64,000 bases of DNA from Mobula hypostoma (GCF_963921235.1 NC_086097.1:38938001-39002000), one strand, 5' to 3'; positions 1 to 64,000 are shown, counted from the first letter of the stretch. Notes: generated from the letters alone by a model not told the origin. Numbers and translations: made by a program.

Positions 1-166
1 GCCTATATAAAGTAGCAATACTTTTCCACAATCATTACTGAACTGTTCTCCGTAGCGAAAATCTCACACAAGCACCGTCGGCAGAAAATCTCACGCAAGC
101 GCTGTTGGCAAAAACACGGCGCAAGCGCTCTCCAGTAACCTTTAAGTTATGAAGCTGCCAAATCAT

Positions 167-613
167 ATGAAGAAAGACTGGATGAACTGGGCTTGTACTC
201 GTTGGAATTTAGAAGATTAAGGGGGGATCTGATTGAAACGTATAAGATCCTAAAGGGATTGGACAGGCTAGATGCGGGAAGATTGTTCCCGATGTTGGGG
301 AGGTCCAGAACGAGGGGTCACAGTTTGAGGATAGAGGGGAAGCCTTTTAGGACCGAGATTAGGAAAAACTTCTTCACACAGAGAGTGGCGAATCTGTGGA
401 ATTCTCTGCCACAGCAAACTGTTGAGGCCAGTTCATTAGCTATGTTTAAAAGGAAGTTAGATATGGCCCTTGTGGCTACAGGGGTCAGGGGGTATGGAGG
501 GAAGGCTGGGTTCTGAGTTGGATGATCAGCCATGATCATAATAAATGGCGGTGCAGGCTCGAAGGGCCGAATGGCCTACTCCTGCACCTATTTTCTATGT
601 TTCTATGTTTCTA
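167..613 (+). mobile_element. CR1 LINE 3' fragment inserted in the Tigger copy
   Basis: ORF 193-516 (YSLEFRRLRGDLIETYKIL...FFTQRVANLWNSLP) is the CR1 ORF2 C-terminus, followed by a (TTTCTATG)n tail. It interrupts the sequence AAATCATA|CCAAATAAC, which is contiguous in the second Tigger copy near 43930. Confidence 0.9.
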
Positions 614-818
614 TACCAAATAACACGTAAAAATACACAGCCGATATAAAGTAGAAATAATGCATGTACAGTGTAGTATCACTTGTAGTATCATTGGGAC
701 GACAGCGCTGAGCACACTGATGATGGTGTGTCAGGCTGAGTTGTCGCAGGTTGCGGTGGTGCAGTGGCCCCCACCCTCCAGGCCGCCAACCGATACATTG
801 CCACGAAGCATGCAGGGG

Positions 819-1053
819 TGCAGCGGTAGCCAGGAGGCACACAGCACATCTTTAAGAAAAAAGCCGAAATAAACATGCTAATTAATTAGGTGCCGCCTGA
901 CAGGTAATTGTCGGCCCAGATCCCTGCCGATTTCTGATTGCGTCGTCTCTGATCTGGGCCGACAATTACGTGTCGGAGGCACCTAATTAATTAGCATGTT
1001 TATTTCGGCTTTTTTCTTAAAGATGTGCTGTGTGCCTCCTGGCTACTGTTGCA
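819..1053. repeat. About 104-bp-arm inverted repeat inside the Tigger element
   Basis: 819-922 is the near-perfect reverse complement of 951-1053, with a 28-nt loop. Confidence 0.9.
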
Positions 1054-4000
1054 TTCTCCGCGAATCGGTATCTGTCCGTGGCCTGGGGGTTGGGGGTGGT
1101 GGGACACTGGGGTGTCATCTCGTCATGTTTCCATTAGAGCAGGTAGCTCATCTCCTCCTATGACTGCCCACCTCGATGTCGAAGGTCGAGATTCATCATC
1201 TGCCGTGGCTGATGTGGAAGGCCTGCTTGACTGCTGAGCCTCGCGCATTTTTCTATCACACAGTTCTTTGCAAGGACTCAAACCATCCTGCAAATATCCC
1301 CTAAATCGATGTACCCTTTCAAAATTAAAGTCGTACTTTATCATTACTCATTCGGTTTCGATTGTTATCCTTTTTTCTTCCAATTGCATCAGCTCTTCGT
1401 CTGTCAGTTCTTGGTCATGGGATGCCAATACCTCTTCAACATCATGTTCGTCAGCTTCCACAAGCCAAACTCACTTTGTCCTTACTTCATTCACCACGAT
1501 CAAAACGCTTAATTATGTCTAGTTTTACGCTAAGTGTAACACCCTTAAGAATTCTTTCAGGCTTTTCCGATACCATAGAACTCACCTTGCAAACGGCTGC
1601 TCACAGGCACGTGTTAAAGCAATGCCATTCCAAATCCGGGGGAGAGCGGTTGCTCGGGGCACGCACTGCCTTTTATTGTGCGCTGATTTTCTCGCGCGCT
1701 GCTTTCTTTTTCGTAACAGTGAAAACACCTTCTGAAAGCGAAAACAGGGTACTAATGTAGGTCTTTTGTAACAGTGAGGTTTCGTAAAGCGAACGTTCGA
1801 AAAGCGGGGGACACCTGTATATTGAAGTTTTATTTATAGCATTGGTGGATTTCAAAAAACCACTTTTCCCCCACAAGGTTATTCAAATATGAATAGACTT
1901 TCAAACTTACACTTTAAGTAGTAATCATTTTTGAAATTGCAAGGACAGCTATATAAACAAACAGAACTGTCTGTAAAGAGAACAAATTAACTGTTCACGG
2001 GAAATCCTAGTAAGAGAAATAGCTTGTTAAAATGAGATTACCAAGAGACAGTCCCATATACATTGGAAGCAATACTGACAATAGGGTTACATTAATCAGG
2101 CAACATCAAAATATTCACCATGATTATAGAATAGTTGAAGGTTTAGGCATTGTAACCAGGTGGCCCAGATATCTTGCACCATTTTAAAATTCATAGATCA
2201 ATGGATGGTCCAGATTAGTTTATTTTGCCACATTGTTTGATGTGCAATCAATACATGGACATACAAAACACCTAAGAGATACCCTTCAAGGTACTGTGAC
2301 AAACTTGATGTTTTGGCTTATCCTCTGCAGCTTTTAGAATATCAACATGGGCCGACAAAAATGCTTGAATATTCACAATGTAAAAGTTTAAAAAATGATA
2401 ATTTTAAAGAACCATCTGACCCCCCCCAATACTGAAACTATGCAATTGAAATTATTGAAAAATTAATCATCTGTGTACTTCAAGTGCAAATAAGTTTTCT
2501 CACTAGATCGCCCTTGCGTATCTGCTTTTGCTGAATAAAGTCCGTTACAAAGTAGAAATAACTAGAAACATTACTTGTGCAAGAACACTAAAACAGTGAA
2601 ATTTGCACAGCAATCATCCAATACTTCAATGAATTTACAGATGTTTTCAGTAACATTCAGTTCATCTCCCAACTTTAACAGATACCAAGTTGAGATCTTG
2701 AACAACTAAGCATGAACACAATTGGATTCATTGATCAGAGAAATGAGCACTGGAGTGCAAGATTATTCTTGGTGATACACAAAATTTAAATGAGAATTAT
2801 TTCACTAACAAATTTTACTTTAATTTTAACTCAAACATCTACCAATAACTAAAGACACCAACGTTGAAAACAAAAATGTTTTAGAGTGTGTGGCACCAGC
2901 AATGGTGCCTGATGCCACCACCAACACTTCCCCTCCACCCCATTGCCTTGGGAAACTGAAGATTAACTGTTTTCTTAAAACACTGCTGCTTTTGCTTTCA
3001 CAGAAAAAAAACTGGACTTTTGACATGGTAACAGTTAACAAATGCCACAATAAAGATCGAATTAGGATGATGAGAAACTTAGACATGATGTTCCCAAGCA
3101 GCCATTTTGACTTTGGAATATTGCTTGAGAGATTCCGCTAATAAAACATTTAATTTCCTGCCATGTACAAGACAGATTATACTATATATGCTGCAGCTAT
3201 GGTACATGAATGTAGCAGATTTATATTCACAGGTGCCAATTAAATAAGCGATTTGGGGTTGTTTATTAAATTACTGAACAGTTACACCTCAGGATCCCAT
3301 CATTTAACCAGACAGTTCGAGTTATACAAAACAGAAGGAGGCCCTTCTACTGATGCTCTACAGGCTACACAGTACTTAAATCTTTACCTATTCTGTTCCA
3401 TTGTTGCTCACTTTCCTCATAATATTTAAATTATATTCCTTCATTATAGGGAAGGAAACAGCATGGTAACAAGCTCTTTGATCCACTGAGTCAAAATTAT
3501 CAACAAAATAGATCGTCCCATATTCTCACCAGTCCCCCCCACCCCCGCCCGTGATTTTACCATGCAGCAGCCCACTGTGTGCAGCCAATTAACCTACAAA
3601 CTTACACATCTTTGTGAGGAAACCCAAGCAGTTAAAGGGAAAATGTGCAATATATTATAAACGAATTATTTTAATGATCAGCATACTCAAGATTCTGCAG
3701 GAATTCTGGTTTAGAAATAACACTGATCCTTTAAAAATAAAGAGAGAACCATTAGAAATGGTTGATAAATTTTAAATCATTTCTCTGTATGGCAGATGAA
3801 CATTTGGGAGTAATCCATTTTTCAACCATATCTAACTAAAACCATGGTGTTAAATTTCAGGATTATACAATTTAATGGTTAAAAATGAACGAATTTTGCT
3901 TGTGATTCTTTATGTCACCAAGCATAAACAGTTGAAAGATTTTCACATTACAGATGAAAGCTAATTGACATTTTAGTTACAATCTTTTACATCAAAATTT

Positions 4001-4639
4001 GAACGATTTATTTTGTGAGAGAACGTTGGGGTTGACGGATAGTATTTTTCTCACCCACGAAACTGATTATAACATAACGTAGATACTGTACCCCTTTGTT
4101 GTCGCTTATTTGAAAATCTAAAGCCTTCAAATCAAGAATGAATGGCAGTTTCATACAAGTATTACTGTAGTAAAAGGCATTAATTGGTAATGTCATACCA
4201 AAGCAGTCTTATTATTGTTTTTTTTACGTTCGACGATAAGTTAAATAAACAAACAGAAATACACCCGTTTTCAAGAAAATAATTCCGAACAACAGCTCGC
4301 GCTTATTTACTACATATATTTCGTACTGTGGTAATGACTTGAACCATACAAGAGACAAATCATGCATCTGTACTCTTAATTCTACAATCAGGCTCTTTTA
4401 ACTTTTCATAACTTCATCCACTAATTCATTGGAGTTAATAAGGGCCCTTGGCCTATTTCAGGCACATCTATTATCACATATAAATCTGTAAGTTACCTCA
4501 ATTTAAAACAATTAAAAGTGATACATTTTAAAACGTCACATCCAACCAAACTCACCTAACGAGAAGACGGTGAAAAACCGCCAAGCCAAAGATGAACAAA
4601 CCGTCCAATTCCCTATCAAACACAAATACAAAGCAGGTG

Positions 4640-5300
4640 GGCTCTACGCAACTTCCGGCAAAGGTTAGGATTTTACTTTGTTTAAAATGAAGAATAATAT
4701 TTTAATCTCATATTCCAGAACACTTTACTTGCTTAAATTCACAAGCTCCTCTTGGTTGTTCAAATTTTTAATCCGGTTCTTCTCACAGATTTCTGTTTTT
4801 TTTTCCCCAGAGCGACGCTGGGAATTGTAGTTTCGGGCTCACAGTTGCGCCATACCAACCAGGATCTCAGAACTACACTCGCTAGCTGGAGCGCTCGATG
4901 ACATCGACGGGCAGCACCGCATCCGGATGGAGCGTCGATCGCCGCTCACCATGGAAGCGGTCCGCGGCGAGCCCTGCGTTGCGTTCACGTGACCTGTGTT
5001 TGCCTGGTTACGGCCATTTTGTTTCGAGCGGCCGCGTTTGGGCGCTGTGCGCGTGCGCGCGGGCGGAGGGACGGACGGACGGACGGACGGACGGGTGGAC
5101 GGACTCGGCTTGTTGTGAGGGACCGGCAGGCTGGGGGAGTGACAGAGCCGAGGGAATGTCAGATGCGAGCTAATTGTGCAGGAAGGCAAATGTCATAAAA
5201 ACGATTGGATGACGTCAGAGGGAAAAGTATGAAGCCCTGGAGACGGCGGCGTTTATGGTCGCGGACACTCGGCCGGGCGTCGCTTGTGGAGAAGTTTCAT
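4640..5300. promoter_or_regulatory. CpG-rich, probably bidirectional promoter of TOGARAM1
   Basis: Sharp rise in GC and CpG. ETS/GABPA ACTTCCGG 4651-4658; ZNF143/THAP11 motif AACTACAATTCCCAGC on the minus strand 4817-4832; E-box TCACGTGAC 4985-4993; YY1 CGGCCATTTT 5011-5020; NRF1-like TGCGCGTGCGCG 5048-5059; (GGAC)n at about 5068-5105; reverse CCAAT 5204-5208; CRE TGACGTCA 5210-5217. Confidence 0.8.
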
Positions 5301-7314
5301 GGCAGGTTCGGTCGTTAAGTGTCTTCCGCCGGTGTTTCAGTGTGAACAGAACAGCTACCAGAGTGGCGGTGACCGCGGAAAAGGCAGCGACGTGGGTGGC
5401 GGTGGCTCCTATACTCGGGATGGCGTGATGTCGGTGAGGAGGAACGGCAGCCCGGCGGCTGCAGCGCCTTCCAGCCCCACGCTTGACATGGAAGAGGATG
5501 CGATTCTTCGGCAACTCAACAGCCGGGCTTTGCTGAAACGCACCGAGGCACTCAAAGCACTGCGTGTCAGTGTGAGGCAGAATGCAGGCAGGTTGGTCTT
5601 TGCCAACAAGAAGGATCTTTTCTCGGCTTTGAACGAGGCGCTGGTGAACAGCAGAGGGGAGATCAAAGTGGTATGCATTCAGTTAATATCAGAAATCATT
5701 CAAGGGTCCGATTCAGACCTGGATTACTTTAGGTCTGCAGTGTTGCCCAACCTTATACGGAGTTTGCGGGATGACAGTCCTAATGTGCGTAATGAGCTCG
5801 TGCAGACTTTGCATGCTTATTTAAAATGCCCTAACATCGCTAAGGACGTTTTCTGGGCTTTGGTAGAGCATGGTCTGGAAAGCCAGGATGCTGCTGTTAG
5901 GAAAGCTGTGACCATTGTTTTACCCATCTTACTCACTAAGGAGTTCAAAAGTGACAATTTATTTGATGTAACCCTCTGTTTAGCTAAAAAACTAAATGAT
6001 GACAGTGTGGACGACTCATTATCAGCCTTTGACGCCATGGGGCATATAAAACATCATATTGGCGAAGAAGAATTCAACTCTTTCTTAAAACGGTTGCCAC
6101 TGACTCTTAGAAGAAATTATAACAAGTTACTGGAAATAAAATATGAGTCACTGTCCAAATTAAATGGAGATGCTGAACCTGAGCTCGAGTTAAGTAAGAA
6201 CTTTCGGACAAACTCAGGGTTTCGTGGAAGATCTATCAATAATGTTAAAGATGTTTCTCAATTTCCCAGACCAGTTTCCAAAGACTGTAGCAATCTAGAG
6301 TTTCAAATAATTCCACAGGAATTGTATGTTCGTCTTCTAGATCTGGAAGATTATAAGAGTAGAACACATGCTGTTGAAGAGCTGAAGACTGTTATTGAGG
6401 GCTTCAATTTTATGGCTCTGTCTTCTGCAGCTATTTTGAGTTTTGTTTGCTTTTTAAGTACTTTGCTTGATGATTCAAATTTTAAAGTTGTACATGGTAC
6501 TTTAGAAATCATCAACTTGCTGGTAGTTAAATTAAATCATGGTGTGATAAATTATCTCAAGCCCATTACATCTGCAACAGTAAAAGTGCTGGGTGACAAC
6601 AAGGTTGTCACAAAGCAGGAATATATGAAAGTCTTCATGGGCTTAATGAAGCAGATTCGTCCTCAAAAAATACTTGATATTTTGCTTGACAATATAAAAC
6701 ATAAAAATTCCAGAGTTAGGGAGGAAATATTAAATATTGTCATAGCTTCACTCTTGACTTTTCCAAGTGAAGACTTTGATTTGCCCAAGCTTTGTCACAT
6801 AATTGCTCCAACATTGACGGACTCCAAGAAAAAGGTTCGGCATGCTGCATTAGAGGCTTTTGCTGTTTTAGCTTCGTCTTTTGGTTCCAACAAGACGTCT
6901 TTGATTAAGGCAGTGGATGCTGTAGAACTACAGGATGATGGGGAGGGTGTAATGGCTGCAATACAAGCCAGACTATCAAGGCGAACTCTGCCAAAGTTAA
7001 CTCCTCAAGGACTTGTAGAGTACGCAATACCAATGCCGTCTTCTGCCCATGGTAGGGGAATGCATGTCCCATTAGGAGCTGATACTGAGTGGCTACTGGC
7101 TGGTGGAAGAACCCAGAGTGCTCATAGTTATCATGGTGATCATGAGCCTCATTCTCTGGGATCACCCAGCCCCAATTCGGATGAATATACCTCAATCAGA
7201 AGAGTATTAAGTGCTGGCCGAGGAAAGAACAAATTACCATGGGAGTGCAGGAACTCAACCTGCAGGGAAACTAGTCAGCAAACTAGGTTTTCCAACACTG
7301 CTCCTGCAGAACAG
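5299..7314 (+). CDS. TOGARAM1: TOGARAM1 coding exon 1 (TOG1 and TOG2 HEAT-repeat domains)
   Basis: 672 codons from the first in-frame ATG (upstream in-frame TGA at 5230). Recognisable TOG2 motifs LLDDSNFKVVHGTL, KHKNSRVREE, LLTFPSEDFDLPKL, DSKKKVRHAALEAFAVLAS and GADTEWLLAG, RVLSAGRGKNKLPWE. Ends CAG|GTAAGA in phase 0. The start could instead be ATG 5428 or 5488. Confidence 0.95.
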
Positions 7315-7443
7315 GTAAGAAATAATTTGGGAGTAATAACCCTAGTAATGCAATAAAGTTAAATACATTTGATATTATTTTGCACATAACAGTAAAACAT
7401 AATTCATAGTTTGTCTGCTCTTACTAATTAAGCTAATTGCAAG

Positions 7444-7976
7444 TGTAATGCCCTGGGAAAGGTTTCACTATTGTGGTTTCTCTGTAGTAGCAGGGTGTTT
7501 GGGTAGAGATAATAGGGGCTTTGGAATATGCAGTGTCCCATGAGGGGAGTGGTTTTCTTTCTTATGTGCCCAAGAGCGAGGGATTTGCGGGCTTTTATTC
7601 TGGAGAAGATGCCAGAACAGAGGAGTCGTACACTGCAGGACTGAGTGGACTTGGAATGGGATTGGGAGTCGACGATGCCCGGGGAAATCGATGGAGAACG
7701 AACAGATGAGAAAACAGTGAGCTCCAATGTGCGCATTAGACTGTTCCATGAAAATGGGCCCTTTTTGTTTTCTTTACTAACCCTATAGTCAAATTTTAAA
7801 ATTATAAAGCACAATTGTTTAATTACATATCGTGTACTGTCTGTTATTTCGAGGTACTGATTTGTAACAGGGGAACACATCACACAACATCCACCCAAAC
7901 AAGATTTCTCAAGTTTGGCCAGGCCGGAGGCCATCTTCCCCTAGATTAACACAGTTGGCCAAACCTGATGCTTACA
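7444..7976. mobile_element. Solo LTR (533 bp)
   Basis: TGTAATGC...GCTTACA termini with a perfect 4-bp target duplication CAAG (7440-7443 and 7977-7980). Confidence 0.7.
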
Positions 7977-8659
7977 CAAGCCAGTTTTAGATTGATGTAT
8001 GGTGATACTGAAAACATTTTTTTAATGAAGAAAAGGTTGCAGTTCTCCTTAAGTTGTGTACCCAAGGACACAACAGAATGCAGATACTAGCCGACACTGC
8101 AGGTCTTCAAATGAATCTTTACTGTGGAGGTTAATGAGTAGAAGTGTTTAAAATTAGTTTATTCTGAACAAATGCAATATTGCAACATAGTTTCATAGGT
8201 GATGTTGAGATCCTCTGTACATAATTGAAAGTGAATGCGGAATATTGAAACTTAATTTACAAGTGTAGCTGTAAGCTTTAAGCACTTTAAGGTACCAAAT
8301 ATGATCCATTACAAACTTAATTTTAAAAAGGTATTAAGTTATGTAGTGTTCATATCACTAAAATGTTACAGATTAGAAGTAACTAACAGAATTAAAGTAA
8401 AGGTTATGGGGGGGGAATAATCCTTTCTAAAAGAGGAGCTTTTGTAGGCAGTTAGCTTCTCGGCTAGGTATTTATTTTAATACACTGTCATAAGAGTTCT
8501 ATAATTTTGCATCCATTTCATGACCCATCTTGTTATCTTGAACTCCTTCATCAAAAGAGCCATCTTTTATGAAGTAAACAAACTATCTGTGTTAATTTGA
8601 TAGCAAACTAACTGGGTTGAAAATTTCCACAGTAAAGGAAGCAATTACTTTAATGAAAT

Positions 8660-8930
8660 TAAGACCATTAGACATAAAAGCAGAATTAAGCCATTCGTCC
8701 CATCGAATCTGCTCCGCCATTTCATCAAAACTGATTTATTATCTATCTCAACCCAATATTATTGCCCTTTCCCCGTAATCTTTGACGTCCTTACTAATCA
8801 AGAACCTATTGACCTATGCTTTAAATGTACCTAATGGCTTGCCCTCCACCACCATCCGTGGCAAGAATTCCACATATTCACCACCTTCTGGCTAAAGAAC
8901 TTCCTTCAAATTTCTGTTATAAAGGGACGT
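8660..8930 (-). mobile_element. Degraded CR1 3' end
   Basis: Reverse complement of the CR1 3' UTR and tail, including the 'FFSQKVVNMWNS' coding remnant. Confidence 0.65.
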
Positions 8931-10020
8931 TCCCATGTTCCTGCTGCCCTTGGCCAACTTGATGAAGGTATGTTATAATATCTTAAACTTGTACCAAGAA
9001 AAAAATTAATTAGCGTCTTTTGTGATCTGCTGATGAAAGATTCTGCTTTACTATACTTTTAATTGAATATACTTTTGAAACTGAATACTTGTAATGTCAG
9101 ACAATGAGGCAGGCCCTATACTTGCAGTATAAGACACCAAGGGGTTCTTAAGACTTTATGGTGTAAACACCAAAGACAAAAATAAAATTGAAGAGCTCAT
9201 TTTGCCATGGAGTAATAGCAGTATGTGGTCATTTTTTCCTACACATGAGTCTATCTAGAAGAACTCTTTATTGGAAGGTGATTGTAGAAATCAGTGATTG
9301 ATCACCCTTACATGGCTCTTTGATACATTAACAGTGAAAATGCTCTGGTGTCTCGGGTTTAAGAATCTGAAACAGATCATTTGTACACGTGAGCGTGACT
9401 ATAGTAATCTATCCTTTTTAATACTGCAAAATTGACAAAACCTATTGGGACTATCTTTGATAATTTGCTAATTTATATAAAAAGAAGGACCTTACATTAA
9501 TTATATTATTCCTAGTATTTGTTTGTGTGTGTAGCTTTAATTACATTTCCATCTATAATAAGTTTGGTGTATTATTTTTAAATGGAATTGCTTTGCAATT
9601 GAGTATTTTCTCTGGCTTGTAAGTTGTTGCCTCTGATGGAGGCATTTTGTTCTGTGCAGTTGTAGATGTAGATTTGGATCTAAGCAACACCAGCAGAATA
9701 CACAATCATTACTGTTATTTTGAATAATCAACTTCAGATTTGAGTGAGACGAGGAGTTTATTAAATACTAAATGTAATTGTTTACTAATTAAGCTTTTTT
9801 AAGTAGATTTGAATCTATAATATAAAATATTATTGCCTTGAGAATGTTCTGATTTTTCATATTTAGTTATCATCTCAGCTATGTTCTGCCTTTTACATAT
9901 TTTCTGCTTTGAAATGTATATTAGAACAGCGAAAACAGCATGTCTTCCCTGTATTTGTTTTGCAATAACTTTTTGCTTCAATTAGGAAGATGAATTTAAA
10001 AAAACTAGTAAGACATAATA

Positions 10021-10192
10021 ACAGACATCAAAGTTGCTGGTGAACACAGCAGGCCAGGCAGCATCGTCAGGGTGTCGGCCTGAAACGTCGACTGTACCTC
10101 TTCCTAGAGATGCTGCCTGGCCTGCTGCGTTCACCAGCAACTTTGATGTGTGTTGCTTGAATTTCCAGCATCTGCAGAATTCCTGTTGTTTG
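10021..10192. mobile_element. Penelope-like terminal repeat in inverted (hairpin) configuration
   Basis: 10021-10065 pairs with 10109-10153. The sequence matches the end of the GIY-YIG-bearing element at 25814 and the copies at 30402, 60547 and 63165. Confidence 0.75.
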
Positions 10193-10504
10193 CAAAGACT
10201 TAGTAAACAGAGATTTGAAAGATTTTATAACAAGTGATCTGTATAGAACTAAGTATTTGGGTCAGACGAGTTAATTCTATTAATATATAGGATAGGTTAA
10301 CTAGATGTACAGGTGATAGTAATGTGGAGTTGCTGCCATTGATTTCAGTAAGAAATTGTAATTCAGTACGTCAAAAAAAATCACAAAACATTATTGAAAA
10401 ATGCTTTTGTTTATAGTTTTAAAGGTTTTCTTTCATTTTGCTGATTGATGACATACTCGTGCTTTTTCACAGCCAACAAGTAGAAATTATTGTATCCAGA
10501 CTAA

Positions 10505-10940
10505 TTCACATCAGACAGCCAACCACTCTAGTGTTGTTTGATTGATGTTGAACAGGTCAGTGTCAGCTAAATCAGGTGAGAGTGGGCAGTTGCACAAAAC
10601 ATGTTCAATGTTCTGCACCCTTTCGCCACACTCACAGGATTCGCTGGTCTTTAAACCCCACTTCACCATATTGTCTCCCGTCCTACAAACTCCCGCTCTC
10701 GCTCTGTTGAGAGTGCACCACTTCCGTCTGTCAAGCAGTGCCCCGTCTGGTAACATTTCTGTGGGGTCTTGCACTGTATTGTTTGGTGGGGTTCCAGTTT
10801 CTGTTTGTTGCCAGAGGTCAATCCTGTATGTTTGGGGGGATGTTCCATGCGGTAGTTCCTCTACTGTAGCAAAGTTTTTCCTCGATTTTAGGCAGTTGGA
10901 AACTGGCACGTGATGATGTAGTGGGTGCCGTGGATCCGAG
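10505..10940 (-). mobile_element. Vingi/Ingi-type (I-group) LINE 3' fragment
   Basis: Open C-terminal ORF HPLH...CLKSRKNF...WCTLNRARAGVCRTGDNMVKWG...CECGERVQNIEHVLCNCP, which is the RLKSR / LNRxRxG / CCHC signature I recognise from Vingi elements. Confidence 0.7.
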
Positions 10941-11394
10941 TTCTGTTTACCTTTTTCAATTTTTGTTGTAGTGTAAAAACATATATAGATGAAAAGCATA
11001 GATTAAAAAAAACCAATGAATTAAAGTTTTAGTTTCTGCCTGCAACACTGCAAGAACCATGCAGCACAAATGATTAATTACGCATCATTGTTGCCAGGCA
11101 AGTTATTTTTTAAAGATGGAAAGCTGTATTAATATCAGCTACTTATGTGTATTTGAGTTTATAATCATACCTGTAAAGATTAAATTAACAAAGAAATTGC
11201 TAATCACAGAGCAAGTTTCTCCCCCCCCCCCCCCCGGTATATCCCAGTATTCTTTAGTGAAATATATAGTATTTATAGCAATTCACCGGTGAATGGTGTT
11301 GCATTGACAATGACACTGTTTAACAACAGGTAATGTAATCTTAGATTTCCATTTGACTTAAATCATGAGCACCTCGCCTAACTGTTTTTCATAG

Positions 11395-12296
11395 TGTTAC
11401 GTACCCCGTAACTGGGTTGCCAAACCAGCAGAAATGGATCACTCAGTTGGAGTCTGGATTACTAGAACTAAGAAAGTTTTATTAAAGAAACAAGCAACAC
11501 AGTACTCTAATCAAAAGGATAATAAATGCAACAGTTCAGCAATGATAAACACACATGTACACAGAATTAAGATAACAGGATCAATCAAGCTCTATCGTTG
11601 TCTAGGGGTAAATGACCAGTTTCAAAGTGACGCAAAGTTCAGTTCAATTTAGTTCAGTTCAGTTCACCGGAATCACTGCCGTGGGAGATGGACAGTGGGG
11701 GGGCAGGAGAGAGAGAGCAAAACGAATGAATATTCAAACGGCTTCCACACAGACCTTCGACATTCTTCGCAGTCAGCTTTCGGACGAACCCTTTGTGATG
11801 TCATCTGAGGTCACCGACCGTGACCCCTCCGTTTCCAGATACGATCGTTTCTCTGCGGTGAACCTGGCACCCAGGCAAGGGCGGACACACACCAGGTTCC
11901 CACCGATCGTGCCTTTCCACCCTGTGCGTCTATGGCTTGGCCCCGCAACCAGCCTTCCAAAACTTCCCACCGACTTGTGGGAGACGCACCGCTTCCAGGG
12001 TCTCGTTACCTCGGGGTGTCGTGTGTGTGTTGCCTTAGCGAACCTGTCCCTTTTTATCCCCCTGCTGGGGTATCGCCTGTCCATCACTTCAAACAGTTCA
12101 GGGTTCAAAGGGGGAGCCGATCTTGACTGCTCTCCTTCCGTTACTCTCTCCCGTCCCTTCATTAACATCTCCAAATGCTGCTCCATTGTTTTCCTTATCT
12201 CTCTTTCTCCTGAAGACAGGTGGCAGACCAACTGCTGATCCCACTGGTGCCAGCCCAGGCCAGCTAACATCTTAATTTATGTGTATTCTCATCACA
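11395..12296 (-). repeat. 3' LTR of the Gmr1-like element
   Basis: Direct repeat of 15538-16439 with about 24 substitutions counted by eye over 902 bp. Minus-strand AATAAA at 11478-11483. Confidence 0.95.
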
Positions 12297-12551
12297 CTTC
12301 CCACCTTTAAGGATTTTTACCGGGGTAAAAATTACAAACATGAATACATTATTTGATACACACAAATATACATCTTTATCAGCTATTTGGCTAATACAGC
12401 GAATTTGAAGTTGTCTACACCTGACAGACAGTCAGCCATCACATTTTCTGTTCCTTTTATATGTGTTATTAATAATCCCTTAGACCAGGCTCCAACTTAG
12501 CAAACTTCATAGTGGCCAAAAACACTGATGAATTGCAATCAATGTAACCTC

Positions 12552-12923
12552 TCATTGGGTTTCATCCCAGACCACAATAACAAGGGTCGTCCCATTCCGA
12601 CTTAGTTTTCTCTCGCAAGGGCTTAGTAGGAGGGGGAGGGGTAGTAACCGCAGAGTTATTGCAAAACTTCCTACAGTACCCCACCATCTCCAAGAGCCTT
12701 CTGAGGGCCCTCTTGTCTGTCGGGGTTGGGATGTCAGAGATAGCACTTTAGCTTGCATCGCTGCCAGCTGCCCCTGTGTCACCACAATTCCCAGATAAGT
12801 GACCTTCGTGTGGTCGAACTCATTTTTTTCAAGGTTCACTATCAAGCTGGCTTCGGACAGCCGTATTACATCGCTAATACACACCTCTGTGTTCGTCAGC
12901 CCTTTCATCACTGAATTACTCAT
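12552..12923 (-). pseudogene. Decayed reverse transcriptase remnant
   Basis: MKGLTNTEVCISDVI...RLSEASLIVNLEKNEFDHTKVTYLG. The YIDD catalytic motif reads CISD and intervening segments are missing. Confidence 0.75.
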
Positions 12924-13025
12924 TCTATAGGGCTGTTGCTCACTAGGCTACCCTAGCGTAACAAACACCACCCAACGTCCCAGTTCTTTGCATCGCCTCG
13001 GGACAATCAAACACACGTGTGCGAG

Positions 13026-15438
13026 TCATTTAATTACTTCTCCTAAAGAGTCACTTTGTTCGGGGATTAAGGGAGAGGCCTTATCAGCAGAACTGGCCAA
13101 AACAATAGCCTTCTCCCATCTGGTCGATACCATACTCATCTCTTCAAAATGTTTTTTTTTTCTTATCAGGGAGACCCTAGCTTCATTGATTTCCGCGCTA
13201 ACACCGACTAGGTTTGTTAGCGTATCAAAAGCCTGTGACCGTCTCAGTTTGCGTCTGCCATGATTGATAACATCCTTCCTCCTGGGCAGCTGGTAAACCT
13301 CTTTCATGATTCCACCAACTGTTTCCTCCAGCACTGCAAAATGTCCACCGGGGGGTACCTTGTGGGCCAGGTTAAAAATCTCATCCCCATAACTCTTTTG
13401 CACCACCCCCCATTCCTCATCTGTGGGTACGGTACTTGGTTTCCCTTTCTTCCTTAGCACTTCCTCCTCCACACAATAGCCTACTGGTTCCCTTGTTAAT
13501 TCTGCATCAGAGGGAGCTGTCTCCGCCAAAACCATCAGCCCCTCGTCTTGCTCCTGCGCCTGCACAAATTCTTTCCTGACTAATGCTAAGTCTGTCTCAG
13601 CTCCCTCACTACCTCTTGTTTCACTACACTCCTTCTTTTCACTTTCTACCCCCTTCTCGTACAAGGCTGGCAGAAATGTCTCAGCTAAATTTACTACCGC
13701 AGTCCCGTAATGAACCTGTGAGTCCATGGGCGGGGCCTCAATGCTGGCAGGCTGACCTGTCAATCTCGCTGCTGGGAACACGATTCCCCCGGCGAGGTCA
13801 TTACCGAGCAAGACTTCCATGTCTTTCATCGGTAATTCGGCCCTCACCCCGATCGTGACTAGTCCAGAGACCAGGTTGCTTTGTAAGTGTATCTGGTGCA
13901 AAGGGACTGCCTCTGTCCCTTCCCCAATACCTTTGACCTTGACCTCCCCAGTCTGGGTCTCTGAGCTAAATTCTAATACACTCTTCAGTATCAGTGACTG
14001 ACACGCTCCCGTGTCTCTCCAGATCCGCACTGGAACTGGTTTTAACCCCTCCTTCACTGACACCAATCCGGCCGAGATAAACCTCTCGCGCCCTTCCTGA
14101 ACTTTGGCAGACCTGTCCCCTCCTAGCGGTTCGTTTACCAGCTCGATACAGCCAGTCAAAATCGCCGTTTTTCCTTTTCCCGTCTCCTTCTTTGGGGCAA
14201 AGCACCTGGACGCAAAGTGTCCGACTTTCCCGCAATTATAACAGATGACCCCAGGAGGCTTCCTACCAGACTGCTCCCGGTCTACCTTATCCTTCTCACT
14301 AGTCCCCGGCTTACTTTCTGACTTTTCTGGCGGACTCTCCCCGCCGTCTTGACTACCCTTCTGGTAGCCTTTACTCGGGGCAAACTTCATTTTATGCGTC
14401 AACGCATACTCATCCGCTAACTTAGCAGTTGCGGCTAACATGGCTGCCTCTTTCTCATCTAGGTAGGGTCTCATACCCTCAGGGACACAACCTTTAAACT
14501 GCTCAATCAGGATCAGCTGTAGCAGTCTGTTATAATCCCCGTCTACCCCCTTCGAGGCGCACCAACGCTCACAATATGTCTGCATCTCACGGGTAAACTT
14601 TAAATACGTGCGGTCCCACTAATTCCTCGCATTCCGGAACCTCTGCCGGTATGCCTCCGGGACCAACTCATAAATCCTGAGGATGGCCTCTTTCACCACC
14701 TCATATCTCTGGGCATCTTCCGCGGACAAAGCTGAGTAAGCTTGTTGGGCTTTCCCTTTCAGTACACTCTGAAGCAAAACAGCCCACTTATCCCTCGGCC
14801 AGTCCTGACTTGTAGCCACTTTTTCGAAATGGAGAAAGTACCGATCCACGTCGGTATCGTCAAATGGGGGAACCAGCCTAACCTCCTGGGTCGCCTGGAA
14901 CCCTCCACCTTGGTTCGGCACGGGCCCCTGCTCTGCCCTTATCTTTAACTTCTCCAGCTTGAATTCCCTTTCCCTCTGTTTCTCCTCTCGCTCCGTCTGT
15001 CTGTCTGTCTGTCTCTGTGTCTGTGTCTCTCTCTCTCTCTCTCTCTCTCTCCTGCCTTTCTAACTCTTTCTCTTTCTCCTGCCTTTCTAACTCTTTCTCT
15101 TTCTCCCGCCTTTCTAACTCTCTCTCCTGCCTTTCTAACTGCTTCTCTTCGTGTTCTAACTGCCGTACCCGGAACTCGTGCTCGAGTCTCAGTTTTTCAA
15201 GCTGCACCTGTACTGCGTCTCCAGCAGGTTTTTCAATAGACACCACCTCCAGCTCCCCTTGGGGAAACACACCTTTAGATACATAGTGCTCTACGATAGC
15301 TCTGTGTATCTCCTCTCTCCTCATTGTTGACTTCCCCTTAGCAAGATTCAGCCGTTTGGCCACAGCTACCAATTCCGCTTTCCTGGCATCCTCTAATGCC
15401 TCCAAGGTCGGCGCCTTTATAAATTCCTCAGCCTCCAT
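13026..15438 (-). pseudogene. Gag(SCAN, CCHC)-protease ORF of the Gmr1-like element, disrupted
   Basis: Three ORF pieces: 15438 (coiled coil), 14921-14619 (PPFDDTDVDRYFLHFEKVA...ELVPEAYRQRFR) and 14585-13026 (LILIEQF, AKLADEY, CYNCGKVGHFASRC, IWRDTGACQSLI, LAHKVPPGGHF). They are separated by a microsatellite frameshift near 15000-15050 and an in-frame TAG at 14619-14621. Confidence 0.88.
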
Positions 15439-15537
15439 TTCTGCTGTTTGTCTTTTCTTTCTTTCGGGAATTTTAACCCAATCAATTTACTCCGTCCCAA
15501 ATTTAGCGTTCAAAATTGTGGACGAGAACCCCACTTA

Positions 15538-16439
15538 TGTTACGTACCCTGTAACTGGGTTGCCAAACCAGCAGAAATGGATCACTCAGTTGGAGTCTGG
15601 ATTATTAGAACTAAGAAAGTTTTATTAAAGAAACAAGCAACACAGTACTCTAATCAAAAGGATAGTAAATACAACAGTTCAGCAATGATAAACACACATG
15701 TACACAGAATTAAGATAACAGGATCAATCAAGCTCTATCGTTGTCGAGGGGTAAATGACCAGTTTCAAAGTGACGCAAAGTTCAGTTCAATTTAGTTCAG
15801 TTCAGTTCGCAGTAATCGCTGCCGTGGGAGATGGACAGTGGGGGGGAAGGAGAGAGAGAGCAAAACGAATGAATATTCAAACGGCTTCCACACAGACCTT
15901 CGACATTCCTCGCAGTCAGCTTTCGGGCGAGCCCTTTGTGATGTCATCTGAGGTCACCGACTGTGACCCCTCCGTTTCCAGATACGATCGTTTCTCTGCG
16001 GTGAACCTGGCACCCAGGCAAGGGCGGACACACACCAGGTTCCCGCCGATCGTGCCTTTCCACCCTGTGCATCTATGGCTTGGTCCCGCAACCAGCCTTC
16101 CAAAACTTCCCACTGACTTGTGGGAAACGCACCGCTTCCAGGGTCTCGTTACTTCGGGGTGTCGTGTGTGTGTTGCCTTAGCGAACCTGTCCCTTTTTAT
16201 CCCCCTGCTGGGATATCGCCTGTCCATCACTTCAAACAGTTCAGGGTTCAAAGGGGGAGCCAATCTTGACTGCTCTCCTTCCGTTACTCTCTCCCGTCCC
16301 TTCATTAACATCTCCAAATGCTACTCCATTGTTTTCCTTATCTCTCTTTCTCCTGAAGACAGGTGGCAGACCAACTGCTGATCCCACTGGTGCCAGCCCA
16401 GGCCAGCTAACATCTTAATTTATGTGTATTCTCGTCACA
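15538..16439 (-). repeat. 5' LTR of the Gmr1-like element
   Basis: Direct repeat of 11395-12296, adjacent to the PBS. Confidence 0.95.
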
Positions 16440-17324
16440 ATAGGAATTTGTGTTTGGTACAAAAAGGTTATGAGGATGATTAATGCAGAAATAATGCTGA
16501 AGAATAATGCAGAAAAATAAATCATAGACAGACTTTTGAGATACTTGTGTGGAATAGATAACTTTAACATCCTTATCTATAACATGGTCTTTCTTTTAAT
16601 GCAGGCATAAAATTCAGAAATTAAACTGAAATGTTGTTATTAATCTGAGTGATAAACAGATAACCAAACCTTTTATATACTCTGGTCAAAGTCCAGTTTC
16701 ATTTCTAAGATACAGTATTAAGCTGAAGGGTACATTAATATATTTCATATAAGAATTATGCAAGGATTTTTAATCCAAATTTAGCCCAAACTATTCGAGA
16801 TAACACCTGATCCTTATTGAATCAAAGCATGACTATAAATGCTAAATCACATTAGACAAGCAATTACAGCGAAAGTTATGAAAGGTTGGATTTGTATTAT
16901 CATTCCAGCACTTCACAGAGGGCTCAGCCCACTGGAGGACTTTGTGTCTCTTCAGCAGTTTTAAATTGAGTTGTTCAGTCCATATCAATCCATCCTATCT
17001 CCTCCATCTCCTGGCTTTCCTCCCTCTCCAGGCCTCTCATCCTTACTTGATTCTTCGTCATATCCTGTGGTAATTCACCTGTCCTTCTTTCTGCAATGCA
17101 CCATTCTGTCCAATCTTCCAGTCTCTCACCCCATTTCAAAGAGCTAAATAAATTTCTTTTGAGAATTAGTCGCTATCCAGGTTTTCAGTTGATGATTTTA
17201 TTTAATTTTGTTCACCATAAGCTAAAAACTTAAATAATTTAGTTTTTCTTTTACTCCAACTACCTTGTTGCAGATAATGTAAGCAAGCTATGGAATATAC
17301 CTCTTAATGACTGCTAATAGCATA

Positions 17325-18705
17325 TGTTATAGTTGCGTGCAAACGCGCTACTAAAGAAACACATGGAGGCAGAGAGAGCTGAACTCAGAATGCCTTTACT
17401 GATTCAAAATCACGCACTTAAGTCTCCCCTCCCATGGGCCCCTGCGACCCACGGGGCAGGGGTGACGTCAGACTGTCCCCAGAAGGTCCGCCTCGAGTGG
17501 GTAGTTCCAAACGCGCTACCACGTGTCTGCCTGCGGCTCCCGATGGCGGTTCGAGTCCCGCGTGTGCGGGCCGCCACACCACCCCCTCCCCAGAAACGTC
17601 CATTAGGGGAGTGGAGCCCCCAGTCTGTGTGGCTTGCCTGGGTGGCCGGCCTCGCTGGCGCGGTGTGGGTACCCTCACTGGTTGCTGAATGTCCAAGTGC
17701 ACCGGTTTGAGGCAGTCCACTGTAAAGGTCTCTTCCCGGCCACCCACCTCCACGACACACGTGGTTCCGTTGTGCCGGATCACCTCGAAGGGTCCCTCGT
17801 ACGGCCACTGTAGAGGTGACCTGTGCATGCCCCTGCGAATAAAAACATACTCACAGTCTCGGAGGTCTTCAGGGATGAAGGATGGCGTGGGACCATGTCT
17901 GGAAGTTGGGACCAGTGCCAGGGTCCCTACCTTGTCCTGCAGCCTCATTAGCGCCGCTGCTGGAGTTTCTTCCGGACCTCGAGCCTCTGGTACGAACTCG
18001 CCTGGGACCGTCGGGGGCGCTATAGACCAATTCTACCGAGGTGTCCAGGGCCCCCTTGGGGGCTGTGCGGGTGCCCAGTAGGACCCAGGGAAGCTCATCT
18101 GTCCAGTTGGGGCCCCTGAGGCGCGCCTTCAGGGCCGACTTGAGATGCCGGTGGATTCGCTCTACCAAACCGTTGGACTGGGGATGGTACACTGTGGTGT
18201 GATGCAGCTAAGTGCCCAGGAGCTGCGCCAGTGCTGTCCACAAACTAGACGTGAATTGCACCCCTCTGTCGGAGGTGATGTCCGTTGGGAGGCCAAACCC
18301 GGCGATCCAGTTTGCAATGAGCGTCCTGGCGCAGGTCTCAGTGGACGTGTCTGCGAGCGGTACGGCTTCCGGCCACCTGGTGAACCTGTCTACCATGGTA
18401 AAGATATACCTGGCGCCCCGGGAGACTGGCAGGGGGCCAACGATGTCCACATAGATGTGTTGGAACCTCCTGTGCGTCGGCTGGAACTGCTGGAGGGGAG
18501 CCTTCACATGCCACTGGACTTTGGTGGTCTGGCAGTGTACGCAGGTCCTGGCCCAGTGTCCGACCTGTTTGCGCAAACAGTGCCAGATGACTCTGCTACC
18601 AGCTTGATGGACGCCCGGATGGACGAGTGGGCCAGGTCGTGCAGCGTGTTGAACACCCGGTGCCTCCATGCTGCTGGTACCACGGGTCGGGGTTCTCCCC
18701 ACAAT
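17325..18705 (-). mobile_element. Ty3/Gypsy LTR retrotransposon 3' fragment (integrase, PPT and a 3' LTR of about 254 bp)
   Basis: HHCC (LHDLAH...CVHCQ) and DDE core (VDIVGPLP, MVDRFTRWPEA, TSDRGVQF, YHPQSNGLVER) in frameshifted pieces. Minus-strand PPT GGGGAGGGGGTGG at 17579-17591. LTR at about 17325-17578. No 5' LTR, gag or RT. Confidence 0.9.
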
Positions 18706-19760
18706 ATACATGTATGGATTTTGACGTGTGTGAATTGAATAATTGCTTATCAGTAAGGACAGTAAAGATGAAAACAATTAGACAAAGGCCAGTAACATTT
18801 TTTACCAATCTCTTGCACTCACAATTTAGCAGCTTGCAATTTGTTCAATGTCATTTAACAGGTAAAGAATTGTAAACCATGATAAAGTAACTGTACAATT
18901 GTCAGAATTGTCTTTTGGAATGTGAAAATAGGATAGTTGTATTGAATCCACCCACTGACATGAACTTTTGATAGAAAGTTGCATATTTGTGAAATAGTGA
19001 GTTAATAAGTTTGGTCTAAGGAGATCTGTACAAATAATACTGAAGTAATTAATAAAGTTTATTTAAATTCAGTGAGCACAATTTTGATTGATCAAATTAT
19101 ATAAAATTTATTTGGCCTGCAGATTTGTTCGAGCCAAAGGATACATTTTATTTTTATTACATCAATGTGAATTGAACAGTAAAACCAGAAGATTTCTAAT
19201 TCTAAAAATAATTTTGCCATCACTGATGGTACTGTTATTGTGCAGCAAGAATTAGACTAGTTAAAATAATTAATCATGAAATAAAAAAAATACTGGAAGT
19301 GCTGAGCATGTAAGGTAGCATCAGTGAACGCAGAGAGAAATGGATTCTGTTAAAGAACCTTCATCAGAGTTATTATTATAGTCTTGTATGGAGAATTCAT
19401 TTTCTAAAATAGCCTACAGTGATCCTATATTCTCCATTCTTCTGTTTCCTTCTACCAGACTATCTCCTGGATGTAACCTACATTTTTTTTGTTATTTGTA
19501 AAAATTCTGTCAGTGTCATTATCAGCAATATGTTGCAAGGTTATGATTGAGCTATCCCAGCAGTGTAAAATGAATCCCATTTTGCAAACTTCCCTACTTT
19601 GAAGTTTCTATTTTGAAGTGACAGATCTGCTTGGTAAACTTTTGATCATGTAAGGAGAGAAATATATTAAATCTTCAGAAGTAAGCTCAGGTTGTATATT
19701 GGACATCTGACACATTAACTGGCTATTTTCAATTATAGTGTAATTTTTTTCTTCAAACTA

Positions 19761-20801
19761 TAGTGGATTCAGGTTAATTGGGACACATCGAGACGAGTAC
19801 ATTTTGGCTCAATTAAGCGGCTGCCCAAATCAGCTGAACTTTCATGGAAATAGTTAAAAAGGTATTAAAAAAGACAAACTACCATTCAGCTGAGTAACAA
19901 ATTATATATTTAAATGAAATACAGAACAAATGAGAGCCTTATCAATACCACTACAGTATGATAAATTTGTGTATTGGTTCCTAGCACTTATTGATGGTAT
20001 GTTGCCCTGTTCTTTTGATTGAATGTAAATGAACAAAATCACCTAGTGCAGATAATGGAATACCTTCATACAATTCCTTCGATGATTGCATCATGCGAAT
20101 CTTCATTTCCATTGCAACATTCAAGATAATTGTTGATACCTTCAGATTCTTCGTAGTTCCTAACTTGTTGAAATAGTTTCTGGCATTTCCAAACCTGAAT
20201 GCTTGAAACTGCTGTGAGCAAAACAATTCTAAATTCTTACTCCTTGTGTCTTACTGCTTATTTCTCATCAGAAGTAAGCAGGAAGACAATTCAGAAATGT
20301 TTTACTCAGTGTGGTTTCAACCATTCAGGCTTAAAGACGCCAGAAACAGCTGGGAGTGAAAATGAAATGATTTCACTTCTTCAACAAGTTAGGAACTGCA
20401 AAGAATCTGAAGGTATCGACAATCATCATGAACGTTATGATGAAAATAAAGATTTAGATCCTGCAGTAGTTTATGTCATTGTGTGAAGGCAGTCCATTAT
20501 TTACACTAGGTGTCTGTGCTGATTTTATTCATTTAATAGTTGATCAAAAGAACACAGCAGTGTACAGGTGCCCTGGATGAAATTCTCTAGCTTTGATAAC
20601 AAATAGGAGCTAATAAACAGTTTTATAGTCCTGTGGTATTATTGACAGCTTTCTAATTTGTTCTGTATTTCATTTACGTACATAAGTTGTTACTCAGTTT
20701 GTCTTTTTTTAAATGTACCTTTTTAACTATTTCCATGAAAATTCAGCTAATTAGGCCAAAATGTACAGGTCCTGATTTGTCACATTAACTGAGACCCACT
20801 G
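19761..20801. mobile_element. Degraded fold-back Tigger-like DNA transposon
   Basis: Ends TA|TAGTGGATTCAGGTTAATT...ATTAACTGAGACCCACTG. About 19761-20175 is the imperfect reverse complement of about 20375-20801. A central remnant VSRKTIQKCFTQCGF resembles the Tigger DDE C-terminal motif. Confidence 0.7.
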
Positions 20802-21077
20802 CATAACTACAGAACTTGAACCCAATGAAGTCTATTCTCTGAAACATAGTCATCATTGTTAGTTAAAGCATTAGTATTTTCCGAAAATGCATTTTTCTGT
20901 TTTTAAACCTCAATTTTGATCATCGTTCATCTAAATGCTAATCTTTTAAAATATTAATATATACTAATTTTGATTGTCTTTAACGATTGTTTAGTTTATT
21001 TGAAAATTGACTTAATTGCTTATTTGGGATTATATTTTAAGGAAAACATCTGTGATTGTTCTTTTATTTTCTTGAAG

Positions 21078-21222
21078 GTTCAACTGTTCAGTGATATGCA
21101 GCAGTCTCCAAAACTAATGAACAGTCAGATGATGCATGCTGCTGATGAAATATTTTTTACCAGACAGTCTAATGTCAGAAATACAAATCTTGAGAATAAT
21201 TTGACCAACATATCAAATTCTG
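21078..21222 (+). CDS. TOGARAM1: TOGARAM1 exon 2
   Basis: ttttcttgaag|GTT...TCT G|gtaagc; 145 nt, phase 0 to 1; VQLFSDMQQSPKL. Confidence 0.8.
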
Positions 21223-21639
21223 GTAAGCTGCTATTGTGCATTTTGTTACTATTTTAGCAAGTTGCTTGAAACAACAAAGTCATTATTCATGGTTTGAAAC
21301 TGTGGGGGATGGGGATTGATCCGATGCAACCCGTTTACACACTCTCTTAATTGATTTCTTTACTTAGTAGGACAATGAAAGCTGCTGTTTTCTCCAGCAT
21401 TGGTGTTCCCAAATGATATATTGATTTCTCAAAACAAAGCTTTGATGATTATTTGGTTACATAGCTTCCTAACATCAACCTTTTGTTTGAGATGGAACAG
21501 TATGAACCCAATGAGGATTAACTTTGGCTTACTAATTTGGTCTGTTCCTTTATTTAGGGGTTTAATATGTGTAAAATCTAGATTAGAATTACTTATGATT
21601 TGGAGAATGAAGTAGTTGAGCAGATCTTGGAGAGTCAAG

Positions 21640-21995
21640 CCTAATGCCTAAAAATTGAGATCATCCCAGAGATGACAGCAGTCCTGTACAGGATGGTAAA
21701 TCCTGTATTGATGTAGGACTGGAAAGGGAGTTGAAGTGGCATGCAGATACTCATCGTGGCCATTGGGTACAGAGTGTAAGTACTTCACAGAGTGGTTGCC
21801 TGTTTGATGCTTGGTCCTGCCAACGCAGAGGAAGGCACAGTGAGAGCACTGAAAGCAGTAGATGGGGCTAGAGGAAGTGCATGTGAATCTCCTCCTGGAA
21901 GGGCTGTTGAGGTCCAGTGCTCCCTACAGAAAGGAGAAGGGATGGTGGAGGGGAAGGTGTGACTGGTAGCGGGATTCTGGCAGAAATGGTTGGAA
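21640..21995 (-). mobile_element. Degraded Penelope GIY-YIG fragment
   Basis: Minus strand reads RFTCTSSSPIYCFQCSHCAFLCVGRTK, homologous to the 26286-26520 region. Confidence 0.55.
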
Positions 21996-22309
21996 ATGTT
22001 TCAAATGGTGCAGTGGTGACTTTTTGTTTTAGCTTCCAAAAATCATCAATTATTCTTGTTTGGAACTACCACAAATGAAACCTGTTGCTACAGACTCTGT
22101 AATAAGTAACATCGTCTTTTTAGAACCTATAGACTCTGGACTGCAGACCACCCTGGGGGCAGTGCAGAAGTTGAAGGCTCAGGAAACATCTCCATCGTCT
22201 TTGATAACATGACTGCTGGGCAGGGCTGCAAGTAAAATTGAAATGCAGAGACCTAAGGCCCACCTCTCAACCAACCCCCTTTCTAATGTATAGTCTCAAG
22301 ATTGCAGTA

Positions 22310-22980
22310 CCTTAAGACAGCACACCCTGATTATTACAGAGGACTTCAACCAGGCCAGCTTGAAGAAATCTCTGATAAGCTACTACCAACATGTCATGTG
22401 TGAAACCAGAGGAACCAACACACTTGATCACTGTTAGACCACCATCAAGAATGCTTACAGTGCCATACCACACCAGCATTTTGGCAAGTCCAATCATCCG
22501 GCTGTACTTCTAACATAAAGGCAGAAATTTAGGACTCCAGCACCAGTGGTGAGGTCCACAAAAGTATAGAGCACTTGACTGCTTTGAAACGGTGGACTGG
22601 GCTATATTCGGGGATTCATCTTTGGATCTGAACGAATATGCTACAGTTACCAGCAACTTCATCAATAACTCTGTGGATAAATCAAAGGATTTGCAATCAG
22701 CTGAAGGCTAGATCAAGACCAGTGATCCAAAACCCTACAAGAAGTCTAGTTATGACCTATGGAGAGCGAAAACATAATTCCATGTAAAGTTAGAGACACA
22801 ATCAGAGGCATGACACCTGCGGCAGGGTGTGCATGCCATTACTTCCGATAAGGCAAAACATAATCACATAAATGGCTGTGATGTTTCACTCCTCAATAAA
22901 CTCAATGCCTTTTATGTGTGCTTTGACAGGAAGAATAAAACTACACCTCTGCTAGTCCCCACAGTATCTGGCAACCCTGT
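22310..22980 (+). mobile_element. Rex1/Babar-type LINE fragment (endonuclease to linker)
   Basis: Remnants DFNQASLKKSL, TRGTNTLDHC, HFGKSNH and LNKLNAFYVCFD. Confidence 0.6.
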
Positions 22981-23830
22981 GGAAGTGGAAGGCTGGATTG
23001 ACACAAAGGTTGGTGATGTGGATAGTGTACAAGGTTACAATGGAATATAGACGGAACACAGAGTGGACTGAGAAGTGGCAGATGAAGTTCAGTCCAGAAA
23101 CGTGTGAAATGTGCACTTTGGAAGGTCAAACTTGAAAGCAGAGTACAGTGTTATTGGCAAAATTCTTAGCAGTGTAGAGGAAAAGATGGATCTTGTGGTC
23201 CAAATCCATAGATCCCTCAAAGTTGCCGCACAAGTTGATAGGATAGTGTGATGTATTAGCCTTCATTAGTTGGGTGAAGGAGTTGAAGAGCTGCGAGGTT
23301 ATGTTACAGCTCCGTAAAACTCTGGTTAGGTCACACTTAGAGTATTGTATTCATTTCTGGAAGGATATGGAAGCTTCAGAGAAGTACAAAGGAGATTTAC
23401 TCAGATGCTCTCTGGATTAGGGAACATGTCTTAAATGGAAAGGTTGAGTGAGCTCGGGTTTCTTCCCTCTGGAATAAGGAGGATGAGAGGATTACTTCAA
23501 GGATATTCATAAAATTATGAGAGGCATAGATAGAGTGGACAGCCAGTGCTTTTTCCCCAGGGCGGCAGTGGCTAATATGAGAGGGCATCCTTGTAAGGTG
23601 AGTGGAGAACAGCTTAGGGGAGATGTCAGAGACAGTTTTTTTAAAAAAAAAAGTAATAAGTGCCTAGAATGCACTGCTTGGTATGGTGGTAGAGACAGAT
23701 ACATTAGGGACATTTAAGATTAGCATATGGATAAAAGAAAAATGGAGGCTTATGGGCTAAGTAGGTGGGAGAGGTTAGATTGATTGTGGAGTAGGTTTAT
23801 ATAGGCTGGCACAATATTGTGAGCCAAAGT
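22981..23830 (+). mobile_element. CR1 LINE 3' fragment, decayed
   Basis: KWQMKFSPE..CEM.HFG and MRGIDRVDSQCFFPR remnants followed by a CR1 3' UTR. Confidence 0.8.
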
Positions 23831-25399
23831 GCCTAAGCGGTCATTATCTGACTAATTTCAAGGTACAGTTATTTACTTCTGCCTCCAATTTCTCCAAAAA
23901 TGTGTCTGGGGAATGAGCTAGGTGAGCCATGTCAATGCCATGGAAATAGCAGTGATGTGGGGTAGGGGAAATTGCTATGTTCATGTTTTAATCTCAAACC
24001 ATCATTTGCTTAGCTCAAGTTGAGTGTTTAGGAATTTTTGTTAGTCATCTTGTTATACACCCATAACAACACAAGTAACTCAACACCATCTCATACAAAG
24101 CAATTTGCTTGATCCACTTTTAGACTATGTATTAGTGTATGCGGTGACTGCTGTATTTGTAGTCAACAGCATTGAAGCAACTCAGCAACATTACTTCAAC
24201 GGCACCTTTCTTCTCTCTATGGCCATGTATTGGTAGAAGGCAATAACATTAATATTATGGAAATACCTGCATCATGTTACACACCCTGACTTGGATATAT
24301 GTTGCTCTTCCTTCACAGAATATAAATTTCCTAGAACTATCCAAAAATATAGCATTTGTTTACTTACTGTATTTTACATTCTTGTAAAGCAGTTTGGCCA
24401 CTATTACTTAATGAAGCAGAGTAGACTGTGAACAAAATAAAATTTAACCTGGTTGCATAAAAGTTAATTGGAATGATTACTTTGACATAAGTATAGACAT
24501 CAGTGAAAATGTTTCCCCCCCCCCTTCCCCCTCTCCATTATTACCCAATTCTGTTTTGGTTTTTAATATCTAAAATTTATATGAAAATTAATTAATGCAA
24601 ACATATTAAAGTTAGATATCTTATAGTTACTTAAAAACTTGAGCAAAAATGTGTTTGTCACTTTGTAAGTGTTGTTTAGCCTGTAGAATACTTTTGTAGT
24701 TATTTAATTTTAAGCAGACTTAAAAATATTTAACCAGATTAGGTAACTTGAGGAGAAGATTAACTATAGCAGGAAAAAGTTGTAAAATAGTTGAATGAAT
24801 TCCAAATGTATTCTTCTCTACCTTAATTTACATAATGAAAGCAGTAAATTTGATGCCTTTGGAGAAGTCATGACAGACTGTTATGGAAACTTTTTGTTTT
24901 GTTCAGGGACTTTGTGATTGTTGCTAGAGAAACCCTTTTTACTATTGGTTCAGTTTATGGAAGAGAGCAATTGAAGTGGATTTTAAACATTTTAGATTCA
25001 CTCCATGTTACAGTACCACCATTATGGCACTTACTGGAGCTTTTCTTTAATGATACATTTCAACCCATTTTTGCTGGGATGCACTGTACTAAAGTTATGA
25101 ACTCATAACCTGCTCAGAAAGACAGATACTATCCCATGAACTATACATATATTTTACTTGCATTTTTTCTAGGTAGTTCATAGCAAAACGGTGCTAAATG
25201 TATATTGGGATGGATCTTGTATTAGTAATTACATAAAGCTATCAACAAATGACAGCAGCAAGGGAATTCCCTTGCATGTGTAAATCATGTCAGAAATTCT
25301 GAAGTTCCTTTTAAGTAATCCAGCCTTCCTCCACAGCTATGCAATTTTCTGTATGCTTTACTGTGGGCAAGGAACCTTTTGATTTCAAAATATTGATGC

Positions 25400-26985
25400 A
25401 GTTACAAAGAAGACATGTCAGTGCCTATATGTCATTAGGAGCAAATTTTAAAATATACACATTCTGCAGATGAGCTGTGGAGAGCATTCTGCATCACTGT
25501 CTGCTATGGAGGGGCCACAGCACAGGATTAGAAAAATCTGCAGAGGGTTGCAATCTCAGCCAGCTCCACCATGGGCATGAGACTCCCCAGTGTTGAGGAC
25601 ATCTTCAAAATGCAATGCCTCTAAAACGCAGCATCTATCATTTGGGACTCCAATCACCCAGGGCATGCCTTCTTCTCATTGCTGCCATCAGGGAGGAAAT
25701 ACAGGAGCCTGAAGACACACACTCAATGTTTTAGGAACAGTGTTTTCCACTCTACCATCAAATTTCTGAACGGAAGGTGAACCAACTATTGAATACTACC
25801 TCACTATTTTTGCAACACACACAAAATGCTGGTGGAATGCAGCAGGCCAGGCAGCATCTATAGGAAGAGGTAGAGTCGACGTTTTGGGCCGAGACCCTTT
25901 ATCAGGACTAACTGAAAGAAGAGATAGTAAGAGATTTGAGAGGGGGGGGAGGGGGAGGAATGGAGCTAAGAGTTGGAAAGTTGATTGGCAAAAGGGATAC
26001 ATGGCTGGAGAAGGGAGAGGATCATGGGACGGGAGGCCTAGGGAAAAAGAAAGGGAGAGGGGAGCATCAGAGGAAGATATAGTGAGAGGGACAGGGAGAA
26101 AAAAAGAGAAAGAAAGGGGAAAAATAAACAAATAAGGGATGGGGTAAGAAGGGGAGGAGGGGCATTAACAGAAGTTAGAGAAGTCAGAGTTCATGCCATC
26201 AGGTTGGAGGCTATTCAGACGGAATATAAGGTGTTGTTCCTCCAACCTGAGTGTGGCTTCATCTTGACAGTAGAGGAGGCCATGGATGGACATATCAGAA
26301 TGGGAATGGGACGTGGAATTAATATGTGTGGCCACTAGGAGATCCTGCTTTCTCTGGCGGACAGAGCGTAGGTGTTCAGCGAAATGGTCTCCCAGTCTGC
26401 GTCAGGTCTCACCAGTATATAGAAGGCCAGACCGGGAGCAGCGGACGCAGTATATCACACCAGCCGACTCACAGGTGAAGTGTTGCCTCACCTGGAAGGA
26501 CTGTCTTGGGCCGTGAATGGTGGTGAGGGAGGAAGTGTAAGGGCATGTGTAGCACTTGTTCCGCATACAAGAATAAGTGCCAGGAGGGAGATTGGTGGGA
26601 AAGGATGAGGGAGACGAATGGACAAGGGAGTCGCATAGGGAGCGATCCCTGCGGAAAGCAGAAAGAGGGGGAGGGAAAGATGTGCTTGGTGGTGGGATCC
26701 CGTTGGAAGTGGCGGAAGTTACAGAGAATTATATGTTGGACCCGGAGGCTGGTGGAGTAGTAGGTGAGGACAAGGGGAACCCTATCCCTAGTGGGGTGGT
26801 GGGAGGATGGGGTGAGAACAGATGTACATGAAATGGGAGAGATATTTTTGCTCTCATTTTGCACTTATTTTTTAAATTTATATTTCTTTTTATAGTTTAT
26901 AGTATTTCTATGTATTGCTTTGTACTACTGCCGCAAAGCAATAAATTTCATGACATATGTCAGTGATATTAAACCTGATTCACAT
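25400..26985 (+). mobile_element. Rex1/Babar LINE 3' end, interrupted by a Penelope element
   Basis: RT C-terminal remnants (ITVCYGG, HPGHAFFSLLPSGRKYRSL) at 25400-25800. The 3' UTR resumes after 26851 and ends ...GATATTAAACCTGATTC. Confidence 0.65.
25814..26842 (-). mobile_element. Penelope-like retroelement 3' part (GIY-YIG endonuclease)
   Basis: Minus strand RDRVPLVLTY...FQRDPTTKHIFP...FTCESAGVIYCVRCSRSGLLYTGET, flanked by a 9-bp duplication TATTTTTGC (25805-25813 and 26843-26851). Confidence 0.85.
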
Positions 26986-27251
26986 TAATTTTTGGTTGAA
27001 CCACAACATAGCCATGGCGAGGGAGGGCATGTTTGCTGAACCATACTTCAGCAAGTTATCCACACTTACAAAGACTACACATAAAATAGTTTATTTTTAA
27101 TACCCTTATGTAAATAATTCAAAATACTTAGAAATCTTACAATTCTTGCAGCACAGGAGACCATTCAGTTCATCAAATGTTATGCCTAATATGCAAATCA
27201 TTTCAGCCAATTCTGGTAGTTTTGATTTTCACCAACTTTACGAAGAGTGAA

Positions 27252-27253
<2 letters not shown>

Positions 27254-27305
<52 letters not shown>

Positions 27306-27332
27306 CGTGCGTGTGTGTGCGCGCGCGCGCGC
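27254..27332. repeat. (TG)n(CG)n microsatellite
   Basis: About 80 bp of alternating purine-pyrimidine, directly visible. Confidence 0.95.
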
Positions 27333-30300
27333 GTACTTTGTGGGGTAAGTTGAGGGGAGAGGGTATTCTTGCATCACCTCATATCTGTTGTCCAGAATAT
27401 TAAACCCAAGTCCCTTGATTCTTGAACAATCTACTAATGAATACAGCTTCCTTCTATCCTGTAAATCAATCATGTTCTTGTGCATCTCTGTTATATCTTC
27501 TCTAAGATTTTTTGCACCAATGCGAACAACCTGAGCTTCCCCACGGTAACCTTGAGCTTGAATTTCCTCATCCATGAGTTTGTTCTTTTATTAAATATGC
27601 TCTTTCTAGTACATCCCCATCTTTCTCCAAGTCAAGTGGCCAACATTGAATGCAACTGTCTTCTTGTGTCTAAACTAATGGTTTATAAAATTCAACGTAA
27701 CTTCTCAGAATATGTATATATGTTTTTAATTTGCTCTTTATTTTCTGGTATGTTACCTGTGAAAATTCTTGAATGTAATATGCTGTAATTGCCACTGATT
27801 GCTTTGTACTGATGTCTGACAACATCATGCATTGGAAAGTGGAGATTTTCACAATAAGGAATTTAATAAATGATCTAAAAATTGTGTTTTGTAGCTGCAT
27901 ATTGCTGGAATTAAGCATAGAACAGTTGTGATGTTTTGGTTACCAGACATTGCAATAACATTTCTTCATTTTTATGGTATACATATTTCTAATTTTGATT
28001 GTTTCAAAATTATTCCTTCTTTCCTCTATTATGTCCTTTCAAGTTGCCTTTTCATTATTTTATGTAGCCAGAAATTCCATTGCTTTCGGGATGGCTCAAT
28101 AATGCATTGTTTTAAAGGTAATAACTATTGTGATGTAGGCAGATAATTATGTAATTATGTATAATTTGTATAAAACCACAGTTGAATTGGATCCAAAGTA
28201 TATTAGTTTGGTATTCCTTACAGGTTGAAAAGTGAAGACATGGGTATTTTTCTTGCCCCATAGATGGGAAGCTGGAAAAATGATGTTTGTAAGAAATGTT
28301 GAAATAATTTGCATGGTATGTACTTTCCTAACATGGCCATCATTTAATGCCTATTCCTAATTGCTCTTGAGAAGGTAGTTGTGACCTTCCACCTTGAGCT
28401 GTTGTACATCTTCTGGAGAATGCAGATATAAATAGAGTTCCAGCGTTTTGACCTGGTTAAGGGTGAAGAAACATTTCCATTTTGAAATGCTTGAATCTCT
28501 TGGAGGAAAACTTGAAGGATGTGGCAATTCTGTGTGTAAGTGCTCTTTTCCTTTGTCTTTGGCAATTTTGGAAGATCCAATGTCTAGAACATTCAGGTAC
28601 AGCACATATGTATTCCACTTTTATCTAAGAGCTAAGCATGTTGTATTCTGTACCATTATCATTAAGCCAGGCTAGGGGGCCAATATTGTAGAAGATGATT
28701 ATATCTGGAGCATTCCCAAATATACCTGAGGTGTTTGAAACTGCAAGACTACACAAATGCCAAACAATAGAAACAGTATGTAAAAGATGTAATTGAACTT
28801 TCCGACACACAAGGCTGCATTTCAGAACTTTTCACTAATACTGTATTGAGTTGTGAATGGCAGTGGGATAATTCAGTAATCATTGGTAAAAGGGAATTTT
28901 ATCTCATCTTCATGACAAATCCTTGAAGATGAAATATTTTCACCCAGAATACCGAATCAGTAATACATCCTGGTTTCTTGAATTTTGTACCTGTCAAGGG
29001 ACCAAATTTGAGCCAAATTTGATTTGTTCTGCTTTTAAATGGCCTGTATGTCTAGATGACTTCCTAGCTACTTCTAAAGACTTCTGTTCTAAAGCATATC
29101 ATATCCCAGATCTACCTAGCTGTGTCCATTAACGTCTCAGGCAGTTAGGGGTAGGTTGAAATGCTGGCCTTGCTTGCAATGCTCATTTACAGCCATACCA
29201 TTAACAATTACTTGATATTATGTAAAATTGTCTAGCTATGAGAGGCAGAGCAATTCCAGTCTGGCCGATTATGGCTCCTCCTTCAGCAGTGGGTAAATGT
29301 CAAACAGCTATTACTCTCCAAAAGTCTTATTGATGTTCCAGACCTCATGACAGCCCATTTTCTTACTAATTTATTTTGACCTTGATTTGCTTTCAGTTTG
29401 ATTTTAATTGCTCTTGAGAAGCCAAATAAAAATTAGAGAACTCTTCAACAGGTTCTCTAATAATTTCACTGTATATTAAATTTATAGTGATGTGCTTTAA
29501 GTACTTGTAATATGTGTAAAACAACATGTTGCTTAATTTTAATTGTGAGCAATATATAGTTATCCTCTATCAATTTCCACTAGGGGTTGATTCCTATAAG
29601 TGTATTAAAATATTTTGAACTCTTCTGTAAATGATTTTGAAAGATTGTCATCAGTGATTTTCTGAAAATAGATGTGCTGAAAATCATGACTGACATGCAG
29701 CATGAACATTATGGGCAAGACTAGGCTTGATAAGTGCATGGCACTGGATTGTATTATAGATAGATTTACTGTGATTAAATAGATGCTAGTGTTGAGTAAT
29801 TGTAATATTAACAGCTAAACTTTACCTTGCATATTCATGTATTTTAAAATGCTTTTATATAGTCTGTAATTTACTTTATAATTCTATAAAATTGTTCCTA
29901 TTTGATTCATGTTGAGAAACATTAACATTTAAGACACTAAATATATTCTGAAATTAGTAATTTATATTATTGTATGCAATGAAGTGAAAGTTTTCACATT
30001 TTCAAACTGAAGCAGTTAAGGAGCTTAGCATAAAAGGGTGCAGTTGTAGAGAATGTAGAACTTTAAGGGAATTCCAGAGCTTAGGCTAAAGCAGTTGAAT
30101 GCAATGTTCTATTCACCATGTAACTCAACGCAGCTACAATATTTCTACACATGCAAGGTATTGAGAGAATTATATTATAAATTGATAATTGCACTGGGTT
30201 ATTATAACATGAGCCTTTCTATGCTGTAAACTAAATGGTAAGAAGTAACATTGTGCTGAAGTTTCATCTGGCTTCAAGATCTTCTGAAGGCAATGTCTCA

Positions 30301-30401
30301 AGAAGGTGACAGCTGTCATTAGGAACACTCACCATCCGGAACATGTCCTCTACTACCATCAGGGAGTAGGGCAGGCCTGAAGACCCAAACTGAACATTGT
30401 A

Positions 30402-30538
30402 GGTCCTGACGAAGGGTCTCGGCCTGAAACATCGACTGTACCTCTTCCTAGAGATGCTGCCAGGCCTGCTGTGTTCACCAGCAACTTTGATGTGTGTTGC
30501 TTGAATTTCCAGCATCTGCAGTGTTCCTGTTGTTTGTT
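30402..30538. mobile_element. Penelope terminal-repeat fragment within a Rex1-like 3' remnant (about 30290-30705)
   Basis: GTCCTGACGAAGGGTCTCGGCCTGAAAC...CAGCATCTGCAG, matching the other copies. Confidence 0.7.
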
Positions 30539-30784
30539 GTAGGAACAGTTTTTTTTTATCTGTGCCATTAGACTACTGCACAGTCCATGAACACAACCTC
30601 ACTATTTTTCTTTCGCTCTGTCTGATCTAATGCCTGTACTATACTACTGCCACAAATCAGCAAATTTCATGACTTGTATCAGTGGCAATAAATCTGATTC
30701 TGAGAATCTGTTTCACATTCAGTCAAGATTGAGCAGAATTGTATATCAATGTTGTTCATATCCCTGATCATCTTCAAGAATCTG

Positions 30785-31158
30785 TTGACCAAACACTGCC
30801 TGGGCAGGGCAAAAAGCATTATCAAGGATGCATCTCACCCTAACCATGGACTTTTTACTCTCCTCCCATCTGGTAGGTGCTACAGGAGTCTCCGCTCCTG
30901 CACCAGCAGGCACAAGAAGAGCTTCTTCCCTGAGGCTGTGACCCTGCTGAACCTCACATCACAGCGCTAAGCAGTATTGCATCCATATTGTACTGTTGCA
31001 GCACTTTTATATTTATGTGCTGTAGCACTTACTTTTGTTTCGCAGTTATTTTGTAAATAACACTATTCTTTGCATTTCTGGTCAGATGCTAACTGCATTT
31101 CATTGGCTTTTTATCTGTACTCGGCGCAATGACAATAAAGTTGAATCTAATCTAATCT
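30785..31158 (+). mobile_element. Rex1/Babar-type LINE 3' end
   Basis: CLGRAKSIIKDASHPNHGLFTLLPSGRCYRSLRSCTSRHKKSFFPEAV followed by GACAATAAAG and an (AATCT)n tail. Confidence 0.75.
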
Positions 31159-32522
31159 CAACCTGAATGGCCTTGTATAAGCAATTCCAGCTTGCTTACT
31201 ACCCATTGATTTTTAACTTTTTTTAAATTTCAGTGTGAATTTGCTTTAATTTTAAGATTATGCCTCTTTGTTTTGGATTTCCCCCTCATCGAAAGAAATA
31301 GTCTCATGCTCTCTCTCATTCCTTTTGAAAACTTCTGCCCATTTTAAATTCCAGAATACTGGTCAATTGAGCTGTTTTTGCCAGAATGGTGTCTAGCCTG
31401 CCTGTGTTGAAACAGCAATCATCCATGAAAATGAAGAGCATTTTATTACATGCTTGACTTGTGCTTTGTAAATGGTGTAATAAAAGCTTTAGAGAGTTAG
31501 GTGAGTCATTCATTCTAGAATGCTGAGACTCTGACCTACTCTGGTCACTATGGTATTTGTCTTGGCTCCTCCAGTTACATTCGACTTGATCATTACACCT
31601 TCAAGATGGTGTCAAGTGAAAATAGTCTGACATTTTTTTTCCTGGTAGTTGTCTGATATTTGTTAGATGCGAGTGTTACTTTCCACGTATTGCTATCCAA
31701 AACTTGGTACACATGGACTTGATTTCCTTAATTTACTGATGAGATAATGGAGCTTAATATTGTTCAATTATCCGAAAAATTCTTGTTGATAAAGAAGATG
31801 AAGTTACTTGGGCCTAGGATATTGCTCTGATGAATTCTTGCATCGGTGTTCTTGGTTCAGGTGATTAACAGCAATGTGCTCAATGTGAATCCAGCCAATA
31901 AAGTGTTCCCTCTTGCTTCCTATTGGAGTCCATGAAACTGCATTATCCAAGGCTGCCTTGTTCTCAAGGAGCATTCACTCTTGCCTGTACCTCTGAAATT
32001 CAAAATTCATCAATGTTGGACTAAAGTTGGAGAAGCACGGAAGTGTAGTGGTTAACATACCGGTCAAGTATTTTTAAGGAGGGAGCACTGATTGATTGCA
32101 CTGTTGGTGATTTTGAACAGTGATGGATTAGTGCTTGGCTTGATTGAATTTGTATTGGACTGAGCATGTCTGACCAATTTTTAGGCGAACACTATTTGTA
32201 GTTGTACTGTATACAAGGCCAGTTCAAAAGCACATAACTCCAATATCAAAACTGCAGTGGTATCAAAGTTCATTATCTTGTTTGTAGGCAATTGTTTTGA
32301 GGCATTCCTGAGGCATTAACCAACTCTAATAGGTGCCATTACTAAATATATCTCAACACTTAAGGAGGATCTCTTTCTCATCTCTCAACCCACTCCAGAA
32401 ATTCTCAAAAGTATAATGCGAAGTATGGACTAGACTTGCTCACCAGCTGAAGTTTATAAAGCTGAAAGTAAACAACAAAAACTCCACAAGCATTCTTAGC
32501 AATCTTAAATCTGGGATACAGG

Positions 32523-32717
32523 CAACGTTCCCTCTATTTTTTTTACAACTCCGCAGACCAACCATTGCATTGAGCTGAAAAATTTTACATGGCCAGATAA
32601 CTGCACAGCTGTTTAAATGTTAAGAAAACTCCAGCTGTACAGCAACAAAGGCTATGTGCATGGAAGCAGTTCAGTTACTGTGCTGCTGCTCACCCATTCA
32701 GCTTAGAGAGAACAGTG
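32523..32717. mobile_element. hAT-type MITE (195 bp)
   Basis: TIRs CAACGTTCCCTCTA / TAGAGAGAACAGTG with an 8-bp TSD GATACAGG / GATACAGA. Confidence 0.65.
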
Positions 32718-33379
32718 GATACAGAAGAATGCCAATCTGTTAAGACATTAGTTAAGTAAAAATATGTCCTCTTAAATCAATTACTTCCTCCTGCCAATAA
32801 TATCCTGCAAGCTTTTCTGCAGTTTCAGATCAGCTTGTGGCACAGCTGATATCTTCATTGCTCATCAAATCCAGGAAAAGCATTAGGCAAATCAAGATCT
32901 ATACCTAACTTATTGTGTGAAAGCCTTTTCATTATCAGTCAGTTACTAATTGGATATAAGGCTATGATGGTTTACTATCATGTGTGGGGATCTGGCTGTG
33001 AATGTCTAACGAACTGCCACCTTGGTTCAGTTACCAACACAATTGATTACTGGATGAAGACAGACTGCAGAGTATTAACTCATCTGTACCATTCCATTAC
33101 TCCCGTTTAATGCGCATTTATTCTGGTTGTATCTTTACTAGGTTATTCCTTATATTTGCATGGGCTTGGAGTTTCTATTCTGGTCTTCTCGTTGCGCGAA
33201 AATTGACTTGTGATGCGATGATTGAGTTTAGAACATGCAAATCTAACATTGTAGATTGTGATACACTATGTTTCTCCTAATGGCCACAATATGAATGACT
33301 AATCTTGTAAGGCTAAATTCTAATTTTAAACAATAAAATGGAGGGTATCTTCAATGTGAAGAGAAGGGCTATATAAGAA

Positions 33380-34180
33380 CTGTGGAGTGGTACAAATATA
33401 TGGCACAGGGAAATGTATGGTCACACACTTTGGTAAAAGGAATAAAGGCATATACTTTATAAAGCAGGATATTCAAAAATCAGAGGTGCAAAGGAACTTG
33501 AGAGATGTGGTGCAGGATTCCCTAAAGGTTAACTTGCAAGTTGAGTTGGTGGTAAGGAAGGCAAATGCAATGTTAGCACTCATTTCGAGAAGACTAGAAT
33601 ATAAAAGCAAGAATTAATGCTGAGGCTTTTTAAGACATTGGTCAGACAGCACATGGAGTTTTAAGAGCAGTTTTGGGCTGCTTATCTAGGAAAAGGCATG
33701 GTTGCCATTGAAAAGAATCCAGAGGAGGTTTACAGGAAGAATTCTGGGAATGAAAGGGATAGCATTTGAGAAACCTTTGATGGCCCTGGACATGTAGTCG
33801 CTAAAGTTCAGAAGAATGGGGGCAGGGGTCTCATTGAAATCTATCAAATAATGAAAGGCCTAGATAGAATAGAGATGGATAGGATGTTTCCTATAGTAGG
33901 GGAGTCTAGGAACAGAGGGCACTGCCTCAGTATAGAGAGACATCCATTTAAAACAGATGAGGTGGAATTTCTTTAGCCAGAGAGTAGTTAGTCTGTGGAA
34001 TTCATTGCCACAGATGGCTGTGGAGGCCAAATCATTTGGTATATTTAAAGTGTAGGTTGATAGGTTCTTGGTTAGTCAGTGTCAAAGATTAAGGGATGAA
34101 AGCAGGAGAATGGGGTAGAGAGGAATAATGGCATAGCAGATTCAAAGGATCAAAAATAGGCCATTTGGTCCAATGTCTTA
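33380..34180 (+). mobile_element. CR1 LINE 3' fragment, decayed
   Basis: KCMVTHFGKRN...VVRKANAMLALISRRLEYKS followed by a CR1 3' region. Confidence 0.8.
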
Positions 34181-34742
34181 TATATTACTACTATCACTGC
34201 CATTTGATTTGTGACAGTGGTGCTGAACATGGATGATTGAAGTTCAATGTAAATTTGTTATCAAAGCATGTACGGTATATGTTACAATATACTACTTTGA
34301 GATTAATTTTCTTGCAGGTACTTACAGGAAAAAAGAAATACAATAGAATTTTACAAAAACTATGCATAAACAAAGACTGGCAAACAACCAATGGGTAGAA
34401 GAAGACAAACCGTGCAAATAAAAATAATACTGAGAACCATAAGATTTGGAACTTCTTGGGCTGCTCCTTTGTAACTCTGTTTCACCTTTGAGCTTATTCC
34501 ACAGTAGGAGCAGGTCGAATCAACCTCAGTATTTAGAGTAGTTATGGTGCAGAATGGGCAGTGCCTCCATTTTTCCTTATGGGTACATACTTGACTGTTT
34601 GATGGTACCATTCATTATTGTATTATTATCGCAGAGAATTCCAAACTCATTGCTCTGTCTTCTAAATTTTTAGACAGCAATGTCAATTGAAGAAAATAAA
34701 TGTTAATTGCTCTAAGTAACATTTTCTTTTGTTTTGTTGCAG

Positions 34743-34883
34743 GGTTTGGGGAAACAGTTCACACTCATCCCGGAAGTAGGAGGATACTTTTCAGTTCTTC
34801 TAGAATGTTAAATGTGCAAAGTGTTAGTGTGGATTCTGACTTGCAGCTTTTGGGCATTGGAAACCACTTGCCGCAAGATAAAG
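34743..34883 (+). CDS. TOGARAM1: TOGARAM1 exon 3
   Basis: ttttgttgcag|GG...AAA G|gtgtcc; 141 nt, phase 1 to 1; conserved SVDSDLQLLG. Confidence 0.85.
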
Positions 34884-35859
34884 GTGTCCATTATTAATGA
34901 CTTATTATTTCAGTTTCTTTTGAATATAATGAATGTCACAAATTAAGATAGCACTTTTGCTGTTGGGCTGCAACATATCAAAAAGGTTGTTTGATACTAT
35001 AAACTTTTAAAAGTGTTATTTGAATTCTTTTTTAATTGAAATTGGCCCGAAAACAGCACCATTTTCTTTTTACTGTTATATAAATGGTCATGATAAAATT
35101 CCATACTTCAATAAGTAATGAAAATGTTGATTTGCTTTACTGTTGAATACTGGATACTATCATAGTTTGTAGTTAAAGTTACACTGACTATATGGCTTGT
35201 AATGTCTTTTGACATTATATCTTGGTGAGGTGTTTCTATGGAATACTCAGAGCACTATTTGGTTAACATCAATATTTGAAGAATGGTTCATATATGATCT
35301 AAGGTAAGTCAGCTTTTTATAGTACACATTGTGAAAGGAATTCAACATTGCACAATCATTACCAAAAGGACTATCATTAACGGGTGGGCCTGGAAATTAC
35401 CCAGAGGAATAAATATAGTGATATCCTGAGCTGAGATCATTGACACCATCATCTTTTCACCAGGTACTCTTCCAACTAAAGGAGTATTACATATTTTCAC
35501 CTCAATGTCAATTTACTTCAGTTTTACCTGGGCTCTTTGGTGTTGCACTCTGTTAAATTCCACTTTGATGTACAGTGAAGACAATTTGAACTCAATCTGT
35601 ACATTGATGAGTAGGTTATTGCTGAGCCATGATCATCTCATCTGCAAGATACAGACCAACTTGTCTCCACCCTAGTTTCGTAGGTTCTAAGGCCACAAGG
35701 TACTTGATGGTCCAAGCAAGTACAATCACTTTGGTCCAATCACTTAAGAGATGGTGCACTTCATCTTTCATTTATAGCAGGCTTCGTGGTACTCCCAACA
35801 AATGGAATGGAAATTCTTAGTAGCCTACCTCATACTGCTGTTCAAATTTGAGTGCGTGT

Positions 35860-36260
35860 GAACTGAGCTGTGTGCATTCTTAAAGCTTTTCAAGAAGACT
35901 TTCAGAAGGTCCTTTGTTGCACTATGAACCAGGTAATCTCAGAAAAAGAGTCCTCCTTTGGAAGTGTGCAATGGGCATGTGAATGATGCGGCGTGCCATT
36001 TGGAGCTGACTGAGGGTAAATGGGGCCTTATTATTGAGGATGTTGACCTTGATTCACTTGTGCTTCCAGTGGAGTTGAACGATTTTGCAGAAACAATATT
36101 CGTGCTAACTTTCCAGTCCTCTGAAGTGTGTATGGAGGGATGGGTGGGAGATGGGATGTATTGCTGCTCCCGATAGATCATAAGCTTTGTGTCAGATTTG
36201 AGATCTTGGTCTTCAAACACATTTTTTTCCCTCAGATTGCGTGCTAAATTCGTCAGTGTT
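35860..36260 (-). mobile_element. RTE-clade LINE 3' fragment, decayed
   Basis: Minus-strand remnants FEDQDLKSDTKLMIYR and degraded RTE C-terminal motifs across frames. Confidence 0.55.
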
Positions 36261-36380
36261 TGTCTTCATGAGATATGGGAAAGTGGTGTGTTTTTGGTCT
36301 TAATTTTACAACCAGTCATTTGTCACTCTTTTCCAGGGTAGATCTTTATAAAAGAATCGTTTTGTCCAACAGGACCAAGT

Positions 36381-38567
36381 ATATTGGGGAGAGTTTAAAC
36401 TAGAATTGTTGGGGGGTGGGAACTGAACTGAAAAGACGGGGGAAGGGGCAGTTGGCTCACAGAAAGCTTGTAGGCAGTGTGAGAGGGAGGATAGGCAGGT
36501 GATGTGTCTATTTTAATGCAAGGAGTATCATGAACAAAGCGGATGAGCTTAGAGCATGGATTGGTACTGGGAGCTAAGATGTTGTGGCCATTACAGAGAC
36601 TTGGATAACTCAGGGGCAGGAATGGCTACTTCGAGTGCCAGGCTTTAGATGTTTCAGAAAGGACAGGGAGGGAGGTAAAAGAGCTGGGGGCGTGGCACTG
36701 CTGATCAGAGATAGCGTCACTGCTGCAGAGAAGGAGGAAGTCATGGAGGGATTGTCTACTGTCTCTGAGTGAAAGTTAGAAACAGGAAAGGATCAATAAC
36801 TCTACTGGGTGTTTTTTATAGATCACCCAGCAGTAACAGGGACATCGAGGAGCAGATAGAGAGACAGATTCTGGAAAGGAGTAATAATAACAGGGTTGTT
36901 ATGGTGGGAGATGTTAATTTCCCAAATATTGATTGGCATCTCCCTAGATTAAGGGGTTCAGATGGGGTGGAGTTTGTTAGGTGTGTTCAGGAAGGTTTCC
37001 TGACAAAATATGTAGATAAGCCTATAAGAGGAGAGGCTGTGCTTGATCTGGTATTGGAAAATGAACCTGGTCAGGTGTCAGGTCTCTCATTAGGAGAGCA
37101 TTTTGGAGAAAGTGATCACAATTCTATCTCCTTTACCACAGCACTGGAGAGGGATAGGAGTGCACAAGTTAGAAAAGTGTTTAATTGGAGTAAGGGGAAA
37201 AATGAAGCTATCAAGCAGGAACTTGGAAGCATAAATTGGGAACAAATGATCTCAGGGAAATGTACAACAGAAATGTGGCAAATGTTCAAAGGATATTTGT
37301 GTGGCGTTCTGCATAGGTATGTTCCAATGAGACAGGGAAAGGGTGGTAGGGTACAGGAGCCATGGTGTACAAAGGCTGTTGAAAATCTAGTCAAGAAGAA
37401 AAGAAAAACTTACAAAAGGTTTAAAAAAAAAACAGGTAATGATAGAGAACTAGAAGATTATAAGGCTAGCAGGAAGGAGCTTAAGAATGAATTTAGGAGA
37501 GCCAGAAAGGTCCATGAGAAGGCCTTGGCAAGCAGGATTAAAGAAAACCCCAAGGCATTCTGCAGGTATGTGAAGAGCAAGAGGATAAGACGTGAGGGAA
37601 TAGGACCAATCAAGTGTGACAGTGGAAAAATGGAAATGGAACCGGAGGAGGTAGCAGAGGTACTTAATGAATATTTTGCTTCAGTATTCACTACGGAAAA
37701 GGACCTTGGTGATTGTAGGGATGACTTACAGCGGACTTGAGTATATCGACATTAAGAAAGAGGATATGCTGGAGCTTTTGGAAAGCATCAAGTTGGATAA
37801 ATCACCGGGACCGGACAAGATATACTCCAGGTAGCCTGTAGCTATGGGAAGCAAGGGAGGAGATTGCGGAGCCTCTGGCAATGATCTTTGCATCATCAAT
37901 GGGGACAGGAGAGGTTCTGGAGGATTGGAAGGTTGCAGATGTTGTTCCCGTATTCAAGAAAAAGAGTAGAGATAGCCCAGGAAATTATAGACCAGTGAGT
38001 CTTATTTCAGTCGTTGGTAAGTTGATGGAGAAGATCCTGAGAGGCAGGATTTATGAACATTTGGAGAGGCATAATATGATTAAGAGTAGTCAGCATGGCT
38101 TTGTCAAAGGCAGGTTGTGCCTTACGAGCCTGATTGAATTTTTTGAGGGTGTGACTAAACACATTAATGAAGGAAGAGCGGTAAATGTATTTGGGTTTCC
38201 ACAGGGCATTTGATAAGATACCCTATGCAAGGCTTATTGAGAAAGTAAGGAGCCATGGGATCCAAGGGGACCTTGCTTTGTGGATCCAGAATTGGCTTGC
38301 CCACAGAAGGCAAAGAGTGGTTGTAGATGAGTCATATTCTGCATGGAGGTTGGTGACGAGTGGTGTGCCTCAGGGATTTGTTCTGGGACTCCTACTCTTC
38401 CGTGACTTATAAGTGACCTGGATGAGGAAGTGGAAGGATGGGTTAGTAAATTTGCTGATGACACAAATGTTGGGGGTGTTTTGTATCATGTGGAGGGCTG
38501 TCAGAGGTTACAGCAGGACATCGACCGGATGCAAAACTGGGCTGAGGAGTGGCGGATGGAGTTCATC
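36381..38567 (+). mobile_element. CR1 LINE, 5' segment (endonuclease and RT)
   Basis: YFNARSI, AITETW, GDVNFPNIDW, ESDHN, PGNYRPVSLIS, SQHGF, SGVPQG and KFADDT motifs. Stops at WRMEF. Confidence 0.92.
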
Positions 38568-38989
38568 TACAGGTAAAGCAACAGTTGTGGAGAGAAATTA
38601 GACTTAAGGTTTCTCATCAATTTACTTTCATCTTGTTCCTTGCTTTTGTTTCAGACCTTTGATTGTTTGTATCTATAGTTTTTCACTTTCAAATATGGTT
38701 CTATTGTTTAGGATGTTGGTGAAGATTGGCAGCTCAGGTTGAGGTGTTTGATGTTGCAGTGTTTGCTGAGTTTTGCAGTTAGCTTGAAGACGTTCTTTCA
38801 CCAGTTGAGGTGACATCCTCTGAGCATTTGCTGGTGTTTCTCTCTGGGAGTGCTCACATTTATATATGCCCCTGGTCGCTTGCCTATGTCCTGATTGGCT
38901 ACCCCTTCAGTTGACCTTGGAATTCAATTGGCTTTCATTTCTTTGCCAAAGAAATAGATTGGATGGTTGAGTTGAGTCAGAAGAACCTT

Positions 38990-39690
38990 GCATTCAGTGT
39001 CAGCAAGACCAAGGGATTGATTGTGGACTTGAGGAAGGTGAAGTCAGGAGAATAAACACTAATCATCATTGAGGAGTCAGTAGTGATAAGGGTGAGCAGC
39101 TTCATGTTCCTGAGTGTGGGTATCTCAGGATTTATCCTTGGCTCGGCATATTAATGCAATCACAAAGAAGGCATGCCAGCAGCTCTACTTTATTAGGAGT
39201 TTGAGGGAATTCGGTATGTCATCAAATTTCTGCAGAAGTACAGTGGAGAGCAATCTGACTGGTTGCATCATCACCTGGCTTGGAGACTCCAGTGTACAAA
39301 ATAAAAAAAGGCTGCAGGGAGTTGTAGACTCGTCTTACTTCATCCCTAGCTAAGCCTCCCCACCATCGAGGACATCTTTAAAAGGCAGTGCCTCAAGAAG
39401 ACCACAACTATCATTACTGGCCTTCACCATCTACGATATGCACTCTTCTCATTACCAGCATCAGGGGAGGCACAGTAGCCTGAAGAACCACACTCAACAT
39501 TTCAGAAAGAGCTTCTTTCTCTCCAACATTTCATCACATTTCTGAATGGTCCAGGACCATTACTTCACAGTTTTTCTTTTGTTCTATCTAGCTATCTCAT
39601 AGTTGATTTTTTTTTTGTCTTGCACTTTACTGCTGCCACGAAACAACAGATTTCATGACTTATGCTAGATGTAATAAACCTTATTTTGAT
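38990..39690 (+). mobile_element. Rex1/Babar LINE 3' fragment
   Basis: HINAITKKACQQLYFIRSLREFGMS...VESNLTGCIITWLG and a 3' end AATAAACCTTATT. Confidence 0.7.
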
Positions 39691-39829
39691 TGACTATTTT
39701 CTCTCTCAGTATATCTTTAGGCCAATTATCCCTTGAACCCTGAAGGTTAAATTTTAGGTGATCTGTCTAGACCCCAATATTTTTCATCATACCATCCATC
39801 TCCTTTCTCATCTTCAGAGATGTAGATAA

Positions 39830-40217
39830 GGGAGCTAGGGCTTTACTCTTTGGAGAGAATGAGGATGAGAGGAGACATGATAGAGGTATACAAGATATTC
39901 AGAGGAATAGGTAGAGTAGATAGCCAGCACCTCTTCCCCAGGGCACCACTGCTCAATACAAGAGGACATGGCTTTAAGGTAAGGGGTGGGAAGTTCAAGG
40001 GGGATGTTAGAGGGAGGTTTTTTACTCAGAGTGGTTGGTGCGTGGAATGCACTGCCTGAGTCAGTGGTGGAGACATATACACTAGTGAAGTTTAAGAGAC
40101 TACTAGACAGGTATATGGAGGAATTTAAGGTGGGGGTTATATGAGAGGCAGGGTTTGAGGGTCGGCACAACATTGTGGGCCTAAGGGCCTGTATTGTGCT
40201 GTACTATTCTATGTTCT
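39830..40217 (+). mobile_element. CR1 3' end
   Basis: LERMRMRGDMIEVYKIFRGI...FFTQ followed by a TTCTATGTTCT tail. Confidence 0.85.
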
Positions 40218-40997
40218 ATCCCAGATAAGTGTCAAGTGGCTTATTTTGGTAAGTCAAATATGATGGCAGAATATAGTATTAATGGTAAGACTCTTGACAG
40301 GGTGGAGGATCAGAGGGATCTTGGGGTTCAAGTCTGGAGGACACTTAAAGCTGCTGCACAGGTTGACTGTGTGGTTAAGAAGGCATACATTGGCCTTCAT
40401 CAATCATGGGATTGAGTTCAAGAGCTGAGAGGTAATGTTGTAGCTATATAGGACCCTGGTCAGACCCCACTTGGAGTACTATGCTCATTTCTGGTCACTA
40501 CATTACAGGAAGGATGTGGAAACTGTAGAAATGGTGCAGAGGAGATTTACAAGGATGTTGTCTGGACTGGGGAGCATGCCTTATGAGAATAGGTTGAGTG
40601 AACTTGGCCTTTTCTCCTTGGAGCAACGGAGAATGAGAGGTGACCTGATAGACACGTATAAGATGATGAGAGACATTGATCATGTGGATAGTCAGAGGCT
40701 TTTCTGCAGGGCTGAAATGGCTAACACGACAGGGCACAGTTTTAAGGTGCTTAAAAGTAGGTACAGAGGAGATATCAGGGGTAAGTTTTTTTTTTACACA
40801 GAGTAGTGAGTGCATAGAATGGGCTGCTGGCGACGGTGGTGGAGGTGGATACAATAGGGTCTTTTAAGAAACTCCTGGATAGGTACGTGGAGCTTAGAAA
40901 AAAAGAGGGCTATGGGTAACCTGAGGTAATTTCTAAAGTAAGTACATGTTTGGCACAGCATTGTGGGCCGAAGGGCCACATTTTCTATGTTTCTATG
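40218..40997 (+). mobile_element. CR1 LINE, 3' segment continuing the 36381-38567 copy
   Basis: Begins PDKCQVAYFGKSN, the motif that follows MEF in CR1 RT, and ends with (TTTCTATG)2. Confidence 0.88.
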
Positions 40998-42606
40998 TAA
41001 GTACAAGGTCAGTTCTTTATTGTGCTTCAGTAAATAAGTCAACATGGAGCTTAGTGTCCTAACATATGCTATCTGCATATTATTGCTCCATGACTGAAAT
41101 AAGGGTAACATTGGTTCTGGAGTGACAGTTGCATAGATTGAACAGTTTTCCAATTGTCTTGTAGATTAGCTCCACTCCAGCAGGACACTGACGGTAAGGT
41201 CTTCACAGGAGCTAACTATGATCTGATTTATCTTTGCAGTTTTGATTTTTCTAGCTGTAGATTAAACTAATGGGATTAAATTTAGGCAGCAGTTTATCCC
41301 AGTAGTAATTGGTACCTGTGATGGTGCAGGTGCTTATTGAAATAACAGTCCAAGAGACTGGAATTAACAAAATCTGATTGGGAATGTAACTATGAGGTGT
41401 TGCATTTAACAATCCACTGAAATATAGTGCTGGTTATGACAACACTGTGCTCTTAAGTATTTTTGTCAGAAGGGAGTTCCATTAGCTTAAATCTCTGTCA
41501 CCTCATCTTCCTAGTTGCACCTTATCAGAGGATTTGCCTGGAAGTATGTTTTTTTTTCTTCAGATCTTTGAAGAAACTTGGCCCACATTCCAAAGTAGAG
41601 TCCTCTTTGGCCACAATTAGAGCTTTCAAGATTAGGGCAAATGCACTGATCACCTGCATGCTGGTTTCATAATGGAGTGAGCCAGATGGTCAGGAGGCAT
41701 TCACATATGTCATAGGTAGTTGCTGAGATGCCAGACATTTTTAACAGCAAGGTTAATCGCAAGAAGATTACTTTCTTTCCAGTTATCCTTCTGGAAAATG
41801 TGTGCATACTTCTTTCACCTACCTATTGCAAAAGATCAGCCTTAACTTTGGATCTCTCATTTTTGGCCTCACCTTTGGAACCGATGAGTTAGTTTTTGGA
41901 GCCATCTTCTCCACTTGTCAACTTTTTAAATGCCCTGCACCATTCATGACTAGGTATGGCAGGACTCCCAGAGTTTTGATCTGGGGTTTCTTGCATCAGA
42001 TTAGTCCATATTGATTTTGCTGTTTAACATGTATACATTGCTGTCTTATATCTTCACATGGTTAGTGTCTCATACTTTAGGTGCTCCTGTTTGTGTCATG
42101 CCTCTCTACCTTCTCATTGAGCCAGGGCTGATTCTTTGTTTTGATAGTAAGGATAGAGTGATGGCAGGTGCATCTGTGATAGATACATTGGCAATGACTA
42201 GGTTAGATAGGTATGTCCTTATTGGTTTAAGTATATGCTCAAGCCCAGTGTGACAGCTATGTCCATCAGATCTTGCTGAGTTTGTTCAGTTTTTCTGTTC
42301 TGGGTGATGAACATTCAAGAGATGCAGCTGCAGGACATCTCATGCTTTTGCTACTTTCAGTGATTTTTTTTTGTCCAAGTGTTCAAAGGCACATTGATTC
42401 ATCAGCTGAGGGAGGATGATAGGTGGTAGCTGTGTGCCTGTTTCCTGATTATAAAGCATATCTAAGTTAATTACTTTTAGACTTTGGAATTGTCCTTTTA
42501 TAATTTCTATGCATTTACATGACTTTCAATCCTGATTGTGATACTCTGTGAATTCAGCTTGATATGTTTCAGTAAAATAATTTGTGTACATTCTTTGTTT
42601 TAACAG

Positions 42607-42903
42607 TTCGTTCCAGTTTGTCTCTTTCCTGCAAAAATCACTCTCTCTACAGTCCTACCCCATTTGAATCTGCACAGTTTCCAATTTCCACTTCCAGCCA
42701 GGGATCTCATTACCTTCCATCTTTTCAATTGCCAACTGGAACTCGACTTAACGAGATCTCAGCACTCGAAGGATCCTCGAAGAAATCTCAAGAACAATGT
42801 GTTAATTTTTCAAACTCATGGCCCACAAAACACTTTGAAGGAGCTTCTAAGACCAATTCACGGAGGCTAACTAACCAACTATCTGAGGATTTGCTCACTC
42901 TTG
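42607..42903 (+). CDS. TOGARAM1: TOGARAM1 exon 4
   Basis: tttgttttaacag|TT...CTT G|gtaaat; 297 nt, phase 1 to 1; Ser-rich with NFSNSWPTKHFEG. Confidence 0.85.
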
Positions 42904-43213
42904 GTAAATAATTTTGAGTTTTATAAGTTTATTCTAAGTAGTACATCTAGAAAATAATTAGTGTTGTAGCTTTTAGAAATCTTGTATCATTCTTCTCTCA
43001 CCATTATGAAATCATAACATTTTGCCACATTGTTTCTTGTTAAACCCAACAGGATCTCTGCAAAAGCTGAATATTGCCAAAAAAAAGCCATTTATTATCA
43101 TCACATCGCTGTTTGTAGGAGATTGCTTTGAACAAATTGGCTGTCATGCTTCCCCATTGCAACAATGACTGCACTTTAGAAATTATTTATCATCCTATTT
43201 AATTAACGTAGGT

Positions 43214-46200
43214 CAGTGTTTCCCAACTTTTTTCAGCCCAACATTCCTCCCACGCCCCCCAAAGCACCTTCATACTTGCCAATGCCCCTCTTAGGCACAA
43301 TATACTTTCTGGCACCCCCATAGTGTAAAAACATGTCTAACATGAGGAAAATGATTCTGCTTTAAATTTTTTATTTGTCTTTAAATCTAGCTTACACAGT
43401 ACCTGTGCACTGTAGAGCAGCTTCAATATCAATGTGAACTTTGAGCTTGATCATTTTTAGCAAGAGTTGAAATATCTGGTTCAAGTTGTGACCACCAAAA
43501 CCCTTAAGTCTCCACACATAACAATGTCCAAGCGGTTTCTGGTTTTATTTTTGTGAGTACAGGTTTCCCCCGCCATCCGAAGGTAAAGCGTTCCTATGAA
43601 ACAGTTTGTAAACCGGAATGTTGTAAAGTGAAGAAGCAATTACCATTTATTTATATGGGAAAATTTTGTGAGCGTTCGCAGACCCAAAAATAACCTAACA
43701 AATCATGCCAAATAGCACATAAAACCTAAAATAACAGTAACATATAGTAAAAGCAGGAATGATATGATAAATACACAGTCTGTATAAAGTAGAAATACTT
43801 TACCACAATCATTGCCAGCACTGTTCTCCGTACCGAAAATCTCACACAAGCGCTCTCGGCAGAAAATCTCACGCAAGCGCTGTTGGCAAAAACACTCTCT
43901 CCTGTAACCTTTAAGCTATGAAGCTGCCAAATCATACCAAATAACACATAAAAATACACAGCCGATATAAAGTAGAAATAATTATATGTACAGTGTAGTA
44001 TCACTTACGGGAATCGGGAAGACAGCGAGCACACTGATGATGGTGTGTTAGACTGAGTCGTCGGAGTTTGGGTGGTGCAGTGGCCCCCACCCTCCGGGCA
44101 GCGACTGATACCGATCCGCGAAACGTGCAGGGGTACAACGGTAGCTAGGAGGCACACCGCACATCTTTAAGAAAAAAGCCGAAATAAACAAGCGAATTAA
44201 TAGGTGCTGCCCGGCACGTAAATGTCGGCCCAGATCATCTGTCAGATGCCAAAACCTCTTCAACATCATGTTCGTCAGCTTCCACAAGCCAAACTCACTC
44301 TGTCCTTACTTCGTTCACCACGATCGAAATGCTTAATTATGTCTAGTTTTACGCCGTGTAACACCCCTACAAGCTCTTCCAGGCTTTTCCGATACCTTAG
44401 AACTCATCTTGCTAATGGCTGCTCACACGCACATGTTTAAGCAATGCCGGCTGGAATGCATTGCTTCTAGGGGGAGAGCGGCTGCTCGGGGCACGCGCTG
44501 CTTTTTTTCGCATGCTGCCTTTCTTCGTAACAGTGAAAATACTTTCTGTTAGCGAAAACAGGGAACTAATGTAGGTCTTTCATAACAGTGAGGTTTCGTA
44601 AAGCGAACGTTCGAAAAGTGGGGGACAGCTGTATGTGGTTCACTACATTGAAGCCTCTTTCAACCAGGTAGGAGGATGGAAATGCAATGAAGAGCACTTT
44701 GGCTCTTCTCCAAAGACCAGGAAATTTCATTTGACAGTGTAGCCACATACCACAAAAGCCAACATTTTTGAAAAGCATTTTTTGCGTTTTCATTCTGAAT
44801 TTCAGTAATTTCTTCTTGCAAGCTTTCTTCCTGTTCTTCCACCTTGCAAAGAAATGGGTTAATTACCCAGTCTGGAATTTCAGATCATTCAAATCCTTGA
44901 ATCGATTCTGAAAATCCTTCTTCAGTAGCTACAGGTATAGCAGTATTCTTACAAATCACTCTGTGAAAGAAAGAGAGTGCCATACTTTCCATGCATGGAA
45001 ACTGTTGAGAACATTCTTCTCTCAATGTTTTGCTTATATTTTTCTACTTTTCTGATAAAAGTGGACACTGCACTTTTTGCCTGGATTAAATTGAAATTCT
45101 CACTCTGCAGTTTCATGTTTAGAATATTCATTTCTTCATACAGATCAGCTAGGTATACCACATCTCTGTGTAGAAATTCGGTCTTGTTTCACAAGTTCTT
45201 GTCAACTTTGAGCAAAAATTCAACCGCAGTGTCAAAAAGATCAAAGACATTTAAACAGCAGCCTTTTGAAAGCCAATGCACTTCAGTGTAAAGAAGTAAA
45301 TATTCAAACTCTTCATCATTATCTTGGCGTAACTGGCGAAATATTCTGCTAATTAATGGATGAGCTTTAATTTTGTTGATAGCAGATATTACATGCAAGA
45401 GTCATGCTTGAAAAAAGTTGCTGGCTGATGTTTTTAGCTGTGAGATGTTGATGATGAATGACGCAATAGATTGCAAATAGATTTAGAATTTCTTTTTTCA
45501 GAAATGCCACTAAACCAGCATAGAAATCTGTCATATGGTGCTCCAGCTTTTGCACAAGAAATCATATTCCTAATCGGAATATTTTTATCCTCAATATGCA
45601 TTTTGATCTCGTCATAGATTGATTCTCCATTGATACTTGTTTTCAACTTTTTACGAAAGAGAAACTCTTCATATAACTTTTACATTTTTGATAAACCATA
45701 CATATGCCATTAGCAATGCCTTGTTGTCTCACACAATTGACTCATCCAGTTGTATCCCAAATTCTATTTTTGTAGCTCTGTACAAGTTGATACTTAATGT
45801 CTTCACTCATTTTGTCAATACAACAAGCTACAGAGTTATTACTTGGAGCACTTCTGATAGAGTAGACATTATCAATCTTTCACCAGTTGTATGAGATTTT
45901 TCACAATTTGCTATCATTTTGAAGCAATGAAACAACTATCAAGTCATTTTGGCAAATAACTCGAGTGTGCAATGCTTTTCAAATACTCCTTTCATCTACT
46001 GGAACTGAGTTATACCACAAGTAGCCTTTTCAGGATGTCTTTTACGGAAGTGTTCATGCAATCTTGATGGTTTCATGGCTTCATTAAACAGTACAGGATT
46101 ACAAATAAGACACATGCAGCATTGTTGATCTGACTGGAACGGAGTAAAAACATGCTCCAGGTATGTAACTCCAGGTAACATTGTATTGGCGCACTTTCTG

Positions 46201-47120
46201 TAGTTTCTGTTTCTCAGCAGGATTAAAATTCAAGGCTTCGCAGCCTTCATACTCATAGAGATCATGCCATATGTATTTATCTATCATTAACGTGGCTAAA
46301 TTAAAATAAAAAATTAACACAAACTGGGAATACCTATCGGATGTTGACGATGCCAGCGAGTTGACGCCAGTGGAATGATGATAGCGTGACACAAAGGAAT
46401 GCCGAAGTGAAGATGGAGTCAATCACAACAACAAAAATTGCATTGACAAGGATTCAGATTTCAATCTGAATGTTTGTGGGACAGAGCTGGTGTTTGGCAT
46501 GCTACCTTTATACTATTCCAGTTAGCACGTTTGACCAATCATGTAAGGCCTGATAATTCCCAAGGATGGTTCTTGACTGCGCGTATGAAGCCGAGATCAC
46601 TTTGAACACCTCAAGGAATCCTCTGGGTCGGCAGGTTCACTGATTGGTTCTATTTTACCATTATGTTCCGGTCAGCGCTGTGTCATTACATGACCTGTTT
46701 TCCGTAGATAAAGTTGAGAGGGTGTACTTGACTTACCAACTGTTAAATTGCACAAACTCATTCCATGTCATGAGTCAGGGGGAACTGTTGGGCACCCTAG
46801 TTGCTAATTTATGCATCCCCAATAACGTCTGTCTGGTTAGTAAGGTTGGATGAGATTGTCGAGTTTCAGATGCATTGTGATGGCAGGAGCTGATCGCCTG
46901 CAGAGCTATGGTTCTTCCTGTGTTTCAGTGCCTCATCCTTTTTGTTTGGGAAGTGCCTGGTATACTAACGGTCGATCAGGTATCATGCCTGAAGTTAGGG
47001 TGCTGCTTACCGGCCCTCCCCCTCCCCCCCCAACAAACAAGGAATCTTGAATGCCCCTGATGACTTCTATTTCCCCTAATGCCCACTTAGGACTCATAAC
47101 CGCCCCGTTGAGAATCACTG
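43214..47120 (-). mobile_element. Full-span hAT transposon of the Buster/Charlie family, decayed transposase
   Basis: TIRs CAGTGTTTCCCAAC / GTTGAGAATCACTG with an 8-bp NNNTANNN TSD ACGTAGGT / CCCTAGGT. Minus-strand motifs CLICNPVLFNEAMKPSRL..H, CVIHHQHL, YTEVHWLSKG, YLADLYEEMN and FPSSYLVERGF. Confidence 0.9.
43560..44631 (-). mobile_element. Tigger/pogo non-autonomous element nested in the hAT
   Basis: TA|CAGGTTTCCCCCGC...GTGGGGGACAGCTG|TA. Same family as 1-1817. Confidence 0.88.
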
Positions 47121-48201
47121 CCCTAGGTTTTCTTAAATCTTTTTTAATCCCACTAAGTCATAAATTTATGTTCTCTAATTATTAACTCGTGTAATATAAA
47201 TAACTTCTTCCAGCTTATTTTCATGTAGTGAGCAAAGAAGCAATAACGGTGATAACAGTATAACGGTACTCCTTGTGCATTTTATCAGCGAGCAGTCACA
47301 TTAAATTACTAGCTCAACTTTTGCAAAAGTCTAATTTCAGCTATAAAGATTTTTAGGTTTAAAGTAACTGTGCTGTGAATTCTAATTTTAAGAAAATGGT
47401 TGTTTTGGAATATTTTTGTGCTCTTTATCATGTGAGATGATTTTAAGCAAGGAATAAGACAATGTCATGTTATCCACTGATTTACTTTTTCTTAAACAGA
47501 CCAGATCTTGATGACAAAGGATAGTTAAATAACCAGCAGTGAGTTCACATTTCAATACAGACACTCAATCACCAGTGTTCTACTTCAGCTAATAGATTCA
47601 AATCTTGTCAATTTACTTCACTGGTAGATCCTACGTGGAATCTAACAATGGAGTCCAGTCTTACTGAGAATATTGGAACTTGCAGGTCAGGCTTGTACAA
47701 TCCTTTTGATATTGCTGGGCAATTAATTTGAAAGCAAAGTGAGGAGGAGGATTAATTATTTGCTTTCTGTTAAATAAAGTTTTTGATTATTTCTGTGTTT
47801 TTAACAATTCTGAATCTGAAATAAATAGCTTAATTGAAAGTGGGTAGGGCTATGTCATTGGAGCATCAGTGATGTTATGCTGTCATTGAATTCATGCTGG
47901 AAATTGTTTTGGGCCAGCAAGATTTTTGGTCCTCCATATCTGACCAGGTAATTATGGTAGGTGGTCTGCCTACACAATCACACCCTTGAAAAATCAGACA
48001 AAATTCTTATCCAATGATTGCTCTCTGAAAGCTGAAACCCGTTTGTATTAGTCATTTGCAAATGATATACTGTAAGTAGTTAAAGGATCCAAAAAGGTAT
48101 TTCTAGATTCATTACCTATTATTTTCTTATAAGATATCGAAATCTTTTGGTTTTAGTATTATATATGTTGTGCATATTTATTTAAATGTGTGATTATGCA
48201 G

Positions 48202-48482
48202 GAGATGTCTCGCAAGAAAATCGTTCTCCTATATCGCTCAAACCCGCACTGGTGCGCTCAGCGTCGTCTCGGAGAGATCTTAACACTACAAAGCCTGTTC
48301 CTCCCATTCCGAGGGGTACAAGTCCAATGGTTGAAGCAGAAGTAACTGATTATGATAATAAAAAAGAAACAAGTAGAGCAGAATCTAAAGAGGTGTGGGA
48401 GAAAGAGAAGAACATTGACAACAATCTGGAATTGAATCTTTCCTTGTTGGATAACAATGAAGAGGAAACTGATCATGAAGAA
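48202..48482 (+). CDS. TOGARAM1: TOGARAM1 exon 5
   Basis: atgcag|GA...GAA GAA|gttagt; 281 nt, phase 1 to 0; ISLKPALVRSASSRR...KPVPPIPRG. Confidence 0.9.
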
Positions 48483-48999
48483 GTTAGTGTACATTTGCGT
48501 TTTTTTTTTAAGTGATTTTTTTTTCTCCATCTAAAGACACAGATTATAGCTTTCAATGCTAACATCTGAAGCATGGAAATTGCTATTTAGGTTTATTTTG
48601 AAACATTGGCAAAGAATTTCTTTGCTGTTCAAAAGCTGTTAAATTGGCAAATATGAGAGCAACTCTGTATCAGATGATTTATATCAATATCGATTTCAGA
48701 AAGGAGCAATGGGTATATTTGCTGTGGCCTTTGAGTAACATTTTAATATATACCCTGTATTAGTACTGGCAAACATCCTTAACCAAATATTCTTACCAAA
48801 GAACTGTGCCACCAAATTCCCATGTACTTTAAGGAATACTGATGAGTACCAAGTAGATTTGCATTTCACAGTGCTCGAAACAGTTGTTAGAATTATCACG
48901 TCAATACATTGAGTCAGAAACTTTAAAGTTCACAGGCAATTAGAGATGTAGTTTCAAAATCTATGGTGACAATTCAATACAACATTTATGTAATACTGG

Positions 49000-49283
49000 T
49001 TGGTCATGTTAGTGGTTAGCACAAAGCTTTGCAGTACGAGCAACCCAGGTTCAATACCCACCACTGTCTCTGTAAGGAGTTTGTACATTCTCTCTGTGAC
49101 TGCATAGGTTTCTTATGGGTGCTCCAGTTTCCTCCCACAGTGTAAAGATGTACTAGTTGGTAGCTTAATTGGTCATTGTAAATTGCCCGTGATTAGGCTA
49201 GGGTTATATCGTGGGTTGCTGTGCAACACGGCTCGTTGGGCCAGAAGGGTCTATTCTGCATGCATCTCAATAAATAAATAAAT
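49000..49283 (+). mobile_element. tRNA-derived SINE (HE1/V-SINE-like)
   Basis: A-box TAGTGGTTAGC, B-box GGTTCAATACC, core GGTGCTCCAGTTTCCTCCCACAG and an (AAAT)n tail. Confidence 0.75.
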
Positions 49284-49991
49284 TTTAGATATGTGAGGGA
49301 CTTGCTGATCGTAATGTCATTGATTATCAAGGGAATGTTTAGACTCTCTTGAAGATGCTTATTACATGTAATCTTTTGCCCTAAAGTATTACTTGACACA
49401 TTCATACAAGCAACAAACACTATGCAAACTAAACCCACTTTCCAGTTCTTTATACGTTGTCTTGTAGATCATTAATTAGACTGCTTTATTTGCTGAGGAG
49501 TTGCAAATGGAGCTGAATGTTTTATAGTGAACTGCCATTCCCTCTTCAGATCTTATGATGGAAGGAAAGACATTGCTAAAGCAGCTAAAGGTGGCTGGAC
49601 CTAGGACACCGTGTGAAAGGCTCCTGTGGTGATATTCTGAGGCTGACATAATTGTCCTCCAAAAAGTACAACCACCAGTGCAAGGAATGATTCTAATCAT
49701 CAGTGCTTCCCTCTTGTTTCCCTCTGTATTCAGTCTTCTAGTTCTTTGTTGTTACATTGATAAATGTTGCCATGATGTCAATCATAGTCACTGTTTCGTC
49801 ACCTTTGGAGTTCAGCTCTTTGATCCATTTTTGGACCAAGGCTGGGATGAGGTCTCGATGTGAGTAATGCTAGCAAAACCTAGCCAAGGTACTGACAAGT
49901 GGGTTGGTTATGCGTAATTATTGAATGATAGCACTATCAGTGGTTCCTTCCTTGACTTTGCAGATAATTGATATATCTGCATTTCTTGCAG

Positions 49992-50215
49992 ATGATGAGT
50001 GCCCTAAGGTCACTAAGAAACAGTGCGGCAAAGAAAAGGGCCAAACTGAGCAATGGTGTATCTGATATTGAGAGTCCAGATTCCACCCTCAAACTGGAAC
50101 TTGGCTTGGATTCCACATCGCCTACTTCATCTCCTCATACAAGCACTTACAGTGAAAGTGACACTTGCAGCCAGGATTCTTTGATTTCTCCATTGCCTTG
50201 TAGCAAGAAAATAAT
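49992..50215 (+). CDS. TOGARAM1: TOGARAM1 exon 6
   Basis: tttcttgcag|ATG...ATA AT|gtaagt; 224 nt, phase 0 to 2; LRSLRNSAAKKRAKLS. Confidence 0.92.
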
Positions 50216-50270
50216 GTAAGTATTGAGCATTGGCATTATTCAGTATTACTGAGTTCTGTGTCTATAATTA

Positions 50271-50912
50271 GGGGAGGAGAAGATGGCAGCGCGACGCAGT
50301 GCGTGCGGCCGCTCCGGAATGATATCGGTATTTGTTAAGTAGGTACTGTGCACAATCCTGATTTGATGAAGGCAGACGTGAGAAGCACGGAGGAACGTCT
50401 GGAGAAACTTCTGAAATGCCCGCTTCGTTGCTGCTGCTACTGTGCAATTGAGAATCTCCGGAGGGGAATGCCCCAAATCCTCGGCTTTGCCTATTGTGGG
50501 GCCGGGGTCGAAGCGCTCGGTGTCGGAGGGCTGGTCGGAGGCTCGAAGTTTTCGGACGGACTCAAGAGTCGGCTGTGGTCAGGTGCTTCCAGGGTGCTGC
50601 ATCGGCAAGTTTGTGGCTCTGGAGGTTCATGGCAGGGAGAGTTTTTCTTCCTTCTACCGTCTGCGTGAGATGATGGGATTTTCGAGAGACTTTGAGACTT
50701 TTTTTTACTGTGCCCATGGTCTGTTCTTTATCAAATTATGGTACTGCTTTGCACTATTGTAACTACATGTTATAATTATGTGGTTTTTGTCAGTTTTTCA
50801 GCCTTGGTTTGTCTTGTGTTTCTGTGATATCTGGAGGAACATTGTATCATTTCTTAATGCATGCATTACTAAATGACAATAAAAGAGGACTGCATGTCCC
50901 CATAATCTAATC
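50271..50912 (+). mobile_element. Non-autonomous retroposon with a GC-rich head and a Rex1-like (AATCT)n tail
   Basis: Starts GGGGAGGAGAAGATGGCAGCGCG and ends AATGACAATAAAAG...AATCTAATC, with TAATTA on both flanks. CpG-rich relative to the surrounding intron. Confidence 0.6.
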
Positions 50913-51112
50913 TAATTAAACTGTAGTAATGCAACCCAAATCCATACATGCTTCAGAGATGGTTCATTTTATTTTATGAAAATTATTGATTTCTGAAACA
51001 TTGCATAAAGTGGTAAATGCTTTCCTGATGTATTTTACCATTTCATTTCACTCTTAACCCTTATTTTCTACATTCCTTCATTAGTTTTGCTCTTTATGGA
51101 GATGGCTGAAAA

Positions 51113-51360
51113 GCACAATAGCGTAGTGGTTAGCGCAATGCTTTACAGTACCAGTGACCCAGGTTCAATTCCTGCCACTGTCTGTAAGGAGTTTGTACGT
51201 TTTCCATGTGACTGCATGGGTTTCCTCCCACAGTTTAGAGACCTACTGGTTGGTAGGTTAGTTGGTAAATTGTCCCATGATTACGCTAGGGTTAAATCAG
51301 GTGTTTCTGGGCTACCTGGCTAGAAGGGCCTACTCTGCACTATATCTCAATAAATAAAAT
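51113..51360 (+). mobile_element. tRNA-derived SINE (same family as 49000)
   Basis: GTAGTGGTTAGC...GGTTCAATTCC...GGTTTCCTCCCACAG...CTCAATAAATAAA. Confidence 0.75.
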
Positions 51361-51772
51361 TTGGTGATGTGGCTGATATAATTTAGACTGCTGGCAGATC
51401 TGGGAAGAACTCACTCCAGATATTTTTTTGTATGATTATAGTTTGTACACAGTAATCTCAAAAGAACATGATCTAAAAACTGCATTCGCAAAGCTATCCA
51501 TACTTTGAGAATAATTTTACTCAATCCTAAAGTACTTAGAGAAGTTTTTAAAATGTATTCATCTTATTGCTATAATTTCCCTTAATTTCTTATCTTTTTA
51601 TATGTTTTTAATTTTAGTTCACTTATCTTTTCTAAATTTTAATTGGACAAATAATCATCCACCTGGCCTAACATTTTGTTTTTAACTTGGACAAATAATG
51701 CTTAATTATAGCTTAAATGTTTTCATTGATCTTTTAAATTTCTTGATTTGATGTTTGTTTTAATTTCTACAG

Positions 51773-51867
51773 TTCTGATGGGTGTGTAGAGGTAGGATCT
51801 AAAGCCTGCCATGGTCGAATGCCATCAGAAAAGTCCAAGTCTTCAGGTGAATACAATTCCAGCTCAG
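51773..51867 (+). CDS. TOGARAM1: TOGARAM1 exon 7
   Basis: ttttaatttctacag|T TCT GAT...TCA G|gtactg; 95 nt, phase 2 to 1, which bridges exons 6 and 8. An alternative in-frame donor lies after 51846. Confidence 0.75.
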
Positions 51868-51928
51868 GTACTGCTGTCTGTATTTATTTTCTCCTAAGGA
51901 AATCATAAGCAAGCCAAAAGTGATTTTA

Positions 51929-51972
51929 TACACAGGCACACACACACGCGCGCACACACGCACACACACGCG

Positions 51973-52041
<69 letters not shown>

Positions 52042-52045
52042 GCAC
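51929..52045. repeat. (CA)n/(CG)n microsatellite
   Basis: Directly visible; it abuts the left end of the Tc1. Confidence 0.95.
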
Positions 52046-55000
52046 GCACCCCTGGTCAAAATTTCGGTTACTGTGAATAGCTTAGCGAGTAAAAGATGAA
52101 CTGTGATCATCTGTGGTCACTGTGGTTCCAGTGATCATAACACCATTAGTTTCAATTTGATCATGGACAAGGATAGATCTGGTCCTAGGGTTGAGGTTCT
52201 GAACTGGAAGAAGGCCAAATTTGAAGAAATGAGAAAGGATCTAAAAAGCGTGGATTGGGACAGGTTGTTCTCTGGCAGAGATGTGATTGGTAGGTGGGAA
52301 GCCTTCAAAGGGGAAATTTTGAGAGTGCAGAGTTTGTATGTTCCTGTCAGGATTAAAGGCAAATTGAATAGGAATAAGGAACCTTGGTTCTCAAGGGATA
52401 TTGCAACTCTGATAAAGAAGAAGAGGGAGTTGTATGAAATGTATAGGAAACAGGGGGTAAATCAGGTGCTTGAGGAGTATAAGAAGTGCAAGAAAATACT
52501 TAAGAAAGAAATCAGAAGGGCAAAAAGAAGACATGAGGTTGCCTTGGCAGTCAAAGTGAAGGATAATCCAAAGAGCTTTTACAAGTATATTAAGAGCAGA
52601 AGGATTGTAAGGGATAAAATTAGTCCTCTTGAAGATCAGAGTGGTCGGCTTTGTGCGGAACCAAAGGAAATGGGGGAGATCTTAAATAGGTTTTTTGCGT
52701 CTGTATTTACTAAGGAAGCTGGCATGAAATCTATGGAATTGAGGGAATCAAGTAGTGAGACCATGGAAACTGTACAGATTGAAAAGGAGGAGGTGCTTGC
52801 TGTCTTGAGGAAAATTAAAGTGGATAAATCCCTGGGACCTGACAGAGTGTTCCCTCGGACCTTGAAGGAGACTAGTGTTGAAATTGCGGGGGCCCTGGCA
52901 GAAATATTTAAAATGTCGCTGTCTATGGGTGAAGTGCCGGAGGATTGGAGAGTGGCTCATGTTGTTCCGTTGTTTAAAAAAGGATCGAAAAGTAATCTGG
53001 GAAATTATAGGCCGGTGAGTTTAACGTCAGTAGTAGTTAAGTTATTGGAGGGAGTACTAAGAGACAGAATCTACAAGCATTTGGATAGACGGGCTTATTA
53101 GGGAGAGTCAACATGGCTTTGTGCGTGGTAGGTCATGTTTGACCAATCTGTTGAAGTTTTTCGAGGAGGTTACCAGGAAAGTGGATGAAGGGAAGGCAGT
53201 GGATGTTGTCTACATGGACTTCAGTAAGGCCTTTGACAAGGTCCCACATGGGAGGTTAGTTAGGAAAATTCAGTCGCTAGGTATACATGGAGAGGTGGTA
53301 AATTGGATTAGACATTGGCTCAATGGAAGAAGCCAGAGAGTGGTGGTAGAGAATTGCTTCTCTGAGTGGAGGCCTGTGACTAGTGGTGTGCCACAGGGAT
53401 CAGTGCTGGGTCCATTGTTATTTCTCATCTATATCAATGATCTGGATGATAATGTGGTAAATTGGATCAGCAAGTTTGCTGATGATACAAAGATTGGAGG
53501 TGTAGTAGACAGTGAGGAAGGTTTTCAGAGCCTGCAGAGGGACTTGGACCAGCTGGAAAAATGGGCTGAAAAATGGCAGATGGAGTTTAATACTGACAAG
53601 TGTGAGGTATTGCACGTTGGAAGGACAAACCAACGTAGAACATACAGGGTTAATGGTAAGGCACTGAGGAGTGCAGTGGAACAGAGGGATCTGGGAATAC
53701 AGATACAAAATTCCCTAAAAATGTCGTCACAGGTAGATAGGGTCGTAAAGAGAGCTTGTGGTACATTGGCCTTTATTAATCGAAGTATTGAGTATAAGAG
53801 CTGGAATGTTATGATGAGGTTGTATAAGGCATTGGTGAGGCCGAATCTGGAGTATTGTGTTCAGTTTTGGTCACCAAATTACAGGAAGGATATAAATAAG
53901 GTTGAAAGAGTGCAGAGAAGGTTTACAAGGATGTTGCCGGGACTTGAGAAACTCAGTTACAGAGAAAGGTTGAATAGGTTAGGACTTTATTCCCTGGAGC
54001 GTAGAAGAATGAGGGGAGATTTGATAGAGGTATATAAAATTATGATGGGTATAGATAGAGTGAATGCAAGCAGGCTTTTTCCACTGAGGCAAGGGGAGAA
54101 AAAAAACCAGAGGACATGGGTTAAGGGTGAGGGGGGAAAAGTTTAAAGGGAACATTAGGTGGGGCTTCTTCACACAGAGAGTGGTGGGAGTATGGAATGA
54201 GCTGCCAGACGAGGTGGTAAATGCGGGTTCTTTTTTAACATTTAAGAATAAATTGGACAGATACATGGATGGGAGGTGTATGGAGGGATATGGTCCGTGT
54301 GCAGGTCAGTGGGACTAGGCAGAAAATGGTTCGGCACAGCCAAGAAGGGCCAAAGGGCCTGTTTCTGTGCTGTAGTTTCTATGGTTCTATGATTTCCAAA
54401 AGGCATAAAGTTAAAGATGACACATTTCTTTAATTTTTTAAGCAGCACTACTTTCTTTATTTCCATCTTTTACAGTTTCAAAATAACAAAAAAGGAAAAG
54501 GGTCCGAAGCAGAAGTTTGGGCACCCTGCATGGCAGTACGTAGTAACACCCCCTTTGGCAAGTGTCACAGCTTGTAAATGCTTTTTGTCGCCAGCTCAGA
54601 GTCTTTCAATTCTTGTTTGGGGGATTTTTGCCCATTCTTCCTTGCAAAAGGCTTCTAGTTCTGTGAGATTCTTGGGCTCTCTTGCATGCACTGTTCTTCT
54701 GAGGTCTATCCACAGATTCTCGATGATGTTTAGGTCGGGGACTGTGAGGGCCATGGCAAAACCTTCAGCTTGAGCCTCTTGAGGTAGTCCATTGTGGATT
54801 TTGAGGTGTTTAGGTTCATTATCCTGTTGTAGAAGCCATCCTCTTTTCATCTTTGGCTTTTTTTTTGTTTTACAGACGGTGTGATGTTTGCTTTCAGAAT
54901 TTTCTGGTATTTAATTGAATTCATTCTTCCCTCTACCAGTAAATGTTCCCCGTGCCACTGGCTGCAACACAAGCCCAAAGCATGATCGATCCACCCCCAT

Positions 55001-55936
55001 GCTTAACAGGTGGATAGGGATTCTTTTCATGAAATTCTGCACCCTTTTTTCTCCAAACATACCTTTGCTCATTGTGGCCAAAAAGTTCTATTTTAACTTC
55101 ATCAGTCCACAGTCCAAAATGCATCAGGCTTGTTTAGATGTTCCTTTGAACCTTTTGAATAGAACTTTTTGGCTGCAATGAGCAAAGGTATGTTTGGAGA
55201 AAAAAGGGTGCAGAATTTCATGAAAAGAACCCCTATCCACCTGTTAAGCAGGGGGTGTGGATCGATCATGCTTTGGGCTTGTGTTGCAGCCAGTGGCATG
55301 GGGGACATTTACTGGTAAGAGGGAAGAATGAATTCAATTAAATACCAGCAAATTCTGGAAGCAAACATCACACCGTCTGTAAAACAAAAAAAAAGCCGAA
55401 GATGAAAAGAGGATGGCTTCTACAACAGGATAATGAACCTAAACACACCTCAAAATCCACAATGGACTACCTCAAGAGGTGCAAGCTGAAGGTTTTACCA
55501 TGGCCCTCACAGTCCCCTGACCTAAACATCATCGAGAATCTGTGGATAGACCTCAAAAGAGCAGTGCATGCAAGATGGCCCAAGAATCTCACAGAACTAG
55601 AAGCCTTTTGCAAGGAAAAACGGGCAAAAATCCTCCAAATAAGAATTGAAAGACTTAGCTGGCTACAAAAAGCGTTTACAAGCTGTGATACTTGTCAAAG
55701 GGGGTGTTACTAAGTACTGCCATGCAGGGTGCTCAAACTTTTGCTTCGGGCCCGTTTGTTTTTTTTGTTATTTTGAAACTGTAAAAGATGGAAATAAAAA
55801 AAGTTTTCTTGCTTAAATTATTAATGTGTCATCTTTAGCTTCATGCCTTTTGGAAATCAGTTCATCTTTTACTCGCTTAGCTATTCGCAGTAACAGAAAT
55901 TTTGACCAGGGGTGCCCAAACTTTTGCATATCACTG
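52046..55936. mobile_element. Tc1-family (IR/DR type) fold-back element, left TIR split by a CR1
   Basis: Right end ...CCCAAACTTTTGCATATCACTG|TA. The left TIR lies at 52046-52103 and resumes at 54390. Tc1 motifs (KHGGGSIMLW, QQDNEPKH, WPSQSPDLNIIENLW) occur on both strands. Confidence 0.9.
52104..54389 (+). mobile_element. CR1 LINE, 5'-truncated and relatively young
   Basis: Long ORFs 52103-53101 and 53121-54146 (SSDHN, GNYRPVSLTS, YMDFSKAFDKV, SGVPQGSVLGP, KFADDTK) with few frameshifts, and a TTCTATGGTTCTA tail. Confidence 0.95.
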
Positions 55937-56144
55937 TATAATTTATTTTTTTTAATAAAAGGTATAATGATGTTGTTACTCTACCACTTCATTCATTTCA
56001 AGAATGACTGCAAGTGATTCAGAAAACTAACATTTAATGATTTTGTGTATTTGGCTCATTTGTTCACTTTTATGGGTTCTTTAGAAACTTGAACCCTGTA
56101 CTTAGTCTAACTCACTTGTAAGGTCCAGATTGGGCATTCATTTT

Positions 56145-56840
56145 GCAGTGTGAAGAAAGCACAGCAGTGCCCCTATTTCCTTAGAAGTTTGCAAAAATTC
56201 AGCATCTAAAACTATGACAAACTTCTATAGATGTGTAGTGCAGAGTATATTGATTGGTTACATTATGACCTGGTATGGAAACAACAATGCACTTGAAAGG
56301 AAAATCCTACAAAAGGTAATGGATAGGCCCAGTCCATTACGGGTAAAGCTCTCCTCACCTTTGAGCACATCTACAAGGACCGCTGTCGCAGGAAAGCAAC
56401 ATCCTCATATCAGCAACCCCCACCATCCAGGCCACGCTCTCTTCTTGCTGCTGCCATCAAAGTGGTCATATAGGAATTCAGGCCTCACACACCAGGTTCA
56501 GGAGCAGTTATTACTCCTCAACCATCAGGCTCTTGAACCAGAGGGGTAACTTCACTCAACTTCACTTGCCCCATTACTGAGCTGTTCCCACACACTATAG
56601 ATTCGCTTTCAGTAACTCTTCATCTTGTGTTCTTGATATTGCTCATTTCTTTATGACTATATTTTCTCTGTCTTTGTACTTGCGTAGTCTGTTGTCCTTT
56701 GCAAATGGGTTGTTGTTGGGTGTGGCCTTTGATTGTATTTGTTTCTTGGATTTACTGTATATGCCCACAAGGAAACAAATCTCAGGGTTATATATGGTAG
56801 CATACACAGTGTGCACTTCGATAATAAGTTTACTTTGTAC
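56145..56840 (+). mobile_element. Rex1/Babar LINE 3' fragment
   Basis: TNFYRCVVQSILIGYIMTWYGN...HPGHALFLLLPS. Confidence 0.7.
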
Positions 56841-57503
56841 TTTTTGTCACGCTCTATTGTAGCTTATGCATTATAAAACTGGACACACAAGCATGGCATG
56901 CAATCCACACTTTTCCTTTGTCTGCCAAATTGATCAGTTTGCACCCTCCAAATCCTACTTGCCAGTTTTTGGTCTGTGGATCTTAAGTGGTGTTATAAAT
57001 GCAATAAAGGTCCCTACAGTCCTTCCAGGCAGTAGGCTCCAGAGCAAACATCCAGCTGAGATGAGCTCTCTAATTCTTCTGATGAAAGTATTGCCATTGG
57101 AAAGATGAGTCTTCCATGAATAATGACTGTAATGGCCATTCATACCAGTGAGGATTGGGTTATTTATTGCTGGACCTCTTCACCACCTAATAAAATCCAA
57201 GTATGACAGGTTTTTTAAGAATTAAGTTCTTGGACTGTGCTATTGGTACGTGACAACTCTCTTGTTATTAAATTGTCTTCTCTTGATTCTTATATATAAT
57301 GCATCCTTGTGATTGGTTTCCAATCTGAATTCTTTGAAGAATGGATCACATTATCCTGTGGGATATTTTGAATTCCGATAGATACGACTAGATGCGTTTG
57401 TAAGAAAGGGGAAAAGTTTTTTTTTAAAAATAACATGGAATGAAAGTGGAGTTCAAAGATATCCACACCTATGAGTACTTTTTCTTTCAAAAACAAAATA
57501 CAG

Positions 57504-57677
57504 GAATGACTTTCCACGATAGAAACACCTCTGATGTGAGTATTGTTGGACAACGCATGACTTATGGAAATGGAATGCCATATTTTGAAGAGGAGAAACA
57601 AAATGAAATATTTCATGTTGGCTCTAAATTACATTCCAGAGAGCCTCAAAAAAGTACTAGTAATAAACCTGCAAAAG
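57504..57677 (+). CDS. TOGARAM1: TOGARAM1 exon 8 (possible cassette exon)
   Basis: aaatacag|GA...AAA G|gtaagt; 174 nt, phase 1 to 1, open in the correct frame. Confidence 0.7.
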
Positions 57678-57926
57678 GTAAGTATTATTGTTTATTCAAA
57701 ATACTTTTCACACAAATCCATAGCTGTATAACTGTTCATATACTTTAAGTATCTCCAAGTATTGATGCAACAAAGATATTCGTGTTAATCTATTGAAGTC
57801 CATAATGACAATATTATTTGTGTTATTAGAGCACAAAAGTCACATTTTGGATTATGGAAGTAGTAGCCACATTGTTTATCCATTCAAATTGTGTCCTTTT
57901 AACCGACTGTGTGTGTGGGTTGACAG

Positions 57927-58016
57927 GATCTACCATCAGCATGCAACAAGTGGGCAATCACGAGATCAATTCTGGAAATGAACACTATGAGAATTCTGTG
58001 GTTATAGTAGGAAAAG
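57927..58016 (+). CDS. TOGARAM1: TOGARAM1 exon 9
   Basis: ttgacag|GA...AAA G|gtaagt; 90 nt, phase 1 to 1; ENSVVIVGKG. Confidence 0.85.
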
Positions 58017-58029
58017 GTAAGTTTATTGA

Positions 58030-58320
58030 GCTTTATTTATTTATTTAGTGGTGCATCACCAAGTAGGCCCTTTCAGCTCTTTGAGCCATACTGCCCCAGC
58101 AACCCCACAACCCTCATTAACCCTAACCTAATTATGGGAAATTTGAAATGACCCATTAACCTACCTGGTACATCTTTGGACTGTGGGAGAAAATGAGAGC
58201 ACCCGGGGAAAACACGCATTCCACGGGGAGGACATACAGAGACTCCTTACAAAATGGAGCTGGAATTGAACTCTGAATGTCCTAAGCCGTAAGAGCGTTG
58301 CATTAATTGCTACACTGACA
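58030..58320 (-). mobile_element. tRNA-derived SINE, reverse orientation
   Basis: (TTTA)n tail then CTTTGGACTGTGGGAGAAA...GAGCACCCGG, the reverse complement of the SINE core. Confidence 0.7.
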
Positions 58321-58611
58321 AGGTGTTGTTTTCCTCCTGGGGTTCCTATTTCATCACAGTGAAAAATCTTTCGCTTTCATTCATTGAAAATCCTGTATAG
58401 CATGGAATTGTCATGGATAAGCAAGACAGTTTGGATTGTCAATATTTCTAATCTTTTAGTACTGTGAAAATTCTGCAGCCGTTCATTAATTCAGCTGATA
58501 GAAGATTATTTTTGTGTTGCTGTTTGTAGAAGTGTAATTCATTCGTTTTAATGACATGTATTGCAATTTCAGAATAAGTTATTTATTTGTAATTCCTTTT
58601 AATGTTTTTAG

Positions 58612-58790
58612 GTGTCTTTGGAAGTCCCCAGTCAGTTACCATAGCACACAACCAAGCTGTCACCCCATCGAATAGTGGTGATGATAAGTGTGACCGAAGG
58701 ACAACACTGGATCTTCCTTCAGGAATCTATGGAAGGGCTGTACCTCAGAATAGTCAAACCTGCTTTGATATTGTAGAGAGTGAGAGGGAG
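58612..58790 (+). CDS. TOGARAM1: TOGARAM1 exon 10
   Basis: tgtttttag|GT...GAG|gtaatt; 179 nt, phase 1 to 0; GVFGS...PSGIYGRAV. Confidence 0.88.
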
Positions 58791-60546
58791 GTAATTTCCA
58801 TAAATTGATAGATGGGAAGTGATCTGGAATGCAAGCAAAGTAAAATGTTATGAGGAATAATCCTGATCTGTTTATTCACAATGCATTTGATTCTGTTGAA
58901 ATGGTAAACTCAAAGTTTTATGTATATTTCTCAGTTTGAATTTAATGCTGAACTAGCTAACTTCAAATGTTGCCTCATTAATCTGGCATGACTTTTTCTA
59001 GATCAAGGCTTTGTAAATCTTGCTATTTAAAATAAATTTATTAATTTATTTTTATTTAGCTATACAGTGTGGAGTAGGCCTTTCTGGTCCTTCAAGCCAT
59101 GCTGCCCCAGTGCCCACACAACCCCAATTAACCTTTATCTAATGATTCAAAGAATACCAGTTAATTTTTTGTTATTTAAAATCCAGATGCCCAATTGTTG
59201 TGTAAAACCTTAATTTCTTCAATCAGAATGAAGGAAGTGGGAACAGAAGTAGATTATTTGGCTTCTTGTGTTTAACTGTTGTTCAGAAAAATCAGTTATG
59301 ATCTTCTACCTTGAATGCAGCTTTCGTACCCATTCCCTATATCTCTAGACTCCCTTAATATCTGGAAACCTATTCATCTGTGTTTAAAAATAAACAGTGA
59401 CTATTCTATCTCCCTCTGAGGAAGAGAATTCCAAATACTCACCACCCTCAGTGAATAAAATTCTTCTCATTTCAAAGACCACTCCACTCCAATTATTTTG
59501 AGACGATATTTCTTGACAAAGGGAAACATTTTTTTTTACCATTTTGACCTTTGTTTGCTATTTTTAATTGTCTTTCTCCAAGCCTCCTTATATTCCAGCT
59601 AGACTTCAGTTTAGGTTTCTCTTTGATTTTATTTTACTATTTGTTTTGCACCTTTCAGTCTCCTTGGTTATAAAGAAAATGTTACTTGCATAGTTTTCCT
59701 GGGTCCCAGCTCTATTCATGCTCTTGCTTTTGGTGACTTGCCACATAAAAAAACTAAGTGCCTAAATGTTCAATGACAAGTCTGACAAATGTTTGTGGAT
59801 ATAAAGTTACCTGCTGCAACAAATCACAATTAGTTAAATTTGATAGGACCTGAAAGAGCTGAAAGCAGTCACTTCTTAAAAGTAAAATAAATATTACTTT
59901 GTTATCAGGTATCTTGTGTTTCAGTCCAATTAGTTTGATTTTAGTCAAAAATGGATGCAGATACTGTCCGGGTTATATATGGGTTCTGATACTACGAATC
60001 CAATGTCTCCATAAATCAGAAACATGCCATATTGTATCACTCTACATATGTTTGCTGTAGTTTTATTTCATTAAATATTCACCATAACACTACACATAAT
60101 TTAACTAATAGAATATAAAACCGTATCCAGTCAGTACTGATACCATGAAATATTACTGGAGTTGAGGAGGGGATAATAAACAGTCCCTCGTATTTCTTCA
60201 GAATAGTGCATATAGATTATTTATGCTCATTAGCAACATGGCAGAGTAATACGAAGACACATAATAATGAGGAATGTATCTACTTTTAAGTTTATGATAA
60301 AGCATGGAATTGGATTGTAAAGTGGACATAGAGCTCCCACTTATATTACATATTTTTAAAAAATTGAAAACACCTGCAAGAATTTGTGGAAGTCAAATCA
60401 TTTGTAAAACAGGGAGTCTCTGAACTTAAATAAAATACTTCAAGTTTTAATATTCAGAAAATGTGCATTCATAATATAGAACTGAAAGTGTACAGCACTC
60501 TACTCTTTTTAAAGGGCGTAAGTGACTTAGATACACTATTTAGATA

Positions 60547-60757
60547 ACACATAAAAGTTGCTGGTGAACGCAGCAGGCCAGGCAGCATCTCTAGGAAGAG
60601 GTGCAGTCGACGTTTCAGGCCGAGTCCTGACGAAGGGTCTCAGTCTGAAACGTCAACTGCACCTCTTCCTAGAGATGCTGCCTGGCCTGCTGCGTTCACC
60701 AACAACTTTTATGTGTGTTGCTTGAATTTCCAGCATCTGCAGAATTCCTGTTGTTTA
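60547..60757. mobile_element. Penelope terminal repeat, inverted pair
   Basis: About 60547-60624 pairs with about 60641-60719. Confidence 0.8.
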
Positions 60758-60990
60758 CACTATTTAGATTCCTGCTTATATGTTCCTCCACCACTTAGTA
60801 TCCTAGAAATGTTTCCATTGCTGAGCAACAGATGTTACTGAAAGAAATCACACTAAACTTATTCAACTTTGCTCTTTGGGTCCCTGTTATATTTCTATTT
60901 CTGTGCTGATTTTCATGCTCTAAAGTACTTAAGATAACGTTTGGATATGCAGGTTAATATTTTACCGTTATTTTAAACTTCCTTTGAAAG

Positions 60991-61162
60991 ATTACTATGT
61001 CAAAATCAGCTCGGAATAAAATGAAGCAAAGGAAACAAACGGGAGGTCAACAGTGTCATACGGATGAATTAATAAACCATAGTTATAAAGATCCTGTAAA
61101 AAAGGAAGAAAGATTGCATGAAAGATTAAGAATTGCAAGTCCAGATGATGCTGCACCTGAAA
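60991..61162 (+). CDS. TOGARAM1: TOGARAM1 exon 11
   Basis: cttcctttgaaag|ATT...GAA A|gtaaga; 172 nt, phase 0 to 1; ITMSKSARNKMKQRK. Confidence 0.85.
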
Positions 61163-61598
61163 GTAAGATTCCAATGCCAATCAACTACTGTTGTTTTTGT
61201 CACTACAGCATTTGACTCCATTCCTTATAAATTTTTAATATTTATTCATTCTTTAAATTGTCTAAAATTTCAGAGAATTCTGTACTGTATGCTGGCTAGT
61301 TTATTGAGATTTTAGTTGTGTATTGTGACCAATAGAAAGAAAGTGGAAAGTTTATGAGACATTTTGTTGCTCTGAAATTTCAGTAGCTTTGGGAAAGTAA
61401 TTGGCAAGTGACATACTAATGGTGAATGTAGCCATTATTGGGGGATGAAAAATGATTTGTAAAATGGACATTTACATATTTATCTGACATATATATTTTT
61501 GAAAACAATTTGTATTTGGAAGAGTTTTGGTAAGATTTTTAATTCAAAGGATTTCTAATGCAAATTTTAACCAGATAACATTTGTCTTTATGATTTAG

Positions 61599-61736
61599 AG
61601 TTGGATGTTAATGGTGAAGCTTTCTTTGCATTGAAAACTGATTCTTCATCTGTGGAAGTGACCACTCCCAATCCTTCACAATTCAAACGTAGTGCTAGTG
61701 CGAGGAAAAGTCGAACTTCTAGCTCACCAAATTTTG
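61599..61736 (+). CDS. TOGARAM1: TOGARAM1 exon 12
   Basis: gatttag|AG TTG...TTT G|gtaagg; 138 nt, phase 1 to 1; FKRSASARKSR. Confidence 0.78.
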
Positions 61737-63164
61737 GTAAGGAGTTCAATGTAAAGGTTGCATTTAACGTTAGAAATGTGGTGTCTGATTAAATGCAAGA
61801 TTGCCAATCCAGTGTAATTTATATAGTTGTATTAAATAAGTGAATAACACCAAAACAATTACAGCTTTCATACTTGTACTAAAACTGTGACATGAAAATA
61901 CATATGTTGTTCAGATGATTGATTTCCTTTCCATAATGGATCACTGTGGTGTATTTCAATGTCTATTTCTTGTGTCTTCATGGTAATTTCTCCATTTCTA
62001 AGCTCCTGCCCAAACTTCAATGTATTAGCACTGAAATGCAATTAAGACCAACAAAATCATGGAACTAGAGGTACATTCATTTCTGGAGAGAGAAGTTTTT
62101 CAGCTAGTTATTTCTGGCAATTTGGTCTCACCAGCAGCATCAGTATTTATTCTCCTTTACTGTTTACTCTTGAGAACTGCATTTTTTAAAACCCAGCAGT
62201 CCTGGTGTTCTTGCATATATCTGTATATCATACAGTTTAATCAATATCTATGATGGTGAAGGTGTACCACTACTTTTGGAGAGAGACTTCTAAGATGCAG
62301 ACAGTTATGAAGAACTAGAGCTGTCTTTATTAATCAATATGGTGTGCATTTTGGAGAGGGACATGTTCTCCTTAGTTGCAGAGGTCACAGATTTGGGAGG
62401 TAATAAAGCAGCCTAGACTAGTACCTGCCATACATTTTGTAGATGGTACACTCCGCAGTCATTGTGTGCTGGTGGTTGAAAGAATTAATGTTTAGGTTTG
62501 TGAGTGGTGTAGGCTGTTTTATCAAGAGCTCTTGAATATTGTTGGAGCTTTGCACAAATGAAGGTTATTTTATATTTTTGACTTGCAGAAAGTGGAAAGT
62601 ATTTGAGTGGTTAGTAGGTAAGTCACTCGTTGCAGGGTATCCAGTCTCTGACCTGCTTTTGTTGCTACAGTATATATGTAACTGGTCCAGCTGAACTTCT
62701 AGTCAGTGGTAATATTACGATTTTGATAGTGTGTGCTCAATGGTAATGATGCCAGTGAATATCTCCCTTAACCTTCTCAGCAATTTAAAACATAACAGAT
62801 TTCTAACTTTTTCTCTATTCTAGTAAAAACTCACCAGCCTGCAACATTTATCAGGTTTCCATTTCTATACGTGCTGCCTGACCAGACTGTCTCCAACAAT
62901 TTCTGTTTCTTTGTTCTCAGACTCCATCTGTAGAGTTTTTCTTTCATAGTACAGTTGTTTATAGGTTAAAAGAAATTTGGCAAAATATTGCTAATAAAGT
63001 GAAATCCCAATTTGTTAGCAATGGCACAGAAAGCAGAAGTGGTGGTGAATTGTTGCTTTTAGTACAGGAAGAAAAGACATGCTAGTATTCTATTGGTGTT
63101 AGAACTTTGGTTCTTTCAATTAACTTGACATTAATGACCAAGACATCAGTATGTAGAACATAGG

Positions 63165-63345
63165 CACAAGAAATTCTGCAGATGTTGGAAATCTTGAACA
63201 ACAAACATAAAATGCTGGAGGAACTCCAAGTCAGGCAGCATCTATGGAGGGGTCGTGATGAGACCCTGCTTAAAATGTCAGCTGCATATTTCCTGTCATA
63301 GATTCTGCCTGATCTGCTGAATTCCCCAATATTTTGTGTGTTGCT
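63165..63345. mobile_element. Older Penelope terminal-repeat inverted pair
   Basis: TCTGCAGATGTTGGAAATC...AAAATGCTGGAGGAACTC...GCAGCATCTATG pairs with CATAGATTCTGC...ATTTTGTGTGTTGC. Confidence 0.6.
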
Positions 63346-63862
63346 TGGCTGCTTTCTGGGCACCATGTTTAAGGAATGATATGACAGCCTTGTCAAAGAT
63401 ACTCGAGCGATTTGTAAAAAGACATCAGGAATGATGGATTTAGTTATGTGGAAAGATGGGGAAAGCACTGTGAGTGGGTAGGACAAAGGGATTATCTCTT
63501 TGGAAGTGGTCCAGGATTGTTGTGGAGGGAAGCTGTAGGTGAACATATTTGATTGATCTTCACCCCATTGACAATCCTGGCATCACACTCCTAATTATCC
63601 TCTCTCACTGTCTCCACAACTTAAAACTGACTTGTTTTTCCCTCTCAACCTGAAATATTAACTTTTTTTTCCTTTCATATATTACTTGACCTGCTAAGTA
63701 TTTCCAGCATTTTCTGCTTTTGAGTGAATTAAAAATTGCTTCACAAGTGATTTTAATGGATTGTTGAAGTGGTATTTAAAATTCAATATAAACTTGTGTG
63801 TAATGCAAATCAAATCAAAATATAATTTCATAAAGTACTCCAAATTTTTTTATCCTTCATAG

Positions 63863-64000
63863 GTGTAGAGAACTCTCCAGGTTGCAGACTATTACATAGA
63901 GATCAAACACCTTCAGTCTTGCCTGGATCAGAGCTTATAGATCCATGTGAAGCAAGACCTTTCTCCAAACCGGATCTTGCATTATCAGAAGCTTTGAAAC
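63863..64000 (+). CDS. TOGARAM1: TOGARAM1 exon 13 (truncated by the window edge, start of TOG3)
   Basis: tttttatccttcatag|GT; phase 1; ends EARPFSKPDLALSEALK, similar to the mammalian ELRPFSKPEIALTEAL. Confidence 0.9.

Follow-up and report, generated by a model that had tools for sequence, protein, structure and literature searches.

This locus raises the question of how a Tc1 transposon came to consist of two inverted copies of the 3' half of its transposase gene, and what such a fold-back means for the gene in which it lies. The window, i.e., the whole 64-kb stretch of Mobula hypostoma DNA that was analysed, contains TOGARAM1. A long open reading frame (5233-7356) matches Mobula birostris TOGARAM1 (P0001) with 99% identity, and tblastn with P0001 yields 13 exons on the plus strand of the window. 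The whole fold-back element reaches from about 52046 to 55936 and is placed between exon 7 and exon 8 of P0001, which agrees with the location in TOGARAM1 intron 7 given in a preliminary description of this DNA (numbering by coding exons). No Rfam match was obtained within 51800-57500. The features of the locus are:

51765..51846, plus strand: TOGARAM1 coding exon 7 (tblastn of P0001, 96%, match 51765-51848); intron 7 starts with the GT at 51847.
51937..52049, no strand: (CA)n / (CG)n microsatellite, which by comparison with the right end occupies the place of the outer ~20 nt of the left terminal inverted repeat (TIR) and its TA.
52046..52103, minus strand: what is left of the outer part of the left TIR, with 95% complementarity to 55858-55915.
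52104..54389, plus strand: CR1-like LINE, 5'-truncated, inserted in the left TIR (RVT_1, E=6e-29).
54390..54535, minus strand: left TIR, inner portion, which includes the inner direct repeat (54509-54526).
54536..55148, minus strand: left transposase half including spacer sequence, aa about 135-340, with several frameshifts and one stop; 182/202 aligned codons identical to the transposase P0225.
55093..55157, minus strand: unpaired spacer (loop) of 65 nt, in which the left copy carries on through WTDE and HLNKPDAFW, with an 8-nt deletion at 55112/55113.
55149..55157, no strand: junction, which may be two more decayed parent codons or filler templated from 55162-55171.
55158..55717, plus strand: right transposase half, aa 157-340, frameshifted; 162/183 aligned codons identical to P0225 (DDE_3, E=1.6e-10).
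55718..55936, plus strand: right TIR of the IR/DR type, complete, about 215 nt, with direct repeats at 55727-55744 and 55910-55927; beyond it, depth drops to flank level.
55937..55938, no strand: TA target dinucleotide at the right end, read from the sequence.
57488..57679, plus strand: TOGARAM1 coding exon 8 (tblastn of P0001).

A repeat search recovered the two inverted arms that had been described before (54390-55092 and 55158-55860, separated by the 65-nt spacer) as a series of segments running from 54390-54426/55823-55859 on the outside inward to 54995-55092/55158-55255. The outer pairing proposed for 52046-52103 was found as well, with 55858-55915 as its partner. Once the LINE is removed, the left arm joins up unbroken against the reverse complement of the right arm. 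The self-comparison of the arms that the preliminary description had called for was done on the left arm without the LINE (stretch 52103 to 54392 removed). Of the 765 alignment columns obtained, 709 match, 43 differ by a substitution and 13 contain a gap, which is 94.3% identity between the arms and a divergence of 5.9% (Jukes-Cantor). The central 551 nt are predicted to fold with -436 kcal/mol (shuffle mean -141.5; z = -38.6), and none of 100 shuffles folded as well; over 1473 nt the predicted fold reaches -1210 kcal/mol.

The arms are halves in the literal sense. The left arm and spacer together cover aa about 133-340 of the 340-aa transposases P0225/P0127, and P0127 has no match below aa 133 anywhere in the 64-kb window, so that the earlier statement that the 5' half of the gene is absent holds. 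Three other statements had to be corrected in part. The spacer does continue the left copy through WTDE, but runs past it to about aa 135; its 8-nt deletion at 55112/55113 is one that the family lacks. Both arms do carry C-terminal transposase halves, but the motifs are not all intact in each arm, being scattered over the reading frames by frameshifts. Finally, only the right arm has a complete TIR, whereas the left one is split by the LINE and has lost its outer ~20 nt to the (CA)n array, and neither insert is mentioned in the preliminary description.

An IR/DR-type TIR is expected to measure about 200-250 nt and to contain an inner and an outer direct repeat. The right end shows this arrangement and the left end has a truncated outer repeat. 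Within each arm, about 215 nt therefore correspond to the natural TIR and about 550 nt are the product of the rearrangement. The TA target site can be read at the right end only, since the left end is replaced by the (CA)n array, so that the element may have formed in place or jumped in. With its left end and the outer direct repeat destroyed, the element is presumably immobile now. The 2.29-kb LINE in the left TIR, which is CR1-like by its protein matches, has ends that are ambiguous by 2 nt and showed no clear target duplication. Its best protein matches are bird and turtle RT proteins (~55%) and one further protein at 91%.

The nearest intact transposases, P0127 and P0225, both have 340 aa. 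In P0127 the catalytic residues are D153, D244 and E279, with the D-E spacing of 34 that characterizes DD34E transposases; both P0127 and P0225 are of this type, contain an HTH_SB domain and match SB100X (5CR4) with E=3e-80. P0225 is 84% identical to a transposase of Monopterus albus. Both arms retain D244 and E279, while D153 occurs once, within the spacer. As both arms correspond to the C-terminal half of P0225/P0127, one end of the element has been replaced by the other in inverted form. The intact 340-aa frame of an autonomous Tc1 is missing, with aa 1-132 absent and both arms frameshifted. The element is almost certainly a dead fold-back Tc1.

The Tc1 family to which it belongs is clearly very abundant. 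Summed contig depth on the element, which is no copy number, is 2.0e5-1.1e6 in run X1 and 1.1e5-5.8e5 in run X5; in six flanking bins the depth is 26-38 (X1) and 9-17 (X5). For ray genomes, a mean TcMar content of 2.30% is given in PMC12361510. The raw-read runs X21 and X22 were uninformative, with 16 and 4 partial reads that came almost exclusively from the TIR tip. These comparisons covered 4 of 24 candidate runs; among the others, organisms C-F contain 0.40-0.51 of the sequence words, and the 6 RNA runs, which are metagenome contigs, contain 0.07-0.13. When P0127 was compared with metagenomes, 80 distant loci retained from 563 matches reached at most 68% identity in their best segment and included no parent DNA, and at none of these 80 loci did transposase matches lie on both strands.

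The differences between the arms comprise 29 transitions and 14 transversions, and among the transitions those giving G-U pairs in the sense RNA outnumber those giving A-C by 22 to 7 (p=0.008, post hoc; 21 to 7 when tallied from the 765-column alignment). On the sense strand, C>T changes amount to 14/306 and G>A changes to 3/319, a skew that is seen in each of the two arms. Plain symmetric drift does not predict this G-U excess, which may be due to chance or to G-T repair in a DNA hairpin of the antisense strand. Selection for RNA pairing was rejected: it should have removed transversions and indels too, yet these persist and are not depleted. The LTR pair in intron 1, taken as a control, differs by 20 transitions and 4 transversions (20:4), compared with 29:14 between the arms. 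A transcription-linked strand bias as the cause is unsupported by the LINE in the same intron, where nonsynonymous changes alone, roughly polarised against 5 reference proteins, amount to 12/359 for G>A, 3/122 for C>T, 3/470 for A>G and 1/281 for T>C. The older fold-back of intron 1 has a G-U to A-C ratio of 21:18 (difference from 22:7, p=0.078), and the G+T content of the intron is only 0.524. Should many other fold-backs show a similar A-C deficit, this would suggest that hairpins of DNA in transcribed genes undergo strand-specific repair.

The changes that the two arms have in common bear on the origin of the element. Compared with P0225/P0127, both carry T181P, S182Y, T184P, L233S, D246E and R324K, a -1 frameshift around codon 207 as well as 8 additional nt at codons 230-233; a 1-nt loss at the stop codon is apparently common to both as well. 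Among the 34 listed of 48 variable sites of the right arm, 18 changes are restricted to that arm, 11 are common to both arms and 5 are three-state or gap sites. Two of the common substitutions are nearly private: at 55235 and 55240, another letter accounts for at least 99.4% of the family depth in both X1 and X5. The depth without the family letter at these two sites (645 and 832, respectively, in X1) lies within the range of 24-8098 at 11 hand-picked, near-fixed changes of the right arm alone that served as controls. The common C at 55385 has a depth of at most about 1% of that at a neighbouring site. In contrast, five common states (55231, 55397, 55437, 55626 and 55668) are held by 26-39% of the X1 family depth and therefore mark a subfamily.

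Because frameshifts and two substitutions almost absent from the family are common to the arms, both arms appear to have been copied from one already dead copy, or to have been partly homogenised later. Only 2 near-private common substitutions stand against 43 later ones, so that the rearrangement would fall early in the life of the copy, when transposase was likely still present. Such common dead mutations give a rare look at the order of events, with decay first and inversion second.

We consider it rather probable that the fold-back arose by a template switch and has no selected function. Template switching during gap repair or replication had been proposed in the preliminary description, and it is indirectly supported by the changes common to the arms and by the published model for the Goblin element, in which a switch from the left to the right TIR during gap repair is followed by end joining (PMC3814204). 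The template would have been an already frameshifted copy of the abundant Sleeping Beauty-like Tc1 family, as the common changes suggest. On the Goblin model, a related transposase would have excised a copy, and the left broken end would have invaded the right TIR of the template during gap repair. The 3' half would then have been copied inward from both ends until synthesis stopped at codons ~135 and 157 and the ends were joined. Gap repair of this type explains the private changes common to both arms. Afterwards the arms drifted by about 3% each, the left TIR received the CR1-like LINE, and the tip of this TIR gave way to a microsatellite; the products of all these events are present, but their order may have been different. 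Speaking against this origin, the junction has no clear microhomology (at most 1 nt, deduced from the protein), unlike the 6 bp of Goblin. The near repeat beside it (55148-55157 vs 55162-55171, 9/10 nt identical) may be templated filler.

Compatible with this template switch is the possibility that the element belongs to a large, amplified subfamily of fold-backs resembling long-TIR MITEs, its near-private common changes having been spread by conversion between the arms through a DNA hairpin. We regard this as possible, though clearly the less probable reading. The five common states at 26-39% of the X1 family depth could reflect such a subfamily, and no loose end lies near the junction among those listed (six per run, with 628 further ones), the contigs of such a family being short. 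Conversion would also fit the arm divergence, which is lower for coding sequence (25/563) than for the TIR (18/195; p=0.019), but an AT-rich, indel-prone stretch inflates the divergence of the TIR; G-T repair in an antisense-strand hairpin would in turn fit the A-C deficit. Against amplification stand the two common substitutions, which reach no more than 0.6% in the family, and the C at 55385 at no more than about 1% of its neighbour. In addition, 42% of the depth in both runs has another letter at 55861, and if this site marks the 5' TIR of the parent, most family copies would have a normal 5' end. The near-private changes argue for a small lineage, whereas the states at 26-39% leave room for a large one.

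An unlikely origin is that proposed for Rpmar17/49 (PMC4678618), in which a daughter copy lands, inverted, next to the parent element and both 5' parts are then lost by deletion. A recent daughter would also carry the private changes of the parent, and the lack of clear microhomology at the junction suits such a deletion. However, two events are needed instead of one, and no remaining 5' sequence is present in the window.

With a template switch as the preferred origin, the second question concerns the RNA. Transcription of TOGARAM1 would produce a transient intronic hairpin of ~700 bp, which ADAR would probably edit and which would be broken down together with the intron, serving no selected function. 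In silico, the pre-mRNA is predicted to form the long, near-perfect intramolecular duplex with a short loop that is expected of an ADAR substrate. Passive editing is likely wherever TOGARAM1 is expressed, because the duplex can form in the pre-mRNA and because a self-folding Harbinger repeat is described as the most edited family in the frog (PMC5625713). As a long substrate of ADAR, the fold-back would lend itself to a first study of RNA editing in rays.

A more far-reaching idea is that of a vertebrate 'Tc1 killer', an intronic hairpin that is diced to endo-siRNA, or feeds piRNA production, and silences the parent family in trans; its endo-siRNA version, likened to Mu killer, had been put forward in the preliminary description. 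We consider this very improbable. It would draw on a near-perfect ~700-bp duplex of transposase-coding sequence with a short loop in a transcribed gene, on a rearrangement that took place while the family was probably mobile (2 near-private common against 43 later substitutions), on the G-U excess of the sense strand, and on precedents described for maize in Mu killer (PMC3440606) and in composite insertions of Ac/Ds (bioRxiv 10.1101/2020.01.07.897926). But the undepleted transversions and indels make the G-U excess unlike pairing selection, and ordinary family members already bear inverted repeats of about 215 nt. Dicer is reported to be inefficient on long dsRNA in mouse cells, and mammalian Dicer to yield few siRNAs from long dsRNA outside mouse oocytes; rays have not been studied in this respect (PMC6391682). 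For Mu killer itself, one study disputes the read-through hairpin model (PMC3440606). The idea found no support here, as there is no sign of pairing selection and the window holds four further fold-backs (819-1053, 10020-10154, 19762-20800 and 60547-60716). Fold-backs are common in this window. The one at 19762-20800 seems to derive from a pogo/Tigger-type DNA transposon (3/11 protein matches with DDE_1).

That the fold-back, alone or as ~1/3 of the family, started family silencing by making hairpin RNA from host introns is just as improbable. If true, Mu killer would have a natural counterpart among vertebrates, born of a repair error of the transposon itself. A literature search on Tc1 snap-back RNA returned nothing relevant among the 3 papers listed. 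Locus-specific small RNAs, only if they exist, would bear on how vertebrates first recognize DNA transposons.

Perfect palindromes are a known long-read artefact, and no contig from the runs covers the whole stretch, but an origin of this inversion in assembly or in fold-back reads has a negligible probability, because artefact arms would be identical, whereas 43 substitutions and 13 gap columns separate these two, of which the left one alone is split by a 2.3-kb LINE, and the right TIR tip meets the same flank in two organisms. An X1 contig (55913-56160), which may stem from the organism of the window itself, shows 0 differences and a contig of X5, from another organism, shows 3 (55911-56158), with only 24-26 letters of these contigs on the TIR side (threshold 31 letters). 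The insertion is thus likely common to both organisms. Since their flank difference of 3/248 (95% interval 0.25-3.5%) is lower than the arm divergence, the fold-back is probably older than the split between the X1 and X5 organisms.

The architecture is already published for Tc1/mariner elements of insects, namely Rpmar17/49 of Rhodnius and Goblin of Aedes. A literature search found no ray or fish example of such a rearrangement, which is weak evidence of absence. Like the element described here, Rpmar17/49 of Rhodnius prolixus are non-autonomous Tc1/mariner elements with the 3' part in place of the 5' part and very long TIRs with transposase homology, but they are DD34D mariners that measure about 920-970 bp and exist in 13 and 140-227 independent copies (PMC4678618). 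The ray element is a vertebrate DD34E IR/DR Tc1 that measures about 1.6 kb, has arms about 760 nt long and is described here from a single locus; at least two independent insertions of the rearranged structure are needed to name a MITE lineage. In the Goblin MITE of Aedes aegypti, too, both sides of the junction come from the right end of the parent and have unequal lengths; there, they derive from the right subterminal region and meet at a 6-bp microhomology (PMC3814204), whereas here each arm has more than 180 transposase codons and at most 1 nt of microhomology would be present. The Drosophila MITEs Dromar7, 11, 28 and 36 likewise have long TIRs in which one end is an inverted copy of the other, but with the 5' part replacing the 3' part (7 sublineages), the reverse of the situation in the ray (PMC4161770).

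With Sleeping Beauty and other IR/DR Tc1 elements of fish, the fold-back has in common a parent with HTH_SB and DD34E and a ~215-nt TIR with two direct repeats; it differs from them by lacking the DNA-binding half and an open frame and by having only one whole end. Palindromic Harbinger repeats of Xenopus tropicalis are also self-folding derivatives of a DNA transposon that form tight dsRNA in vertebrate transcripts; they are about 200 bp long and hyper-edited (PMC5625713), whereas the ray element is longer and a candidate for editing. In Mu killer and the Ac/Ds composites, part of the transposase gene is present twice, in inverted orientation, with a copy of one and the same TIR at either end, and transcription of a host gene may read through it (PMC3440606; bioRxiv 10.1101/2020.01.07.897926); the ray element has this structure with 3' instead of 5' halves. 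In Mu killer, the 5' ~1.3 kb and TIRA are duplicated, and the locus is defined by dominant silencing (PMC3440606), in a plant host with a dedicated siRNA-methylation pathway. The rearrangement described for mariner/Tc1 elements of insects is thereby extended to a Tc1 of a cartilaginous fish, with unusually long arms.

The window holds a second DNA-transposon fold-back, which lies in intron 1 of TOGARAM1 and is older than the Tc1 fold-back of intron 7. It is listed here with further repeats noted in the window.

819-1053: small fold-back, arms of 104 nt
10020-10154: small fold-back, arms of 46 nt
11395-16439, minus strand: LTR element in intron 1, LTRs of 902 nt, 97.3% identical
18208-18777: integrase fragment beyond the LTR element
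19762-20800: older DNA-transposon fold-back in intron 1, about 410 nt in each arm, with 83% similarity between the arms and about 207 nt in the loop
52104-54389, sense orientation: CR1-like LINE in the left TIR of the Tc1 fold-back
60547-60716: small fold-back, arms of 81 nt

Within the older fold-back a 95-aa frame at 20199-20486 gave 11 protein matches, three of them with DDE_1 (pogo/Tigger type). Because this frame matches DDE_1 proteins, the older fold-back, like the intron 7 element, may also have been built from 3' parts.

Between the arms of the Tc1 fold-back (54390-55915), read on the sense strand, 22 mismatches are of the G-U type vs. 7 of the A-C type (p=0.008, post hoc), and transversions are not depleted. 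This bias was absent from both controls, the CR1-like LINE and the older fold-back. At two positions where the two arms are identical the Tc1 family depth carries another letter in both sequencing runs, which come from different organisms (42% of the depth at 55861 and 30% at 55748). These positions may mark the 5' TIR of the parent, and if so, the variants could serve as a handle for counting fold-back copies.

The CR1-like LINE retains long open frames of 333 and 361 aa separated by one frameshift, and no clear target duplication was found around it. In the LTR element one frame has SCAN and zinc-knuckle matches, and no reverse transcriptase frame of at least 100 aa was seen between the LTRs. 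The arms of the three small fold-backs are 94-96% alike; the one at 60547-60716 is flanked by a 13-nt direct repeat, with one copy near 60533 and the other near 60757, and akin pieces lie at 25812-25908 and 30403-30536.

Next to a distant Tc1-like transposase on a metagenome contig a 612-nt stretch (L005:4151-4753) is self-inverted at 77%. In a comparison involving proteins P0127, P0225 and P0129, the parent-like transposase shares 84% identity with a transposase of the bony fish Monopterus albus, a possible case of horizontal transfer.
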